From: an uncultured Gammaproteobacteria bacterium
GTDB lineage: Bacteria; Patescibacteriota; Microgenomatia; Levybacterales; UBA12049
Reading direction: 5' to 3'
Length of the DNA: 64,000 nt
Assembly (NCBI GenBank): GCA_964571255.1
Contig: CAZNAA010000001.1
Coordinates: 16,167-80,166 of the forward strand
The notes below the pieces were generated by a model. It did no database searches. It worked only from the letters and a program-made list of their open reading frames with translations, and was not told where the DNA came from. Made by a program: the position numbers and the translations under genes. This document shows positions 1 to 64,000 of the stretch, piece after piece (positions within the stretch are counted from its first letter, which is position 1; each line of letters opens with the position of its first letter).

Positions 1-281
1 TTGAGACTCTTTCAGGAGGAGAGAAAACAAGACTCTTTGTAGGACTTTTGCTCCTTAAGTCCCATAACTTACTCATTCTCGATGAACCAACAACGTATTT
101 GGATGTCCTTTCTCAAAGAATCATACTAGAAACACTCAAAAAATATGAAGGAACTATGCTTGTGGTGAGTCATACTGAGGATTTTGTGAAAGAGTTAAAA
201 CCAACCAGGGCACTATTACTCCCTGAAAATAGAGTAGAGTTTTGGAGTGATGAGTTACTTGAGAGAGTAGGGGAAATCTAA
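1..281 (+). CDS. ABC transporter ATP-binding protein, C-terminal part (5' partial at window edge)
   Basis: Frame is open from nt 3. Translation gives LSGGEKTRL (ABC signature), LLILDEPT (Walker B) and VVSH (H-loop). Confidence 0.7.
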   Translation, partial: ETLSGGEKTRLFVGLLLLKSHNLLILDEPTTYLDVLSQRIILETLKKYEGTMLVVSHTEDFVKELKPTRALLLPENRVEFWSDELLERVGEI

Positions 282-283
282 TG

Positions 284-1795
284 TTATCTTTCAATTTGAG
301 GATACGTATCGTATCTGAGAACATAGGTTCTTACTTGAAGTCCAGGGGAGAATTGTTTGAGTTCTACTCGTTGATAATTTTTATCTAAATAATCAATAAT
401 TTTTTCTTCATATCCTTGATCATAGGAAAGCACGACATAGACCTTGCTATATGTTCTTTTATATCTATCAAATTGTTTCTTTAAGTTTTCCTCAGTAAAA
501 GGAGGGATTGATCCTTCCGTAAATCGATTCCAGTGAGGAATCGTATCTATTTTAGTAATTCCTTGATACGAATACTCAATAGGATAAATGGTAAAAGGAG
601 CAGAAACGGCAATGATATCTTGAGGTGTGGTGTATTCTCGAAGATAGGTTGTGACATCTTCATAATCTTCCTTCACTGGAGTTTTGAGAGAGATATTTTG
701 ATATAAAAGTAATCCAAACATAATTCCAGTAAATGAGGTAATAAGAAGAGCTGAGACTTTTTTGCTATAACTCATCATCATCCAAGCTAAAACAAAGAAA
801 AGGGATGGAGTGACAAAGATAAGGTATCGGGAAAGAAAAATTGGCCTAAAATAGGAGGCAAAAAATACCATAATAATAGGCAAGAGAGTAACAAGAAGGA
901 AATATTCTACTTTATAAATGGGAACTTTACGTCTTTTGGTAAAAATGAAAAACAACATGAGAATAGCAACAGGCCATAAAGAAACGAGTGCGGCTTGAAT
1001 TCCATTCGTTTGAAAGCCAAAGAGGAAGTTTACAAATACTTGGAATATATTGTAACTGGTAGGAGGAGGGATAAGTGGCTTGGTATTTGAAGCAGATCCA
1101 CTAGAGATGACAAAAGCAACCCAGGGAACAAAAAAGATATATGCTCCTAAAAGACTTGTTAAAAACCTTCTGAAAAATGCTAGATTTTCTTTTCTCAGTA
1201 GTTTATCTTTTTGTGGGAGTAACACTCTGGTATAAAGAATAAAGAGCCCTTGAGTAATAAGAAGAAAGTTAAAAAAGTAATGGGTATATAGCCCCAAAAT
1301 AGTGCTTATGATATAGGCGAATCGATACTTTGTGCCACCAGTTTTTTCCATTCGAATAAAAAAGAAATGATTCAAACTGGTAACAAAAGTAAAAAGAGTA
1401 TACATACGAGCCTCATTGCTATACCAAATAACAAAGGGAGATAAAGAGAAAAGCAAGATAGTAACGATTGCCACTTTCTCATTACTTGACTCTTTAGCAA
1501 AGCTAAACAACACAGGAAGAGTGAGTAAGAAGAAAATGAGAGACAGCATACGAGCAAAGAAAATATCTGTTCCAAAAATTTGTAGCCAGAAATGAAGAAG
1601 CATATGATACAAGGGCACGTGGACGTCTTGGGCAATAAATTGTAAAAGAGTAGGAACTGATTTTGTTGCGTCCCAAATGGATTGAGATTCATCAAGTCTT
1701 ATGGATTGAGAATAGAGAGTAATCAGACTTATAGCACATGCAGCTCCTGCGATTAAAAAGAAGAAAACTGAATAAAGGACTTTATTTTTAAACAT
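284..1795 (-). CDS. GT-C type glycosyltransferase, family 39 / ArnT-PMT-like (polytopic membrane protein)
   Basis: 503 aa with about 11-12 hydrophobic helices and a DE motif in the first loop (RLDESQS). C-terminal soluble domain. Sits adjacent to the GT2/GH8 genes. Confidence 0.55.
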   Translation of the reverse strand: MFKNKVLYSVFFFLIAGAACAISLITLYSQSIRLDESQSIWDATKSVPTLLQFIAQDVHVPLYHMLLHFWLQIFGTDIFFARMLSLIFFLLTLPVLFSFAKESSNEKVAIVTILLFSLSPFVIWYSNEARMYTLFTFVTSLNHFFFIRMEKTGGTKYRFAYIISTILGLYTHYFFNFLLITQGLFILYTRVLLPQKDKLLRKENLAFFRRFLTSLLGAYIFFVPWVAFVISSGSASNTKPLIPPPTSYNIFQVFVNFLFGFQTNGIQAALVSLWPVAILMLFFIFTKRRKVPIYKVEYFLLVTLLPIIMVFFASYFRPIFLSRYLIFVTPSLFFVLAWMMMSYSKKVSALLITSFTGIMFGLLLYQNISLKTPVKEDYEDVTTYLREYTTPQDIIAVSAPFTIYPIEYSYQGITKIDTIPHWNRFTEGSIPPFTEENLKKQFDRYKRTYSKVYVVLSYDQGYEEKIIDYLDKNYQRVELKQFSPGLQVRTYVLRYDTYPQIER

Positions 1796-1804
1796 AGTGG
1801 TTTT

Positions 1805-3313
1805 TTATGCTAATGCGGCTTCCTTTCGAGTAGCAGGGATCCAGTTCATTGAGGCTGTGATGAAGGGAATAAACATACTAATATTAAAAAGTGCCCAGGC
1901 AATATTGGTAATAATTGATGGGTTCATTCCTTCTCGATTAATAGCAATACTCATTCCTAAAAAGACTGCCACAATATAGAGCATATGTGGATACGCCAGG
2001 AAAATGAAGTTCCCAGTTTGTGCTTGTTTAGGAGTTACTGAGAAACTCATCTTTTGTCTAAGAATAATAGAACGAAGAGCACGTAGTTGAAGAGTGAAAC
2101 TAGCTGTTGAGAAAGACATAGCTCTAAAGGTCACATTTTGTCCCGTCACTATATAAAGAAGCAATAGATTTACAAACATGAAAGGAAGGAAGAAAAGAGC
2201 AAAACTAGTTGTCGTTGCAGCTACAGGTTGAACTCCTGTGAAGAAAAAGAGAAGTGGCATCATCATATCAATAAGAATAATAATTCCATTTAAATAATAC
2301 ATTCCAGAGGATAAGTATTCAATTTTTTGAGAAAAAGTTAAGCCCTTTTTAAAAAATGGATTGGCACTGAAGAATACTTCAAGTGATCCTCTTGCCCATC
2401 TCAACTGTTGTTTGTAATAAGACATTAAATCACTTGGTGCTAAACCTTTGGCCAAGACTTGAGGAAGATAGTGAGATTGCCAGCCTTTTTGGTGAATACT
2501 AATAGAGGTAATAAAATCCTCAGCAATACTTGTTTCATTCATTCCACCAGCTTGGAGAAGGGCAGTTCGTCTGATAGCAACGTTTGTTCCACAAATAAAA
2601 GCAGAGTTAGTAGTATCTTTTCCAACCATAATTGGTCCAAAGAAAATCTCTTGCTGCTCCCACGCTCCAGCAGTTACTTCGTTTTCTTCATAATTTTCAT
2701 AGTACTGAGGAGTTTGGACAAAACCTACGTTACTTTCTTTGAAATAAGGAATAACTTTTTGCAAAAAGGTTTTATCAGGAACCATATCTGCATCTAAGAT
2801 CATAACAATTTCTCCTTTGGTCTCAAAAAGAGCGTGGTTAATATTCCCAGCCTTAGCTCCACCTGGAGTAGTTCTGGTAATACAGGTAATATCGAACTCT
2901 CTGGCCAAATCTTCCATTTCTTCCCAATTACTTTTATTTGCAACTAATCCATCATTCAGAATATATACTTGGTGATTTTCATAGAGCATTCGCTTTGCTG
3001 CCTCTACTGTTTTTCGAACCACGTCTTTTGGTTCTCCACAAACAGTAATAAACACATCAACTGAGGGTTTAAACGTAGTAGAAAAAGTTATCTTCTTACT
3101 CAACTTTCTTTTTCGTGGCCAGACAGTATGCCAAAACATGAACGCCATGAGGACGTGATATAGTTCTCCAAAGAAAAGAAGAGAGTAAAGAACAGGATGT
3201 CCAATATGACTTGGATAGAACCACCAAGAAATATAGATAAGAGACATCACAACTGCTGCAACAATGGATGCTTTGGTAATTGTTCCTCGTGGTATTTTTG
3301 TTTCTTGCTTCAT
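1805..3313 (-). CDS. Family 2 glycosyltransferase, cellulose-synthase-like (BcsA/CESA-like, no PilZ)
   Basis: DADMVPD (DxD), QTPQ and QQLRWARG (QxxRW) motifs. Two N-terminal and about four C-terminal TM helices. Confidence 0.75.
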   Translation of the reverse strand: MKQETKIPRGTITKASIVAAVVMSLIYISWWFYPSHIGHPVLYSLLFFGELYHVLMAFMFWHTVWPRKRKLSKKITFSTTFKPSVDVFITVCGEPKDVVRKTVEAAKRMLYENHQVYILNDGLVANKSNWEEMEDLAREFDITCITRTTPGGAKAGNINHALFETKGEIVMILDADMVPDKTFLQKVIPYFKESNVGFVQTPQYYENYEENEVTAGAWEQQEIFFGPIMVGKDTTNSAFICGTNVAIRRTALLQAGGMNETSIAEDFITSISIHQKGWQSHYLPQVLAKGLAPSDLMSYYKQQLRWARGSLEVFFSANPFFKKGLTFSQKIEYLSSGMYYLNGIIILIDMMMPLLFFFTGVQPVAATTTSFALFFLPFMFVNLLLLYIVTGQNVTFRAMSFSTASFTLQLRALRSIILRQKMSFSVTPKQAQTGNFIFLAYPHMLYIVAVFLGMSIAINREGMNPSIITNIAWALFNISMFIPFITASMNWIPATRKEAALA

Positions 3314-3316
3314 ACT

Positions 3317-4492
3317 TTATATGGGTTTAATACCGTTGTTATATAATGCAGTTCCAAACCAAAGCCAGTTTTGTTCATAGTAGGGAACGTCTTCTCTAAA
3401 GGTATTGTTATCATTTGAGTACAACTTAATGATTTTATCCTCATAGATTCTTTTAGCTAAATCTGGTTTTACGATCATGAAATACCCTAGACTGGTTGCA
3501 TACATTGTGGCGTTTTCTCCACTTAATCTTTTTCCATCTCGAGAATACGATCCAGCTAGTTTTCCTTCATTGTTATATTCACTTTCCAAAAAAGAAAAAG
3601 CATTGGCTAAATACGTAAAAGCTCTTTCTTCTTGATTCCATTGATAGTCAAGAGCAATTCTCCAGGGTGTTCTGATAGCATCAAAAGAGTAGTTGGTAGT
3701 CAGTCTGTCAATATACGTAGGTTTAATTGATCCATCTGATCGGTATAAAGAAATCCAATCTGGGGGAAGTCCAACAGGAGATTGAGTATCAAGAGGAACA
3801 ACTCGTACCTCTTCAAGAAGATCATAGGCTGGGTCAATCAGGCTATTCCAATCTCTTTCTTTATCAACTTGTGCAAATATTCTCCAAGCGTAGGGGGCAA
3901 AATAAGAAGGATTAATAACTAAAATGTCTTGGCTTTTTGCCCAGTTTCCTGCTACTAAATAATTTTTATTATCCTTTGTTTCTCCTACGTTATACTTCCA
4001 CAAATCAGCAAGAATCTCTTTTGCACTGTCAATATATCTCTCATCTCCCCATCTTCTTCCCGCAAAAATAAGTGCTAGGGCAATGTCCTCATCTGCATCA
4101 CTTGCATTGTTATTCCCGCCATCCTCTAAAAAGTCATATTTTCCGTTACTTAACTTACCCCATTTCCATCCGAATAGTTTATCTTCATCTCGTCTTAAGT
4201 TATCCTGAGTCCATTTCCAGACCGTATCAAATGTATCCTTGTCATCAACCCACACAGCACGAAGGAGAGCATAGCTTTGTCCCTCAGACGTTGTGATCTC
4301 TTGCTGGGTATAATCCACGACTCGTCCTTCAGGAAGAATGAATTGCTCTTTATATTTTTCCCATGAAGAAGTTAAGATAGTATGGGAAGAAAATGGTCTA
4401 TTTACACTACTATATCTGCTGGTTCGATACACCACAGTAATACAGATCATAATACTTAAAGCAATAAGGAGGTATCCAATAATTTTACGCAT
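3317..4492 (-). CDS. Glycoside hydrolase family 8 endoglucanase (BcsZ-like), N-terminal membrane anchor
   Basis: Perfect match to the GH8 signature [19 protein letters not shown], plus [12 protein letters not shown]. Single N-terminal TM. Confidence 0.78.
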
Positions 4493-5129
4493 TTTCTCCT
4501 TCCTTTCTCTTTTTTTTCTTGAGGAAAATAAAGAGTTTTTTCAGTCCGTGATCCACACTAGTTTGGACACATAATAAGCCAACAACAAAGCTAGCTAGAG
4601 ATAATCGGAGCATTCCTTGAATTTGATCAGTAGTAATATTACTATCTTTATATAGTTGTTGCCCAAAGGAATAGACGAATCCATCAGGAGCATTAATTGA
4701 TTGCAGGTATGTTTCGTCTACACTTAATCTTGGAGTAGGAGATGTCTTTTTGGGAGCTAAATTTAAGGCTTGTAAAACGGTTTGACGAACAGATGCAGGT
4801 TGCACTTGTGGTTGAGGTGTAGGAGTAGGACGTGTTGTATTTCCACTTTGTCCAGGAGTAGGTGTTACAGGTGGAGTAGTCACTTCAGGGGTGGGAGTGG
4901 GTGTAGCCGTTGGTTCCGGTTCAGGGGTTGGAGTGGGAGTGGGTGTAGCCGTTGGTTCCGGTTCAGGGGTTGGAGTGGGAGTGGGTGTAGCCGTTGGTTC
5001 CGGTTCAGGGGTTGGAGTGGGTTCCTCTTCTTGAGCAAAAACAAAATCAATAAGAGGCACCTGTGCATGTACTGCCCGTGCTAAAAAAATGACACAAAAA
5101 AAGCCAATAAGTACTGATCGTAATTTCAT
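4485..5129 (-). CDS. Secreted Pro/Thr-rich repeat protein
   Basis: Signal-peptide-like N-terminus. Three tandem [14 protein letters not shown] repeats. Overlaps the GH8 start by 8 nt, consistent with an operon. Confidence 0.5.
4903..5028. repeat. Three copies of a 42-nt tandem repeat (encodes [14 protein letters not shown])
   Basis: The direct repeat ggttggagtgggagtgggtgtagccgttggttccggttcagg is visible three times. Confidence 0.85.
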
Positions 5130-5220
5130 ACCTGCCTGAATACTAAAACATTATACTATAAGTTGTGTATGAAAAGCAATATAGAAGTGTAAGAAACATT
5201 TATAAGATACTTTTCTTCTC

Positions 5221-7398
5221 CTACTTACAGGTGTTTGTATAGGTATTGATAAGTTTCATTTTGTTATCCCAAACACTTGTCCAATCATCTTTTAGGATTC
5301 CTCCTGTGTCAGTAGAGTTAGGATTAAAACTCCAGTAAAAGGAATTACAAATACCTTTTTTTGTAAAGTAAGAAGTAAGTGAGTCTTGCAATATTACATC
5401 TTTTTGATCACCTGATCCGTATTTTCCACCCCATTCACCAGGAACTATTGTGTACCCTTTTTCTACTGAGAAGCCGAAATGAGTATCCCAGAAAGAGGTC
5501 ATGTTTGATGGGAAGTTAGGGGCGGTAAAATAGACTTGTTGATAGACGTCAGGTCCATAGACGTGAGGAGAAAGGACCAGCTTGTCTTTAGGAAGTGAGA
5601 GAGGCGTGCACTTCAGTGGTTCAAAGTTCCCTCCCATCCAGTGACCATAATCAGTTGAACAACTTGGGTTTTCTTGAATTCCTTGAACAAATAAGAGAAG
5701 ATTAGGATTGGCGATAAGTACTGCTTTACCGGCTTTCTCAGAAGCTGTGTTCCAGTCAGTTTGTGTATTTCCTACTCCCCAGGTTGCTTTTCCATGTGGC
5801 TCATTTTTTAAATCAATCCCTAAGAAGTATTCAAGATTTGCATAACGTTTGGCAACAAGTTCCAAGTCAGAAATCCATTGAGATTCAGAATAAGATGGGG
5901 TATACCATAATTCAGAAATAGCTTTACAGTCTGGGCGGTGGTGATCAAGTAAAATATAAAATTGTTGAGTATTTAGTTCCTGGATAACTTTATCAAATAG
6001 CTGAAGACTGTTAAGTCCAACGAGATCTTTATTTCGATCATAACTAATTCCTGATACTCCTTGAGAACGGAGTGTATCTGGACAAAATGGAACTCTGACT
6101 GCATTAAATCCAAGGGATTTCATTTGAGAGATATACTCTTTCCAATTCCGTACCCATAGTCCGTGGATGCTATGCGTTTCGGTTTCAAATCCAAACCAAT
6201 TAACTCCTTTGAGAGTTATTTGACTTCCGTTTTTATATATTTTGTTATTACTCACGCTATAACCTGCTGATTGCGTGAGAGTAGGTGTAATTGTGGGACT
6301 TATAGAATTTGAACTATTGGTTGAGAAAGAGAGGGAATCAATCATAAAAACCTGTTGATTTTTCCCACCTGTTTCCTGGATGGCTAATCCTTTAATACTT
6401 CGTCCCTCTGCTTTAAATGAGGAAAGAGGAAGAGTTACTTGCTTCCAAATATTTTTTGAAATTGTTCCTAACGGGACACTTGGGGAGGTAGGGATATTTT
6501 CTTCATCGAAAAGAAGAACGCTTAATTGGGTATTGTCTTGAGTGGGGTTAATGGTAAATGAGAGAGTGTCTCCTGTTTTGGTAAGAATGGGTTGCTCTGT
6601 ATGTACATATAGTGCACCCCACCCATTTGCAGATACTTTAAGTGAGGTATTAGTATTGTATCCAGGATTAGTTGGTGAAATAGTTGCACTCCAAGACCAG
6701 TTAGAAAAATTACTGGAGAGTGATTCGTCAAAGATCATTACCCCACTGCCTGTTGGGCTAGTGCTAGGGGGAACTGCTGCCTGGGAAATAAGTGGGGTAG
6801 GAGTTGGCGTTGCTGTTGGGAGAAGGTGAGGATAGGTAAGAAAGATTTGATCTAAGTAGATGGATTGATTACTTCTTCCGGCTGTTTCTTGAAGTGCTAT
6901 TCCTGTAATAGTTGAACCTTGAGGAAGAATATCTGAGAGAGGAACAGAGTAAGACCTCCAAGTGCTCGCACTCAAAGCTTCTCCAAAAGAATCAAGTTTA
7001 GCATCTTTAAGTAACAGAGTATTGTCTTTCCCGTACAGGAGAAGGCGAATTTGTGTATCTTCCTGCCCACTTCGAGCTTGAAAGGTAAGTTTCATACTTT
7101 TCTCAACGACAATAGGAGTATCCGTATGAAGGTAAAATCCTCCCCAAGGTGCAAGTTGGGTATTTATGCTATAGGAACCATCTGGAGAAATAGAAGAAGT
7201 AAAGGATGTAGTAGTACTCCAAGACCAGTTCATAAATTGGGAAGAAAGGGCATTATCAAAGATAGGAAGACTTACCGTTTCTTCAACGGCAAGAGCTTGA
7301 AAAATGTATTGTTTTGTATTTGATCCAAAAAGAAAAAGAGCTATCAAAGAAAAGAAGAGAAAAGTAAAGAGGAAAGGTGTAAGAAAGCGTCTAACCAT
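5221..7398 (-). CDS. Glycoside hydrolase family 5 cellulase with two N-terminal CBM-like modules
   Basis: GFNAVRVPF, LLDHHRPD, LKNEPHG (acid/base NEP) and PGEWGG (nucleophile). Two internally repeated ~150-aa modules (FD.SLSS.F.NWSWS...) joined by a PTATPTPTP linker. N-terminal TM/signal. Confidence 0.75.
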   Translation of the reverse strand: MVRRFLTPFLFTFLFFSLIALFLFGSNTKQYIFQALAVEETVSLPIFDNALSSQFMNWSWSTTTSFTSSISPDGSYSINTQLAPWGGFYLHTDTPIVVEKSMKLTFQARSGQEDTQIRLLLYGKDNTLLLKDAKLDSFGEALSASTWRSYSVPLSDILPQGSTITGIALQETAGRSNQSIYLDQIFLTYPHLLPTATPTPTPLISQAAVPPSTSPTGSGVMIFDESLSSNFSNWSWSATISPTNPGYNTNTSLKVSANGWGALYVHTEQPILTKTGDTLSFTINPTQDNTQLSVLLFDEENIPTSPSVPLGTISKNIWKQVTLPLSSFKAEGRSIKGLAIQETGGKNQQVFMIDSLSFSTNSSNSISPTITPTLTQSAGYSVSNNKIYKNGSQITLKGVNWFGFETETHSIHGLWVRNWKEYISQMKSLGFNAVRVPFCPDTLRSQGVSGISYDRNKDLVGLNSLQLFDKVIQELNTQQFYILLDHHRPDCKAISELWYTPSYSESQWISDLELVAKRYANLEYFLGIDLKNEPHGKATWGVGNTQTDWNTASEKAGKAVLIANPNLLLFVQGIQENPSCSTDYGHWMGGNFEPLKCTPLSLPKDKLVLSPHVYGPDVYQQVYFTAPNFPSNMTSFWDTHFGFSVEKGYTIVPGEWGGKYGSGDQKDVILQDSLTSYFTKKGICNSFYWSFNPNSTDTGGILKDDWTSVWDNKMKLINTYTNTCK

Positions 7399-7537
7399 AG
7401 AGGAGGTTCATCCTACCATCTACATTTAGTGTTTGTCAACCTCACTTACTGCCACAGGTAGAGTGAGAAGAGCGACTTGACATATGATAATTATAGGATA
7501 TAATACTCAAAGACTATATATCTTATAGCATTATATT

Positions 7538-8695
7538 ATGAGTTTAAAAAAGTCATTTGTAATTTTCCTCTCAAGCGCGTATGTTGCGTTTCTTTTGTTC
7601 CAAATGTTCACACCTCGTGTTCCTGTTTCTTCGTTTTTTGAGGCTGGGAAAAAGATTGAATGGCCAGCTACAATTGATGGACTTGAATCTACTATTGATC
7701 TTCCTTCATGGAATATGGCGCCTGACTTTTATCCACTTAATACTCCTATTACTCCAAGGATTCAAATTGAAAATCCAGCATCCAATAGTGCAGTGACAAA
7801 AACGGTTTATTTATATGTGAGTAAGGTACTAGAGTCTCCAAAAGGAACAGACGTCACGTCTGGATATCCAGGTCAATTAGGACTAACACAGGATGAATTG
7901 AATACAAATGAGCAAAGTAAAAATGATGTACAAGAAGTACCAACGGTGTATACCGTTGGAGATATTACTCTTCAACCTGGTACTTCAACGTCAGTTTCTT
8001 ATACTTTTACGCCTCCAACTGCAGGATACTATCAGGTTGATTTTAGTACACTTCCTCCAGGACAGGGGTATATCCATGGCTATATCTTAGCTGCAGGATT
8101 TATTAGAGTTCTTCCGGTAACGACAGCAGAAGTTACTCCAACACCAAGTAACCCTCAACCAACTGCAACTCCTACTCCTGGGCAAGCTGGCCAAACTCAA
8201 GCTGCAACTACTTCTAGCAATGTGAATGTAGTTACTGGACAAGTTGCCAGTGCTGTCTTGACTCAGTCAGTTGCTCTCCCAAGAACAGGGAAAGGGGAGG
8301 AAACTTACGAAGTAGGGAATTTTATGCTTAAAAAACATAGTTATCTTCTGATTTCTGATCTGGATTTGATAAAACCACTCTATGCTGGATCACTAAAAAA
8401 TAACACCTTTGTTGTTGGTAAAGGACTTGTTAGTGATATCAACACTGATACAACCAGGGTAATGTATGGACATAATACTACAGACGTATTTGGCAATATC
8501 CACACACTCACGAAAGGGAAAACGATTAAAGTATATGAAAATGGAGAAACAACTACCTATTCTGTAACTTCTATCAAGAAAGTATCATACGAAAATGTGA
8601 AAGCTTTACAAGGCGGAAAAGACACATTGCTTCTTATTACCTGTGACCTTACAGATTCTTCAATAAGAGTAATCATTACAGCAAAGAGAATTTAA
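7538..8695 (+). CDS. Surface protein with C-terminal sortase catalytic domain preceded by an LPRTG motif
   Basis: N-terminal signal anchor and a PT-rich linker. VALPRTGKGEE is followed by a sortase-like domain with the conserved His (VMYGHN), the TLLLITCD Cys motif and a C-terminal Arg (IRVIITAKRI). Confidence 0.6.
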   Translation: MSLKKSFVIFLSSAYVAFLLFQMFTPRVPVSSFFEAGKKIEWPATIDGLESTIDLPSWNMAPDFYPLNTPITPRIQIENPASNSAVTKTVYLYVSKVLESPKGTDVTSGYPGQLGLTQDELNTNEQSKNDVQEVPTVYTVGDITLQPGTSTSVSYTFTPPTAGYYQVDFSTLPPGQGYIHGYILAAGFIRVLPVTTAEVTPTPSNPQPTATPTPGQAGQTQAATTSSNVNVVTGQVASAVLTQSVALPRTGKGEETYEVGNFMLKKHSYLLISDLDLIKPLYAGSLKNNTFVVGKGLVSDINTDTTRVMYGHNTTDVFGNIHTLTKGKTIKVYENGETTTYSVTSIKKVSYENVKALQGGKDTLLLITCDLTDSSIRVIITAKRI

Positions 8696-8737
8696 TTTCT
8701 TTGCCTTTTTAGCTTCAGTTTCAACGTGTTATACTAA

Positions 8738-9664
8738 ATGCCTATGATTACTTACTTTTATAAAAATGGAAAAGATAAAAAACTTATTGAGAAAGAATCT
8801 TTTGTTACTAATTCTTGGGTATATGTTGAAGATCCAACAAGTAAAGAACTAGAAGATCTTGCTGAACAATTTGAGTTGGATGAGAGTTTGCTTCATGATG
8901 GGGTAGACTTGCAGGAAGTTCCTCGAGTAGAGGTAGAAGATGGAGTTCTCTATATCTATACTCGATATGTCCAAGGAAGGGGAGATCAAATCGATACTGT
9001 TCCTATGCTTCTTATATTAAAAAAAGAAGCTATCATTACCATTTCTCCTGAACCATTTCCTAAGCTTTCCGATTTTTTAAATTCCAAAATGGAATTTAGT
9101 ACAGCTAAAAAAGTACAGTTTCTTATTCGGCTATTCAATCGGATTGATGGAACGTATAATGACTTTCTAAATAAATTAAGTAAAAGACTTCGAACACTTA
9201 CTGTTGGGATTGAGAGAATTACCAACAAGGATTTAATCCAATTCATTACGATTGAAAACGTACTGTATGATATCAACTCCTCACTTGTTCGCATGCACAG
9301 TATCTTCTCAACACTTCACAGTGGACGAATGCTAAAGCTGACAGAGGATGAGCGGGATTTACTTGAAGATTTATCTCTTAATACAGGACAGTTGATTCAA
9401 ATTACCAAAGAGTCACTTCAAAGTATTGTCAACATTAGAGAAGCTTACTCAACTATTATGACGAATAACTTAAATAGTGTGATTAAACTCTTTACCTCAC
9501 TTACCGTTATTCTCACTCTTCCAACTATTATTGGAACACTCTATGGGATGAATGTAAAACTTCCGTATCAAGATTCACCTTTTGCATTTACCTTTATTGT
9601 CTCTCTCACTCTTTTTCTCATTGTTACAACCGTTATTCTTTTCTGGTATAAAGATTGGTTATAA
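8738..9664 (+). CDS. corA: CorA family magnesium/cobalt transporter
   Basis: YGMNVKLPY (GMN motif) followed by two C-terminal TM helices. About 310 aa. Confidence 0.8.
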   Translation: MPMITYFYKNGKDKKLIEKESFVTNSWVYVEDPTSKELEDLAEQFELDESLLHDGVDLQEVPRVEVEDGVLYIYTRYVQGRGDQIDTVPMLLILKKEAIITISPEPFPKLSDFLNSKMEFSTAKKVQFLIRLFNRIDGTYNDFLNKLSKRLRTLTVGIERITNKDLIQFITIENVLYDINSSLVRMHSIFSTLHSGRMLKLTEDERDLLEDLSLNTGQLIQITKESLQSIVNIREAYSTIMTNNLNSVIKLFTSLTVILTLPTIIGTLYGMNVKLPYQDSPFAFTFIVSLTLFLIVTTVILFWYKDWL

Positions 9665-9667
9665 ACC

Positions 9668-10348
9668 TTACAGAAGTGTGTTATGAATAGTTCGAAGAGC
9701 AAGTACTTTATCAACCACAAGTGCAGTCATTAACCAAAAGAACCCTCCAGCAAATCCTCCAAGTACGTCAGTTGGATAGTGTACTCCCAAATAAATACGA
9801 CTTATCCCAATAGATAAAACAAGAATAGTTGCTCCCATTCCTAGTAAAAGAGAAACTCCTTTTTGTCTTCTGAAATGATAGAAGAAATAAACAATCGCAA
9901 AGTAAAAGACAAATGAATTCATAGCGTGTCCTGAAGGAAAACTTTGAGTTTGTTCAAAAACGAGTGGGTCTAGTTCTGGTCTTGGCCTATTAAAAAAGTC
10001 CTTTAGGATAAGGTTTAGAATAACTCCACTATAAAAAAGAGAAGAAAAGAAAATCATCTCATGATACTTTTTCTTTATAAGAAAGAAAAACAAAATACTT
10101 ACACTTAAAAAACCTAGAAAATAAATATTTCCAAAAAAAGTAATTCCTTTTATTATTTCAGTTAAAAGTGGGGTTCGAATTTCGTAAAACCACATAAGAA
10201 TCTCATGATCGAGAAAAAATCGTTCTGTTTCTAAAATTTCATCTGCAATTTTAAAAAAAAGATAAAGGGAAACAAAACTCCCTAATACGCCAAAAAAAAT
10301 TTCAGATACTGAAAGAAGAACAGAAGAGTGGACAGTCTTTTTCTGCAT
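9668..10348 (-). CDS. PAP2 family membrane phosphatase
   Basis: PSGHAMNS and SRIYLGVHYPTDVLGG motifs. Multiple TM helices. Confidence 0.7.
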   Translation of the reverse strand: MQKKTVHSSVLLSVSEIFFGVLGSFVSLYLFFKIADEILETERFFLDHEILMWFYEIRTPLLTEIIKGITFFGNIYFLGFLSVSILFFFLIKKKYHEMIFFSSLFYSGVILNLILKDFFNRPRPELDPLVFEQTQSFPSGHAMNSFVFYFAIVYFFYHFRRQKGVSLLLGMGATILVLSIGISRIYLGVHYPTDVLGGFAGGFFWLMTALVVDKVLALRTIHNTLL

Positions 10349-10396
10349 ACGCTTATTGTAGCAGGATTAAAATACGAAAAAAATCACTGTAGGTAC

Positions 10397-11638
10397 TTAC
10401 GCTGCTTTCTGAAGTTGTGGTTCAATTAATCCAATAACGTGTTCTCCATTAATTACGGCATCATTGTGAATACCTTGTTTATCATAGATGACTTTTATTT
10501 GTGGATTTACAGCCTTGATTGCATCAATTTGTTGAGGGTTATCATTAAAAAGGAGACTGCTATTGGTCATTTCATCTTTTCCACCAGAAAAGATAATAAT
10601 ATTTCCTCCTTCTTGTACTCGAGCGTCTTGATATCTATTACGCGAACTTCCTACTTTTTCCATCAAAGAGTTAATGATACGAGTATGAAATACCTGTTGT
10701 CCTTCTTCTTTGCCTCCCTTTTTTCCAGTAACAAATGTGAGAAAAGGTAACTTTTTAGCATGTCTTTTTAGTGCTTGTATAAAATCTTTGGCAGGACCAA
10801 CTTGTTCCATTTGCCTACGAGTAAGCTCAGCAGAGCTAGCAGGATTCATAGCAATAACATCAGTAAGCTTTTGTGAATACCTTGGATCTGCTGCAATATT
10901 AAGAGCTATTGCGCCGCCTGTTGAGTGTCCCCATAGTTGGATTTGTTTGCCATCTTGAGTAAAGTGATCAACAAGAGCTTTATAATAATCCACAAGTGGT
11001 CCAAAGTCTGTAGACTCTTCAAACTTTTGAACATATGTTTCAGTGACTGTACTCATACTTGATCCAGGCATCCCAATCAAGTGAACGTTTCTTCCACTAT
11101 TTGCAAGATCTCGAGCAAATTTATCTAGTGATTCTATATCGTTAACAAATCCTGGAATAAGAATAACATCAGGGCGAGAGTTTGCGAGATGTTGTAGCTC
11201 TGGGCTTTTTGGATGTAATTCAACGTATTGAGTTGTTTGGTTACCCAGTTCTCCAAGGGAAACTGTTACTGGTCTTTGTTCTTGAAGGATATCCTTATAT
11301 TGATTTCTTGTCCGTTCTTCGTCTGCATTAATGTTTGCTTCTTGTCGGTCAAATATATCAGGAAGATCTAATGTTTGTGAAGAAGGTTTTCTAAGTTGTT
11401 TCTTTACCCATTTAGCTAACTGAACTCTTTGCTTCTCTAGTTGTTTAATTTCTGCACGAGATCCTCTGTTGAGTGTAACTTCTCCATGAGTTTGCTCTGA
11501 TGAGATAACACCAAGTTTTTCTGATATTTGAGTAGCTTTAATTTTATCAAGATCATCTATAATGGGTTGAGTTGTGAATTCATTTTTTGCTCCAAATTTA
11601 ACTTTTGGAGCTTGATCTATAGTAGTGCTTTCTTCCAT
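10397..11638 (-). CDS. Alpha/beta hydrolase fold protein (cytoplasmic)
   Basis: GHSTGGAIAL nucleophile elbow. No signal peptide. Confidence 0.45.
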   Translation of the reverse strand: MEESTTIDQAPKVKFGAKNEFTTQPIIDDLDKIKATQISEKLGVISSEQTHGEVTLNRGSRAEIKQLEKQRVQLAKWVKKQLRKPSSQTLDLPDIFDRQEANINADEERTRNQYKDILQEQRPVTVSLGELGNQTTQYVELHPKSPELQHLANSRPDVILIPGFVNDIESLDKFARDLANSGRNVHLIGMPGSSMSTVTETYVQKFEESTDFGPLVDYYKALVDHFTQDGKQIQLWGHSTGGAIALNIAADPRYSQKLTDVIAMNPASSAELTRRQMEQVGPAKDFIQALKRHAKKLPFLTFVTGKKGGKEEGQQVFHTRIINSLMEKVGSSRNRYQDARVQEGGNIIIFSGGKDEMTNSSLLFNDNPQQIDAIKAVNPQIKVIYDKQGIHNDAVINGEHVIGLIEPQLQKAA

Positions 11639-11647
11639 TTTTCCTAT

Positions 11648-12535
11648 TTATTGTAACTGAGTATCAAAAAAAGTAAAGACTTCTTGTCGGTAAAGAGTGG
11701 GATTAGTTTTATATGTCTCAATGTGTTTTGCTCCTTCAAAAATAATTAATTTACTCTTCTTGTTTGCTCTTGAGAGAATTTCCTGGCTATCTGATACAGG
11801 AATGGTTGGATCTTTTTCTCCGTGGAGAATAAGAAGAACTCTCTCTGGTGCGAGTGAAATGTGATCTACTGAGTTAATGGCATCTAAATCCACTCCCCAG
11901 ACATATTTCACAAAGAAAAATGATAACGGGTGAAAAATTCGGGGTACTCCATTTTCAACTCCTAATACATGAGTGGCAATTGGTTTTATTCGTGCTGGGG
12001 GACTATCAACTACTACTGCACCAATCTCTTTCATATTCTCAATTTGAGTAAGCGTAGCAACCGTTCCTAGTGAATTCGCTAAAATGCCTATGTTGGAAGA
12101 TGCATAGCCTTTTTCTTTTGCAAGTTTAATTACTTCAAGTAAATCTTTTCCTTCTTTGGCTCCTTCAGTTAGAATTTTTCCCTCTGATTCTCCATGAGCA
12201 CGTGGATCATACATAAGGACGTTATATTTTCTTACCAAAAGCTCTCTGGCAATATTAATGGCATCATACTGAGGATTTATCCGAGTTTGAGTAACTCCTG
12301 CAACCATGATGATAAGACGATCACTCTCTCCTTTAAATAACCATCCTTTAATCGTTGTTCCTTCAAATCCAGTAATTGTTATCTCTTCATAATTGGTACT
12401 AATCTCAGTTGGAGAGGTCGTGATACTTTCTTTATACGGCCTAATGATGCGATAGGAGATATAAAAACAAAAAAGGATAAAGCTAAGAATGAAAAGGAAA
12501 AGAACTCCTAAAATGAATATTCTTTTTGTTATCAT
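11648..12535 (-). CDS. Membrane-anchored alpha/beta hydrolase (dienelactone hydrolase / S9-like)
   Basis: N-terminal TM. LANSLGT (GxSxG), HGEKDPTIP and a C-terminal His. Confidence 0.6.
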   Translation of the reverse strand: MITKRIFILGVLFLFILSFILFCFYISYRIIRPYKESITTSPTEISTNYEEITITGFEGTTIKGWLFKGESDRLIIMVAGVTQTRINPQYDAINIARELLVRKYNVLMYDPRAHGESEGKILTEGAKEGKDLLEVIKLAKEKGYASSNIGILANSLGTVATLTQIENMKEIGAVVVDSPPARIKPIATHVLGVENGVPRIFHPLSFFFVKYVWGVDLDAINSVDHISLAPERVLLILHGEKDPTIPVSDSQEILSRANKKSKLIIFEGAKHIETYKTNPTLYRQEVFTFFDTQLQ

Positions 12536-14214
12536 AGTAATAGCATAACACCTTCGTTTCCTCTTAAATCAATACTGTGTAAAATAACGTCTTTCCCTTT
12601 TTTATCTAAGAAGGTTGAGAGAATAAATCGTCCTGCATAGACTTTCGCTTTTGGTGTCACGACAACGTCTTTATCCGAAAAGTTAAGTAGGGTAAGATAG
12701 GTTTCTTTTTTATAGGTTCTGGTATAGGCAAAAACATCATCACAATCTGTTTTGATAGTTTGGTAATCTCCCTTAAGAAGAGAAGGTGAAGTTTGACGAA
12801 GGTGGGCAAGTTTTCGATACAGAGTCAAAATAGATTGAGGATCATGAAACTCTTCTTCCACATTTACCTTTTTATAATTTTCATTGACTGGTAACCAGGG
12901 TACTCCATTGGTAAACCCTGCATTTTTTCTCTTCGACCACTGCATTGGTGTTCGAGAAGTATCTCGGTTTAGATTACTCCCTTTTTCAAATCGGTCATTC
13001 TGAGACTCAGCAGCTAGAGTAGTATTAGTCATTCCAATCTCATCTCCTTGGTAAATAAAGGGCATTCCTTTTGAAGTGAGAAGAAAGAGAGAGAGGACAC
13101 GAGCTTTCTCTTCACTATTGGTTGCAAACCTGGAGCGATCATGATTTCCAAAAACGTAATTTGGTAAGTCAAATTTTCCAAGAGATTGGTGATACTCTTC
13201 AACAAAGGTTTTGTAAGACTCAGCCTTCCACGGAAGCTTAAAGGGATTAAAGTTAAATGGCATAAGTCTATGCGTTTTGGATGCTTGGTAATATGCCTTC
13301 ATTTGAGAGAGGGACAAATTCGCTTCTGCAATGAAAAAGATATCGCCAAATTCTGCTGCAAAATCTGCCAGATTTCCCAAAACAAGAGGTGTTTCTGGCC
13401 TATTTCTCATATAGGGATGATCGTATTTATACCAAGGTTTAGTAGTTCCCTGAACATAATTGGGGTTAAGAGGTTCATCACGGAACTCTTCGTCCTTTAG
13501 CAAATGATTAGCAGCGTCACATCGGAATCCATCCACACCCCGAGAAATCCAAAATTTAATGATGTCTCTCATTGCACTCACGACTTCTGGATTTCTCCAG
13601 TTTAGGTCGGCTTGTTCTTTGAAGTAGCTATGTAAATAATACTGTCCTCTCTCTGGTGCGTATTCCCACGCACTTCCTCCAAAAACACTAAGCCAGTTAT
13701 TTGGAGCAGATCCATCAGGTTTAGGATCTTTCCAGATATACCAATCTGATTTTGGGTTAAACTGAGAGCTTTTTGATTCCAAAAACCAAGGGTGTTCTTC
13801 TGAAGTGTGGTTTTCAACAAAATCAATAACAACTTTTATACCTCTCCAATGGCACTCAGCTACTAATCTATCAAAAGTCTTTAACTCACCAAAAAGAGGA
13901 TTAATACTGTAGTAGTCTGAAGGATCATATCCTTGATCTTTCATGGGAGAAGGGAAAATTGGGGAGAGACAAAGAGTCGTAATTCCTAAGGATTTGTCTG
14001 TGTTGTTATGAAGATAGTCCAGAGAGTCAATAATGCCCTGCAAGTCACCAATTCCGTCTCCATTTGTGTCCTTAAAGCTTTGGACATAGATGTGGTACAC
14101 AAGGGCAGTGCGAGTCCAACTTTTTTGGAGTGAGTGTTTTTTTATCCGGTGGGTAAATGGCCGGATAATCGGATGATGAAGAATCGTTTGTAACTGCACA
14201 GGCAAATAACCCAA
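12532..14214 (-). CDS. GH13 alpha-amylase family enzyme (alpha-glucosidase / oligo-1,6-glucosidase-like)
   Basis: VYHIYVQSFKDTNGDGIGDLQG, GVDGFRCDAANHL and FIAEAN: the canonical GH13 regions. Confidence 0.8.
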   Translation of the reverse strand: MGYLPVQLQTILHHPIIRPFTHRIKKHSLQKSWTRTALVYHIYVQSFKDTNGDGIGDLQGIIDSLDYLHNNTDKSLGITTLCLSPIFPSPMKDQGYDPSDYYSINPLFGELKTFDRLVAECHWRGIKVVIDFVENHTSEEHPWFLESKSSQFNPKSDWYIWKDPKPDGSAPNNWLSVFGGSAWEYAPERGQYYLHSYFKEQADLNWRNPEVVSAMRDIIKFWISRGVDGFRCDAANHLLKDEEFRDEPLNPNYVQGTTKPWYKYDHPYMRNRPETPLVLGNLADFAAEFGDIFFIAEANLSLSQMKAYYQASKTHRLMPFNFNPFKLPWKAESYKTFVEEYHQSLGKFDLPNYVFGNHDRSRFATNSEEKARVLSLFLLTSKGMPFIYQGDEIGMTNTTLAAESQNDRFEKGSNLNRDTSRTPMQWSKRKNAGFTNGVPWLPVNENYKKVNVEEEFHDPQSILTLYRKLAHLRQTSPSLLKGDYQTIKTDCDDVFAYTRTYKKETYLTLLNFSDKDVVVTPKAKVYAGRFILSTFLDKKGKDVILHSIDLRGNEGVMLLL

Positions 14215-14293
14215 CAGATTTACTAGGTTCTTCTTAGTAAAACATGATTTTTCACGGAATGCAATTGAATGATAATTTTCTTACATGAGTTTT

Positions 14294-16261
14294 TTATTCA
14301 TAATTTACTACTTGATAAAGAGTGTAGGAAGAGTTTGAAAAGATTGGGGTAGCAAGTTCTTCTATATTACTATTCTTGCCTTTAGTGAGAAGATATTTGA
14401 TTCTGTGTTTTACAAAAAAGTTCTTGATCTCTTTTTTCTTTTCCTCAAAATGAATATCACTTTCTGTAAGAAGCATATAGGTACTTATATTTCCTATTTC
14501 TTTTAATCGCTCTTCTCTTTTTGCGCTCGTGTACGTATGATTTACAAATTGAATATATCCTCTCTTATTAGCAAATGCCGTAGCAATTGGTCTTTCTCCA
14601 AAGTACCAGTTACTTACCTCCTGCTTTGTAGGAGGGGTAGAAAACGAAGGAAGTTCCAAAAGAATATCAGTAGATACTCCCTGCTTGGCTAGAAAGAATC
14701 CTGCTTCAACAAGAGGGGGATTATACGCTGCATAAGGGACTAGTGTGTAGTTATAAAGAGTGATACTTGCAGTTGGAAGAGTAAAGAGAATAAGAAGAAA
14801 AGAGAGAATTCCTTTTACGACAAGTGATTTTATTTGTTCTGAGAGTACTCCTATACCAAGTGCACTAAGAAGTGAGCAGAAGAATAAAAAGTACCATTGC
14901 AACTGAATCATTTCATAGACTTGTCCAGATTGAAGAAAGAAAAAAGGAAGAAGAAAAGATAGTGAGCTAGTAAGTAAAAGGAAAATGGTGAATTCAGTAG
15001 GATAACTTCGTTGTGTTATGGCTTTACGTAGGAGAGCAATTATTCCAACAATTCTTGTTCCTACGTTGCCTATAAGGAAAATAAATATTCCAACGATATA
15101 TGTTATCAAAAGGCCTTTAAGTACTCCTTGTTGTGAATACGTGTGTATTTTCTCTGTGTATCCATACCATGTTTGATGTTCTTGAAACATTTTCTCAATC
15201 ATCCAAAATGGATGAAATAAAAGACGGGAGGAAGAATCGGCAAAGACACCATATGTCAAAAGAGTTAGGAGAAATATCCCTCCAATACTTATAAGAAGTT
15301 CCCACTGTCTTTTATACAGGTAATAGAAGAAGAATAATCCCATGCTACTTAGTACTATCATTCCTGCATACGCTTTAAACATAAAAAGAAGTCCTCCACA
15401 AAGAGTGAGGAGTATAAGCCAGCCCTTATGCTTCTCCTTTTCAAAGGCATAAAAACAATAGAAAAGAAAAGTGACCAGAACTATGGAAAAAGCGAAGGGA
15501 GGATTGAATAGTGCCTGGATGGGTTGATCAACTCCGAAAAAAGAGGTAAAGGCAAACGGTTGTCTCAAAAGAGGAAGAAAGAAAGGAAAACTTCCTCCAA
15601 AACAAGTAAAAAAGATTCCCCAGAGTCCTACGGAAATTTTCTTTGTCATTTTAAAAAGGAGTGTATACACTCCACTTGTCCAGAGAAAGGCAGTAAGGAG
15701 AGGAAAATACTGGAAGAGTAAACGAGTGGGATTTTCAAAGTAATTAAAACGGGAAAGTAAAAAATTATAAAAAAAATGATACCCGCTTAATGGTGCTTCT
15801 GCAAATCCCGGAATATCTGGAGGAAAGTGATTAGAGAGTTCGTTAATCAGTTGCAGATGCCAAATCCCGTCTCCTGCGTTTACTCCTTTGAGATAGAGTT
15901 CTCCATGAAATAATCCACTGGTAAGCATAGGAAGAGAAAAAAGAATAGTTGCTCCAATAATAAAAAGGAGAGGGAGCAGTACATCATTTTTCCATACAGG
16001 AAAAAGAAGTTCTTCTTTCCATAAAGAAAAGGTAAAGAAGATAGAAAGAGGAAAAAGAAAAAAGGAGGGAATATGAAAGAAAGAAAGAATGTAGGAAAAA
16101 ATAGTAATAAACAATAGTCCAGTAACACAGCTAAGAAAGATATCTTCAAGAAATAGAAAGCGTTTCTTAAAAAGCAAACAGAGGAAATACTTTCCAGAAA
16201 GGTAGATAAGATAGTAAAGAATAAAAAGAAAAAAGATATCTTGCCCAATAGTATCACTCAT
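14294..16261 (-). CDS. Large polytopic membrane protein, possible GT-C glycosyltransferase; function unknown
   Basis: 655 aa with more than 12 hydrophobic helices and a C-terminal soluble domain. No diagnostic motif recognised. Confidence 0.35.
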   Translation of the reverse strand: MSDTIGQDIFFLFILYYLIYLSGKYFLCLLFKKRFLFLEDIFLSCVTGLLFITIFSYILSFFHIPSFFLFPLSIFFTFSLWKEELLFPVWKNDVLLPLLFIIGATILFSLPMLTSGLFHGELYLKGVNAGDGIWHLQLINELSNHFPPDIPGFAEAPLSGYHFFYNFLLSRFNYFENPTRLLFQYFPLLTAFLWTSGVYTLLFKMTKKISVGLWGIFFTCFGGSFPFFLPLLRQPFAFTSFFGVDQPIQALFNPPFAFSIVLVTFLFYCFYAFEKEKHKGWLILLTLCGGLLFMFKAYAGMIVLSSMGLFFFYYLYKRQWELLISIGGIFLLTLLTYGVFADSSSRLLFHPFWMIEKMFQEHQTWYGYTEKIHTYSQQGVLKGLLITYIVGIFIFLIGNVGTRIVGIIALLRKAITQRSYPTEFTIFLLLTSSLSFLLPFFFLQSGQVYEMIQLQWYFLFFCSLLSALGIGVLSEQIKSLVVKGILSFLLILFTLPTASITLYNYTLVPYAAYNPPLVEAGFFLAKQGVSTDILLELPSFSTPPTKQEVSNWYFGERPIATAFANKRGYIQFVNHTYTSAKREERLKEIGNISTYMLLTESDIHFEEKKKEIKNFFVKHRIKYLLTKGKNSNIEELATPIFSNSSYTLYQVVNYE

Positions 16262-16299
16262 TTTTCTTAGTGTAGTGAATAGACGAAGAAAAAGGAATC

Positions 16300-19200
16300 T
16301 TACTTTTTGGATGAAGAGGTTTTAGGAGCAAACCAATAATAGTAAACAACAGGAATAAAGAAAAGCATGATGGTTCCAGAGAACGTAAGTCCTGCAATGA
16401 TAGCTCCTCCTAAGCCTCTCCAGAGAGGATCTGAGACAGTTACTGGAATAAGTCCCATGATAGTTGCAACAGAGGTTAGGGCAATGGCTTCAAGTCGACT
16501 AGCAGCTGCATCGGCAATTGAGGGAATAAAGGAAAGCCCGGCTTTTTGATTTTGAATAATCTTGTCCACTACTAAAATAGCGTTTTTTACAACAATTCCA
16601 AAAAGAGCTAGAACTCCAATGAGTGCAGGGAAGGAAAGAGGAGTTCCTGTTAGAGCAAAGACAATGAATACCCCTGAGATGGAAAGTGGGATAACTAACA
16701 TCACAATGAGTGCTCGTCTAAAGGAACCAAATTGCAAAACCATCGTTATGATAATAAGCAAAAACGATAGTAGCATTGCAGCTAAAATAGAGTTGACTGA
16801 GTTTTGATTCTCTTCATTTACTCCTCCAGTTTTCCAGGAGTAGCCTGAAGGGAGTTTTAGAGAATTAGCAAAAGTTTCCAATTCAGAATTTAAGGTACTG
16901 ATAGAGAATCCAGGTCTAACCCCTGCAGTTATGGCAATACTTCGTTTCCCATCTTCTCTGGTAATAAGAGTAGGATTATTTTCAAGAACAAAGGTTCCAA
17001 GTCCTGCAAGGGGAGTATTTCCTTGTGAGGTTGGGACTTGAATTGCTCCAATTGATTCAATACTTTGTGAATCTTTTCCAACTCGAATCGTGATATCTTT
17101 TTCCTCATCGTCTAACTCAGAAAAAGTGACGGAGTCAACAGAAAATCCAGTAGCATAGGTTCTAAGCCAAAATCCTATTTGATCAAGAGTAATTGCTTTT
17201 TCTGCAATTAGAGCAAGATTTGGTACAAAGGTTACTTTACTTGTTCCTTCTTTAATGGATTTATTTACATTGATAACTCCAGACTTTGTTTCTAAGTTAG
17301 CTTGTAGTTTATCTGCATAAACTGAAAGGGTAGGAAGATCATTACCAAAGAGAGTAATTTGTAAGTCACTTCCAGCGGGTGGGCCTCCACTTACCTCCAC
17401 AACTGAAAGAGTTCCTGCAGTATACGTTTTAAACTGAGATCTAAGTATCTCACTCATTTCAATAGAACTTTCTCCATCTTTGAGGAGAAGAGAAAACAAC
17501 ACAATATTTGCTCCTTGTCCTTCTTGGGATCCTCCAGACATTTGAGAAATTCCTTGTCCGATTTCTGTTGTAACAAATTCAAATTCGTCCATCTGTTCAA
17601 TTTTTGAAACAATTTTCTCTGACTCACTAATGGCTTGATCTTGATTAGTTCCTGAAGGAAGTGATAGAGAAAGATATAGATACTTTTGATCAGATCTAGG
17701 GAAGAATTCATTTTTTACAAATCCTAAAGGAAGGAGGATGAATGAGAAAAGAGAGAAGATCAGTACCATGGCAACGGTTAATCGTCTCTTTGAAGCTGAT
17801 GATAAAATAGATTCAATAAGTGAGTGATATCTATCACTGATAATGCCAAAGTGAATTACCCCTTCATCAAGATATGCTTGGATATTTCTTGTATTCTTTC
17901 TTGGAAGTTTATCTTTAATAAATCTATCTAAATGGGCTTTTAGGAGGTCTTTGACAGTAAAAGTGATAAATACTACGAGCAAGAGAGCTAAAAGTTCTGC
18001 AAGGAAGAGATTACCTTTTGGCAAAAGACTGTATAAAATAAACCCTATCAAACTGATACCCAAAATTTTTCCAAGGATTTTGACTCGTGGAGCAACTTCT
18101 CTTTGAAGAAACATAATGACAAAAGGGAGAGTAATAAACATAGCAACGATAAACGATGCCATTAAGGTTGATGAAACAACAATGGGGATAGGTTTAATAA
18201 ATTCTCCAATAATGCCTGTTGCTAAAAGAAGAGGAAGAAAAGCCCAAACAGTTGTAACAGTTGTGGTAAAAATGGCAATTAAAAAATCTCTCCACACTAA
18301 AAGTCCTGCTTGAATAGGAGTAAATTTACTTGTTCTGTAATAGGCTGTGATGGCTGAGGCTACGACGATAGTATCGTCAACTAATAATCCTAAGGCCAAA
18401 AGAAGTGAGAAAAGAGAGATGAAACTCAGATCAATTCCCGTAAAATACATCACACTAACACTAATTAAAAAGGTCAGAGGAATAGCTAAAGAGGCAATGA
18501 TTGCTTGTCTAATTCCTAAGAAGATAAATAGTACAATAAATACAAGTCCAACGGTAATCAGAAAGTCTTTTTGCAGTTCTTTAAACTGATTTGTAATCTC
18601 CTCAGCTGAGTCAATGATGCTAAAGATTTTAAATTCACCTTGTTTTAATTGATTCTCTGTTTCAAATAGTTTTTTTACTTCTTCAACGGATTCATCAATA
18701 TTTGCAGTACTTGTTTTAAAGATATTAAAGACAACTGCAGGCGTTGTTTTTTTGTCATGGGTCAAAAGTGATGGGGTTTGACCAGGTTTGGTTCGAATGC
18801 TAATTTCGGCTAAGTCTCCAAGAGGAACAATAGTATTGTTTAAGGAAACTGGGAGAAGACGCAGTTTCTCAAGAGAAGTAACTGATGGGTCTAGTGAGAG
18901 AGAAAAGTTACTCTGAGAACTCTTTACATTTCCTGCGGGAAATGATTTAAGCGTATTTTGAATCCCTTGGGAAAGTTGAAAAATATTTACTTTGTAAGAA
19001 GACAGAGCTGTTTGGTTTAAAATGATTTGTATTTCCTCTTCCTGAAATCCTGATATCTCTACTCGATCAACTGAAGGGAGCGTTTGAATTCTTTCTTGAA
19101 GAATTTTCGTATATCGCATTAAACTGCCTGTATCGGTATCTCCACTCAACGCAAAGGTCCATACAGGAGCATTTGTAAAGTCTAGTTTAATCACATTTGG

Positions 19201-19623
19201 ATCTATCGCGTCCTCAGGTAAATCTCCTACAGCATCAACTGCTGCTTGGACATCTGATCGAGCTTTTTCAGCATCAACTCCAGATTCAAACTCAAGAGTG
19301 ATAGTTGATACAGAGTCACGAGAAGTTGAGGATATTTTTGAAATTCGAGCTAGATTATCGACAGAGTCTTCAAGGGGAATTGTAATAAGTGACTCAATGT
19401 CTTTTGGACCTGCTCCTGGAAGTATTGTATTTACGATCACAATTGGAATATTAATTTCAGGATTGAGAACACGAGGAAGATTGAGGAAACTGTATGTCCC
19501 TATGATAATTGTAAGAAGCACTGCAAGAATTGCTAATCTTGGATTAAACAAATAAGAGGCAATAGCTGAGTTCTCAAGCTTAGGGTCAAACCGAAGTTTG
19601 GAAAGAAAGGATTGTTCGCTCAT
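16300..19623 (-). CDS. RND family efflux transporter permease (AcrB-like)
   Basis: 1107 aa. 12-TM architecture with two large extracytoplasmic loops. N-terminal region typical of AcrB/HAE1 pumps. Confidence 0.8.
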   Translation of the reverse strand: MSEQSFLSKLRFDPKLENSAIASYLFNPRLAILAVLLTIIIGTYSFLNLPRVLNPEINIPIVIVNTILPGAGPKDIESLITIPLEDSVDNLARISKISSTSRDSVSTITLEFESGVDAEKARSDVQAAVDAVGDLPEDAIDPNVIKLDFTNAPVWTFALSGDTDTGSLMRYTKILQERIQTLPSVDRVEISGFQEEEIQIILNQTALSSYKVNIFQLSQGIQNTLKSFPAGNVKSSQSNFSLSLDPSVTSLEKLRLLPVSLNNTIVPLGDLAEISIRTKPGQTPSLLTHDKKTTPAVVFNIFKTSTANIDESVEEVKKLFETENQLKQGEFKIFSIIDSAEEITNQFKELQKDFLITVGLVFIVLFIFLGIRQAIIASLAIPLTFLISVSVMYFTGIDLSFISLFSLLLALGLLVDDTIVVASAITAYYRTSKFTPIQAGLLVWRDFLIAIFTTTVTTVWAFLPLLLATGIIGEFIKPIPIVVSSTLMASFIVAMFITLPFVIMFLQREVAPRVKILGKILGISLIGFILYSLLPKGNLFLAELLALLLVVFITFTVKDLLKAHLDRFIKDKLPRKNTRNIQAYLDEGVIHFGIISDRYHSLIESILSSASKRRLTVAMVLIFSLFSFILLPLGFVKNEFFPRSDQKYLYLSLSLPSGTNQDQAISESEKIVSKIEQMDEFEFVTTEIGQGISQMSGGSQEGQGANIVLFSLLLKDGESSIEMSEILRSQFKTYTAGTLSVVEVSGGPPAGSDLQITLFGNDLPTLSVYADKLQANLETKSGVINVNKSIKEGTSKVTFVPNLALIAEKAITLDQIGFWLRTYATGFSVDSVTFSELDDEEKDITIRVGKDSQSIESIGAIQVPTSQGNTPLAGLGTFVLENNPTLITREDGKRSIAITAGVRPGFSISTLNSELETFANSLKLPSGYSWKTGGVNEENQNSVNSILAAMLLSFLLIIITMVLQFGSFRRALIVMLVIPLSISGVFIVFALTGTPLSFPALIGVLALFGIVVKNAILVVDKIIQNQKAGLSFIPSIADAAASRLEAIALTSVATIMGLIPVTVSDPLWRGLGGAIIAGLTFSGTIMLFFIPVVYYYWFAPKTSSSKK

Positions 19624-19625
19624 AA

Positions 19626-21059
19626 TTATTTTGTAGAAATGTCATCTCCGTTAAAGATAGTACGGGAAAGAATAATCGTATCTCCTTTTTTAATTCCCTC
19701 AAGTACTTCAACAAATCCTCCATATACTTTTCCTAAACGTACTTTTTGAGAAAAAGCTTTACTATTTTTAGCTATATAGATATACGCTGTATCAGCTGTT
19801 TGATATACAGCATCAAGTGGAACATACATGGTAGTGACTGAGACAGACTCTAAAGGAATACTAATTGTTACTGATTCTGAATCAGTAGCTTCTTTTTGTA
19901 AAGAAGAAGGAAGGGTATAGAAAGCGGTATATAATACTCCTTCAATTGCTTCATCACTCACAAATCGTGGGAAAATTTCATGCGTTTTTCCTTTAAGAGA
20001 CAAAATACTTGGTTTTGCTTTGGAAATAGTTTTTGCAACTTCTTGAGGAAGAGAAACAGATACTGTTGTTTCTCCATTTTTTGCAACGACTGTTGCAACA
20101 GGCATCCCTGGAGTTACTGTTTGTCCTTCGGTCACATATACTTTTTGTACTACTCCTCCAACTGGACTTGCAGGAGTCATAAGAGAAGCACCAATGTAGG
20201 CAAGACTTGATTGTAAACGGGAAATATCTTTTGAAAGAGAAAGTCCTTTTTCCTGAAGATCTAATTGTTTAAGAGTAATTTCTTTTTGTAAACTACTCAA
20301 AAGAGTAGGGGGATTAGTAGTATTTGTTTGATAGTTTAGCTGACGTTGTCCTTGGAGCAGTTGACTTTGTCCTCCAAGCAGTTGGGCAATAGTACTTTTT
20401 AATCTAATAATCTCCTCAGATGTATCTGGAAGGCCACTGGATTTGAGAGTCTCTAAATTAGTATTTAATGAGGTGAGAATACTGTTATTTAAATCAATAA
20501 GAGATTGGGTATCTCCTTTAGATTGTTCAGTGATTTTTCTCAGCTCCTGTGTATTTTGAGCGGATGCTGTTGCTATATCTCGTTGTTTTGCGATAAGGTC
20601 TTTTTGCAAATCAAAAGTTTCGAGTGTATTTTTGTATTGCTTATACGCAATTGCAGATTGAACTGCTGGAGCGTTATCTCCTTGATAGTTTGAAGATAAG
20701 CGAGTGAGGACTTGTCCTTTTTTGACTGTGTCTCCCTCTGTTACTTCAACCTTTTGGACTACTCCTGCAGTTTGAGCTGAGATAGTAATTACGCCTGATT
20801 TATCCACTGTTCCTTGAAGAGTAACGGTTGGAGAATCACCAATACTAAAAGTTCTGACGTCTTTTCTCATTGCTTTTTCTTCCTCAACTTTTGCAGGAGT
20901 AGTGAGTATTTTATTTGCAACCATGAGAAGAAAGAGGAGAAAAAGTGCAATAAAAAAGTTAAGCAGAGGACGCTTTCGGACGTCTTGTCTTACTACGATG
21001 TATCCACGAATAGAGCTTTCTTTTGCAGAGTGAAATAGAGAAATGATTCGATCTTTCAT
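19626..21059 (-). CDS. Efflux pump periplasmic adaptor / membrane fusion protein (HlyD-like)
   Basis: N-terminal TM, long coiled-coil and beta-barrel/lipoyl-like segments. Lies immediately upstream of the RND gene. Confidence 0.65.
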   Translation of the reverse strand: MKDRIISLFHSAKESSIRGYIVVRQDVRKRPLLNFFIALFLLFLLMVANKILTTPAKVEEEKAMRKDVRTFSIGDSPTVTLQGTVDKSGVITISAQTAGVVQKVEVTEGDTVKKGQVLTRLSSNYQGDNAPAVQSAIAYKQYKNTLETFDLQKDLIAKQRDIATASAQNTQELRKITEQSKGDTQSLIDLNNSILTSLNTNLETLKSSGLPDTSEEIIRLKSTIAQLLGGQSQLLQGQRQLNYQTNTTNPPTLLSSLQKEITLKQLDLQEKGLSLSKDISRLQSSLAYIGASLMTPASPVGGVVQKVYVTEGQTVTPGMPVATVVAKNGETTVSVSLPQEVAKTISKAKPSILSLKGKTHEIFPRFVSDEAIEGVLYTAFYTLPSSLQKEATDSESVTISIPLESVSVTTMYVPLDAVYQTADTAYIYIAKNSKAFSQKVRLGKVYGGFVEVLEGIKKGDTIILSRTIFNGDDISTK

Positions 21060-21185
21060 AATGGAATATACAACTTCAAGAGGGAAGGATAGTGAAGTGT
21101 AATTTGTGGCAGAAAACTATGTCATAGTATACTACTTCACGCCTAAAGTCAATAGAAGCTATCTTATTAGCTTATTTATTTGTGT

Positions 21186-22409
21186 TTAGATTTTCTGCAT
21201 TCTTGCAGCAAGTCCTGGAGGGGTATAGTAACCTGTTAAAAGGACATTATTTATAGCTCTTTGATTCTCATTATAGAAAATACCTCTTTGTTGTAACTTG
21301 TCTATTTCTCGTTGAACGACAGTGGATGTATATGGAAGCTCTTCTAATAGATGAGGATGAGGAGTCCCATCTATTACATTTGAACTAAAAACATTATATT
21401 CTTCATTCTCAGCACCTCTGACTAAAGCAAACTGTGCAAGATATTCCAAAACGGTAGCTCTTTTTTGGGGATCCAAGAGTGCATCAGTATCAGCAGTAAA
21501 AGTAAGAAGACTGAGGCGTGAGAACCATATTGCATATTGCACGTTAATCCACCATGCTACCGCTTCTTGCTGATTCTTTTCTGATGTGAGAGTCTCTACT
21601 GCCTGGCTTTCAAAAAAACTCGCAATGGATTCTTGAGTAGCTCTAATAGTTGGATCTTGTCTTTGGAAAAGAGGGTGGAGAGTTCTTGTAGATGTAGTCT
21701 TAACATGCTGTCTCCAATGTGCTCCTTCATGCCCTATATGAATAGCAAGACTAGGAATATGCACATCAACTTCTCGTCCGTGTTGCCTTAAGGTTTCAAT
21801 AGTAGAAATTCCTATTGATTCTTCCTGAGAATTAAATACGCTACGTGGGTTTGATGGGTAAAAAGGAGCAGTTCTCCATGTAGCTCTATTGGTATCTGGG
21901 AAAAGTACTGGGCCTATTTCACCAGCGTAATATCGTACTCCTTTCATAAGTACATTTCTTGCTTTTTTGATTAAACGTGGATGAGTAGAAGAAAAAGGAT
22001 CCCAACAATCATTGCGATAATAGGAGACTAAATCTCTTCTTGCCGCTTGGGCTTCGGTTTTTCCATATTGAAGACAATCTGCAAAGTATTTTTTGTCATC
22101 ATCTGTGATCCCAAAGAGTTGGTAATATTCTGTTCCTCTTGGGATTTCTTCGTCTTGAAGAGAAATGTCACTTGCGTTGGCAATGAGTCTTCGACCTGCT
22201 TCACGTACCTGAGGATCGTTACTGTCTAGCATTTCTTCACCAGAATAGAGCATTTTTAAGCCTAATTCTTCAAGTTGTTCAGAGAAATCAGATATTGGGC
22301 CAGGGAATGTATCTATAAGACGTTCTAACTCGTCTTTTGTACTTATGTGGGAAAGTGCTAGTTCAATTTGTGACATGGTGGCTATTATAGCATTCATGGA
22401 AAAAGTCAT
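21186..22409 (-). CDS. Hypothetical cytoplasmic protein with HEXXH zinc-metallopeptidase-like motif
   Basis: HIGHEGAHWRQH contains HEGAH. No signal peptide. Rich in R/Q/G. Confidence 0.4.
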   Translation of the reverse strand: MTFSMNAIIATMSQIELALSHISTKDELERLIDTFPGPISDFSEQLEELGLKMLYSGEEMLDSNDPQVREAGRRLIANASDISLQDEEIPRGTEYYQLFGITDDDKKYFADCLQYGKTEAQAARRDLVSYYRNDCWDPFSSTHPRLIKKARNVLMKGVRYYAGEIGPVLFPDTNRATWRTAPFYPSNPRSVFNSQEESIGISTIETLRQHGREVDVHIPSLAIHIGHEGAHWRQHVKTTSTRTLHPLFQRQDPTIRATQESIASFFESQAVETLTSEKNQQEAVAWWINVQYAIWFSRLSLLTFTADTDALLDPQKRATVLEYLAQFALVRGAENEEYNVFSSNVIDGTPHPHLLEELPYTSTVVQREIDKLQQRGIFYNENQRAINNVLLTGYYTPPGLAARMQKI

Positions 22410-22463
22410 ATAAGAGTCTCATAGTATTTGACAATAGTCATAAAATGTCCTATAATAATGTGA

Positions 22464-23597
22464 ATGGAAGGATTTAGCTATAATCCGAATAAACTACAAC
22501 TTATAGGCAGAGATAGAAAAGTTCTCTATGCCTCTCCTCTTGTCCCCAAAAATTTTGATCGAATTTCACCCCAAATACATAAACCTCCTTCTCATGAAAA
22601 AGTTAGCAGGATTGGAGTGGAACATATAGGAGCTGAACTTCATGGAGCAGTTGGTAGTATTGCAGACGGAAGAAAACTTGCTGCACGAGAGAGACTAGAT
22701 GCACTCCATACCTCTCGATGGAGAGATAGTTATGGAGGAGGAGTGGCAACAGTTACTCGTCTTATGTTCTTAGCTGCAACTGAAATGGTGGAGAGAGTTC
22801 GAGAAGGAAGAGGAGGAATAGAACTTTTTTCTGAACAAAAAGCAATGGCTTCATCTAAAGCTAGGGAAGAAACAAGAGAGGCTTTAGTGGCTGAGGAAGG
22901 ATCGGTTGAATCTCTTATTAGAAATCCCCTTGATTTAGGAGAGAGTCCACGTGTTCCTTTGACTTATCAAGCCATACGAGAAGAAGACAGTAGTCCATTC
23001 TCTTCTGCTGAGACCATAGTATATGGAATACAAGCCATTCCTGACTTATTAGGGTTTCTTCCGAAGAGTAAAGTTGCCCAAAGTCTTATTCAACAACTTC
23101 GTCAGTTAATGTATCAAGATAATAATGGAACAAGAAGGTATTTGTTAAATCCAGAATTACTTCAAGTGAATCAAAACCTTCTTAAGAAAGTACTGGATGC
23201 TATCTTAGCCAGAGAATTAGAAGTGCTTGTATTTGAAATGAAAACCTGTCCGACATATGGTAAATCAGTAACAGAAAAGAGTGAAGACTGGCTCTATATG
23301 AAATATAATGAAGACATATCTCATACGGTATTAGCACTCCTTCAAATCTTCCAAGCAGCAAATCCAGATGCATTTGAAGATCCCAGGATACTCCTTCGTC
23401 TTCTCAGAGGAGTAACGGTTCAACTCGGCCTTATCGATTTTCCTGCAATTCAACAGTTTGGAGAACCGATTGTTCCAACTGCAGGATCTATCAAAACTCG
23501 TCTTGTTACAATTTCCAGTAGAAAGGTGAGAAAGGCCTGTGAGAGAAGATTACGGCTCAATAAAATCCATTTAACAAAAACACTCACTCACCAATAA
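22464..23597 (+). CDS. Hypothetical protein
   Basis: 377-aa ORF with no recognisable motif, divergently transcribed from the HEXXH protein. Confidence 0.35.
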   Translation: MEGFSYNPNKLQLIGRDRKVLYASPLVPKNFDRISPQIHKPPSHEKVSRIGVEHIGAELHGAVGSIADGRKLAARERLDALHTSRWRDSYGGGVATVTRLMFLAATEMVERVREGRGGIELFSEQKAMASSKAREETREALVAEEGSVESLIRNPLDLGESPRVPLTYQAIREEDSSPFSSAETIVYGIQAIPDLLGFLPKSKVAQSLIQQLRQLMYQDNNGTRRYLLNPELLQVNQNLLKKVLDAILARELEVLVFEMKTCPTYGKSVTEKSEDWLYMKYNEDISHTVLALLQIFQAANPDAFEDPRILLRLLRGVTVQLGLIDFPAIQQFGEPIVPTAGSIKTRLVTISSRKVRKACERRLRLNKIHLTKTLTHQ

Positions 23598-23652
23598 AAT
23601 AGTTTTTTGATTAGTTTCTACCTTAACTATTCGTAGTATATTTAAAAATTGT

Positions 23653-24324
23653 TTATTTCAAGATAATATGAATTCTTGATTGAACTAAATTTGCAATATC
23701 TCTGAGTTGAGTTTTCATTTGTACTTGATACACTTTTTCTCCTTTATCATAAACTAATGAGGAGGAAGAAAGATAAGAAGTAGAGTTCTCCTTCATTGTC
23801 ACTTCAGAACTCCAAACAGGATGTTGATCTGTATTATTATATAGCCTTGCAGAGACAATTTGGTTTCCTGTAGGAACATAAATAGATGCTTCGAAACGAA
23901 TTTCTTTGATTGTTTGATATTTTCCAAAATCAATTGCTGCTTGAACACCTGGAATGTCTGTCCATTCAGGATTTTGACTACTCCCAGATCCAAGGGGAAT
24001 AAAGTAATCTTTTACCAAAGGACTTTGAGAAGAAGAGGTTTGTATTTTAGAAGGAGTTGGAGTAGGAGTAAGTGAAACTAAAGGTGATGGTACTGCCGTT
24101 GGACTAATAAAAGGTGAAGGAGATTGTTTTTGTGTAGTAGTTTCAATAGAATTCTGTTTCTGGTGAAGAAGGATATTTAAGTAAACAACGTTTCCTAGAA
24201 GGAAAAGAATAATAATTCCTTGAGCGAAAAAGATCTTTTTCGCTCTATTCTCATCGTTTTGAAGAGTTGTTTGTAGAAAACGGAGTCGTAAATCATTTAA
24301 CATTGACTCTAGCGTATAAAACAA
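23653..24324 (-). CDS. Hypothetical membrane-anchored secreted protein
   Basis: N-terminal TM followed by a S/T/P-rich linker. Confidence 0.35.
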   Translation of the reverse strand: MFYTLESMLNDLRLRFLQTTLQNDENRAKKIFFAQGIIILFLLGNVVYLNILLHQKQNSIETTTQKQSPSPFISPTAVPSPLVSLTPTPTPSKIQTSSSQSPLVKDYFIPLGSGSSQNPEWTDIPGVQAAIDFGKYQTIKEIRFEASIYVPTGNQIVSARLYNNTDQHPVWSSEVTMKENSTSYLSSSSLVYDKGEKVYQVQMKTQLRDIANLVQSRIHIILK

Positions 24325-24479
24325 AGGAAGAAAAGTAAAGGTTTTATACGTACGTTTAATAAGTCATTTGATACAGTAATTTTGATTATGTGGTTAAAAG
24401 AGTTTTTATTGTTCATGGCATAAAGTCGAGAATTATTTCGTAGTTGAAATATAACAATTTTTACAACTTGAAAGTAGCG

Positions 24480-25175
24480 TTAATCGATGAATTGGAGAGT
24501 ATTAACTATTTTTTCAATATCAGTTATTTCGCTTTCCCAGGAGCTTATTTCTATAAGGGTACCATTTTTATCTATAATTGTTCCTTTTGTATAACTTTTT
24601 TCAGTTTGGTTACCAGAGACATCATATGTAAAATCCACAGCCTTAAAATCGCCAATCACTCTATTTCTCACCTTTGTAAATATCGCATCTAATGAATGTT
24701 GCTCTTCGGGTATTACAGAATTGTTAGAAGTGGAATATATTTTTTCAAAGTTTTTATTGCTTTGATTAACAGAAATTCTGACTTTTATGTTTGATGAAGT
24801 AATATCTTTCTGTTCTATATTCTGGTCAATTAAATCTGCAGCAAAATCACCATTTGAAGATACTTTTAAAGCAGAAGGATAATTTAATCTAAATTTATAC
24901 ATCTTATTAGTATATGTTTTCCAATCAGAATTAGTGGATGGTGATGGTTCAGAAGTTATGATGGGAGTAGGATTGGATTGTTGAGCATATTGATTTATTC
25001 GGGTAGAATTATTTTTTTGTGTATCCATATAATAAGCTCCTCCACCCACAACGAGGAGTAGTACAATTACTCCTAAAATATTTAGAGAATTACCTCTTGG
25101 ATTATGAACAGGATGTTGGACGGTTTGGTTAGGAGTTTCGGCAGGATTTACTGATTGATTTGGACTATGCTCCAT
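24480..25175 (-). CDS. Hypothetical membrane-anchored protein
   Basis: N-terminal TM (ILGVIVLLLVVGGGAYY) followed by an extracytoplasmic domain. Confidence 0.35.
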   Translation of the reverse strand: MEHSPNQSVNPAETPNQTVQHPVHNPRGNSLNILGVIVLLLVVGGGAYYMDTQKNNSTRINQYAQQSNPTPIITSEPSPSTNSDWKTYTNKMYKFRLNYPSALKVSSNGDFAADLIDQNIEQKDITSSNIKVRISVNQSNKNFEKIYSTSNNSVIPEEQHSLDAIFTKVRNRVIGDFKAVDFTYDVSGNQTEKSYTKGTIIDKNGTLIEISSWESEITDIEKIVNTLQFID

Positions 25176-25217
25176 AAAATTAATATTTCAGAACGATGAT
25201 TGTTCATTGAAGATATG

Positions 25218-25289
25218 CAGGGGTAGAGGGATTCGAACCCCCAGGCTCCGCTTTGGAGGCGGATCGTTTAGCCATTAACGGATACCCCT
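25218..25289 (-). tRNA. tRNA-Trp (anticodon CCA)
   Basis: Manual fold: acceptor AGGGGTA/TACCCCT, D stem CGTT/AACG, anticodon stem TCCGC/GCGGA with loop CTCCAAA, T arm GGGGG-TTCGAAT-CCCTC, discriminator G. Confidence 0.8.
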
Positions 25290-25940
25290 GTACGGGACGT
25301 AAAAGCATTATATATAGCTTCCAGTTCTTTTGCAATTTTATGATCATAATAACAAATTGCCACACATCCTTGATAGTTCTTTTTAGTTCGTTTCATGGTA
25401 TGTGACTTATGATAACTGTTATGAAACTGAGACAAGGGGATATTTGTGACTTTGGACCAAAATTCTTTTTGTATTTTGTCATTATGGTAGTCATGTATAT
25501 GGACTAGCGCTCGAAATTTAGATTCATCAATTTTAAAACTTTTTCTTAAAAGAAAAAGAAAGTTGTGAACTAAGGTTGAATCAGAATTTGTAAAACGAAT
25601 ATATGTAGTTATTTTATTTCCCTCGCACCACCATATAAGTGCACAAGATAATTTAGTTAAATTCCTAGAAAGAGTAATCTCTTTAATTAGCTTAGTTGCT
25701 AACGTTTTACTAATCTCTTTTTCTTGATTTTTCTTAGTTAACTTAAGCTGAACAGTTTTCTTGTCCTGATCTTTCTCTATCTTGTAATCGTTGGAGTGCT
25801 TTACTGTTAAGCTTTATTCCTGAAAGCCATACTGAAGCAGTACTTTTTGCAATGAGTAGTATCTTTGCTATTTCCTCAAGTGAATAACCCTTTTCTCGAA
25901 GTGATATAGCTTGGGTTTTCTTATTTTCACTGTAAGACAT
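25268..25940 (-). pseudogene. Decayed HTH + LAGLIDADG-like endonuclease gene (two frames), 3' end running into tRNA-Trp
   Basis: A 65-aa HTH ORF (SLREKGYSLEEIAKIL...VWLSGIKLN) is followed, after a frame break, by about 155 aa (LSCALIWWCEGNKITTYIRFTNSDSTLVHNFLFLLRKSF...). The second part is homologous to the intact gene at 27069-27722. Confidence 0.45.
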
Positions 25941-26027
25941 TATATAATCTACTATTAGCGTACGATTATTTCTGCATAAAGTCTATAATAAAAAATAGTT
26001 TAAGTTTGAAGTCTAAAGAAAGAGTTA

Positions 26028-26342
26028 TTAGTGGAGGAAGTCTTTAGAAGGCCTTGGAAGTCGTACAGGACATTCGTCTACTTGGATCCATTTTTTGGGA
26101 ACTTCACAGGAAGAAGAGAATGATTGGCATTTTCCATTTTTTGGATTTTTTGCATAAGTAATTTCTGCAAGACATACAGGAATTGGTGTAGGGGTGGGAG
26201 TGTTCTTAATAGGTCTAATTTTATACACAGGTTTTTCAATAATAGTGAGTCCTGCATGTTCTACTGCAAATACATGGGAAGAAACAATAAAAGATAGGGA
26301 AAAGAGGAGGGACAGAGTAACTACTGACTTAATAATACTCAT
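26028..26342 (-). CDS. Small secreted protein (signal peptide), unknown function
   Basis: Likely start at the internal Met (MSIIKSVVTLSLLFSL...VFA). Its ATG overlaps the L33 stop as ATGA. Confidence 0.4.
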   Translation of the reverse strand: MSIIKSVVTLSLLFSLSFIVSSHVFAVEHAGLTIIEKPVYKIRPIKNTPTPTPIPVCLAEITYAKNPKNGKCQSFSSSCEVPKKWIQVDECPVRLPRPSKDFLH

Positions 26343-26518
26343 TATTTTAACTTTTCTGTCTCTTTGTGTTCGGTAATCTTTCTGCACTTATTGCAGTACT
26401 TTTTCAAAAGAAGTTTTTCAGGAGTTTCCATTTTGTTTTTTTGAGTAACATAATTTCTATGTTTACACACAGAACAGGTTAACCCAATAGTAATACGGTG
26501 ATCGCCCTTTTTTGCCAT
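26342..26518 (-). CDS. rpmG: 50S ribosomal protein L33
   Basis: 58 aa, below the ORF-track cutoff. Manual translation gives MAKKGDHRITIGLTCSVCKHRNYVTQKNKMETPEKLLLKKYCNKCRKITEHKETEKLK, the typical L33 Cys4 motif. Confidence 0.8.
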   Translation of the reverse strand: MAKKGDHRITIGLTCSVCKHRNYVTQKNKMETPEKLLLKKYCNKCRKITEHKETEKLK

Positions 26519-26688
26519 AGGGGTATTATACCTAAATCTATGGGTTCTATCAACTCTCTTTTTATTTGACAGAAAAAGGAGGGTGAGTAAAGATAAAAGA
26601 GATGAATAAATGAAGGATTGGACTAACTCTTTTATATCTTGCCTTTCTCCTAGCTGCTATTGGAGGAGTAGGGCAACTTCTAACGAAT

Positions 26689-27003
26689 TTGCCTGCCATT
26701 AGAGAACATTTTAGCTATGAAGTAGAGCAGTATTGGTTTAATAGACTCACGGCAAGTCTTATTTTAGGAAGTACCGGATTATTTTTTGGTGTACTGATAA
26801 AAGGAATAGGGATATATTTTCTTCGGGAAAAAGAATTATTTACTGCTGGGAAGATTATTCTTTTGGCAAGTATCTTGCCTCACATAGTAAGTTTTATTAC
26901 ACTTCCCATTCTTACTCCAACTGATTGGTCTCATATGATCACTCACGGAGTAATTATTCTTTTTATTCCTCTGGGGGTCTATTTAGTTCAAAAAAAAGGA
27001 TGA
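26689..27003 (+). CDS. Small membrane protein (3 predicted TM), hypothetical
   Basis: Three hydrophobic helices. Stop codon overlaps the 3' end of the opposite-strand tRNA-Thr. Confidence 0.35.
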   Translation: MPAIREHFSYEVEQYWFNRLTASLILGSTGLFFGVLIKGIGIYFLREKELFTAGKIILLASILPHIVSFITLPILTPTDWSHMITHGVIILFIPLGVYLVQKKG

Positions 27004-27074
27004 GCCTAGAGCGAGAATCGGACTCGCGACTTCTTCCTTACCATGGAAGCGTTCTGCCACTGAACTACCTAGGC
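27003..27074 (-). tRNA. tRNA-Thr (anticodon GGT)
   Basis: Manual fold: acceptor GCCTAGG/TCTAGGC, D stem GTTC/GAAC, anticodon stem CTTCC/GGAAG with loop ATGGTAA, T arm GCGAG-TCCGATT-CTCGC. Confidence 0.8.
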
Positions 27075-27722
27075 AACAGAAATATTTTCTATTTCTTTCA
27101 TAATCCAACTCTTTAGTTTCATATTACTTGCTGTAATTGTGCACACACCAAATTCTGATTTTCTTTTATATGTTCCTTTTCCTTGAGTTGGAATCTGGAC
27201 TATTTTACCAAATTTCTCAGGGAAAACCGATAGCTGATTTGACCAATAGGTTTTTACCTTATTAATATTACTATCGTTGAAACATATAATGCTATAACTA
27301 ATCTTTCTTTCTTCAAGCTGACAAATATCCCGAAGGAACTTTCTGAATGTTTTTATTAACTTAGAGTCTGTATTAGCTACTCTAACATAGTGTTTAGATA
27401 CCTTTTCACCTTCTCCCCAATAAATACCAAGTCCAATACCAAATAATTTGCTTTCCTCTAAAGAAAGGGTAGTTTTGATTTTGAATGGGTCTCCGGTTGG
27501 ATTTGCTTGTATATACGCTGCATCTGACCTCGAACGTCGGGCAATTTGGTATTTTTGCATCCAGTAGGTAATTTTATGCTCGGAGCAATTAAGTTTTTGA
27601 GATAAACTTCTCATGGATAACCCAGATAGATATAATTGTTCAAGTTCTGTCTTTGAAGGAGAGTTAGATGGAATTATAGGCATACCTATTTCTATGATAG
27701 GTATAGTTCCATTTGTTGTCAA
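27069..27722 (-). CDS. Free-standing HTH + LAGLIDADG-like homing endonuclease inserted in the tRNA operon
   Basis: N-terminal HTH (LEQLYLSGLSMRSLSQKLNCSEHKITYWMQKY) and a motif GIGLGIYWGEGEK resembling LAGLIDADG. The 3' end overlaps the tRNA-Thr 5' end by about 6 nt. Confidence 0.55.
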   Translation of the reverse strand: MTTNGTIPIIEIGMPIIPSNSPSKTELEQLYLSGLSMRSLSQKLNCSEHKITYWMQKYQIARRSRSDAAYIQANPTGDPFKIKTTLSLEESKLFGIGLGIYWGEGEKVSKHYVRVANTDSKLIKTFRKFLRDICQLEERKISYSIICFNDSNINKVKTYWSNQLSVFPEKFGKIVQIPTQGKGTYKRKSEFGVCTITASNMKLKSWIMKEIENISVA

Positions 27723-27731
27723 AAGGGTTGT

Positions 27732-27816
27732 GCTGGATGAAGGATTTGCACCTCCGTAGTCCTTTCGGACGCTTGATCTACAGTCAAGTGCGATTGACTA
27801 CTCCGCCAATCCAGCA
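27732..27816 (-). tRNA. tRNA-Tyr (anticodon GTA), long variable arm
   Basis: Manual fold: acceptor GCTGGAT/ATCCAGC, anticodon stem CTTGA/TCAAG with loop CTGTAGA, 16-nt variable arm, T arm GGAGG-TGCAAAT-CCTTC. Confidence 0.75.
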
Positions 27817-27837
27817 AGGTTAAACGATATGTAAGGG

Positions 27838-27909
27838 AGCCGACTGTCGGGATTGAACCGACGACCTGATGTTTACAAAACAACTGCTCTACCGCTGAGC
27901 TAAGTCGGC
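27838..27909 (-). tRNA. tRNA-Thr (anticodon TGT)
   Basis: Manual fold: acceptor GCCGACT/AGTCGGC, D stem GCTC/GAGC, anticodon loop TTTGTAA (stem has one U-U mismatch), T arm GTCGG-TTCAATC-CCGAC. Confidence 0.65.
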
Positions 27910-28212
27910 ACTGTATGAGATATTATACTCAAATACCCATAAAAAAACCATACAGAATTGTATGGTTTGATAAATAATACTCCTTGATATCGATTCCGCT
28001 GAACTTTTCCCTAAGGTTGTGTAAACAGGAAGGCTCGATCTTTTACCTCGGTAAAAGAAAATGCACCTCGTGATCAAGCTTTGCTTGATTACCTCAGAAA
28101 AATAGACGTAGAGAAAAATAAATCAGCGTCCTCGGTTATCAAAGAGCAGCTAAAGTATACGACTGGGAAGGTAGGGAGTCAAGTGATATAGTAGTCTCTC
28201 GGGAAAATGACG

Positions 28213-28863
28213 TTAAAATCCTAAAAAGCCTAAAGCGTAGCGATTAAGAGTCATAAATGTTCCACTAAAAGAGGGAGAAAGAAGAAAGAAAATAAGAATA
28301 ATTGATCCAAAAGCTCCAATGGATAGATAGATTCGAGAATAAGGCTCAGGGAGGATAAGAGAGAACACTTTTGATCCGTCCAGTGGAGGAATAGGCAAAA
28401 GATTAAAAATCGCAAGGAGAATATTCAACTTCACAACCGTTTCTAAAAAGAAAAGAGTAATGACTCCAAATAGTCCCACTCCGACTCCTGTTAACGAGAG
28501 TAAATGATAGAGTCCTGCAGCGATAATAGACAGTGCTACGTTAGTTAGAGGTCCACTGAGGGCAACGAGTGCCATGTCTTTTTTTCCGTCCCGAAGATTC
28601 ATCTCATCAACTGGAACTGGTTTTGCTCCACCAAAAATAATGGGAGAACCAGTGACGATGAGAAGCAAAGGAAGAATAATACTCATAATTGGATCAATAT
28701 GAGGAATAGGATTTAGGGTAAGTCTTCCCAAGAGTCTTGCAGTGGGATCACCTAACTTCTCTGCCACAAATCCATGAGCTACTTCATGCAAAATAGCTGA
28801 GAAAAGAAGAACGAAAAGGGAGATACCGATACCTAAAATGGAAAAAAGTGCTAGATCTTGCAT
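28213..28863 (-). CDS. Site-2 protease family (peptidase M50) zinc metalloprotease
   Basis: LHEVAHGFVA (HExxH) inside a TM helix. Multiple TM segments and an LDG-like motif (PPLDGSK). Confidence 0.7.
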   Translation of the reverse strand: MQDLALFSILGIGISLFVLLFSAILHEVAHGFVAEKLGDPTARLLGRLTLNPIPHIDPIMSIILPLLLIVTGSPIIFGGAKPVPVDEMNLRDGKKDMALVALSGPLTNVALSIIAAGLYHLLSLTGVGVGLFGVITLFFLETVVKLNILLAIFNLLPIPPLDGSKVFSLILPEPYSRIYLSIGAFGSIILIFFLLSPSFSGTFMTLNRYALGFLGF

Positions 28864-28920
28864 AAACTATTTGTATTTATGGATAGTTTTTAGTATACTT
28901 TACAAACTGAGGTTTTGTCT

Positions 28921-29160
28921 ATGGCAATGCGATGTGATTTTTGTTTAAAAGGAGTTATGTATGGACACAATGTCTCTCATTCAAAGAGACGTACTAATCG
29001 TGTCTTCAAACCAAACTTGCACCCTTCCAGGGTTGTGGTTGGTTCAACCATGAAAAAAGTTAAACTTTGTACCAAGTGTCTTCGTTCTTACAAGAAAATG
29101 CAGCAAGTAGCAAAAGAGCTGCAAATTGCGACAGAAACAGTTGCTCAAGTAACTGCTTAA
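28921..29160 (+). CDS. rpmB: 50S ribosomal protein L28
   Basis: CDFCLKGVMYGHNVSHSKRRTNRVFKPNLHPSRV matches the L28 core. The ATG at 28921 is preferred over the TTG start used by the ORF track. Confidence 0.65.
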   Translation: MAMRCDFCLKGVMYGHNVSHSKRRTNRVFKPNLHPSRVVVGSTMKKVKLCTKCLRSYKKMQQVAKELQIATETVAQVTA

Positions 29161-30014
29161 ATCTCTACATACTTTTCTATCTCTTCACGTAATTTTGGAT
29201 ACCCATTTAAGAATTCTTTAATCGATACGACACTTTTTCCCTCAACTTGAATCTTTTTTTCAGGAAGAAACTTTACCCGGTACTCTTTTCCATCAGGAAA
29301 CAGTAATGTTGTCCAAGCAACAGGCCAAGGATAATATGCTCGAATCATTCGGTCTATATGTTCTTTCTCAGGAAGATGGAGTGGATTAATAAAAGCATCT
29401 TCTTTGGTCACTAGTTTGCAATACGTTGCCCTTTCATGTAATTGCTCAGTTCCTTTCCTTTTCCCACTAGCATATCCTCTGATGACTTCAGGTAACATAC
29501 CAGCTGCTTTTTGGAAAAGAGACGAGTGAAGGGAATCTAATGTGTCTGTAGGGAATAGTTGGACAGTAACTTGTTCAAGGATTGGCCCATGATCCATTTT
29601 TTCATCCATCTCAATAAGTGTTACTCCTGTCTCTTTCTCTCCTGCAAGAAGAACTGCTTGAATAGGGGATGGGCCTCTAAATTTTGGAAGAAGAGAGGGA
29701 TGAATATTTATTGATCCAAAGCGGGGAATATCCAAAACAGATTGGGGAATAATTTTCCCGTAGGCTGCAACGATAAAGAGATCAGGCTTAAATGCTTTTA
29801 ATGTTTCAATGGTTTGCTCATCTAGTTTCTTAGGTTGCAAAACAGGAATTCCCATTTGGTCTCCAAGTATTTTGACAGGAGGGGGAGTAAGTGTTTTTTT
29901 TCTGCCAGATTCAACATCAGGAGTAGTAACGAGTGCTACGAGTGAAAAATTCTCAACAAGAGTGGAAATCACTGGAGAAACAAATTCAGGAGTTCCAAAG
30001 AAAATAATATTCAT
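29157..30014 (-). CDS. fmt: Methionyl-tRNA formyltransferase
   Basis: MNIIFFGTPEF N-terminus and HPSLLPKFRGPSPIQ motif. Adjacent to def. Confidence 0.85.
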   Translation of the reverse strand: MNIIFFGTPEFVSPVISTLVENFSLVALVTTPDVESGRKKTLTPPPVKILGDQMGIPVLQPKKLDEQTIETLKAFKPDLFIVAAYGKIIPQSVLDIPRFGSINIHPSLLPKFRGPSPIQAVLLAGEKETGVTLIEMDEKMDHGPILEQVTVQLFPTDTLDSLHSSLFQKAAGMLPEVIRGYASGKRKGTEQLHERATYCKLVTKEDAFINPLHLPEKEHIDRMIRAYYPWPVAWTTLLFPDGKEYRVKFLPEKKIQVEGKSVVSIKEFLNGYPKLREEIEKYVEI

Positions 30015-30016
30015 TG

Positions 30017-30574
30017 TTATAATTTTATCTCATCAAAAATCATTTCACCTTTTTTGTCTTTTCTGGATTTATACAGTTTTCCTTCCTGCTCCAACACTCG
30101 TTTTGGGAAAAGGATTCCTTGAATATGATCATATTCATGCTGAATAATGGTAGCAAAAAATCCTGAGAAGGTTTTGTCATGAGATTTTCCCTTCTCGTCT
30201 TGATAGGTAAGGTGTACTTTTTCGTATCGTGTCACAATTCCCCAAATGTCTTTAAGAGAAAGACAACCTTCCAGTTTTACATCATCTGTTGACTCGTCTG
30301 ATACCTCTTTATTTATTTTTGGTAATTCTCCAATAGTCATGAGTACGGGGTTAATAAAGGCGTGTACTTTTGATTTAGGACTTTCTTTAATGATAAACAG
30401 TTGTAGAGATCTTCCAACTTGTGGCGCTGCAAGTCCAATACCTTCTGGATCCTTTGCTTTCTCAAGCGTTTTTACCATGTCATCAATAAGCTCTTGAAGT
30501 TTGGTATCAAATTTTTCAACCCTTTTTGCCTTAGCTGAGAGGACATCTTGTGGTGCTTGAACAATTTGCATCAT
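30017..30574 (-). CDS. def: Peptide deformylase
   Basis: GIGLAAPQVG, EGCLS and HEYDHIQG: the three PDF motifs. Confidence 0.88.
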   Translation of the reverse strand: MMQIVQAPQDVLSAKAKRVEKFDTKLQELIDDMVKTLEKAKDPEGIGLAAPQVGRSLQLFIIKESPKSKVHAFINPVLMTIGELPKINKEVSDESTDDVKLEGCLSLKDIWGIVTRYEKVHLTYQDEKGKSHDKTFSGFFATIIQHEYDHIQGILFPKRVLEQEGKLYKSRKDKKGEMIFDEIKL

Positions 30575-30599
30575 AAATCAATTGAAAGAGTATATCACA

Positions 30600-32864
30600 T
30601 TACTGTTCCTGATTAGGCATAGATTCGCCCCACAGTGTTAAGAGTTGTTGTGCTTGAATATCATCCGCTGAAAGATTAGTGAGAATAAAGGAAATGTTTT
30701 CTACCGCTTTTTTTTGAAATTCAGGATAGATAACTTTTTCTGTATTGTTTGTTGCTTTTTGTCTATAAAAGAGTCCCAGTGCATAATATACATCCCTGTA
30801 GGTTGGGCGGTATGTTTTAGCTTCCTCAAGGAGTGCAATTCCTTCGTCCACTCTTTCGGTTTGTCCATAGAGAACTCCTAAATTGTACATGATTTTTGTA
30901 TCTGTTGGAGCAAGGGTATAAGCAGTTTGAATAGCAGTAATAGCTTGAGGCAAGTATTGTTGGTCTATTTGGGAAAGCGTATAGAGAATTCTTACTCTAT
31001 TCTTCCAAAACACCACGTTGGCAGGATGTTCATTCGTTACTTGTTCAGAAAGAGAGATGGCTTGATCCTTAAATTGGGCTGCATCGGTTGCATTATTTTG
31101 AGAGTAAAGTGCTGTAGCAATAGTTGCACTTTGTTGAGCTAGTTCATCAACAATGGTTGGTTCACTTGGCCAAAGAGTATATGCTTCTTGAAGAAGAGGA
31201 TAACTTTGTTGCATATATTCTACCTGTCCTGTTTGAGCAAGATTATGAGCATAGGCATATTTTTTGTCTGCTGACCAGAATCTCAGAAGAGAAATAAGGA
31301 GCCAGATCACTAGAATTCCTAACACCGTTATGCTCACCCATCTGGTGCTATTTGGTTTTGTAACGTGTGCAGGATAAGAAAAGCTAGGAAGAGGATATTC
31401 TGAAGAAAGGAGAAGAAGCATGGCTGGGATTAAGAAGAAAAGAAGGTTAATAATAACAACAGAAAACCCAAAAAAGTTAGTAATTAAAATAGTGATATAT
31501 GCACTGAGAAGTCCAGTTACTAATAATACATTGGTATGGGTTTCTTTTTTCATAAAGAGTTTTTTTGCGGCTACTATTAATACTGTTGTAATGAGTGCAA
31601 GATAGGTTCCTAATCCAACAATTCCTGTCGTTGCTAAATAGTTAAGATATTCGTTGTGTGCTTTGTTGTAGAGAAAATCCCATTCACTCGTTTTATTGTG
31701 ATCAATAGGTTTGTGTTTGTAATAGGCAAAAGCAAAGGTTTCAACTCCAGTTCCAAAAAGGGGATTGGCCTTCCAAATATCAATTGCTCCTTTCCAGACA
31801 TATAACCGAATCACTGATGAATCAGTTCCTCCAACAGGTTCCGAAGTAGTTAGTTGAGCTGATTGAGATGCTTGAGGGGTAGCTATTTGAGGAGTGGGAG
31901 TTGCTGTGAATTTGGCTTGAAGTCCTGGAAGAGTCAGAAAATTAATCTGTCCAATAGGAGTTCCTATAAGAAAAGTGAAAAGAATTATTGCTATGTGAAA
32001 TCCAATACACGTTTTCCAGATAATTGGGTCTTTGAGTACCTTTTTCAAAAAGAGTACTCCCCAAAAAACAATATTTCCTGCAACAAATGCCAAAAATCCA
32101 GCTCTAGTACTGGTAAAAAGAAGGGCAATATAGGAGAAAATAGCAATTGCTGCGTATCCATAGACCCACTGATTCATTTTCTTTCGATCAAGGGAGAAAA
32201 GAGTGAATGAGAGGGAGAGAAAAATAAAAATATTTACATAGGCTGCCATCCACGCAGGTTGTCCAAGTGTTGAAAAGATTCTAATGGTTGGTTTAAATGA
32301 TTCAGTCCAACAGGAGACATCAAATGTCCCCCTGAAAATATAACAGGTTGGATCCTTTCCGAAGTGTGACGGAATACCCCATATAAGAACCAAAGCACAT
32401 GCAATAAGTCCAATCTGGAGAAAGCGAATGACTTGCTCTCGGGTAAAGTGAGTAACAAAGGCATAATACAACACAATATAAGCAAAAATTGAGAATAATC
32501 CTCCATTAAATCGGGAGTAATATCCCCATAAAGAGGTTCTTGGGTCAATGGAGATAAGAGTTGAGATGACTTGGGAAAGAAGAAACAGAAGAATAGGAAG
32601 GTCAAAAACAGTTCGGGTTACTTTAAATTGTTTTTGCAAAATCATCCCACTACCCCAGGCAAGAGTAATAATGAGGGTAAGTCCCCAGACAATCCACATT
32701 TTATTTAGTTCAAAAAGTTCTGAGGTACTGTTAGTAAAAAAAAGTGGGGTGGCAATAATGAGGATATAAAAGCTATATCGAATGGTTTTTTCTAAAAAAG
32801 TAAGCACGTTCATGAATAATAAGTGACCTTTTTTGATCGTATCATATTGGAATTGAGGCTTCAA
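30600..32864 (-). CDS. O-antigen ligase (Wzy_C) family membrane protein with C-terminal TPR repeats
   Basis: About 12 TM helices with a large loop, followed by a roughly 250-aa TPR-like C-terminal domain. Confidence 0.55.
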   Translation of the reverse strand: MKPQFQYDTIKKGHLLFMNVLTFLEKTIRYSFYILIIATPLFFTNSTSELFELNKMWIVWGLTLIITLAWGSGMILQKQFKVTRTVFDLPILLFLLSQVISTLISIDPRTSLWGYYSRFNGGLFSIFAYIVLYYAFVTHFTREQVIRFLQIGLIACALVLIWGIPSHFGKDPTCYIFRGTFDVSCWTESFKPTIRIFSTLGQPAWMAAYVNIFIFLSLSFTLFSLDRKKMNQWVYGYAAIAIFSYIALLFTSTRAGFLAFVAGNIVFWGVLFLKKVLKDPIIWKTCIGFHIAIILFTFLIGTPIGQINFLTLPGLQAKFTATPTPQIATPQASQSAQLTTSEPVGGTDSSVIRLYVWKGAIDIWKANPLFGTGVETFAFAYYKHKPIDHNKTSEWDFLYNKAHNEYLNYLATTGIVGLGTYLALITTVLIVAAKKLFMKKETHTNVLLVTGLLSAYITILITNFFGFSVVIINLLFFLIPAMLLLLSSEYPLPSFSYPAHVTKPNSTRWVSITVLGILVIWLLISLLRFWSADKKYAYAHNLAQTGQVEYMQQSYPLLQEAYTLWPSEPTIVDELAQQSATIATALYSQNNATDAAQFKDQAISLSEQVTNEHPANVVFWKNRVRILYTLSQIDQQYLPQAITAIQTAYTLAPTDTKIMYNLGVLYGQTERVDEGIALLEEAKTYRPTYRDVYYALGLFYRQKATNNTEKVIYPEFQKKAVENISFILTNLSADDIQAQQLLTLWGESMPNQEQ

Positions 32865-32873
32865 GCTGATAGA

Positions 32874-34004
32874 ATGAAGAAGTATTCAGCCTATATGTTT
32901 AATTCATTTCTCTCACTTTTCTCCTATGATATTGGTATTGATCTCGGAACTGCCAACACGTTAGTGTTTGTTAAAGGAAAAGGAATTGTTTCTCGTGAAC
33001 CATCTGTAGTTGCTCGGCATAAAAAAACCAAACACATTATTGCTATTGGAGACGAGGCCAAAAGAATGCTGGGCAAGACTCCAGAATCAATTGTAACAAT
33101 CAGGCCACTTAAAGGGGGAGTTATTGCTGATTTTGACGCAACTGAGGCCATGCTTGCGTACTATATCCGTCAAGTACATGAAAGACGTTCTCCGATACTT
33201 CGAATTTTTGCTAAACCAAAAGTTGTGGTGGGAATTCCCTCAAGTGTTACAGAGGTTGAAAGACGAGCAGTATGGGAAGCAGCTCTTTCAGCAGGAGCAA
33301 GAGAAGCGTACTTAATTGAGGAACCAATGGCTAGTGCTATTGGAGAGGGAATATCTGTTTTTCAGTCAAATGGAGTGATGGTTGTTGATATTGGAGGAGG
33401 AACAACAGAAATTGCCATTATTTCACTTGGAGGAATTGTGGTGAGTAGATCACTAAAAGTTGCAGGGGATGATTTTGACCAGGCAATTATTCACTATATG
33501 CGAGTCAGACACGGACTCGTGATTGGTGAAAAAACGGCTGAGAATATTAAAATTCAAATTGGAAGTGCTTATGAAAAACGAGTTCGGCAAAAGTTTATCA
33601 AAGTGAAAGAAGAGGAGAAAGAAGAAGGAGAAAAGGAAGGAAAAGAAAAAGTAACCATTGTTCGGGGGAGAAACTTAGAAACAGGACTTCCTCGCAGTAT
33701 TCGAGTAGGAGAGGCAGAAATTCGAGAGTCTTTATCTTCTTCTTTGTCCCACATTATCGAAGCCATTGCAGATGTTTTGGAAGAATCACCTCCGGAACTT
33801 TTATCAGATATTTTAGAAAAGGGAATTCTCCTAACAGGAGGAGGAGCTCTTCTTTCAGGGCTTGATCAGTTAATTGTGGATAGAGTGAAAATGCCCGTTG
33901 TTGTATCTGATGATCCTTTAACCAGTGTGGTACGAGGAACTGGAAAAGTGCTTGAAGATCCAGCTCTTTTGGAGCAAGTAAAAGTAGTTGGAGGACTGAG
34001 TTAG
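32874..34004 (+). CDS. mreB: Rod shape-determining protein MreB (with KE-rich insertion)
   Basis: DIGIDLGTANTLV and VVDIGGGTTEIA actin-fold motifs. Start taken at the internal ATG at 32874. Confidence 0.85.
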   Translation: MKKYSAYMFNSFLSLFSYDIGIDLGTANTLVFVKGKGIVSREPSVVARHKKTKHIIAIGDEAKRMLGKTPESIVTIRPLKGGVIADFDATEAMLAYYIRQVHERRSPILRIFAKPKVVVGIPSSVTEVERRAVWEAALSAGAREAYLIEEPMASAIGEGISVFQSNGVMVVDIGGGTTEIAIISLGGIVVSRSLKVAGDDFDQAIIHYMRVRHGLVIGEKTAENIKIQIGSAYEKRVRQKFIKVKEEEKEEGEKEGKEKVTIVRGRNLETGLPRSIRVGEAEIRESLSSSLSHIIEAIADVLEESPPELLSDILEKGILLTGGGALLSGLDQLIVDRVKMPVVVSDDPLTSVVRGTGKVLEDPALLEQVKVVGGLS

Positions 34005-34048
34005 TTTTCTGTTGCATCAAGCTCATGCACGTACTACAATGAAGTACG

Positions 34049-34798
34049 ATGAAAAAACAAACCCTGTATCTTGGTTCATTTATTGTTTTTCTCATTGGTT
34101 GTTTTCTTCTCCTTCTTCTTTTCCGTTTGCCTTTTTTTACTCCTGTGAGAAACGTTTTAGAAGAAATGACTCTTCCTCTTCGGAGCGGCATGTATGGAGC
34201 GGTGGTTTCTCAAACGGAGATTGATGGGTTGAAGGAAGAAAATGCCAGGCTTTTGTCTCAACTAGCTAAGCAAAAAGAGGTAGAGAAGGAGATTCAGGCG
34301 CTTCGTGACCAATTTCAATTCTCACAAGAAAGATCTCGAACTCTTCTTCCTGTTCGAATTGTGGGAAGGAGAGATGTTGATACCTATATTTTAGATAAAG
34401 GAGAAACAGATGGTATCAAGAAAGGCGCAGTAGTGATCATAAAAGATGTGCTACTCGGAGTGATCAGCTCCACAACACCTCATCTATCTGTACTCTCAGC
34501 TACCACAAAAGAGGGAAGTAACTACTCAACTCAAACTACGGGAAGTGGTGCATTGGGTATTACTAAAGGAAGTGGAGATGGACATATGGTACTGGATCAT
34601 GTTGTGTTATCCGATACTCTTCATAAAGGAGATGTCATTAAAACAAAAGGAAACGAAGAGAAAAACATTCCCCCTGATCTCCTTATTGGGAAAATTATCT
34701 CAGTAGATAAAAAGGTGAGTGACGTCTTTCAAACTGCTAAAGTTGATCCGTTAATTACGCTTTCTCGAGTAACGTATGCCTTTGTTTTCTTGCCATGA
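34049..34798 (+). CDS. mreC: Rod shape-determining protein MreC
   Basis: N-terminal TM, coiled coil, then a beta-rich domain (GDVIKTKG...IGKI). Position follows mreB. Confidence 0.65.
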   Translation: MKKQTLYLGSFIVFLIGCFLLLLLFRLPFFTPVRNVLEEMTLPLRSGMYGAVVSQTEIDGLKEENARLLSQLAKQKEVEKEIQALRDQFQFSQERSRTLLPVRIVGRRDVDTYILDKGETDGIKKGAVVIIKDVLLGVISSTTPHLSVLSATTKEGSNYSTQTTGSGALGITKGSGDGHMVLDHVVLSDTLHKGDVIKTKGNEEKNIPPDLLIGKIISVDKKVSDVFQTAKVDPLITLSRVTYAFVFLP

Positions 34799-35217
34799 CA
34801 AATAGTATTCTTGTTTTAGTATTTCTCATTTTAGGTGCTTTGGAGGCAACTGTTTTTCCTCTTCCCTTGTCTCTCCCACTTTTTATTGCTCTTGTTGTTC
34901 ACAATAAAGGAGAGATGATGTATCCTGTAGCCGTTGCTTTGGGGGTATATTTAGATATTATGCTTCTTCGACCAATTGGAGTAACAAGTGTTTTTTTCCT
35001 CGGAGTAACATTTCTGTGCTTTTTATATCAGAGAAAATATGAAGTAGTAACTCTTCCCTTTGTCCTCCTTAGTAGTTTTTTCTTCTCCCTCTGTTACTTA
35101 TTTCTTTTTCACTTGAGTCATATGTTTCTAAAAAGTATTGTTTGTATTGGGTTTTCTGTGGTGAGTTTTTATCTGGTACAGCAAATACAAAAAAGAAAGG
35201 AGGAAAAAAGGAAGTGA
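34795..35217 (+). CDS. mreD: MreD-like membrane protein
   Basis: 140 aa, about 4 TM. The start overlaps the mreC stop, and the gene lies between mreC and PBP2. Confidence 0.45.
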   Translation: MTNSILVLVFLILGALEATVFPLPLSLPLFIALVVHNKGEMMYPVAVALGVYLDIMLLRPIGVTSVFFLGVTFLCFLYQRKYEVVTLPFVLLSSFFFSLCYLFLFHLSHMFLKSIVCIGFSVVSFYLVQQIQKRKEEKRK

Positions 35218-35297
35218 CACAGGGCATAGCATTTGGAGACCATATCAAAACGGGAAAAATCAAACGATATAAACATGGATCAGAGGAAGATTTAAAG

Positions 35298-36992
35298 ATG
35301 CGGACTCCATTTCTTTTCATTCTGCTCCTGTTAGTAGTTGGGGTTTTATCTCTCAGACTTCTTGTCCTTCAAGTTGCTTCTGCATCCTATTACAGACACT
35401 TATCTGATGGAAATAGGACGAGGACTCTTATTATCCATGCTCCTCGAGGAGTGATACTTGATAGATATGACAGACCTCTTGTCTATAACGTGCCGGGATT
35501 TAGAAAGGTAAGTGAGGATAAGGTCGAATTGATTCAAAGAGAAGAAGCTCTAGCTCGAATTGCTAAGGGAGAGAAGGGGATTGAAATTGATACGCTTCGA
35601 AATTATCCGTATAAAGAAGCCTTTTCTCACGTATTAGGGTATGTAGGCCAAATCGATGCTGAGAGTTTGAAAGAGATGCAGTATAAAGACTACTTAGTCA
35701 ATGATGTGATTGGCAAATCCGGTCTTGAGGAAATGTATGAAACACAACTTAAAGGACAAGATGGGAAAGAACTGATTGAAGTAGACGCACTTGGGAAAAA
35801 AATAAAAACTTTGGGAATGTCTGATCCACTCTCTGGAAAAGAAGTACAAACGACACTTGATCGAGATTTGCAACTTGTGGTGTATGACGCACTTAAAGAT
35901 GTTGAGAAGGGAGCAGTTATTGTTTCCACTCCAAAAGGAGAGATTCTTTCCCTTGTTTCAAAACCATCATTTGATTCAAATCTTTTTACCATGGGCAATT
36001 CCTATAAAGTGGCAGGAGATAGTCCGTATCAAGAGGTTTCTCAAATATTACTTGATGGCAACACTCAACCTCTTTTAAATAGAGCTATCTCTGGAGTGTA
36101 TCCTCCAGCTTCCACTTTTAAGCTAATCGCAGCAGCAGCAGGACTAGAGAGTAAAGTAATTGATGAAAATTACGGAATTGAAGATACAGGAATTGTCCGA
36201 ATTGGAGAGTTTTCTTTTGGAAATTGGTATTTTCTCCAATACGGAAGAAAAGAAGAAGGGAAAGTCGATGTAATACGTGCTATCGCTCGTTCAAATGATA
36301 TTTTTTTCTATAAGTTAGCTGAGCTCTTGCACATTGATGGGATTTCAGAAGTTGCTCAAAAATTTGGAGTAGGAGTAAAACTAGGGATTGATTTGCCAGG
36401 TGAGGTAAGTGGAACTCTTCCGACCAGAGAGTGGAAGCAAAGAGTAATGAAGGAACAATGGTATACAGGGGATACGTATCATTATGGAATTGGTCAAGGA
36501 TACTTATTAACAACTCCTCTTCAAGTAAATGCCTGGACTCAAGCTGTTGCCAATAAAGGAATGTTATATCGTCCTCATTTGCTATCAGATGAGAGACAGC
36601 AGAAAGTTTTGTCTAAAGATTTGATGACTGATAAAACCTATTCGTTAATCAAACAAGGAATGATTGCAGCGTGTGAAGAGGGAGGAACAGCCTATCCTTT
36701 GTTTGACTTTTCAGTAAAGAATTCTAATCTAAAAATAGATAATGTAGATATTTTCCCTTCGAAAAAAGCATCAAATAGTGCTGAGATGAAGCATATTCAA
36801 GTAGCTTGTAAAACTGGAACAGGACAACATGGAGGAGATGAGACTCTTCCTCATGCTTGGATTACTCTTTTTGCTCCAGTGGCAAATCCAGAAGTGGTGA
36901 TAACAGTTTTATCTGAAGCCAGTGGAGAAGGTTCAACTGTTGCTGCACCAGTTGCTAAAAAAATTCTTGAAGCCTGGTTTGGAAATAAATAG
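35298..36992 (+). CDS. mrdA: Penicillin-binding protein 2 (transpeptidase)
   Basis: STFK (ASTFKLIAAAAG), SND-like and KTGT (ACKTGTGQ) motifs. N-terminal TM. Start taken at the internal ATG at 35298. Confidence 0.8.
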   Translation: MRTPFLFILLLLVVGVLSLRLLVLQVASASYYRHLSDGNRTRTLIIHAPRGVILDRYDRPLVYNVPGFRKVSEDKVELIQREEALARIAKGEKGIEIDTLRNYPYKEAFSHVLGYVGQIDAESLKEMQYKDYLVNDVIGKSGLEEMYETQLKGQDGKELIEVDALGKKIKTLGMSDPLSGKEVQTTLDRDLQLVVYDALKDVEKGAVIVSTPKGEILSLVSKPSFDSNLFTMGNSYKVAGDSPYQEVSQILLDGNTQPLLNRAISGVYPPASTFKLIAAAAGLESKVIDENYGIEDTGIVRIGEFSFGNWYFLQYGRKEEGKVDVIRAIARSNDIFFYKLAELLHIDGISEVAQKFGVGVKLGIDLPGEVSGTLPTREWKQRVMKEQWYTGDTYHYGIGQGYLLTTPLQVNAWTQAVANKGMLYRPHLLSDERQQKVLSKDLMTDKTYSLIKQGMIAACEEGGTAYPLFDFSVKNSNLKIDNVDIFPSKKASNSAEMKHIQVACKTGTGQHGGDETLPHAWITLFAPVANPEVVITVLSEASGEGSTVAAPVAKKILEAWFGNK

Positions 36993-36994
36993 AG

Positions 36995-37213
36995 TTATTG
37001 TTTCTTACTCAAGAGCTCTCGGTATAAAAGGTTATAGTTTAGTTGATTTACTTTCCCGTCGTCGTTTAAATCGGCTAATCTCAATGAGTTTTGTGTACAG
37101 GGTGTTTTTTTCTTGTTGATGTCTTGATGACAACGAAGCTGAGTATAAATGAGTCTGTCAACAACTTTCAGAAAGAATTCAGATACGTTTGTTATCTGTT
37201 CTATACAATGCAT
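36995..37213 (-). pseudogene. Relic fragment of a dockerin-domain gene
   Basis: Translation ends LADLNDDGKVNQLNYNLLYRELLSKKQ, matching the C-terminus of the 1018-aa dockerin protein (LSDLNDDGKVNQLDYNLFVRELPAKKGQ). About 75 percent nucleotide identity to 59140-59230. Confidence 0.4.
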
Positions 37214-37284
37214 ATATCAAACGTATATAGTATAAAGGAGAAAATACTCACCCTTGACAACACAGCGGGTAAATAGCCTATAAT

Positions 37285-39462
37285 TTGAAGATTGCGTTTA
37301 TGAAGTACCTAGTAATTGTTGAATCACCTACTAAAGCCAAGACTATTTCTCGCTTTTTAGGCAAAGACTATGAGATTACATCCTCTATGGGGCATGTCAT
37401 GGATTTGCCAAAAAGTAAGTTAAGTGTGGATATTGAGCATGATTTTACTCCTCAGTATGAGATTATGGCAGATAAGAAATCGATGATCTCAAGTCTTTCT
37501 AAGTCTGCTAAAGATGCTACAACTGTCTTTCTTGCAACCGATCCAGATCGTGAAGGAGAGGCAATTGCTGCCAATATCCAGGAACTGATTAAAGGCAAAA
37601 AAGATGCTGTGGATAAGTTTAAGCGAATTGTTTTTCACGAAATTACAGAGGAAGCTATTCTCCATGCCTTAGAAGAACCAAGGCATGTTGATACTCACCT
37701 TGTTGATGCACAAACGGCTAGAAGAGTCCTGGATAGATTGGTAGGATATCAACTTTCTCCTCTTCTATGGAGAAAAGTAAGACGGGGATTATCAGCTGGA
37801 CGAGTCCAAAGTGTAGCGCTTCGGTTATTAGTAGAGAGGGAGCGGGAAATTGAAAAATTTGCTAAAGAGCCTTTCTTTACTATTTCAGTTCTCCTTCTGC
37901 CTCAATCTCAAAAACAATCCATTCTGGCAGAACTTACTCAGATTAACGGAGACAAAATTGAAGTAAGTACAACCTATCCCCTTTATGATGGGAACTATAC
38001 CAGTACGAAAACAAAAATAGATAGTGAAGCACGGGCCAAAGAAATTGCCATGGATCTTAAAGAGAAAGACTTTATTGTCTCAGATGTTTCTCAGAAAGAA
38101 ACGAAAAGATCTCCACTTCCTCCGTTCACTACCTCAACTCTTCAGCAAGAAGCCTCTCGCCGATTTGGCTATCCAGGAAAACGAACGATGAGTTTAGCCC
38201 AAAAACTCTATGAAGAAGGTTTTATTACGTATCATAGAACCGACTCTGTGATTCTTTCTCATTCCGCCGTAGCCCAGATGAAAACCTATATCCAAAAAGA
38301 ATATGGGGATAGGTACTATCCAGAAAAACCACGATTTTTCGCTGCCAAACAAAAATCTGCTCAAGAAGCTCACGAAGCAATCCGTCCAACTAAGTTTCAG
38401 TCTATTGAAGGAATGAAGCAACAAGTGGCTCAAGCTCTTGGTGCAGACTATGTAAAGTTGTATGAGTTAGTTTGGAAAAGGGCTGTTGCTTCTCAAATGA
38501 GTGATGCGCTTTTGGAATCAACCAGTATCACGATTACGGCAACTGGTAAATCAAAAAGTGAGTATACCCTTAAGGCTAATGGGTCAGTGCTTCTTTTTGA
38601 TGGATTCTTACGTCTCACTCCTCTTGCTCTTACTGATAATAGACTTCCCAGTGTCCAAGCAGGAGAAAAACTTGCACTTGAGGAAATTAAAGAAGAACCA
38701 CATGAGACAACTCCTCCTCCAAGATACAATGACGCTTCACTTATCGGAGCCCTTGAGGAAAAAGGCATTGGTCGTCCCTCAACGTATGCCTCAATTATTG
38801 GAACGATTGTTGATCGGGCATACGTTGAACGAGTTGAAAAACGATTTCAACCAACAAGTGTGGGAATTGCAGTAAACGACTTTTTAGTAACCAATTTTGC
38901 ACAAGTGGATGACATTCCTTTTACTGCACAAATGGAGGATGACTTGGATCAAGTAGCACAGGGTGAGAAAAACTGGGTCAAGATGATGAAGGAGTTTTAT
39001 ACTCCATTCTCAAAACAGCTAAAAGATGTAGATGGAGCAGCACGAGTAAAAATTGAAGTAGAACAGGTTGATGAGAAATGCCCACAATGTAGTAATAATT
39101 TAGTCATTCGTTATGGTCGGTTTGGAAAATTCCTTTCTTGTAGTACCTTTCCAGAATGTAAATTCACAAAGCCACTTGTTAAAGAAGTAGATCTCACTTG
39201 CCCAAAAGATAAAGGACAAGTGATTCAAAGGAAAACTCGAAAAGGACGAATCTTTTATGGGTGTGCCAACTATCCAAACTGTGATTTTGCTGCATGGAAG
39301 TTAGAAGACATCCCAGGATATAAAAAAGGAAAAACAGAAGACGGAGACGAATCTGGAGAAAAAGTACTTGTTAAAAAAACAGTGAGAAAAAGTAGTATCA
39401 AAGCAGTTAAGAAAAGAAATCTTGTTTCAAAAGTAGTGAAGCGAAAAAGACCAAGTAAGTAG
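37285..39462 (+). CDS. topA: DNA topoisomerase I
   Basis: IVESPTKAKTI Toprim start, active-site region and C-terminal Cys4 zinc ribbons (CPQC...CSTFPEC; CPKD...CANYPNC). Lys-rich tail. Confidence 0.9.
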   Translation: MKIAFMKYLVIVESPTKAKTISRFLGKDYEITSSMGHVMDLPKSKLSVDIEHDFTPQYEIMADKKSMISSLSKSAKDATTVFLATDPDREGEAIAANIQELIKGKKDAVDKFKRIVFHEITEEAILHALEEPRHVDTHLVDAQTARRVLDRLVGYQLSPLLWRKVRRGLSAGRVQSVALRLLVEREREIEKFAKEPFFTISVLLLPQSQKQSILAELTQINGDKIEVSTTYPLYDGNYTSTKTKIDSEARAKEIAMDLKEKDFIVSDVSQKETKRSPLPPFTTSTLQQEASRRFGYPGKRTMSLAQKLYEEGFITYHRTDSVILSHSAVAQMKTYIQKEYGDRYYPEKPRFFAAKQKSAQEAHEAIRPTKFQSIEGMKQQVAQALGADYVKLYELVWKRAVASQMSDALLESTSITITATGKSKSEYTLKANGSVLLFDGFLRLTPLALTDNRLPSVQAGEKLALEEIKEEPHETTPPPRYNDASLIGALEEKGIGRPSTYASIIGTIVDRAYVERVEKRFQPTSVGIAVNDFLVTNFAQVDDIPFTAQMEDDLDQVAQGEKNWVKMMKEFYTPFSKQLKDVDGAARVKIEVEQVDEKCPQCSNNLVIRYGRFGKFLSCSTFPECKFTKPLVKEVDLTCPKDKGQVIQRKTRKGRIFYGCANYPNCDFAAWKLEDIPGYKKGKTEDGDESGEKVLVKKTVRKSSIKAVKKRNLVSKVVKRKRPSK

Positions 39463-39491
39463 ATCTCCATGTGCTATAATCGCGGCATTAT

Positions 39492-40382
39492 ATGCCTGAG
39501 CGTTTAGTAACTTCCCATTTTGCAGAAATTCCACCGGGAGTTCTATATAGACTTCCCGATCCTCTTATATCTTCTGAAGAAGGTCAGACTGTACTAATTG
39601 AAAGAGAAAGCGGAACGTTAGCTATCTCGCGTTTTTCTTTACATGGTGAAAAACAAATTGCTTCAAATGGAAATGATAAAATTGTTATTTGTTTCTCAGG
39701 TGAAGGGGGGGCATCTCGTCGATTTACCGATGAAGAGTTTTCTATTGAAGGACATGGAGCATTTTATCTTCCTCGAGCTGATGCCCTCACATTAAATGGA
39801 GAAGGAGAAGGATGGATTATTCGACTTCAACAACCTAATCTTACTGACCTAGAAGATTTGCTCCCTACAGTTCCTTCTTTTCAAGCTGCTCCTGTTGATC
39901 AATGGGTAGCAACTAGAGAAGAAATAGCAAAAGGAAGAGGTGCAAATGGAGGGTACTATGCAAAATGGGGTTTTGGACAATGGAATTCTCATAGTCCTTT
40001 AAATGTAGCGTATGCTGAAGGAGGATTGGGAAGCACTCCTGATGACGCTCATCGTGAACCAGATGGAAGTGAGATAACTCTTACTAATGGAGGAAGGATT
40101 ATCTTTACTGAATTAAGAGAGGGAGAGAGTCAGCCATATCAATATGCTCTTACCAGAGGTTCTGTCTCTATTGTTGCTCCCGATGCTTGGGCTCAGCGGA
40201 CTCGACTTAGTGGGTATAATGGATGGGTAGTCAAAATGGCTGAGAGAAGAGGAGATTTGATTAATCCAAAAGCAAAACAATATTTAAGAGATACGAACGA
40301 AGATGCTTTACCTGAGTTTTCACGAGTAGGCCAAGGAATAAGAGAAAAAAGATTTCTTATTCAAGAACTTCTTGGACTCTAA
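39492..40382 (+). CDS. Hypothetical cytoplasmic protein (G/E/R-rich)
   Basis: 296-aa ORF with no recognised motif. Confidence 0.35.
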   Translation: MPERLVTSHFAEIPPGVLYRLPDPLISSEEGQTVLIERESGTLAISRFSLHGEKQIASNGNDKIVICFSGEGGASRRFTDEEFSIEGHGAFYLPRADALTLNGEGEGWIIRLQQPNLTDLEDLLPTVPSFQAAPVDQWVATREEIAKGRGANGGYYAKWGFGQWNSHSPLNVAYAEGGLGSTPDDAHREPDGSEITLTNGGRIIFTELREGESQPYQYALTRGSVSIVAPDAWAQRTRLSGYNGWVVKMAERRGDLINPKAKQYLRDTNEDALPEFSRVGQGIREKRFLIQELLGL

Positions 40383-40394
40383 AACGAAAACGAG

Positions 40395-40847
40395 CTAGTA
40401 AGTAAGTTTTGCAACAATGAGAAGAGTAAGAAGAATACTTGCTTGAATTATTATTCCCCACGGTTTATCTAATCTATTATCCACTGGAACTTGAATATTA
40501 TATGCCCAGGAAAAGGGAGGAAACTTCATATTGAAAAAAAAGTAGGGGGCTGTTGCCCAGTCAAAAAACTGAGCGAGAAAAATCATGATATAAAGATACA
40601 TAAAGTTTGTTTGGGGAAAAAGCCAGATAGTGAGAAAGAAAGGAATAACAATACTTAAGCACACGTCTATAAATGACTGAATAAAGGTAGTTTTCCACTG
40701 TTTCTTCTTCCAGTTTGTTCCGGTATCCCAGTGAGGAGTTGCATCAGCTGCTAAGTGAGATAAAAGAGCCAGAGGAATGGCAATAAAAGGATCTGGGATA
40801 CGAGCTGCAATAACAGTTCCAATAATGGCATGTCCAGTTGCTGTCAT
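40395..40847 (-). CDS. Membrane-bound metal-dependent hydrolase-like protein (YdjM/DUF457-like)
   Basis: N-terminal HAIIG...LSHLAADATPHWD His-rich motifs plus TM helices. Confidence 0.35.
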   Translation of the reverse strand: MTATGHAIIGTVIAARIPDPFIAIPLALLSHLAADATPHWDTGTNWKKKQWKTTFIQSFIDVCLSIVIPFFLTIWLFPQTNFMYLYIMIFLAQFFDWATAPYFFFNMKFPPFSWAYNIQVPVDNRLDKPWGIIIQASILLTLLIVAKLTY

Positions 40848-40968
40848 AGAAATATCTTAGCATAAAAAAAGAGTGATAATATATCAGAAAGCATAGCTAG
40901 AATAATAAATATTATTGACATTTCTAATAAATCCTGATACATTTTGTATGTACCAGATATGTACAAAA

Positions 40969-41274
40969 ATGAAGCAAAAGAAAGCAAAATATGTGTGGGA
41001 TAAGTTTAATACAGTTAAAAACTGGATGAAACACCAAGTAAGACCGTATGAAGTAGAGGAAGTATTTACCAGTAATAGTGCAATTACTCTATCTGACCTG
41101 CTCCATTCAATTTTGGAGGAAAGATACATTTTACTTGGTAGAACGAGAAAAAATAGAGTTCTCTATATAGTTTTTGTGATAAGAAACAAAAGGATCAGAC
41201 CTATTTCTTTTCGAGATGCAAATAAAAAGGAGGTGAAAATATATGAAGAAAAAATTAAAAATCCCAACATTTAA
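40969..41274 (+). CDS. brnT: BrnT-family toxin (DUF497 ribonuclease toxin)
   Basis: KYVWDKFNTVKNWMKHQVRPYEVEEVF...RVLYIVFVIRNKRIRPISFRDANKKEVKIYEE fits the BrnT pattern. ATG at 40969 is preferred over the track's TTG start. Confidence 0.6.
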   Translation: MKQKKAKYVWDKFNTVKNWMKHQVRPYEVEEVFTSNSAITLSDLLHSILEERYILLGRTRKNRVLYIVFVIRNKRIRPISFRDANKKEVKIYEEKIKNPNI

Positions 41275-41518
41275 AAATGATGACGATGAGTTTAATTTCT
41301 GGTCAACCCTGGATCTCTCAGACTATTTTGAACCTCAAGACTTCAATCAGATTGATATTGACGAGTTCTTAGTAGAGAATCAAAAAACTAGAACACGCAG
41401 TATCACTATGCGCTTACCAGAGAAATTAATTGAAAAGGTCAAACAGCAAGCTTCTTCTCTAGATGTACCATATCAAAGCCTGATGAAAATATATATTCAA
41501 AAAGGTGCTGAAATATAA
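41243..41518 (+). CDS. brnA: BrnA-family antitoxin
   Basis: FWSTLDLSDYFEP...ITMRLPEKLIEKVKQQASSLDVPYQSLMKIYI fits the BrnA pattern. Overlaps the brnT 3' end. Confidence 0.6.
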   Translation: MKKKLKIPTFKNDDDEFNFWSTLDLSDYFEPQDFNQIDIDEFLVENQKTRTRSITMRLPEKLIEKVKQQASSLDVPYQSLMKIYIQKGAEI

Positions 41519-41593
41519 TACCTGTTAGTATGGAAAGTGTTTTAGTGAGAGCATTTGACAAAAAGACTACATATCTGTCATACCTAAATAAGA

Positions 41594-42550
41594 ATGAAAA
41601 AACTGCTTTTTTCCTTGTTCCTGATTCTTGCTGTTGTTGTTTCTCCCTCATCATCTTTTGCAGAATATCGACTATATCCCCACGATAATATACTCGGAGC
41701 CAAAAATGTAAGTGAGGCTGCAATGTCTCCGACCGTTGAAGGGCCAGGATTTCTTCTCCCAGATAATCCTTTGTATTTTCTGGATACGCTCAAGCAAAAA
41801 ATTCGCTTAACTCTGGCGTTTTCTCCTGAGAAAAAAGCAAAACTGCATAGCTCTATTGCTGGAGAGAGGTTTGCTGAACTTCGTTTTATGATCTCAAAAC
41901 AAGATACCAAAGGTATTGGAGAAACACTACTTGGGATAAAAGAACATACCCAAGCAGCAGCTACGGAATTGGAAAAAGCACAACTTCATGGAACAAAAGT
42001 AGTTGAGCTTGCACGAACTCTTAACGAACAGATCAAAAGACGTGATAGCTCACTTGCAGAACTTGAGGAGAACACATCAGGGGATGTAAATGCAGATATC
42101 AAACGAGCACGAGTTGGCATTGATGAAGCAAAATTAACAGTTGAGGAGAATTTACCAGAGGATGAGTTGGAGCAAGAATTAAAATGGAGACTTGAGGAAA
42201 GACTTGAGGAAGCATTTTCAAAAACGAGTGAGGCTTCAGAGATGATCAAGCAAGATATTGCAGAGCTTCAAAAGCAAGCAAGCTCTGCAGCTGAGAATTA
42301 TTTAACCAAAAGGCAAGAAGTGTTGATCAAAACCATTGATGGGAAAAAACTAGATTTACAGAAACTGTCAAAAGAAAGCTTAGAAGACAAGGAGAAAGCT
42401 CAAAAAGTAATTGATAACTTAGGAGAAGATGAAAAAGAGATTGCTGAGAAGATGATGGAAATGGCAAAAGAAGCAGAAGTTAAATATCGAGAAATGAAAA
42501 AAGTACAAGATTCACTGCAAAGCTTTGTCTCAAGCTTTGCCAAAGAGTAA
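41594..42550 (+). CDS. Secreted coiled-coil protein, unknown function
   Basis: Signal peptide MKKLLFSLFLILAVVVSPSSSFA followed by long E/K-rich heptad-like sequence. Confidence 0.4.
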   Translation: MKKLLFSLFLILAVVVSPSSSFAEYRLYPHDNILGAKNVSEAAMSPTVEGPGFLLPDNPLYFLDTLKQKIRLTLAFSPEKKAKLHSSIAGERFAELRFMISKQDTKGIGETLLGIKEHTQAAATELEKAQLHGTKVVELARTLNEQIKRRDSSLAELEENTSGDVNADIKRARVGIDEAKLTVEENLPEDELEQELKWRLEERLEEAFSKTSEASEMIKQDIAELQKQASSAAENYLTKRQEVLIKTIDGKKLDLQKLSKESLEDKEKAQKVIDNLGEDEKEIAEKMMEMAKEAEVKYREMKKVQDSLQSFVSSFAKE

Positions 42551-43127
42551 CCTCTTTACTCCAGTTACTTATTATCCTATAATACTCTCAATGAAGCTTG
42601 ATGCAAAATCCCTTCGTCTCTCCTCATCAACTGATGAACAAAAAAAACAAATGAAGAGAAACCCAATTTATATTGTGGTGGATAACGTGTTGGATACGTA
42701 CAATATTGGAGCCATCTTTCGCCTAGCCGATGCGATTGCAGCAGAAAAAGTACTTCTTTGTGAAGGAGCAGAAACTCCTCCAAATCATCGGATAAAAAAG
42801 TCCTCCATTAATACAACAGAATGGGTTTCTTGGGAGTATTTTAATACGGGAATAGAAGCAGTAAATCATTTACGAGAAACAGTTCCTGGTATTCAAATTG
42901 TCTCAGTAGAGCTAACTGATTCCAGTGTTCCGTATGACACATTTCCTTATGCTTTTCCTATTGCAATTGTTGTTGGTCATGAGACAGATGGGGTCTCTAA
43001 AGAAGTACTTCAGGCATCAGATGGAGTAGTTGAGCTCCCTATGTTTGGAGTTAATATTAGTCTGAATGTTATGGTATCTTTAGGAATTGCTCTTTATGAA
43101 GTAGTTAGACATCTTCCGAAACGTTAA
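42525..43127 (+). CDS. SpoU/TrmH family RNA 2'-O-methyltransferase
   Basis: VVDNVLDTYNIGAIFRLADA and VVGHETDGVSKEVL...LNVMVSLGIALYE SPOUT motifs. Confidence 0.75.
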   Translation: MSQALPKSNLFTPVTYYPIILSMKLDAKSLRLSSSTDEQKKQMKRNPIYIVVDNVLDTYNIGAIFRLADAIAAEKVLLCEGAETPPNHRIKKSSINTTEWVSWEYFNTGIEAVNHLRETVPGIQIVSVELTDSSVPYDTFPYAFPIAIVVGHETDGVSKEVLQASDGVVELPMFGVNISLNVMVSLGIALYEVVRHLPKR

Positions 43128-43148
43128 ATTTTGTTACAATAATTTCTA

Positions 43149-43715
43149 ATGACTGCTAATTCTAAGCAAAAACTTCTGGATACTATTACGAAAGAAATTA
43201 ACGAATGTCTCATATGTCCCGTTGCTAAAAGCGGATTACCTGTAGTCGGTGAAGGGAATCCAGATGCGAAGGTTATCTTTATCGGCGAAGCTCCAGGGAA
43301 GCAAGAAGCACTTAGTGGTCGTCCATTCATTGGTAGGTCAGGAAAACTACTTCGCTCCCAAATTATCTCCATTGGGCTTTTGGAAGAAGATGTCTATATC
43401 ACAAGCCCTGTAAAGTATCTTCCAGATAGAGGAACTCCTACCAAAGAAGATATTGCCCATGGAAGAATTCATTTAATGAAGCAATTAGAAGTAATTGATC
43501 CATCAATCATTGTGCTTTTGGGAAAAACAGCTGCCATGGGAGTATTGGAAATGGATATACCCGTTGCAAAAAAACATGGAGAGACAATTGAGAAGGATGG
43601 GAAAACCTACTTTCTTATGTATCATCCAGCAGCAGCTATCAGGTTTCAAAAATTTAAATCAGTATTTGTTGAAGACTTTCAAAAATTAAAATTACTTCTT
43701 AAAAGAATAGTATAA
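43149..43715 (+). CDS. Uracil-DNA glycosylase, family 4
   Basis: ECLICPVA...GEGNPDAKVIFIGEAPGKQEA...GRPFIGRSGKLL, the family-4 UDG signature. Confidence 0.8.
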   Translation: MTANSKQKLLDTITKEINECLICPVAKSGLPVVGEGNPDAKVIFIGEAPGKQEALSGRPFIGRSGKLLRSQIISIGLLEEDVYITSPVKYLPDRGTPTKEDIAHGRIHLMKQLEVIDPSIIVLLGKTAAMGVLEMDIPVAKKHGETIEKDGKTYFLMYHPAAAIRFQKFKSVFVEDFQKLKLLLKRIV

Positions 43716-43732
43716 GAGTGCTTTCTGTAGGC

Positions 43733-43762
43733 TTGACACTCTATGGCTTGATCTTCTATAAT
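43733..43762 (+). promoter_or_regulatory. Sigma-70 consensus-like promoter (TTGACA-N18-TATAAT)
   Basis: TTGACA at 43733-43738 and TATAAT at 43757-43762, about 200 nt upstream of the 16S gene. Confidence 0.35.
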
Positions 43763-43803
43763 ACCCTTACTATGTAAAAGTAGCTCCAGAGACGATTGAA
43801 TGA

Positions 43804-43827
43804 ACTCGCATCTGGCGAGTTTTTTTG
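43804..43827 (+). terminator. Hairpin plus T7 run (intrinsic-terminator-like), possibly udg terminator or rRNA leader element
   Basis: ACTCGC-ATCTG-GCGAGT stem-loop followed by TTTTTTT. Confidence 0.4.
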
Positions 43828-44811
43828 TCTTTAGGTTTATAAGCTCTTTAACAATCGAAAAGTGGTAGGGAATTTAAGAATTTGGACTTCCCTTATCAGT
43901 TACGCACTGATATTTTTTGTCCTTATTCATTGATAGAGAATAAAAACTCTGTCATATTTTTTTGAGAATTTGATCCTGGTTCAGGATGAACGCTGGCGGC
44001 GTGCCTTAGGCATGCAAGTCGAACGAAAAAGTCGCAAGATAATTTAGTGGCAGACGGGTGAGTAACGCGTAGGAATCTACCCCTGGGAATCGCATAGCCC
44101 TCCGAAAGGAGGGGTAATACGATATGGTCTCGCAAGAGTAAAGGACTTAACGGTCCGCCGAGGGAGGAGCCTGCGTCCTATCAGCTTGTTGGTGAGGTAA
44201 TGGCTTACCAAGGCGATGACGGGTAGCTGGACTGAGAGGTTGATCAGCCACAACTGCACTGAGACACGGGCAGTACACCTACGGGTGGCAGCAACTGGGA
44301 ATATTCGGCAATGGACGAAAGTCTGACCGAGCGACGCCGCGTGGAGGAAGACGGCCTTCGGGTTGTAAACTCCTTTTGCCAAGCCCTTCACGGCTTGGAG
44401 AATAAGCCTCTACTAACTACGTGCCAGAAGTCTCGGTAATACGTAGGAGGCAAGCGTTATCCGGATTTATTGGGCGTAAAGTGTGCGTAGGCGTTCTTTC
44501 AAGTCATGGCTTAAAGACCGGGGCTTACCCTCGGATTTGGTTGTGATACTGGGAGAATTGAGGATTGACAGGGGTGCTGGAACAGTTAATGTAGCAGTGA
44601 AATGCGTTGATATTAACTGGAACACCGATGGCGAAGGCAGGCACCTGGGTTATTCCTGACGCTGAGGCACGAAAGCTAGGGGAGCGAAACAGATTAGATA
44701 CCTGTGTAGTCCTAGCTGTAAACGATGTCCGCTAGCTATCACTCACCAAGGATACAAGGGAGTACTTTGTATTTTTAGTGAGTGGTGGTGTAAGCTAACG
44801 CGTTAAGCGGA

Positions 44812-44871
<60 letters not shown>

Positions 44872-44989
44872 CCGGTGGAGCGTGTGGTTCAATTCGAGAC
44901 AAAGCGAAAAACCTTACCAAGGTTTGACATCTTACCGTTTTATACCTATGGAAACACTGGTAGATCCGAAAGGATGGTAAGACAGGTGT

Positions 44990-45024
<35 letters not shown>

Positions 45025-45321
45025 CCCTTAAGTGGGGAAACGAGCGCAACCCCCGCTGAATGTTAAATATTCATTCGGGACAGCCCCAATTATTTGGGGA
45101 GGAAGGAGGGGAAGACGTCAAGTCAGCACGGCCCTTATACCTTGGGATACACACACCCTACAATGGCGAATAACAACGTGTTGCTAGCAGGTAACTGCAT
45201 GCTAATCACTTAAATTTCGCCTCAGTTCAGATTGAGGTCTGCAACTCGACCTCATGAAGTCGGAATCGGTAGTAATCGCGGATCAGAAGGCCGCGGTGAA
45301 TACGTTCTCGGGTCTTGTACA

Positions 45322-46102
45322 AATTAAATGCGCCTGGCAGTTTAAAAGACAAGATGGTGAAAATCCATCCTAGTAGTTGAAGAACAGGACCTCTCTTGTA
45401 AAAGAAGGTCTGAAGGGTTCGATGTAACGAAGAGCAGCCTAGATATAAAAAAGTGTTTCGACTCTTAGGTGTACTAAGAGGAAGAAAACAAGAAAAGCTT
45501 TTTAGGATGTTTGAAATTGTTTTTTAAATGACCCAGGGAGATCCTATACTGACAGAACACATAATTGAGTATAGGAAGTCAGCTGATTCCATAGTATTTA
45601 AATAGGTGTATACTTATTTAGAGAAGGGATGAACTCTAAACTAAATCCATATTATCTTGTTGGTTTGGTAGATGGAGAAGGATGTTTCTGCGTTTCTTTT
45701 AACAATCATAAATCTCATCGATTAATTGAAGTAAGACTTCTTTTTGAAATTGAACTTCGAGAAGACGATAAAGAGATTTTAGAACGAGTAAAAGAGACTC
45801 TTGGTTGCGGTAATATTTATTATCTTAACTATAAGCGATATCAAAAATGGAGACCTCACTATAAGTATAAGGTTTCTAACTTAAAAGATATCACTGAGAA
45901 AATTATTCCTTTTTTTACTACCTATCCTTTACAAGCTAAGAAAAAGGAGAGTTTTAATAAATTCTCTGAGGTTGCAAAGCTTATGCTTCGTAAATCTCAT
46001 CTTAGTGAAGAAGGTATTCAACATATAAAAGATTGGCAAGAGACTCGCTGGATGCGGGAAATCCGCACGTCCAGTGGGGAGGAACAGGTTTCTGATTCCA
46101 AT
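45322..46102 (+). mobile_element. Putative self-splicing intron in 16S rRNA (inserted between CTTGTACA and CACCGCCCGTC, E. coli ~1391-1393)
   Basis: The conserved string TTGTACACACCGCCCGTC is split at this point. The insert carries a homing endonuclease ORF. Boundaries are approximate, within about 2 nt. Confidence 0.6.
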
Positions 46103-46150
46103 CACCGCCCGTCAAGGCAGCAAAGTCGGGGGTGGCTGAAGCGCCCTTAG
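45629..46150 (+). CDS. Intron-encoded single-motif LAGLIDADG homing endonuclease
   Basis: YLVGLVDGEGCFCVSF motif. About 170 aa. The reading frame extends about 16 codons into the downstream exon. Confidence 0.8.
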   Translation: MNSKLNPYYLVGLVDGEGCFCVSFNNHKSHRLIEVRLLFEIELREDDKEILERVKETLGCGNIYYLNYKRYQKWRPHYKYKVSNLKDITEKIIPFFTTYPLQAKKKESFNKFSEVAKLMLRKSHLSEEGIQHIKDWQETRWMREIRTSSGEEQVSDSNHRPSRQQSRGWLKRP

Positions 46151-46426
46151 GGGTTCTAGGCCAAATTCGGCGATGAGGCTTAAGTCGTAACAAGGTATCC
46201 CTAGCCGAAGCTGGGGATGGATCACCTCCTTTCTAAATTACACTAGCTGTAAGACTGAAAGGGGAAGGCATCTAACTTTGATTAATAATCTGCAAAGATT
46301 AGGTAATTGAGGAACATGTAATGGCAACAGGTCGAGTGAATAGTACCTGGTATTTCTCGTTATACTGAGAGAAAAACAAAAACTATTCTCGCTTTCCTAC
46401 CACTTTTGGATTGTTAAAACACTAAA

Positions 46427-46448
46427 CCACCGTATTGGTGGTTTTTTT
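46427..46448 (+). terminator. Rho-independent terminator downstream of 16S
   Basis: CCACC-GTATT-GGTGG hairpin followed by TTTTTTT. No 23S follows. Confidence 0.55.
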
Positions 46449-46461
46449 GTACTATATACAT

Positions 46462-46869
46462 ATGGAATTGCCACGATTTAGATCAAATTTAGATGGGTTT
46501 TCTTCAGAGTATGGAGAAACAGCTGATAAAATAGCTCGAAACGGAGTTGACTATCGTAATTGGCAAGAAGATCAGCAAATAAAAAAAGTGTCTGTTTTAC
46601 TCAGAGATCTTCCAGAGGAGGAGGTAGTTAAAAGTGTTCGTACACTGAAGGAAAATGTTATGTTGAGTGTTCAGATACTTCTTCTTATCACTATTTTAGG
46701 ATTTCTTTATAGTGAAAACAGTAAGGTAACAACTGAAAAACTCCAAGAAGTTTTTCAGTATAGACCTAACATATCCCGAGCTCAATTGGATAGTCTAGGA
46801 AGAAAAAAGGATTATGTCTTACAATGTGCTTTTGCATCTCTTAACATAGATTGTACAGCTAATCCTTAA
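46462..46869 (+). CDS. Hypothetical membrane protein
   Basis: ORF with one TM (VQILLLITILGFLY). Start moved to the ATG at 46462 because the track start lies inside the terminator T-run. Confidence 0.35.
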   Translation: MELPRFRSNLDGFSSEYGETADKIARNGVDYRNWQEDQQIKKVSVLLRDLPEEEVVKSVRTLKENVMLSVQILLLITILGFLYSENSKVTTEKLQEVFQYRPNISRAQLDSLGRKKDYVLQCAFASLNIDCTANP

Positions 46870-46887
46870 TTTGCTTTTACCGTTTGC

Positions 46888-47205
46888 GTGTCCTATAATG
46901 TCAGGATTATGGAAAACGAATTTAAGATGTTCAAAAGAGTTATTAGAGAAAGACCCATTGAATCAACAGTTGTACTTGGTGGGTATTTTTTATTACTTAC
47001 TTGGGGAGTTTTAGTGGCTATGAAAGGAATTTCAATTGAGGATTACAATGGAAATCCTCAAAAAGACCCTACTCGAACCAATACTCCTACAATCACTCAA
47101 GAAAAGTTTCCTCCATCAATTCATGAGTATTATGCAACGTTGGAAGCAAAAGGAACTATCCCAGTAGTTCCCTTACGCAGAGAAACACCAACCGTTAGAA
47201 AGTAA
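46888..47205 (+). CDS. Hypothetical small membrane protein
   Basis: One TM (VVLGGYFLLLTWGVLVAM). No motif recognised. Confidence 0.3.
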   Translation: MSYNVRIMENEFKMFKRVIRERPIESTVVLGGYFLLLTWGVLVAMKGISIEDYNGNPQKDPTRTNTPTITQEKFPPSIHEYYATLEAKGTIPVVPLRRETPTVRK

Positions 47206-47251
47206 TTTCGTTTTTTATAGCTAATTTGCTACAATGCGTACATATCCTCAA

Positions 47252-47323
47252 GGCGCGGTGGCGAAGCGGTAACGCAGGGGTCTGCAAAACCTCCATGCAC
47301 GGGTTCGATCCCCGTTCGCGCCT
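47252..47323 (+). tRNA. tRNA-Cys (anticodon GCA)
   Basis: Manual fold: acceptor GGCGCGG/TCGCGCC, anticodon stem GGGGT/ACCTC with loop CTGCAAA, T arm ACGGG-TTCGATC-CCCGT, discriminator U. Confidence 0.8.
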
Positions 47324-47352
47324 CACTGTTTTTATCTTTCTAAACTATATCT

Positions 47353-47553
47353 ATGAAAGAACAACTAAAACGAGTTGTAAGACCAATAATTGAAACAGGC
47401 GGACCTTTAGCAAAAGGTATTGATGTGATTGGTATGGTTTATGGAGTAATAGCTCCTCATTTATTACTTGCAGCTTGGTCGGTTATTACGTGGGGATTAA
47501 CCGATAAAATAGAAAAGTGGGCAAAATCTCCAGCTCGGTCTAAAATGGCATAG
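47353..47553 (+). CDS. Hypothetical small membrane protein
   Basis: 66-aa ORF with one hydrophobic helix. Confidence 0.3.
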   Translation: MKEQLKRVVRPIIETGGPLAKGIDVIGMVYGVIAPHLLLAAWSVITWGLTDKIEKWAKSPARSKMA

Positions 47554-47557
47554 TATT

Positions 47558-47941
47558 ATGGAAAAAGAACAGAAAGAACACACACAATCGAAAGAAAAAG
47601 AGTATGGAGAAGATGGGCATAGTGAGAAACAGCTTGATTTAGACGCAGAAATAGCTGCAGGGGAGTGGACACATCTCAAAAATTTTAAAACCTATCAACA
47701 AAGGTCCCGCCAAGGCAAAATTATTGCTATGCATAAGGCTGTTTCTAATAGACTTCAACAACTGGAGAAACTCTATTATCCCTTGGTTGGAAAGTATCCT
47801 CAGAAGGCACTAAAGCTTCTCCAAGAGTTAAAACAACTTCGAACCATGCAAGAGTACCTTTTACAATGTTTAGTCTGGGAAGAAAAAAACGAATTAACCT
47901 CCGATTTAGTACCCTCTGAGCTATGGGAGCTTATTTCCTAG
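47558..47941 (+). CDS. Hypothetical protein
   Basis: 127-aa ORF, charged and coiled-coil-like. Confidence 0.3.
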   Translation: MEKEQKEHTQSKEKEYGEDGHSEKQLDLDAEIAAGEWTHLKNFKTYQQRSRQGKIIAMHKAVSNRLQQLEKLYYPLVGKYPQKALKLLQELKQLRTMQEYLLQCLVWEEKNELTSDLVPSELWELIS

Positions 47942-47977
47942 ACGAAAAGGCAAGTTTTTAGTATAATAGGGAAACTT

Positions 47978-48049
47978 GGGTGCATAGTTCAGCGGTAGAA
48001 CGCTTTCCTGATAAGAAAGAGGTGCATGGTCCGACTCCATGTGCACCCA
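47978..48049 (+). tRNA. tRNA-Ile (anticodon GAT), free-standing
   Basis: Manual fold: acceptor GGGTGCA/TGCACCC, D stem GTTC/GAAC, anticodon stem CTTTC/GAAAG with loop CTGATAA, T arm CATGG-TCCGACT-CCATG. Preceded by a TATAAT-like box. Confidence 0.8.
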
Positions 48050-48120
48050 CAGATTTGGATCGTTGGGAATGGTGCTTGCCACTCCCGCGATCGCTGGAAA
48101 ACTAAACAATTCAAAATTCA

Positions 48121-48696
48121 ATGCACAAAAAAAACCATAATCAGTATCAGCAGAAAAAACAGAATCCCTTTTTAGTGATTGTGCTTATTGGTATTGTTTT
48201 TCTTTTAGTTGCTTTCACTGCCTATCTTGCCTATCAAAATATACAATTGAAAAAACAATTTATGTCGTTGCGATCAGCATCATCTTTGACATCAGAGACC
48301 AAAACAGGTTTAACAGTAAACTGGAAAACGTATACCAATACGAACTATGACTTCAGTATCAGATATCCAAGCGATTGGGTGGTTGTAGAAAACCCACTTA
48401 ATGATCCCAAAGCAGCTGAAAACAGTATCAGATTGTCAAACAGCGTAAGTTCAGTTTATATCTCCATCTTCGAAGAATATGGTGGAGCTTGTCTTTCAGA
48501 AATTCAAAAAATTATGATTGATAATCAGTCCCATGATGTTTGTGTTTCTGAAACAGAAGCAGGTGAAATTGCTTGGGAACAAATCACGTTCCCAAAATCC
48601 AAAAACATTATTGAGCTTCGTGCCTATTCAAAAAAATCTACTTCTGAGGAGTTACTTATTCCTCAAATTCTCTCCACATTTACTTTTGCTAACTGA
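48121..48696 (+). CDS. Hypothetical membrane-anchored secreted protein
   Basis: N-terminal TM (FLVIVLIGIVFLLVAFTAYLAY) followed by an extracytoplasmic domain. Confidence 0.35.
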   Translation: MHKKNHNQYQQKKQNPFLVIVLIGIVFLLVAFTAYLAYQNIQLKKQFMSLRSASSLTSETKTGLTVNWKTYTNTNYDFSIRYPSDWVVVENPLNDPKAAENSIRLSNSVSSVYISIFEEYGGACLSEIQKIMIDNQSHDVCVSETEAGEIAWEQITFPKSKNIIELRAYSKKSTSEELLIPQILSTFTFAN

Positions 48697-48882
48697 CCAA
48701 TTAATTCATAAGTGTTACTGACTCTTTGGAAAACAATATGTTATATATGATCGCAGATGAGAATAGTGGTGGGTATTATTCTTGCGATATTTACTTATCT
48801 TCGCTATAAACGGAGGCAACAATAAAAATAATGAAGTTACTTTTGAAAATTAGTCATATTTGTTCATAAAGAGTCCACCACG

Positions 48883-49863
48883 TTAGTCTTTCTTTCCTCG
48901 TAGTAGTATTTGTCCTTTGTGAATCCCCAATTGAATTAAAATACTTATCCCAGTAACAGTGAGGAAAAAGGTGTACCAGCTAAAGTAGTGTTTGTATGAG
49001 GCAAGAAAAATAAGAACACAGTAATGGATAAAATAGAGTTGGTAGGAATTGACGCTTAGGTATGTTATTCCTTTTTCAATACTAGAGGGAAGAGATACGT
49101 ACTTGTATAGGAGAGTAAGTCCAATAATCCAAAGGATGCCGTAGAAAAGAAAGTAGGTATCTGGTGGATACTTGTGAGTGATAAGAAGCGTGGGAGATAA
49201 TCCCCAGTGAAGAATACTCCAAGGAATAAGAAGGAGAGTGAAGTATTTTAATTGCATTTTATTGTCATCTCTAAATTTCAAAATAGCTTTCGCAACAAAA
49301 AAGAAAAAAGACCAGCCAATCCACATGACCCATTTATAGGATACTGCTATATCCTGGTAAAAGGTGAAGAGAATAAAAAAGAGAAGAAAGATAGGAAGAA
49401 GAAAAGACTTCTCTTTGTAATTTTGGTGCAAGAATTGATACAAAGGAAAAAGAAGTGTCAGTTGCACAAAGAGAAGTACTAACCAGTTAATATCAATTCC
49501 TCCAACAAGTAAGAGGCTTTGAAGAATATAAGAGATAGTTAGTTTTCCTGGTTCTACAAAAAAAAGAACTAGGAAAAAGAAAGGAATGAAAGTGTAGTAG
49601 GGAATAAGAAGGCGTAAAAGACGTTTAGGAATATATTTCTTATAGAATTGGATAAGATCTTTCCAGGAAGTATTTGTAAAATCTTCTTTCTGAACGAAGA
49701 GAAATGCAGAACAGAAAACAAAGATAGGAACGGCAAATTGAGCGTAATTCCAAAGGAATGAAGCGGTTCTATCTCCAATAAAATAATACGAGGTGTGGAT
49801 GAGGATCATGGCCAGCATGGCAAATCCACGGAGAAAGTCAATCAAGAAATTTCGTTGAACCAT
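48883..49863 (-). CDS. Acyltransferase family 3 (membrane O-acyltransferase, OafA-like)
   Basis: FLIDFLRGFAMLAMILIHT N-terminal motif and about 10 TM helices. Confidence 0.7.
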   Translation of the reverse strand: MVQRNFLIDFLRGFAMLAMILIHTSYYFIGDRTASFLWNYAQFAVPIFVFCSAFLFVQKEDFTNTSWKDLIQFYKKYIPKRLLRLLIPYYTFIPFFFLVLFFVEPGKLTISYILQSLLLVGGIDINWLVLLFVQLTLLFPLYQFLHQNYKEKSFLLPIFLLFFILFTFYQDIAVSYKWVMWIGWSFFFFVAKAILKFRDDNKMQLKYFTLLLIPWSILHWGLSPTLLITHKYPPDTYFLFYGILWIIGLTLLYKYVSLPSSIEKGITYLSVNSYQLYFIHYCVLIFLASYKHYFSWYTFFLTVTGISILIQLGIHKGQILLRGKKD

Positions 49864-49900
49864 AGAATAGTTTCATTATAAAGAAAAAGGAGAAAAATAC

Positions 49901-51112
49901 TTAAGCAGCTTTTATAATTGGACCAACTTCCCAGCCTCTTACCTCATTATTTACGATTTTAAATCGTACAGGTGCAACTTGTGTTAAAACTCCTGCGTGA
50001 TTTTCAGCTACTAAAACTTGATTCTCCTCATTTGAAAGCCATGCTGGCATAAAGTCTCTCTTAGCTAGATCAGTTGCTACTCCAGTTCCTCTACTCAAAT
50101 CTGAAACAGCAATAAGAAGAGTATCTGTGTTTGAAAAAGGTTTTTCTGGGTTACCTCTATTAACTGTAGCGTGATAGATAGGATACTCAAGTTGGTCACC
50201 TAAATGTTCAATATCGTTGGGTGAGAAAGTAGTTGCCTTTTGTCCATCTTGACCTCTCTCTCTGGTCCGACGGACTGTCATTCTAAATGTAGCTCCAGGG
50301 AAGGCAAAGTCTGGGATCCATACTTCAGCAGATCTTAAGTTGTCTCCAATTTTTATTAATGGAGGTCTTTGAACTTGTAAACCATCTAGTAAATGGGGAT
50401 GTCTTGCTAACTCCTCTTTTTTTCGTTTCTCGCGTAGCTGCATATAGGTTTGAAGTTCTACAGGAAGTTCTTCATAAGAGAGTGCTTCAAAGCTACGATC
50501 ATGAGGAATCGAAGCAGGAGTGGGTCTCCCAAGGATATCTAATAAAGGAATATGAGATTCACGTCCTCCGTCGGTCCTATTGTAAACTGCAAAGAAGTGT
50601 AATTCTCCGGTGAGGTGGTTTTGATATGCAGCTGCAACTTGTTTTGGTGTTTTTCCTGCGAGCTCAGCAGCTTTTCTCACGCTTTGGAGGTTCGTATGAT
50701 CTTCAACTGCTTTATCTATATACCCAGTTATACCTCGTCGAGATGGTTGATGGCCATTTTTTACATGAAGTTGTCTAGCGAGTCTTCCTCCACAGTCTGG
50801 TCCATGAGACATTACTATTCCAAATTTAACCCCAGAACTATTGATGGCGTTTCTTAAGCTTTCCGCTGAACCACCGTTTGCAATAGTGTGAAAATAAACT
50901 GATCCTGGATCTAGTCTCCATACTCTTGCATCATCGCATAACCAAATAAGCCCTTGAGTGCCATTACTTCTCCGATTATCAAATTCTTGACGTCTATCAA
51001 CTGCTAATCTGGAGTGGTTACTCTCAAGAAGTGCTTCGGGAGTTATTCGTTTTGAAAGATGCTCAGGTCTTTCCTGTTGATTTAAATAATATTGTATTTC
51101 TCTTCCAGCCAT
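49901..51112 (-). CDS. Hypothetical cytoplasmic protein with beta-carbonic-anhydrase-like Cys/His motif set
   Basis: LCDDARV (CxDxR) ... FHTIANGG ... VMSHGPDCGG (HxxxC). Paralogous to the protein at 51210-52853. Confidence 0.4.
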   Translation of the reverse strand: MAGREIQYYLNQQERPEHLSKRITPEALLESNHSRLAVDRRQEFDNRRSNGTQGLIWLCDDARVWRLDPGSVYFHTIANGGSAESLRNAINSSGVKFGIVMSHGPDCGGRLARQLHVKNGHQPSRRGITGYIDKAVEDHTNLQSVRKAAELAGKTPKQVAAAYQNHLTGELHFFAVYNRTDGGRESHIPLLDILGRPTPASIPHDRSFEALSYEELPVELQTYMQLREKRKKEELARHPHLLDGLQVQRPPLIKIGDNLRSAEVWIPDFAFPGATFRMTVRRTRERGQDGQKATTFSPNDIEHLGDQLEYPIYHATVNRGNPEKPFSNTDTLLIAVSDLSRGTGVATDLAKRDFMPAWLSNEENQVLVAENHAGVLTQVAPVRFKIVNNEVRGWEVGPIIKAA

Positions 51113-51209
51113 AAATTAGATGTTACAAAAAAACATTTTACTTCTTATGGGTTGTAAATTCAAGGGGTATGTATTGAAAATTGGGTAAAATTATGGTAAA
51201 ACTCAAACT

Positions 51210-52853
51210 ATGGGAAAAAACAATTTTGATCTGTCAAAAAATCTTCAACTCCAAGTAGACCAATTTATTCAATCACTTGAGGAATATAATAATAAGAGAC
51301 CGGCTGAGCGAAAAAGACAACAAAGAGACTACGAATTTCTTAAGGATTTGTTTATTCGCTTTCTCTCAGACAGAAATAATAGGGCTATTGAAGTCCAATC
51401 TCCTGAATACGAAAAAGTGAAAACTCTGGCTAATGAACAATTCCCAACTCCTACTCTTTGGAACCTGTGTATGGATGGACGCGTTAAAAGTGTCGTAATT
51501 AATGGGATGACGGCAGGAGTGGGAGCAACTATTCGTGTACCTGGGGGAATTTTACGAGAATTTGTTCGTGACACAAAAGGAAATTTTACTCTTCTTCGAA
51601 ATTCTAACTTTGCTCAGCTGCTTATCAACGCACTTTCTTGGGATCACAATAAGATAGTTACTGAAGTTTTTGATAGCCACGTAGGGTGTGCAGCAAGAAA
51701 TGCTGAAGAACATGCCAGAGGACGTGATTTAAAAGACATGGGACTTCTTAGTGACGTATTACATAAGAAAGAGATGCTTGAAGCCTTACATAAGTTTACG
51801 AAGTCTTTATACGGAGATACAAAACGGGTTATTAGTATCCAAACGAGTTTTGATCCTCATTGTGGATATTTATACATGGGACTTGAAACTGATGAAGCAT
51901 TACGTGTTGCAAAAGACTATGCAAAAACATTGGGGGAGACTGAAGGAAAGACTCATCGATGGGAATACACAACAGGTGTATTAAAATACTTAGTAGAAAA
52001 AGGAAAAGTTATCTTTACTGAAGAGATGGTAGAAATCCCTCAAATTAAACAAGCATTTGACTCTTCTGTTATTACGCTCAATTGGGAAACAGGATATGTC
52101 CAGACAGCCAAGCAATTCTGGAATAATATCGCGAGAATGAAAGAAAAACTTCTTCCTCTTTTTAGAGAGAAACTTATAACTGTATATCCATACTTAAAAG
52201 AAGAAACAAAGGAGAACCAAATTGAACTTGAGGAGCGAGCAATGATTTTATTAACCAATGCCTATAGTGGCTATTTAAATAATCATAACCAGGAATATCC
52301 CTATGGAGTTCACAGGGAAGAATGTATAAAAGTTTCAAAAGGAGGGTTTCCTCCTTATGAAATCTCTGCTTTTGTGGTGCTGTCAACTGATGAATCAAAT
52401 CTTTCATCCAATATTGAACTTGCAGCTTCTTTAGTACGACAGAATAGAATGCAATCTCGAGTCAGTGATCGCTCAGGAAGCTATTTAGAACCAGACGAAT
52501 TTGCTCAAGCACCAGTCCCTTTGATTATTCAAGAAATTCTTGATGAAGAACTAAACGCATCTGACTGGGAAAATTTATGTAGTATTGGCTGGGAAGATAT
52601 GCCAGAAGATTGGGATGTTATTTCTGATCGAGAATTCTTGAGTTATTTAGAGACAAAAGGAGATATTCATTTACGAGTGGCGATCGGCATGAATGATCTG
52701 AGGCACAAAATGGCAATTCTTTTTGATTCAAATCAAATTATTTCAGGGAGATTAATTTCTCATCATAAAGTAGCACTTCCTGTAATGGTTGATAAAAACA
52801 GAATAAACTATCTTATTATCCCTTTTATTAAGCATGGATTTTTAGCTAACTAA
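51210..52853 (+). CDS. Hypothetical cytoplasmic protein, paralogous domain to 49901-51112
   Basis: LCMDGRV ... IRVPGG ... FDSHVGCAA, with the same motif order and spacing as its neighbour. Confidence 0.4.
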   Translation: MGKNNFDLSKNLQLQVDQFIQSLEEYNNKRPAERKRQQRDYEFLKDLFIRFLSDRNNRAIEVQSPEYEKVKTLANEQFPTPTLWNLCMDGRVKSVVINGMTAGVGATIRVPGGILREFVRDTKGNFTLLRNSNFAQLLINALSWDHNKIVTEVFDSHVGCAARNAEEHARGRDLKDMGLLSDVLHKKEMLEALHKFTKSLYGDTKRVISIQTSFDPHCGYLYMGLETDEALRVAKDYAKTLGETEGKTHRWEYTTGVLKYLVEKGKVIFTEEMVEIPQIKQAFDSSVITLNWETGYVQTAKQFWNNIARMKEKLLPLFREKLITVYPYLKEETKENQIELEERAMILLTNAYSGYLNNHNQEYPYGVHREECIKVSKGGFPPYEISAFVVLSTDESNLSSNIELAASLVRQNRMQSRVSDRSGSYLEPDEFAQAPVPLIIQEILDEELNASDWENLCSIGWEDMPEDWDVISDREFLSYLETKGDIHLRVAIGMNDLRHKMAILFDSNQIISGRLISHHKVALPVMVDKNRINYLIIPFIKHGFLAN

Positions 52854-52871
52854 GCGCTTCATTGCATACTA

Positions 52872-53615
52872 ATGATTATTACCTCTATTAAAACGCATAA
52901 AATCCACTCTGAGGAGCAAACAATCTTTGCTCTTTTGGATCAATACCTTCCTTCTTTTTCAGAAAGTTCTGTTCTTGCTGTAACATCAAAAATTGTAGCT
53001 CTTTGTGAAGGAAGAGTTGCAGCATCTACCATTAATAAAGACGAACTTATTAAGAAAGAAGCTCATTTTTATTTACCTCGGGAATTAAACAAATATCATG
53101 TAATGTTAACGATTAAAAACTCTATGATGGCAGCTGCAGCAGGGATTGATGAATCAAATGTAGAAGAAGGCTATGTGTTATGGCCCGAAGATCCCCAGAA
53201 AAGTGCGAATGAGATTAGAAAATATTTAGTAAAACGGTTTAACGTAAAAAAGTGTGGAGTAATTCTGACAGATAGTAAGACAACTCCTTTGCGGTGGGGA
53301 GTGACAGGAATGGGAATCTCCTATAGTGGATTTGAAGTACTCAATAACTATATTGGAAAAAAAGATATCTTTGGACGAGAGATGAAGCTAACAAAAGTAA
53401 ATGTGATGGATAGTCTAGCAGCCAGTGCAGTCTACGTTATGGGAGAAGGAAAAGAGCAAACCCCTCTTGCTGTTCTTTCTGACATTCCTCATCTTGTGTT
53501 TCAAGATAGAAATCCAACTAAAGAAGAGGTAGAAGCCTTGTATATCGATATGGATGATGATTTATATGGACGGATTCTCTCACTGGCTCCATGGAAAAAA
53601 GGAGAAGGAAAATAA
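52872..53615 (+). CDS. CofE-like gamma-glutamyl ligase family protein (F420-0:gamma-glutamyl ligase fold)
   Basis: VLAVTSKIVALCEGR motif and a ~245-aa length typical of the CofE/FbiB N-domain family. Confidence 0.55.
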   Translation: MIITSIKTHKIHSEEQTIFALLDQYLPSFSESSVLAVTSKIVALCEGRVAASTINKDELIKKEAHFYLPRELNKYHVMLTIKNSMMAAAAGIDESNVEEGYVLWPEDPQKSANEIRKYLVKRFNVKKCGVILTDSKTTPLRWGVTGMGISYSGFEVLNNYIGKKDIFGREMKLTKVNVMDSLAASAVYVMGEGKEQTPLAVLSDIPHLVFQDRNPTKEEVEALYIDMDDDLYGRILSLAPWKKGEGK

Positions 53616-53616
53616 C

Positions 53617-54303
53617 TTACGGAGTAACTATTTTAGCTTGAGGTGTAGCGTCTTGAGTTTGCACTCCTTGTACTGCAGTTTTTAGCATAATCGTTGCATT
53701 ACTTGGAGTTTTTAGGACACTTTCCTTCACTCCTGTGGCTGACACAAGGGAGGTTGGAAGAATTTTGATACTTGTTTGGGAAGGAGAACCATTACTTGGT
53801 GATTTTACGCTAAAGCCAAGTTTTGCTGCAACTCCTTGCCCTGATTTAGGATCTTGGGAGGGAGTTTTTGCAAACATAATGGTTGCAGTTCCGAGTGTAT
53901 TATCAATTTTAGCAGGAACAAGAACGAGAGGGTTTGGAAGGAATGTCCCAGGAGTGAGAGACGTTATAGAAACTACTTTTGGATCAAAGCTTATTTCTAG
54001 TTGAAAGCCAGAGACAGGATCTCCTTGAGAATCAACCATGATATCCAACGTTTGTGTAGCTTTTGTTGCCGTATCAACAGTTAATGATGAAGGAGAAAAA
54101 GACAACAAAGTGTGAGCTGGAGGAGTAGGGGTAGGAGCCATAACTTTTTTGTCTTCTGGAAGCCCCATTTTTGTTCCTGAGCGCATACGAACTGCTACAA
54201 AGATAAGAAGTACAGTTAAAGCAAATAATCCAAGAATAAGAAGAATTGTTTTTACAGAAATCGTTGAGCTAGTTGGTTGTTGGGAAGGTGTGTTATTTTC
54301 CAT
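53617..54303 (-). CDS. Membrane-anchored cohesin-domain protein (anchoring scaffoldin-like)
   Basis: N-terminal TM and a PTPTPP linker. Cohesin-like module: DIMVDSQGDPVSGFQLEISFDPKVVSITSLTPGTF...DNTLGTATIMFAKTP...GVAAKLGFSVKS. Confidence 0.55.
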   Translation of the reverse strand: MENNTPSQQPTSSTISVKTILLILGLFALTVLLIFVAVRMRSGTKMGLPEDKKVMAPTPTPPAHTLLSFSPSSLTVDTATKATQTLDIMVDSQGDPVSGFQLEISFDPKVVSITSLTPGTFLPNPLVLVPAKIDNTLGTATIMFAKTPSQDPKSGQGVAAKLGFSVKSPSNGSPSQTSIKILPTSLVSATGVKESVLKTPSNATIMLKTAVQGVQTQDATPQAKIVTP

Positions 54304-54354
54304 AATTCTCTCTTCTTATTAAAATATGTCAGGTCGTCTATTGCAAGAGGCAAT

Positions 54355-56130
54355 TTACTGACCAAACTGGACAGATAACTCTCTGATGAATAAGTTGTAG
54401 TCAAAATGGTTATTCTTCCCATCATCTGTCAGATCAGTCATTACTTTTTTACTCGGATCACTGCAAGCTTTGGCAGGAAGGGCATCACTATAACAATCCA
54501 TAATCTCATTGTAGTCAAGAATGTCTAACTTGTTATCATTATTTACATCTCCTGATACTAACTGGATAGAATCAAGTGCAATAGTTGAATCAACAGATAT
54601 AACTCCTGGATAGACTTTTTGAAGATACTTATTAGTTTTTACTTTAATCGTGTATTCTCCTTCTAAAACGTCTGGGATAGTGACTATTCCATCATAATAG
54701 CCGCTCAGTACTGCTGGTTGGATATCGCCTGGGGGAGGAACAGGAACATAACTCATCATCCCTGTTGCTTCTTTGATCAACTGAGTATTGTTTAGTTTGC
54801 TGTAGAGTCCAACGGTTACTTCTTTTGTCACTGTTTGTGGAGTTTTATTACTTAAAGAACTATCGGTATTTTTATTGTCTCCACTATTACCAATTCCATG
54901 AAGGAAAACAGCTAAGTTGATACTCACATCAATCATACTTGTTGTTGCAGGAACTGAAACTTCATTCGAGGTTTTACACAGTACCGTCGTAGTACAGGCT
55001 GTTACTTTAAAAGTATAGGCAGTATTGTTGGCTACATCAATCGTAGCACTTAGTCCACCAACTGCCACAGGAGAAGTAGCGTATGTTCCTGTACCTGTTT
55101 TCATATAGACACTATACGTTGCGTCTCCTACGTTGTTCCAGGATAGTTTAACGTCTCGTCTATTGTTTGATTTAGGAATAATAGTATCAAGAGAAAGGGT
55201 AAGATTCGGAATAGGGGTAATGACTGTGGTAGGAGTAGGAGTTGCTGTTGGCGTAAGGTCGTTAGTTACGATTTCTCTATCTAATTCCACACTTCCTGAG
55301 TAAAGAATAACTGGAATGGATGTCGGGACAGATAGGACATTGTTATAGGAACCAGAAGCATTCACGGGAATTTTTGTCCCTGTTTCTCCAAATTTCAAAG
55401 AAACATTAGGAGCAGATTGTGTCTCCCATACTACGTTGACATTACAAGAGGGAAAGGCTGGGCAGTTTCCAATACTGGTACTTGTAATTCGTCCTGTTGG
55501 ACTAGGAGTTGGAGTAGCTGTCGGAGGAACCACAGTAGTTGGGGTAGGAGGAATATCAAAGGATATCGTTGCGGGAACAGCACTTTCCAAAACATTTTCT
55601 GAAGCTAAGTCTTCTGAGCTAATCGAGAACACTTGAGTTTGATCACTTCCGGTTAATAATCTAATTTGTTTTGTTCCAGTGAGAAGAGACGTATTTGAAC
55701 TTGTTTTAAAGGAAAAGCTTGCAACTCTTGTTGGTTGTGAGGCAGCTCCTGTTGGGTTGTTGCCAATCGTAACTACTCCTATTGCTTGTCCAGTTGAATA
55801 GATAGGACCTTCAATCACTTGTCTGAAAACGTCTAGATTTGGATTAAATTTCTCAGGTACGGGAGTAAAGACTGCTGGATCAAATGTAAATACATATCGA
55901 ACCGTTGAGACTAAGTTATTTCCAGGATTTACATAAAGATCTAAAACAAATTCCTCACCTGGCTGTACTACTTTGGTAGTACCAGGAGTAGCTGTATCAA
56001 AATAGAGTGTCGTAGATTTTGCTGCACTTGAGCGATTTTCTTGGTTTCTTTGCAAAACAAAAATGGTTAAAGGAACTGAGAGAAAGAGCAGAATAATTAG
56101 TCCCAACAAAAAAATATTCTTTGAGTGCAT
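54355..56130 (-). CDS. Adaptor protein with N-terminal cohesin-like module, Ig/FN3-like repeats and C-terminal X-dockerin
   Basis: Cohesin-like: VQPGEEFVLDLYVN...VRYVFTFDPAVF...RVASFSFKT. C-terminus: GDVNNDNKLDILDYNEIMDCY...DLTDDGKNNHFDYNLFIREL (two dockerin Ca-binding repeats). Confidence 0.55.
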   Translation of the reverse strand: MHSKNIFLLGLIILLFLSVPLTIFVLQRNQENRSSAAKSTTLYFDTATPGTTKVVQPGEEFVLDLYVNPGNNLVSTVRYVFTFDPAVFTPVPEKFNPNLDVFRQVIEGPIYSTGQAIGVVTIGNNPTGAASQPTRVASFSFKTSSNTSLLTGTKQIRLLTGSDQTQVFSISSEDLASENVLESAVPATISFDIPPTPTTVVPPTATPTPSPTGRITSTSIGNCPAFPSCNVNVVWETQSAPNVSLKFGETGTKIPVNASGSYNNVLSVPTSIPVILYSGSVELDREIVTNDLTPTATPTPTTVITPIPNLTLSLDTIIPKSNNRRDVKLSWNNVGDATYSVYMKTGTGTYATSPVAVGGLSATIDVANNTAYTFKVTACTTTVLCKTSNEVSVPATTSMIDVSINLAVFLHGIGNSGDNKNTDSSLSNKTPQTVTKEVTVGLYSKLNNTQLIKEATGMMSYVPVPPPGDIQPAVLSGYYDGIVTIPDVLEGEYTIKVKTNKYLQKVYPGVISVDSTIALDSIQLVSGDVNNDNKLDILDYNEIMDCYSDALPAKACSDPSKKVMTDLTDDGKNNHFDYNLFIRELSVQFGQ

Positions 56131-56184
56131 ATACCTATATAGCGTATGGAATTTGTAACAAGACTGTCAATAGGAAGAACACTG

Positions 56185-58635
56185 TTATTCTCCAAACTGA
56201 ACTGAAAGTTCTCGGATAAGTAGGTTGTAATCTGTTTGGTTGACTAATCCTTCGTCAGTAAGATCAGTGATTTTTTGCTTTTCAGGAGTACAAGCTTTTG
56301 CAGGGGAAATATCTTGATAACAATCCATGAGCATATTGTAGTCAAGAATATCGAGTTTACTATCAGCTGTTACGTCTCCAGTAACTAGAGTAAGTTCAGG
56401 AACTTCAACAAGCGTCCCATCAGTTACTTGGACAACCCCTAGTCCTCTTCTTGGTAAGTATTGAGGAACAGACAGTCTAACTTGATAATCTCCAGGTTCT
56501 AGCAAGTCAAAATTCACAATTCCTTTAAAAGTTCCAGAACTTGAGGAATTAGGTTCGGAAAAATATTTGATACTCGAGAAGGATTTAGTAACGAATGTGT
56601 TATTTTTTGTAAAGAGCTCAAGTGTGACTAATCGTTGTTGGTTTACTGGATTTTTATTTCCTCCGAGAGGATTTTTATTGTCTCCACTATTACCAATTCC
56701 ATGAAGCTTTACGGTAAGAGAGAAAGGTGTTCCATTTTGAGTCATAGTAGGAGTTGGAAATGGTGTACTGGTTGGAACAACTGTAGGAGTAGGAGATGGT
56801 GTTGGGGTAGGGTGGCGAGTAGGAGTTGGTGTGGGGGATGGAGTACTCGTGGGAGTAGGAGTTGCTGTTGGGATTCTTATAGGGGTAGGAGTAACTGGAG
56901 AAATAGCACATTGAGGAGTTACTTGGGATACGTTACTGCATTTTGCACCGATTTGGGTAAAATCTGGTTGTTGGTCAAGTTCTGTTGCTTGAAGAGCGTT
57001 TTTTACTTGAGTACAGGTAGGAGAGTCATATAAATCATCACAGGCACGAAGAAGAAGCGTATAGACAGCTTTGTAGTTAGTATTTGGACTAAAGTAAGTA
57101 GTGAGAGCTCGATACATAATCGCATGACTTTTCTCACTCCCAATTCCTTCAACAGTACATCCATTAAAATTTCCTCCATTTGTCATAAGGTAAAATGCTT
57201 TATTCATGACTCCATTATTCCTGTGAACTCCACAATAGTCGTTAGTTTGATCACAAGTACTTCCATTTGCAGGACAATAATAGTTGGTTGAGAATAATCG
57301 ATCAGGCTGAGATCCTTCAGGGCTTCTCGTAGGATCATCCATATATCTAATTATGCCTATGCTGGAATCTTCACCAATAGTCCAGTCAGGGTCGAGTGCA
57401 TTGGCAAAAATATCAGCAAGGGATTCATCCAGTGCACCTGATTGAGCTTGATAGATGAGTTGAGCAGTAGCACTGGTAACTGCGTGGGTAACTTCGTGAG
57501 TAATAATATCTTTTGTTACTAACCCGTCACAAACAGCAATCATATTAATCTCACCAATCCAAGCAGCATTTGGACAAGGAAATACGTCTCTATCTGCCAT
57601 GTGAACAAAAGCTTCAAGAGGTGATCCTGAACCATCATAACTATCTCGGGAGTATGTATTGTTGTAGTAGTTGTAAATATCTCCAAAATAGGCATAGATG
57701 TTGTCTACGTCGGGATCACCCACAGGACCTTCTCCTTCTTCTCGTGTTACTGGACAAAGACCAGTGATTGGATTACATTGTCTCTCATCAAATATGTAGC
57801 GTTCTAACCCAGTATGAAAAAGAGCATCCGTATAGATAATATTGCCTGTTTCTAAATCAATAAAATATTGGTGAGGAAAGCTGATTCGAGAAGCATTTTG
57901 TCCAATAGTTACTGCCAGAGTTAGATAATTTTTACTATCCTCAGAAATTCCTAAAAGCTTTTTATTAAAAATATATTTCCCTTTTTCTGTATGTTTTATT
58001 TCTTTATTTGTTTTAGTATCAAGGATGTATTGCTCTTTGGCTTTTTGTATTGCTGTGTCTTCTGAAATTTTTTCTCCTTTAAGTGTCTCGTTTTTTACTA
58101 AACTTCCATCAAGTGCATAGATTTTATTTTCTTCTTTCATATGTACTCCTAAAATACCTCCATATACAGGGATACCCTGAATAGTTTGGTTGTAGAAGTA
58201 ATGAGAGGTATCAAGAGTGAGGCCTCTCTCTTTATAGAATTGATCATCAGTGGTATCAAAAGAGCGAACTAAAGTAGAATTTTTGGCAAATTGAGAGGGA
58301 AGGAGTGGACCTGTTGTTACTCCTTGAACAGGATTTTCACTTTGTGTTTCTTGTACTTCATAGGTAGGGTTTGTCGTAATAAATTCCTGAGCCCCTGTTT
58401 CTCCATCTAATCGAGTTTCATATAAACTTCCATTTGTTTCATAAAGAGAAAAATGAATTACGTTTCCTTCCTCAACCACTCCTTCACCTGAAACAAGAGG
58501 GTTTTGTTCACCTGTTGCTCTACTATCTAGCCGTGATTGTTTAGTTCTAACATAGAGTGAGAAAAGGATAATTCCTATACATAAAAAGAGGGAAAGAGAA
58601 ATAAATAGAAGTTTTTTTGAAAAAGAAAATTTCAT
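56185..58635 (-). CDS. Thermolysin-like (M4) zinc metalloprotease with C-terminal X-dockerin module
   Basis: ITHEVTHAVT (HExxH) ... LDESLADIF (ExxxD). PT-rich linker, then LHGIGNSGDNKN module and dockerin repeats (DVTADSKLDILDYNMLMDCY / DLTDEGLVNQTDYNLLIREL). Confidence 0.7.
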   Translation of the reverse strand: MKFSFSKKLLFISLSLFLCIGIILFSLYVRTKQSRLDSRATGEQNPLVSGEGVVEEGNVIHFSLYETNGSLYETRLDGETGAQEFITTNPTYEVQETQSENPVQGVTTGPLLPSQFAKNSTLVRSFDTTDDQFYKERGLTLDTSHYFYNQTIQGIPVYGGILGVHMKEENKIYALDGSLVKNETLKGEKISEDTAIQKAKEQYILDTKTNKEIKHTEKGKYIFNKKLLGISEDSKNYLTLAVTIGQNASRISFPHQYFIDLETGNIIYTDALFHTGLERYIFDERQCNPITGLCPVTREEGEGPVGDPDVDNIYAYFGDIYNYYNNTYSRDSYDGSGSPLEAFVHMADRDVFPCPNAAWIGEINMIAVCDGLVTKDIITHEVTHAVTSATAQLIYQAQSGALDESLADIFANALDPDWTIGEDSSIGIIRYMDDPTRSPEGSQPDRLFSTNYYCPANGSTCDQTNDYCGVHRNNGVMNKAFYLMTNGGNFNGCTVEGIGSEKSHAIMYRALTTYFSPNTNYKAVYTLLLRACDDLYDSPTCTQVKNALQATELDQQPDFTQIGAKCSNVSQVTPQCAISPVTPTPIRIPTATPTPTSTPSPTPTPTRHPTPTPSPTPTVVPTSTPFPTPTMTQNGTPFSLTVKLHGIGNSGDNKNPLGGNKNPVNQQRLVTLELFTKNNTFVTKSFSSIKYFSEPNSSSSGTFKGIVNFDLLEPGDYQVRLSVPQYLPRRGLGVVQVTDGTLVEVPELTLVTGDVTADSKLDILDYNMLMDCYQDISPAKACTPEKQKITDLTDEGLVNQTDYNLLIRELSVQFGE

Positions 58636-58637
58636 AA

Positions 58638-59069
58638 TTATTGTTTTTTATATTGAATAAGTATTTGCGTTGGTGTTACTTCGTAGAGGTCAAAAATATA
58701 TCCAAAGGCTACTTGGCTTTTTGGGATACTTCCCATGATTCCTCCACTCTTGAACTCAATTATTTGTTTCTTTGTGTCATTTATTACTTCTAGACTAACC
58801 TGAGTAATACAATCTCGACAGTTTTCTTTAGGAATACTCGCACTTGTTAGCATAAGAGTTATTTGAGAAGTTGGAAGAGATACAGGGTAGTCTTTTATCA
58901 CTGCTATTACGTCTTCAGGAAGAGTAGTTGGAGAAGGAGAGGATGGAGTAGGAGAGAGAAAAGGGTTTTGTTTCATGTAGGTGAAGTTTGTTAAAGAAAG
59001 AATACGTGAAAGTGCGACAATAATTAAAATACTTATACAAAAGATGACAAAAATATTTAAATGCTTCAC
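58638..59069 (-). CDS. Small membrane-anchored protein, unknown
   Basis: N-terminal TM. 143 aa. Lies between the dockerin genes. Confidence 0.3.
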   Translation of the reverse strand: MKHLNIFVIFCISILIIVALSRILSLTNFTYMKQNPFLSPTPSSPSPTTLPEDVIAVIKDYPVSLPTSQITLMLTSASIPKENCRDCITQVSLEVINDTKKQIIEFKSGGIMGSIPKSQVAFGYIFDLYEVTPTQILIQYKKQ

Positions 59070-59132
59070 AAGAAAGTATGATCTTACACTACCTCATTAT
59101 TGGTGGAGTAAAGAGGAAGTGTCAAGGGGAAA

Positions 59133-62100
59133 CTATTGTCCTTTTTTTGCAGGAAGTTCTCGAACAAAGAGATTGTAGTCTAATTGGTTTACTTTTCCAT
59201 CATCATTCAAATCCGATAGTCGAGCAAGTTCATCGTCACATGAGCGAGCACTTGATTTAATATCTTTATAACAGCCATCAATAATATTGTAGTCAAGAAG
59301 GTTCAACTCGTTATTCCCATCGGTATCTCCAGTCACTAGAGTAAGAGGAGGATGAACATTGACTTCGCCAAGCTTCACGCTAAAGAAAGTAAGTGGTTTG
59401 ACTAAGTATTGGTCCATTTTCACTTTTGTATAGTATTTGCCTTCAGCGATATCAATTCCAAGTGGGATAATTCCTTTGAAGACTCCTAACTCTTTGTTAT
59501 AAGAAACAGTTCCTATTTTGGTATAAACAAGTGCATTTTGCTCATTAAAGAACTGAACTGCTAGAGATCTGTTTTTGTGTTGAGGATCTTTATTGCTCTT
59601 GTCACTGACTGTCCTATTCGTATAGTCTCCAGCTTCTCCAATTCCATCAAGAAGGAGAGTTAGATCAAAGGCAGTTCCGTCTCCAAAGGAGAAGTTTCTA
59701 TGCCAAATATCCCAATCTGAACTCCAAACGGCTGAGAGTTTAGAGTCATATGAAATTGGAGAAATATCAACTCCCGTAGCTCCTTGTTGTCCAAATGTTG
59801 TAGCTTGTGTCCATGTTCCGTCCATATATTTACTATATTTCATTCGTTGCTCACCAGAGTTATAGGCGATAAGAATTCCACCTGTATCTGTCACTCCAAT
59901 AGAAGGGTTAGTTCCATTTTCTTCTTGAATTACCCGATTATTGCTTGAAGTGCAGTCTGAATTAATAGTTTTCTTACAGTAATGGATGTCAAAATCTTCA
60001 CTCCAGACAAGATGGACATTGCCACTAGTATCAGCAGTTATTTGTTGTCCGTTTCCAGAACTAATCACTTTGTCAGCGAAGGTACTTTCTCCTGGTTTTA
60101 ATGTCAGGTAATGAACACCATTTTTTCCAGCGACGATATGAACAGTATCTTCAGAATCAATAGCAATATCTGGCTTGGAATTTGCCGTATCAATTTCTTT
60201 GTAGGTACTACAGGTATTATCCTCTGTATTAAAAATGCAGTATTTTGTTTTAAAATCACCATCTGCAACAATGTGAAATCTTCCTTGACTATCGACTGCA
60301 ACATTTGGAGAAAGTCCTACACCTATTTGGGAAATAGGGACTACCGACTGGGGTTTAAAGTCTGATTTAGAATATTTAGCAACCATGAGGTTAGAGGGAC
60401 CAGCCCAGGTGATAATAATATGAGTATCGTTTACAGCTATTGCTGGTGCACATCCTTGGGAAGCACATGTATTTCCTACGGTGCCTTGTATTGGAAATGT
60501 ATATTTATTTCCGTTCCAGACCCCTTTTGCATAGTTTATTCCTTTTGCATTTTCAGGTTCTGTTACTTCCCATGCTATATAAATATTCCCACTTTTATCT
60601 TTATATACTTTTGGTCTAATATCTTTTGCATCACCAACTGATATTTGGTCGTCTTCTCCATCAGGAGGTAGTGAGACAGAGGGAGTGATAGATGTTGAAG
60701 GAGTTGGTGGTGTATCCCATGTAGTTGAGCAATTATTCATTCTCTCTTGTTCTTTGATAAAGTTCCAAGGTTTACCAAAAATGGCAGTAGATGCAGCATT
60801 TAAGGCATTATTTCGTACTTCTTCTGCTGGTTTAGTGGCAGAAGAGTGTTCCCACGGATAAGCAATTTTTCCGTTCTTTAATTCTTTCATGAAATTATTC
60901 CAGGTAACTCTTCTCCCTAGAACATCGCCATACTTTGCAATATTAGCAGCTAGCTGCCCTCCATCTCCTTCTGTCCCTTTTGTAGTGGTTATAGCATAAA
61001 TTCTATTGGTGTAATACAAAAGAACAGGGTTAGTTTCTGTTTGACTCCAGCCTCGGCAAGCGTATGTAGCGTTTTGTTTATTTCCATTACACCATTGTGT
61101 TACCCAGTACTCCCCACAAACATCAAGTTCATTTCTATTGGTTCCAGGATCTCTATTTGCAACATGAGCTGGGCAGATATTTGGGGTAAAGGAAGGGAAG
61201 TCTTTTCTGAAATTAACTGGAGGAATCATTAACTGCTCGTCACAACTTACAGGAGTAGATGAAGTTGGTTTAGGCGTAGGGATAACGGTACAACTGGCTG
61301 TCTCTGCAATCATTCTGTCTTTCTCTTCTTGCATGTTCCAGCCTCCACTTGGCAGAATACTGAATTTTTTCTTGCGTAAATCAAAATTTGTAATATCAAA
61401 ACCAATTACGTCAGAAAGCATTTGAAGAGTTACCTTCTGTCCTACAAGAATATATCTTTCGTCACTATTTGGATCGTTTGTTTTATATGGTTTTACTGTA
61501 GGGTTGTTAACAGTTAAAGTTCCTGCATAAAAATCTTCTATCTGTTTGTTAATTTGAGTTGCGCTATACGCTGGTCCATCCGTACTTCCGCCTTTTTCAT
61601 CAATTAAATTTCCTATAGCGCCAACTGCAACACCCATAATTGCATACTTTTGTACAACACCTAAACTAATTGTTCTATTTGCGGTTTCACTAGAGTATCT
61701 CCCGTAATACATTGAATTTACTTGTCCAATAAAAGTTGACCAGGCTGAAGTTGCGTAACTTCTCCCTGAAAACTCACCACGTACAATATCTTTCCTTGGG
61801 TCATATCGGACGGGGAGTGGTCCCCCATGAGTTACTTTGTACTCGAGTGATCCATCGTTATTGTATCTATAGGTAGACGTCTCTTGTCCAGCTTCGATTA
61901 CAGGGCCTGGTACTATTGAATCTCTTTTTTCTTCGTCAAAGTAGTCAGGAGGAAATCTTTTTTTTTCTGATCCCAAACTATTATTTCCTAGAAGCCAATC
62001 AGGAACTGGTTTCCATTCTTCAAATGAACAGAATAGTTCTGATGTGTCTGCTGCTCTTTGTCTATTATCTTGATTTTGACTATTCAGATAAATAGTGAGG

Positions 62101-62189
62101 GGAAGTGCTATAAGGAGAAAAGCCAAAATTATTCCTCTGGTAAATAGGGATTTATGTAACTCAATAAAAGCAGTAAGCTTTTTCATCAC
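59133..62189 (-). CDS. Large secreted protein with beta-propeller-like repeats and C-terminal X-dockerin
   Basis: N-terminal TM. Repeated HIVA/VHLVW blade-like segments. C-terminus: GDTDGNNELNLLDYNIIDGCY...DLNDDGKVNQLDYNLFVREL. Confidence 0.55.
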   Translation of the reverse strand: MMKKLTAFIELHKSLFTRGIILAFLLIALPLTIYLNSQNQDNRQRAADTSELFCSFEEWKPVPDWLLGNNSLGSEKKRFPPDYFDEEKRDSIVPGPVIEAGQETSTYRYNNDGSLEYKVTHGGPLPVRYDPRKDIVRGEFSGRSYATSAWSTFIGQVNSMYYGRYSSETANRTISLGVVQKYAIMGVAVGAIGNLIDEKGGSTDGPAYSATQINKQIEDFYAGTLTVNNPTVKPYKTNDPNSDERYILVGQKVTLQMLSDVIGFDITNFDLRKKKFSILPSGGWNMQEEKDRMIAETASCTVIPTPKPTSSTPVSCDEQLMIPPVNFRKDFPSFTPNICPAHVANRDPGTNRNELDVCGEYWVTQWCNGNKQNATYACRGWSQTETNPVLLYYTNRIYAITTTKGTEGDGGQLAANIAKYGDVLGRRVTWNNFMKELKNGKIAYPWEHSSATKPAEEVRNNALNAASTAIFGKPWNFIKEQERMNNCSTTWDTPPTPSTSITPSVSLPPDGEDDQISVGDAKDIRPKVYKDKSGNIYIAWEVTEPENAKGINYAKGVWNGNKYTFPIQGTVGNTCASQGCAPAIAVNDTHIIITWAGPSNLMVAKYSKSDFKPQSVVPISQIGVGLSPNVAVDSQGRFHIVADGDFKTKYCIFNTEDNTCSTYKEIDTANSKPDIAIDSEDTVHIVAGKNGVHYLTLKPGESTFADKVISSGNGQQITADTSGNVHLVWSEDFDIHYCKKTINSDCTSSNNRVIQEENGTNPSIGVTDTGGILIAYNSGEQRMKYSKYMDGTWTQATTFGQQGATGVDISPISYDSKLSAVWSSDWDIWHRNFSFGDGTAFDLTLLLDGIGEAGDYTNRTVSDKSNKDPQHKNRSLAVQFFNEQNALVYTKIGTVSYNKELGVFKGIIPLGIDIAEGKYYTKVKMDQYLVKPLTFFSVKLGEVNVHPPLTLVTGDTDGNNELNLLDYNIIDGCYKDIKSSARSCDDELARLSDLNDDGKVNQLDYNLFVRELPAKKGQ

Positions 62190-62236
62190 TTATTAGAGTA
62201 AAGGAGAGTACCTCATGCTGTCAACAATAAGTCTCT

Positions 62237-64000
62237 TTATGGGGCAACTTCTCGATAGATATATGTATTGGTTTTCAAAAGCTCAGGAGCGTTTAAAACA
62301 AAATCCAGTCGTTCCTTTACTGAAAGAGAAGGATAGGTAATGTTGAAAGCACAAAGATCACGTCTATTAATAAAGCTTCCTCCACTAAGTCCGGCGTTGA
62401 CTACTAAGGCTCCATCAACATTGAGTTGTAAATCATCTCCGTTTCCATTGCTACAGTTAGCTCCTGCTCCAGTTGGATCCTTAGCGTCAATAATAATAGA
62501 TTCATCAGCACTAAAAAAACCTTGCATTTGTCCACTTGTTGAAGGAGCAGGGCAAGAAAAAGCGCTGGTTCCCACATCTTTAGTAACGGTTATATCTCCT
62601 TTTACAGAAAAAGTACTGGTAGAGGAGACAGGAGTAGTAATTTGTCCATTAATTGTTAGGTCTCCATTGATAAGGAAAATATGATCCTTATTTGCCCCCA
62701 GCGTACTGTTTCCTGTAAGTGTGACGTTACCATTTGCCCTATAAATTCCATTGGCTGGATTATTGAGGGTGCAGTTAGAAAGGTCAGAACACACTGTTGT
62801 TAAATCAGTTGGAGTAATGTTTGAGGTCTCTGCTGCTCCGAGTAAGTAGTCATAGGATGTTTGGAGTCCTGCAGTGACGGTATTTTGGTTTCCGCTAAAG
62901 AAAGTAAAATATTCAGGGAAGGGAGTGCCTAGTACCCAATTTGTACTGGAGGCTGCCCCCACGCCTCCAAAGGCACTGGAGGGGGTAGAGGTACCAATAA
63001 GTAAGACTCCAGGATTACTATTATTGCCAGGAACAAGAGTATATCCTCCGTTACAGGCACTTGCATTAGAAACGGTATTGTTCAGTCCACCATCAAATCT
63101 TCCATCAGATCCAACCATTTGGATCCAGGGAATTGAATCTGAAATAGCAAAATCAAGATCTTGAATATCACACACTGTGGTATCAATATATGATGCCCCT
63201 GTCGTTGTATCTAAAGGACCACTGGTACAAATTGGCCCTACCTGTACTGAATAAGCAGGTGGGGTGGTTCCACGGGGCCAGATAACTCTGTATCCAGCAG
63301 GAAGTGGGGAAGTGAGAGAAATTGTTCTTACTCCAGATGGAATATTAGAGAGCGTATAGCTTCCGTTAATACTATTTGTTGTGACTGTTCCGCTCGTTGT
63401 TGTTCCACTGATCTCAAGACTTCCACTAGTATATATGCTGTCTCCTCCATCAAATATTTTATTCTTATTTCTGTCGTTAAATATTCTACCCGATACCGTA
63501 TGAAGAGGAGAAATTCCAAAGTTAACTGTTGTTGGCTGAGTAAGAGAAATAGAACGTAAAGAAGGAGTGGTTAGTTGATACCCGGCAGGAGCAGTATATG
63601 AGACATCGTAAGATGAAGGAGCAAGGTTTGTTCGAGCATAGTGTCCATTACTATCAAGAGGAGTAGCTGAACCATTTACTAACACATTTCCTCCACCAGT
63701 ATACGTAACTTCTCCAGTATCTATGAATCCATTTTCGTTAAGATCAATAAAGACATCGCCACTGATATAGGGATTTCCTCGAACGGTAACTGTTCCTAAG
63801 AGAGCCTCTGGGAAGGAATAACTACTTCCATAGAGTTCAAATACAGAAGGATTTTCATTAATCCAAGGAGCGACTGATGATCCTGAAGTATTAGAAGATG
63901 CAGGAGAAAAGTCTGTACTATCAATTTCAACTCTGATCGTATCAGCATCTGAGGTGTTCCAGGAAATAGTACTTGAACAAGTGAAGTCTCCGTCTTGGAT
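62237..64000 (-). CDS. Secreted parallel beta-helix-like repeat protein (N-terminus beyond window end)
   Basis: The frame is open to the window edge and the track start is only the first in-frame GTG. Repetitive G/N/T-rich beta-strand repeats (GNVTLTGNSTLGANKDHIFLINGDLTINGQITT). Confidence 0.45.
   Translation of the reverse strand: MQDGDFTCSSTISWNTSDADTIRVEIDSTDFSPASSNTSGSSVAPWINENPSVFELYGSSYSFPEALLGTVTVRGNPYISGDVFIDLNENGFIDTGEVTYTGGGNVLVNGSATPLDSNGHYARTNLAPSSYDVSYTAPAGYQLTTPSLRSISLTQPTTVNFGISPLHTVSGRIFNDRNKNKIFDGGDSIYTSGSLEISGTTTSGTVTTNSINGSYTLSNIPSGVRTISLTSPLPAGYRVIWPRGTTPPAYSVQVGPICTSGPLDTTTGASYIDTTVCDIQDLDFAISDSIPWIQMVGSDGRFDGGLNNTVSNASACNGGYTLVPGNNSNPGVLLIGTSTPSSAFGGVGAASSTNWVLGTPFPEYFTFFSGNQNTVTAGLQTSYDYLLGAAETSNITPTDLTTVCSDLSNCTLNNPANGIYRANGNVTLTGNSTLGANKDHIFLINGDLTINGQITTPVSSTSTFSVKGDITVTKDVGTSAFSCPAPSTSGQMQGFFSADESIIIDAKDPTGAGANCSNGNGDDLQLNVDGALVVNAGLSGGSFINRRDLCAFNITYPSLSVKERLDFVLNAPELLKTNTYIYREVAP

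Follow-up and report, generated by a model that had tools for sequence, protein, structure and literature searches.

Why would a Levybacteria-like bacterium, from a lineage with chromosomes of 1.1-1.6 Mb, encode cohesins, dockerins and a protease side by side, and what would it do with them? The question is raised by positions 53617-64000 of a 64,000-nucleotide stretch of DNA (the window), described in an earlier note as a cellulosome-like cohesin-dockerin locus in a CPR-type genome, and not as a plant-biomass cellulosome. HMM searches, structure prediction, the Ca-binding loops and synteny all agree with this description, and the modular cohesin-dockerin architecture is borne out by Pfam, profile-profile comparison and AF2 models searched with Foldseek. 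The genes are indeed consecutive on the minus strand, but they number six instead of five once P4 is included (XDoc, X-module plus dockerin):

53617-54303, minus strand: P1, 228 aa, membrane-anchored cohesin of the cohA class, last gene of the operon
54355-56130, minus strand: P2, 591 aa, cohesin-XDoc adaptor of the cohB class
56185-58635, minus strand: P3, 816 aa, M4 metalloprotease with XDoc
58638-59069, minus strand: P4, 143 aa, small protein with an N-terminal TM helix
59133-62189, minus strand: P5, 1018 aa, propeller-like protein with XDoc
62237 to beyond 64000, minus strand: P6, first gene of the cluster, 3' part only as the window end cuts the gene

P1 is the small TM-anchored protein in which a cohesin-like module had been suspected. 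It has an N-terminal TM helix (residues 20-38; 54190-54246), a PT-rich linker of about 22 aa and a single cohesin (residues ~61-212; 53668-54123), which matches Pfam Cohesin with E=1e-9 (39.2 bits, GA 24.1) and the cohA family HMM with E=8.6e-45. P1 has no dockerin. The whole cohA family follows a pattern of MSKKT, TM helix, linker of ~21 aa and cohesin. Positive charges are commoner after the TM helix of P1 than before it. A topology with the cohesin outside is predicted from the family pattern and the known behaviour of cohesins.

The adaptor-like combination of a cohesin-like module with a C-terminal dockerin is found in P2. Here, a hydrophobic signal with a PLT...Q..R..A motif (residues 6-37) is followed by a divergent cohesin (38-195; 55546-56019), PT linkers with a beta-rich region of ~185 aa (216-400) and the XDoc dyad (403-591; 54358-54924). 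If the N-terminal segment is uncleaved, the cohesin would lie only ~12 residues from the membrane. Taken alone, the N-terminal module reaches E=2.2e-4 with Pfam Cohesin, and 18 of 37 cohB family members are matched (best 1.6e-8). The cohB and cohA profiles align in hhalign with 98.7% probability and E=3.7e-16 at an identity of only ~22%. With the AF2 model of the P2 cohesin (pLDDT 92.4), the top 50 Foldseek matches in the PDB are all cohesins, the best being 6kgf_C (E=3.5e-10). The closest structures belong to type I cohesins, in contrast to the type II-like character of the dockerin.

In P2, P3 and P5, the conserved LHGIGNSGDN stretch and the next ~100 aa make up an X-module, which together with the dockerin forms a type II-like XDoc dyad. 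The paired Ca-binding loops and the Cys pair pointed out before are intact in all three proteins. The AF2 model of P3 residues 633-816 (pLDDT 91.9, pTM 0.87) consists of a beta-sandwich and three helices, and at E<=1e-3 Foldseek matches it only to XDoc chains of type II, nine in all, from CipA and ScaA. Searched against the PDB, the XDoc sequence profile finds the CipA XDoc 2b59_B with E=8.2e-8, covering the dockerin and the last part of the X-module. In both sequence and fold, the dyad is a homologue of the type II XDoc known from clostridial scaffoldins. At the gathering score, Pfam Dockerin_1 matches 50 of 85 family members; for the locus itself, it places P2 (23.0 bits, GA 22.9) and P3 (24.5 bits) above GA and P5 (17.9 bits) below it; the XDoc family HMM matches P5 with E=8.7e-59. 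Throughout the family, the HGIG..GDN loop and the Cys pair between both repeats are invariant, and both repeats have a DYN motif.

P3 had been labelled an M4 thermolysin-like protease ending in the same module, which holds. This zinc metalloprotease has an FTP propeptide motif (residues 143-179) and a catalytic domain (314-551) with HEVTH at 380-384 and GALDESLAD at 400-408 (Peptidase_M4_C 3.7e-35, Peptidase_M4 1.4e-11, FTP 2.5e-7). A long PT linker (575-632) leads to the XDoc dyad (633-816; 56188-56739), and P3 is predicted to be a secreted cargo protease. P5 starts with a signal carrying the PLT...Q..R..A motif, followed by a Cys-containing domain of ~460 aa without assigned function (residues 40-500). 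The beta-propeller-like label given to P5 fits seven repeats of ~45 aa each between residues 530 and 835, with the motif P.IA[VI]D..G..H[IL]V. The XDoc dyad of P5 (838-1018; 59136-59678) is an addition to the earlier note, where it was not explicitly stated. A shorter P5 homologue with the same N-domain and XDoc is found at the syntenic position in locus L083.

P6 has neither cohesin nor dockerin and is predicted to be a large secreted adhesin-like protein. [quoted passage not shown] P6 homologues adjoin cohesin/XDoc genes in 14 related loci and carry CBM_4_9 or CBM96, VWA, SdrD_B and SpaA domains. P4 has no Pfam or NCBIfam match and no homologues among 77 related loci; in the 87%-identical contig L081 it is frameshifted, with both halves kept at the protein level.

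At 50% identity, the XDoc family falls into 2520 clusters with a threshold of E<=1e-3 and 865 with E<=1e-30. It can be put at a minimum of 865 protein clusters, and Levybacteria/Microgenomates MAGs account for nearly all of them. XDoc is C-terminal in 146 of 154 proteins. From genome contigs, 76 related loci were retrieved, almost all of them in Levybacteria, Levyibacteriota or Patescibacteria MAGs, where a single genome carries several copies. The operon order of cargo-XDoc, cohesin-XDoc and finally the TM-cohesin gene is kept in these relatives, in line with the synteny check proposed earlier; of 32 cohA genes, 31 adjoin an XDoc gene and 22 a cohB-XDoc gene. One syntenic relative is 87% identical and another is more distant, with different cargo. 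The cargo mostly carries VWA, lectin/CBM, Ig-like and protease domains. Among the 25 most frequent of 43 Pfam families on 85 XDoc proteins, VWA (16), SdrD_B (14) and CBM_4_9 (5) are accompanied by CARDB, ricin lectin, cupredoxin, reprolysin, S8 and a single GH114.

Based on these data, the locus probably forms the central operon of a two-tier cohesin/X-dockerin display system, by which a Levybacteria-like bacterium presents cargo on its own surface, adhesins and hydrolases rather than enzymes for plant-wall breakdown. The XDoc proteins would be exported via their N-terminal hydrophobic signal and each dockerin would bind a cohesin in a Ca-dependent manner, so that cargo would be held at the cell surface. 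Such binding within the set of P1, P2, P3 and P5 is inferred from their modules. Cargo could dock with its XDoc directly on the P1 anchor, or else the XDoc of P2 would plug into P1 and the P2 cohesin would be offered to another XDoc protein. Since in the family comparison adaptor and cargo XDocs could not be told apart by any helix residue, this order of cargo to P2 to P1 is a model taken from cellulosomes. The displayed adhesins and hydrolases may bind and process extracellular polymers or the surface of another cell. Such display appears the likeliest job because the cargo is of the VWA, lectin/CBM, Ig-like and protease kind and the GH5 cellulase of the window lacks a dockerin. A role in host attachment or host-surface processing, as proposed earlier, would fit this domain content.

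The lack of a separating residue, in a single XDoc family whose dockerin helices hardly vary, also suits another arrangement that we regard as rather unlikely. Both cohesin classes would take the same XDoc, and P2-like proteins would join head to tail into chains or networks that vary in length, start from the P1 anchor and end in cohesin-less cargo, giving a modular surface fibre instead of a fixed two-tier complex. Consistent with this, all cohesin-bearing proteins except the anchor have an XDoc (52 cohB-XDoc ORFs across the related loci versus 4 ORFs with cohB alone, most of which lie at contig ends), and each genome has one to three cohB-XDoc genes, with no multi-cohesin scaffoldin seen. 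Moreover, the structural matches include 2xdh, a non-cellulosomal cohesin of Archaeoglobus fulgidus, which stems from a protein with both a cohesin and a dockerin in a single polypeptide. However, the low identity between cohA and cohB argues against a shared partner, as such divergence in cellulosomes usually accompanies different specificities. The uneven X-module loop variant (…LSNK… vs …GN…), with the S form in 77 of 85 adaptor XDocs versus 82 of 195 cargo XDocs, likewise hints at two specificity classes.

A genuine polysaccharide-degrading cellulosome, with glycoside hydrolases concentrated on polymers of plants or algae, is highly improbable. In its favour, the parts share homology with those of cellulosomes, some family members have CBM_4_9, CBM96, GH114 or beta-helix domains, an alginate-lyase-like domain occurs in L001, and the window also encodes a GH5, a GH8 and an alpha-amylase. 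However, a six-frame HMM scan detected no XDoc on any of these window enzymes, and the XDoc proteins at the locus are the protease, the propeller protein and the adaptor. VWA, Ig-like and lectin domains dominate the 85 members, with one GH family, and CBM3 is absent from this cargo (both among the 25 most frequent of 43 families). The GH8 gene has a cellulose-synthase-like GT2 as its neighbour, suggestive of exopolysaccharide made by the cell itself. As no multi-cohesin scaffoldin was seen in the window or the 77 loci, the system is not a classical cellulosome. That the modules are homologous to cohesins and dockerins yet do not pair, the XDoc being a Ca-stabilised tail for binding cell wall or glycans and the cohesin-like domains binding other things, is equally hard to credit: XDoc genes do exceed cohesin genes several-fold and many non-cellulosomal modules of both kinds reportedly have no known partners (Peer et al. 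2009, cited in PMC8542988), but dockerins normally outnumber cohesins in cellulosomes too, cohA genes are tightly linked to XDoc genes, cohesin and XDoc are fused in one protein in 38 of 152 representatives, or a quarter of the family, and the whole dyad corresponds, as one rigid body, to the cohesin-binding form of solved complexes.

The two-tier display system, our preferred reading, can be compared with known ones. The type II XDoc dyads of the scaffoldins C. thermocellum CipA and A. cellulolyticus ScaA (2b59, 3kcp, 5g5d, 4u3s) have the same Ig-like beta-sandwich packed on a three-helix dockerin with two Ca loops, and the sequence homology runs across the X/Doc junction. There, the dyad is confined to few scaffoldins in an anchoring role and enzymes use X-less type I dockerins, whereas in Levybacteria it is present on every cargo protein and the adaptor, with the added invariant loop and Cys pair and DYN in both repeats. 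C. thermocellum SdbA/OlpB and A. cellulolyticus ScaB follow the same logic of a cell-bound cohesin (as P1) and a cohesin/dockerin bridge (as P2) from clustered genes. In contrast, the Levybacteria proteins seen have single cohesins, the anchor is an N-terminal TM helix rather than SLH repeats or a sortase signal, CBM3 was not found among the cargo families considered, and type I-like cohesins, judged by best structural matches, occur in the locus together with a type II-like dockerin. Comparable too are non-cellulosomal systems (Peer et al. 2009), among them the C. perfringens NagH/NagJ toxin complexes (2ozn/2vo8), A. fulgidus 2xdh and 'Ca. Stygibacter' of the Cloacimonadota (PMC8542988), in which cohesin-dockerin pairs bring together proteases, adhesins or glycosidases unrelated to cellulose; 2ozn/2vo8, like 2xdh, are among the structural matches. 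Levybacteria differ from these in being CPR bacteria with a universal XDoc dyad, two cohesin classes and a kept gene order with the TM-cohesin gene last.

According to Bell et al., genes with cohesin and dockerin domains are expressed in 'Ca. Shapirobacterales' (Microgenomates), for which a cellulosome and organic-carbon use were assumed (PMC9123182). In the saccharibacterium Southlakia epibionticum, a dockerin-domain envelope protein is essential and the authors speculate on a link to host-cell glycans (PMC10633639). Both are, like the Levybacteria locus, dockerin/cohesin annotations in Patescibacteria; the passages concerned, of one sentence each, mention no XDoc dyad, cohesin classes, operon or cargo spectrum. 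The literature searched holds no account of these features. The locus represents one local instance of a conserved and extensive system that receives only passing mention there.

The XDoc modules also left two smaller traces in the window:

54868-54903 and 56671-56706, minus strand: 36-nt repeat, 100% identity, encoding LHGIGNSGDNKN, the first strand and loop of the X-module
36995-37213, minus strand: relic of a fourth XDoc gene, last ~50 codons only, intergenic in the gap between a PBP2-like gene and topA

An identical stretch near 54871 and 56671 had been noticed before; it measures 36 nt instead of 33. Recent duplication and shuffling had been proposed from it and from the decayed dockerin copy, but this is doubtful, as the P2, P3 and P5 modules share 37-47% protein identity and are therefore old paralogues. 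The flanking module DNA is ~71% identical, and the identical patch is compatible with local gene conversion. This decayed copy, reported at 36995-37213, is real, matching family HMM positions 134-177, the second half of the dockerin, with E=1.5e-11. The end of helix 1, the Cys pair, the second Ca loop and helix 3 remain, and the relic aligns with the P5 C-terminus (...DLNDDGKVNQL[N/D]YNL...). Among the syntenic loci, cargo turnover is seen at a fixed genomic position.

The locus at window 53617-64000 comprises six ORFs, all encoded on the minus strand and separated by intergenic gaps of 2-63 nt.

Genes of the cluster (window coordinates; XDoc, dyad of X-module and dockerin)
From beyond 64000 down to 62237, minus: P6, adhesin-like protein without dockerin; Pfam SdrD_B; clipped by the window end
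62189-59133, minus: P5, propeller-like protein with XDoc, 1018 aa; Dockerin_1 17.9 bits (GA 22.9)
59069-58638, minus: P4, small membrane protein, 143 aa
58635-56185, minus: P3, M4 metalloprotease with XDoc, 816 aa; FTP, Peptidase_M4, Peptidase_M4_C and Dockerin_1 (24.5 bits)
56130-54355, minus: P2, adaptor with N-terminal cohesin and C-terminal XDoc, 591 aa; Dockerin_1 23.0 bits (GA 22.9)
54303-53617, minus: P1, TM-anchored single-cohesin protein, 228 aa; Pfam Cohesin

An earlier note on this DNA had described a modular cohesin-dockerin assembly locus of five genes. The modular cluster and this core reading are supported by the domain, structure and synteny results, with P4 as an extra gene bringing the count to six. 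P3 is the thermolysin-like protease which had been seen to end in a dockerin module; besides its Pfam M4 and Dockerin_1 matches, it retains the zinc motif HEVTH and the glutamate motif GALDESLAD, and an exact sequence look-up returned no match. P5 contains seven propeller-like repeats of ~45 aa each, and the full length of P6 is 1243 aa in the metagenome contig L081 (87% identical). Apart from the dockerin, no match to PDB sequences was obtained for P5 or P6.

No homologue of P4 was found among the related loci. The gene is intact in the window (58638-59069), but a frameshift interrupts it in the 87%-identical contig L081 (5189-5668), where both halves are still conserved as protein; either the assembly is wrong there, or the gene of the relative has become a pseudogene very recently. 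A promoter and terminator scan of the cluster gave counts at chance level. A possible internal promoter for P4-P3-P2-P1 is suggested by the highest-scoring sigma-70-like sequence in the region (11/12), which lies in the P5-P4 gap upstream of P4, at 59125-59096(-).

P2, P3 and P5 end in a conserved unit of ~180 aa, consisting of an HGIG..GDN motif, ~100 aa of beta structure and a dockerin. Pfam PF00404 Dockerin_1 matches 50 of 85 family members at E<=1e-4 (best 2.9e-9), and the matches of P2 and P3 exceed GA, that of P5 falling short of it. The AlphaFold model of P3 633-816 (pLDDT 91.9, pTM 0.87) has a beta-sandwich (residues 4-122) packed on three helices (131-139, 152-158 and 168-177). When compared to the PDB with Foldseek, this model retrieved only nine chains at E<=1e-3, aligned over 184-193 columns. 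Each of them is a type II XDoc, from either CipA/CipB of C. thermocellum or ScaA of A. cellulolyticus. The family sequence profile likewise matches the CipA XDoc 2b59_B (E=8.2e-8), in an alignment extending from the last X-module strands across both Ca loops. The module is thus an Ig-like X-module directly upstream of a dockerin and packed with it as a single unit.

The dockerin itself has two duplicated putative Ca-binding loops, each followed by a helix, as in an F-hand. In P2, P3 and P5, the first loop reads GD-x-[NTD]-x-[DN]-x-x-L-[DN]-x-L-D-YN and the second D-L-[TN]-D-[DE]-G-x-x-N-x-x-D-YN, with acidic or amide residues, as read from sequence, at positions 1, 3, 5, 9 and 12 of both. These positions are invariant or nearly so among 42-150 family members, D-Y-N terminates both repeats, and the Cys pair between the repeats and the H-G-x-G..G-D-N residues are invariant across the family. 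The paired Ca-binding loops and the Cys pair noticed at first reading are therefore real features of these C-terminal modules.

The N-terminal signal of XDoc proteins is unusual, being a long hydrophobic helix with a conserved (I/V)PLT, followed ~8-12 residues on by Q-x-x-R-x-x-A. This PLT...Q..R..A motif is present in 68 of 123 XDoc family representatives; within the window, it occurs only in P2 (56020-56130) and P5 (62070-62189), and the P3 N-terminus has the variant KQSRLDSRA. The segment may function as a dedicated sorting signal or mark a conserved cleavage site for signal peptidase.

Two dockerin genes share 36 nt of identical DNA (54868-54903 and 56671-56706), encoding the peptide LHGIGNSGDNKN; the stretch had been reported as 33 nt. 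The decayed dockerin copy claimed at 36995-37213(-) is borne out by a family HMM match to the second half of the dockerin (E=1.5e-11), and this relic is flanked by a PBP2-like gene and topA. The recent duplication that had been read from these copies is made unlikely by a protein identity of only 37-47% among the three modules.

Cohesins of two classes are present, the P1 type (cohA) and the P2 type (cohB). P1 matches Pfam PF00963 Cohesin with 39.2 bits (E=1e-9, GA 24.1), in agreement with its description as a small TM-anchored cohesin protein, and the cohA architecture consists of a TM helix, a ~21-aa linker and the cohesin, with no further domain. The cohB domain is always N-terminal and almost always on a protein ending in the dockerin module. 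Scanned alone, P2 residues 31-205 reach 21.9 bits against PF00963 (E=2.2e-4), slightly below GA, and 18 of 37 orthologues of this domain match the family (best 1.6e-8). The cohB profile aligns to the cohA profile with 98.7% probability (E=3.7e-16, 142 columns). The AF2 model of the P2 domain is all-beta (pLDDT 92.4), in keeping with the nine-stranded beta-sandwich (jelly-roll) fold of cohesins, and Foldseek returned 91 PDB matches at E<=1e-3. The 50 best are cohesins without exception, representing types I, II and III, and the first among them is CaCohA2 (6kgf_C; E=3.5e-10, TM 0.66/0.77). BLASTP and a PDB sequence search with this domain gave nothing convincing; it is on the profile, Pfam and structure matches that the P2 N-terminal domain is assigned as a cohesin, making P2 the cohesin-plus-dockerin protein that had been proposed.

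For the XDoc module, homology searching with a word-indexed method yielded just 2 matches; instead, an exhaustive profile search was used, which retrieved 2520 clusters at 50% identity with E<=1e-3, and 865 with E<=1e-30. In the best 150 clusters, the dyad is full-length and nearly always C-terminal. Scanning one genome per species yielded 76 XDoc loci, nearly all in MAGs titled Levybacteria, Levyibacteriota, Microgenomates or Patescibacteria, and the relatives include chromosomes of 1.14 and 1.61 Mb. The title 'Gammaproteobacteria' attached to several XDoc-bearing records is probably a mislabel, as these share the XDoc loci and the only closed one among them is a chromosome of 1.61 Mb. The CofE-like and 547-aa neighbour genes of the window are syntenic with those of Levyibacteriota contigs L004 and L056 at 48-58% identity. 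Judged by sequence, the closest relatives of both the locus and its housekeeping neighbours thus appear to be Levybacteria/Microgenomates, in line with the CPR-type genome first suspected.

Related contigs were located via P5 (from its second Met), P1 and P1 homologues. Among the ORFs of 77 loci, 101 XDoc-only, 52 cohB-XDoc and 32 cohA-only proteins were counted, and XDoc is C-terminal in 146 of 154 proteins. An XDoc gene adjoins cohA in 31 of 32 cases, a cohB-XDoc gene does so in 22 of 32, and the final gene of the cluster is typically cohA, as in the window. Several XDoc copies occur per genome: the fetched loci, which give lower bounds, contain 6-10 XDoc proteins per genome, together with one to three of the cohB-XDoc type and, as a rule, a single cohA, and the closed 1.14 Mb chromosome has at least six XDoc genes in three sampled loci. 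The order of the six genes recurs in L081, at 87% DNA identity. Another related locus, L083, has a cohA that is 56% identical and the same flanks (a CofE-like gene and a 544-aa gene), with a different cargo, namely a 717-aa XDoc protein with the N-domain of P5; the cargo thus changes at a fixed position.

Two unusual arrangements were seen among these loci. A 121-aa gene of the four-helix-bundle 23S_rRNA_IVP family is inserted between the P6-like and XDoc genes of L083 (6016-6381). In a 569-aa protein (L001, 579-2288), XDoc directly follows the N-terminal signal and precedes an alginate-lyase-like domain; of 154 XDoc ORFs, just 3 have the dyad at the N-terminus, this one included.

Next, the cargo was surveyed by a Pfam scan of 85 XDoc proteins without cohesin. 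VWA (16) and SdrD_B (14) are the most frequent, followed by CarboxypepD_reg (8), CBM_4_9 (5) and SpaA (5); CARDB, CBM96, ricin lectin, cupredoxin, beta-helix, reprolysin-like M12 and S8 domains were also found. GH114 was found once. In the window, the cargo with XDoc consists of the M4 protease P3 and P5. P6-type proteins, with CBM, VWA, SdrD_B and SpaA domains, adjoin the cluster in 14 loci and have no dockerin. According to a six-frame HMM scan, the window's GH5, GH8, cellulose-synthase-like GT2 and alpha-amylase have no XDoc. Three of these genes form a minus-strand cluster at 1805-7398, with the GT2 (1805-3313), the GH8 (3317-4492) and a 725-aa protein with a GH5 cellulase domain (5221-7398); this set looks like one for synthesis and trimming of a cellulose-like exopolysaccharide and not for biomass degradation.

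A cellulosome has a scaffoldin with multiple cohesins, usually with CBM3, and its dockerins are mainly on glycoside hydrolases or other CAZymes. In contrast, every cohesin protein detected in the window and in the 77 related loci has just one such domain, and CBM3 is not among the 25 most frequent Pfam families of the 85 cargo proteins, all of them without cohesin. With no scaffoldin of several cohesins in these loci and a cargo in which CAZymes do not predominate, the system does not qualify as a cellulosome, and the view that it does not serve plant biomass is upheld by the single cohesins and the protease, VWA and SdrD_B cargo. The deployment of the dyad differs as well. The type II XDoc of CipA/ScaA is located on scaffoldins and partnered with the type II cohesins of anchoring proteins, whereas the present dyad is carried by enzymes, by adhesin-like cargo and by adaptors with a single cohesin, and the P2 cohesin model best matches type I cohesins, with type II ranked lower. 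The module is thus an XDoc by structure and homology that is not deployed as in cellulosomes. In its presumed working, the system resembles a minimal cellulosome-type display apparatus, and it is best grouped with the non-cellulosomal cohesin-dockerin systems.

Such non-cellulosomal systems are already well documented (Peer et al. 2009, cited in PMC8542988). For CPR/Levybacteria, two one-sentence mentions were found in a literature search covering few subscription-journal papers: a Shapirobacterales MAG with expressed cohesin and dockerin genes, interpreted there as a cellulosome (PMC9123182), and a saccharibacterium with an essential dockerin-domain envelope protein (PMC10633639). No paper within that same literature describes a universal XDoc tag in Levybacteria, or their pair of cohesin classes, operon and cargo spectrum.

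Regarding the mechanism, XDoc proteins would be exported by their N-terminal hydrophobic signal. The XDoc would then dock into a cohesin, as the genetic linkage suggests, and would do so in a Ca-dependent manner; cargo may be tethered to the cell surface on P1 directly or via P2. Specificity classes were examined using the mutual information between each residue and the presence of cohB. No residue separating adaptor from cargo XDocs was found in the dockerin helices, which are nearly invariant across the family. The best discriminating positions are in the X-module loop after the HGIG..GDN motif, giving a partial signal by a statistic that ignores relatedness. This loop has two length and sequence variants, …(S)LSNK… and …GN…; the former occurs in 77 of 85 adaptor (cohB-linked) XDocs (91%) compared with 82 of 195 cargo XDocs, counts that ignore phylogeny. 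In the window, P2 (~422-430) and P5 (~859-869) have the S-type and P3 (~656-662) the G-type. The loop is possibly a specificity determinant.

The near-invariant helices and the partial loop signal leave room for a head-to-tail chain model. In its fullest form, the cohesin/XDoc system would be the attachment organ of episymbiotic Levybacteria, a modular 'adhesosome' with adaptors chained head to tail from the membrane anchor, exchangeable VWA/lectin adhesins, proteases and the propeller protein facing the host, and cargo turnover tracking host range. We regard this complete picture as rather unlikely; a host-attachment role as such is plausible.

To our knowledge, how CPR/Patescibacteria attach to or exploit other cells is largely unknown beyond a few cultivated Saccharibacteria. 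The system described here, with a family of at least 865 sequence clusters, is a concrete candidate for such a surface apparatus and is widespread; its components are well delimited and lend themselves to expression and binding assays. In the context of cellulosome research, the type II XDoc appears as a general-purpose cargo tag far beyond Clostridia, and scaffolds that are single-cohesin proteins with a transmembrane anchor bear on the origin and minimal form of cohesin-dockerin assemblies. Caution is needed before cohesin or dockerin annotations in CPR genomes are taken as evidence of cellulose degradation.

Elsewhere in the window, a sortase-domain protein is encoded at 7538-8695 (+) (Pfam Sortase, 2.3e-14). 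No obvious LPXTG tail was found on the cohesin or XDoc proteins of the window, and the display system therefore seems independent of sortase anchoring. At 16300-21059 (minus), an AcrB-family RND transporter (1107 aa) lies beside an HlyD-like membrane-fusion protein, a pair that looks unexpected in a presumed monoderm with a reduced genome. The 16S rRNA gene (43958-45369, +) spans ~1412 nt against a 1533-position model and has no adjoining 23S; tRNA-Cys and several small ORFs separate it from tRNA-Ile(GAT), 2.6 kb downstream (47978-48050). Such an unlinked rRNA arrangement is often reported for CPR.
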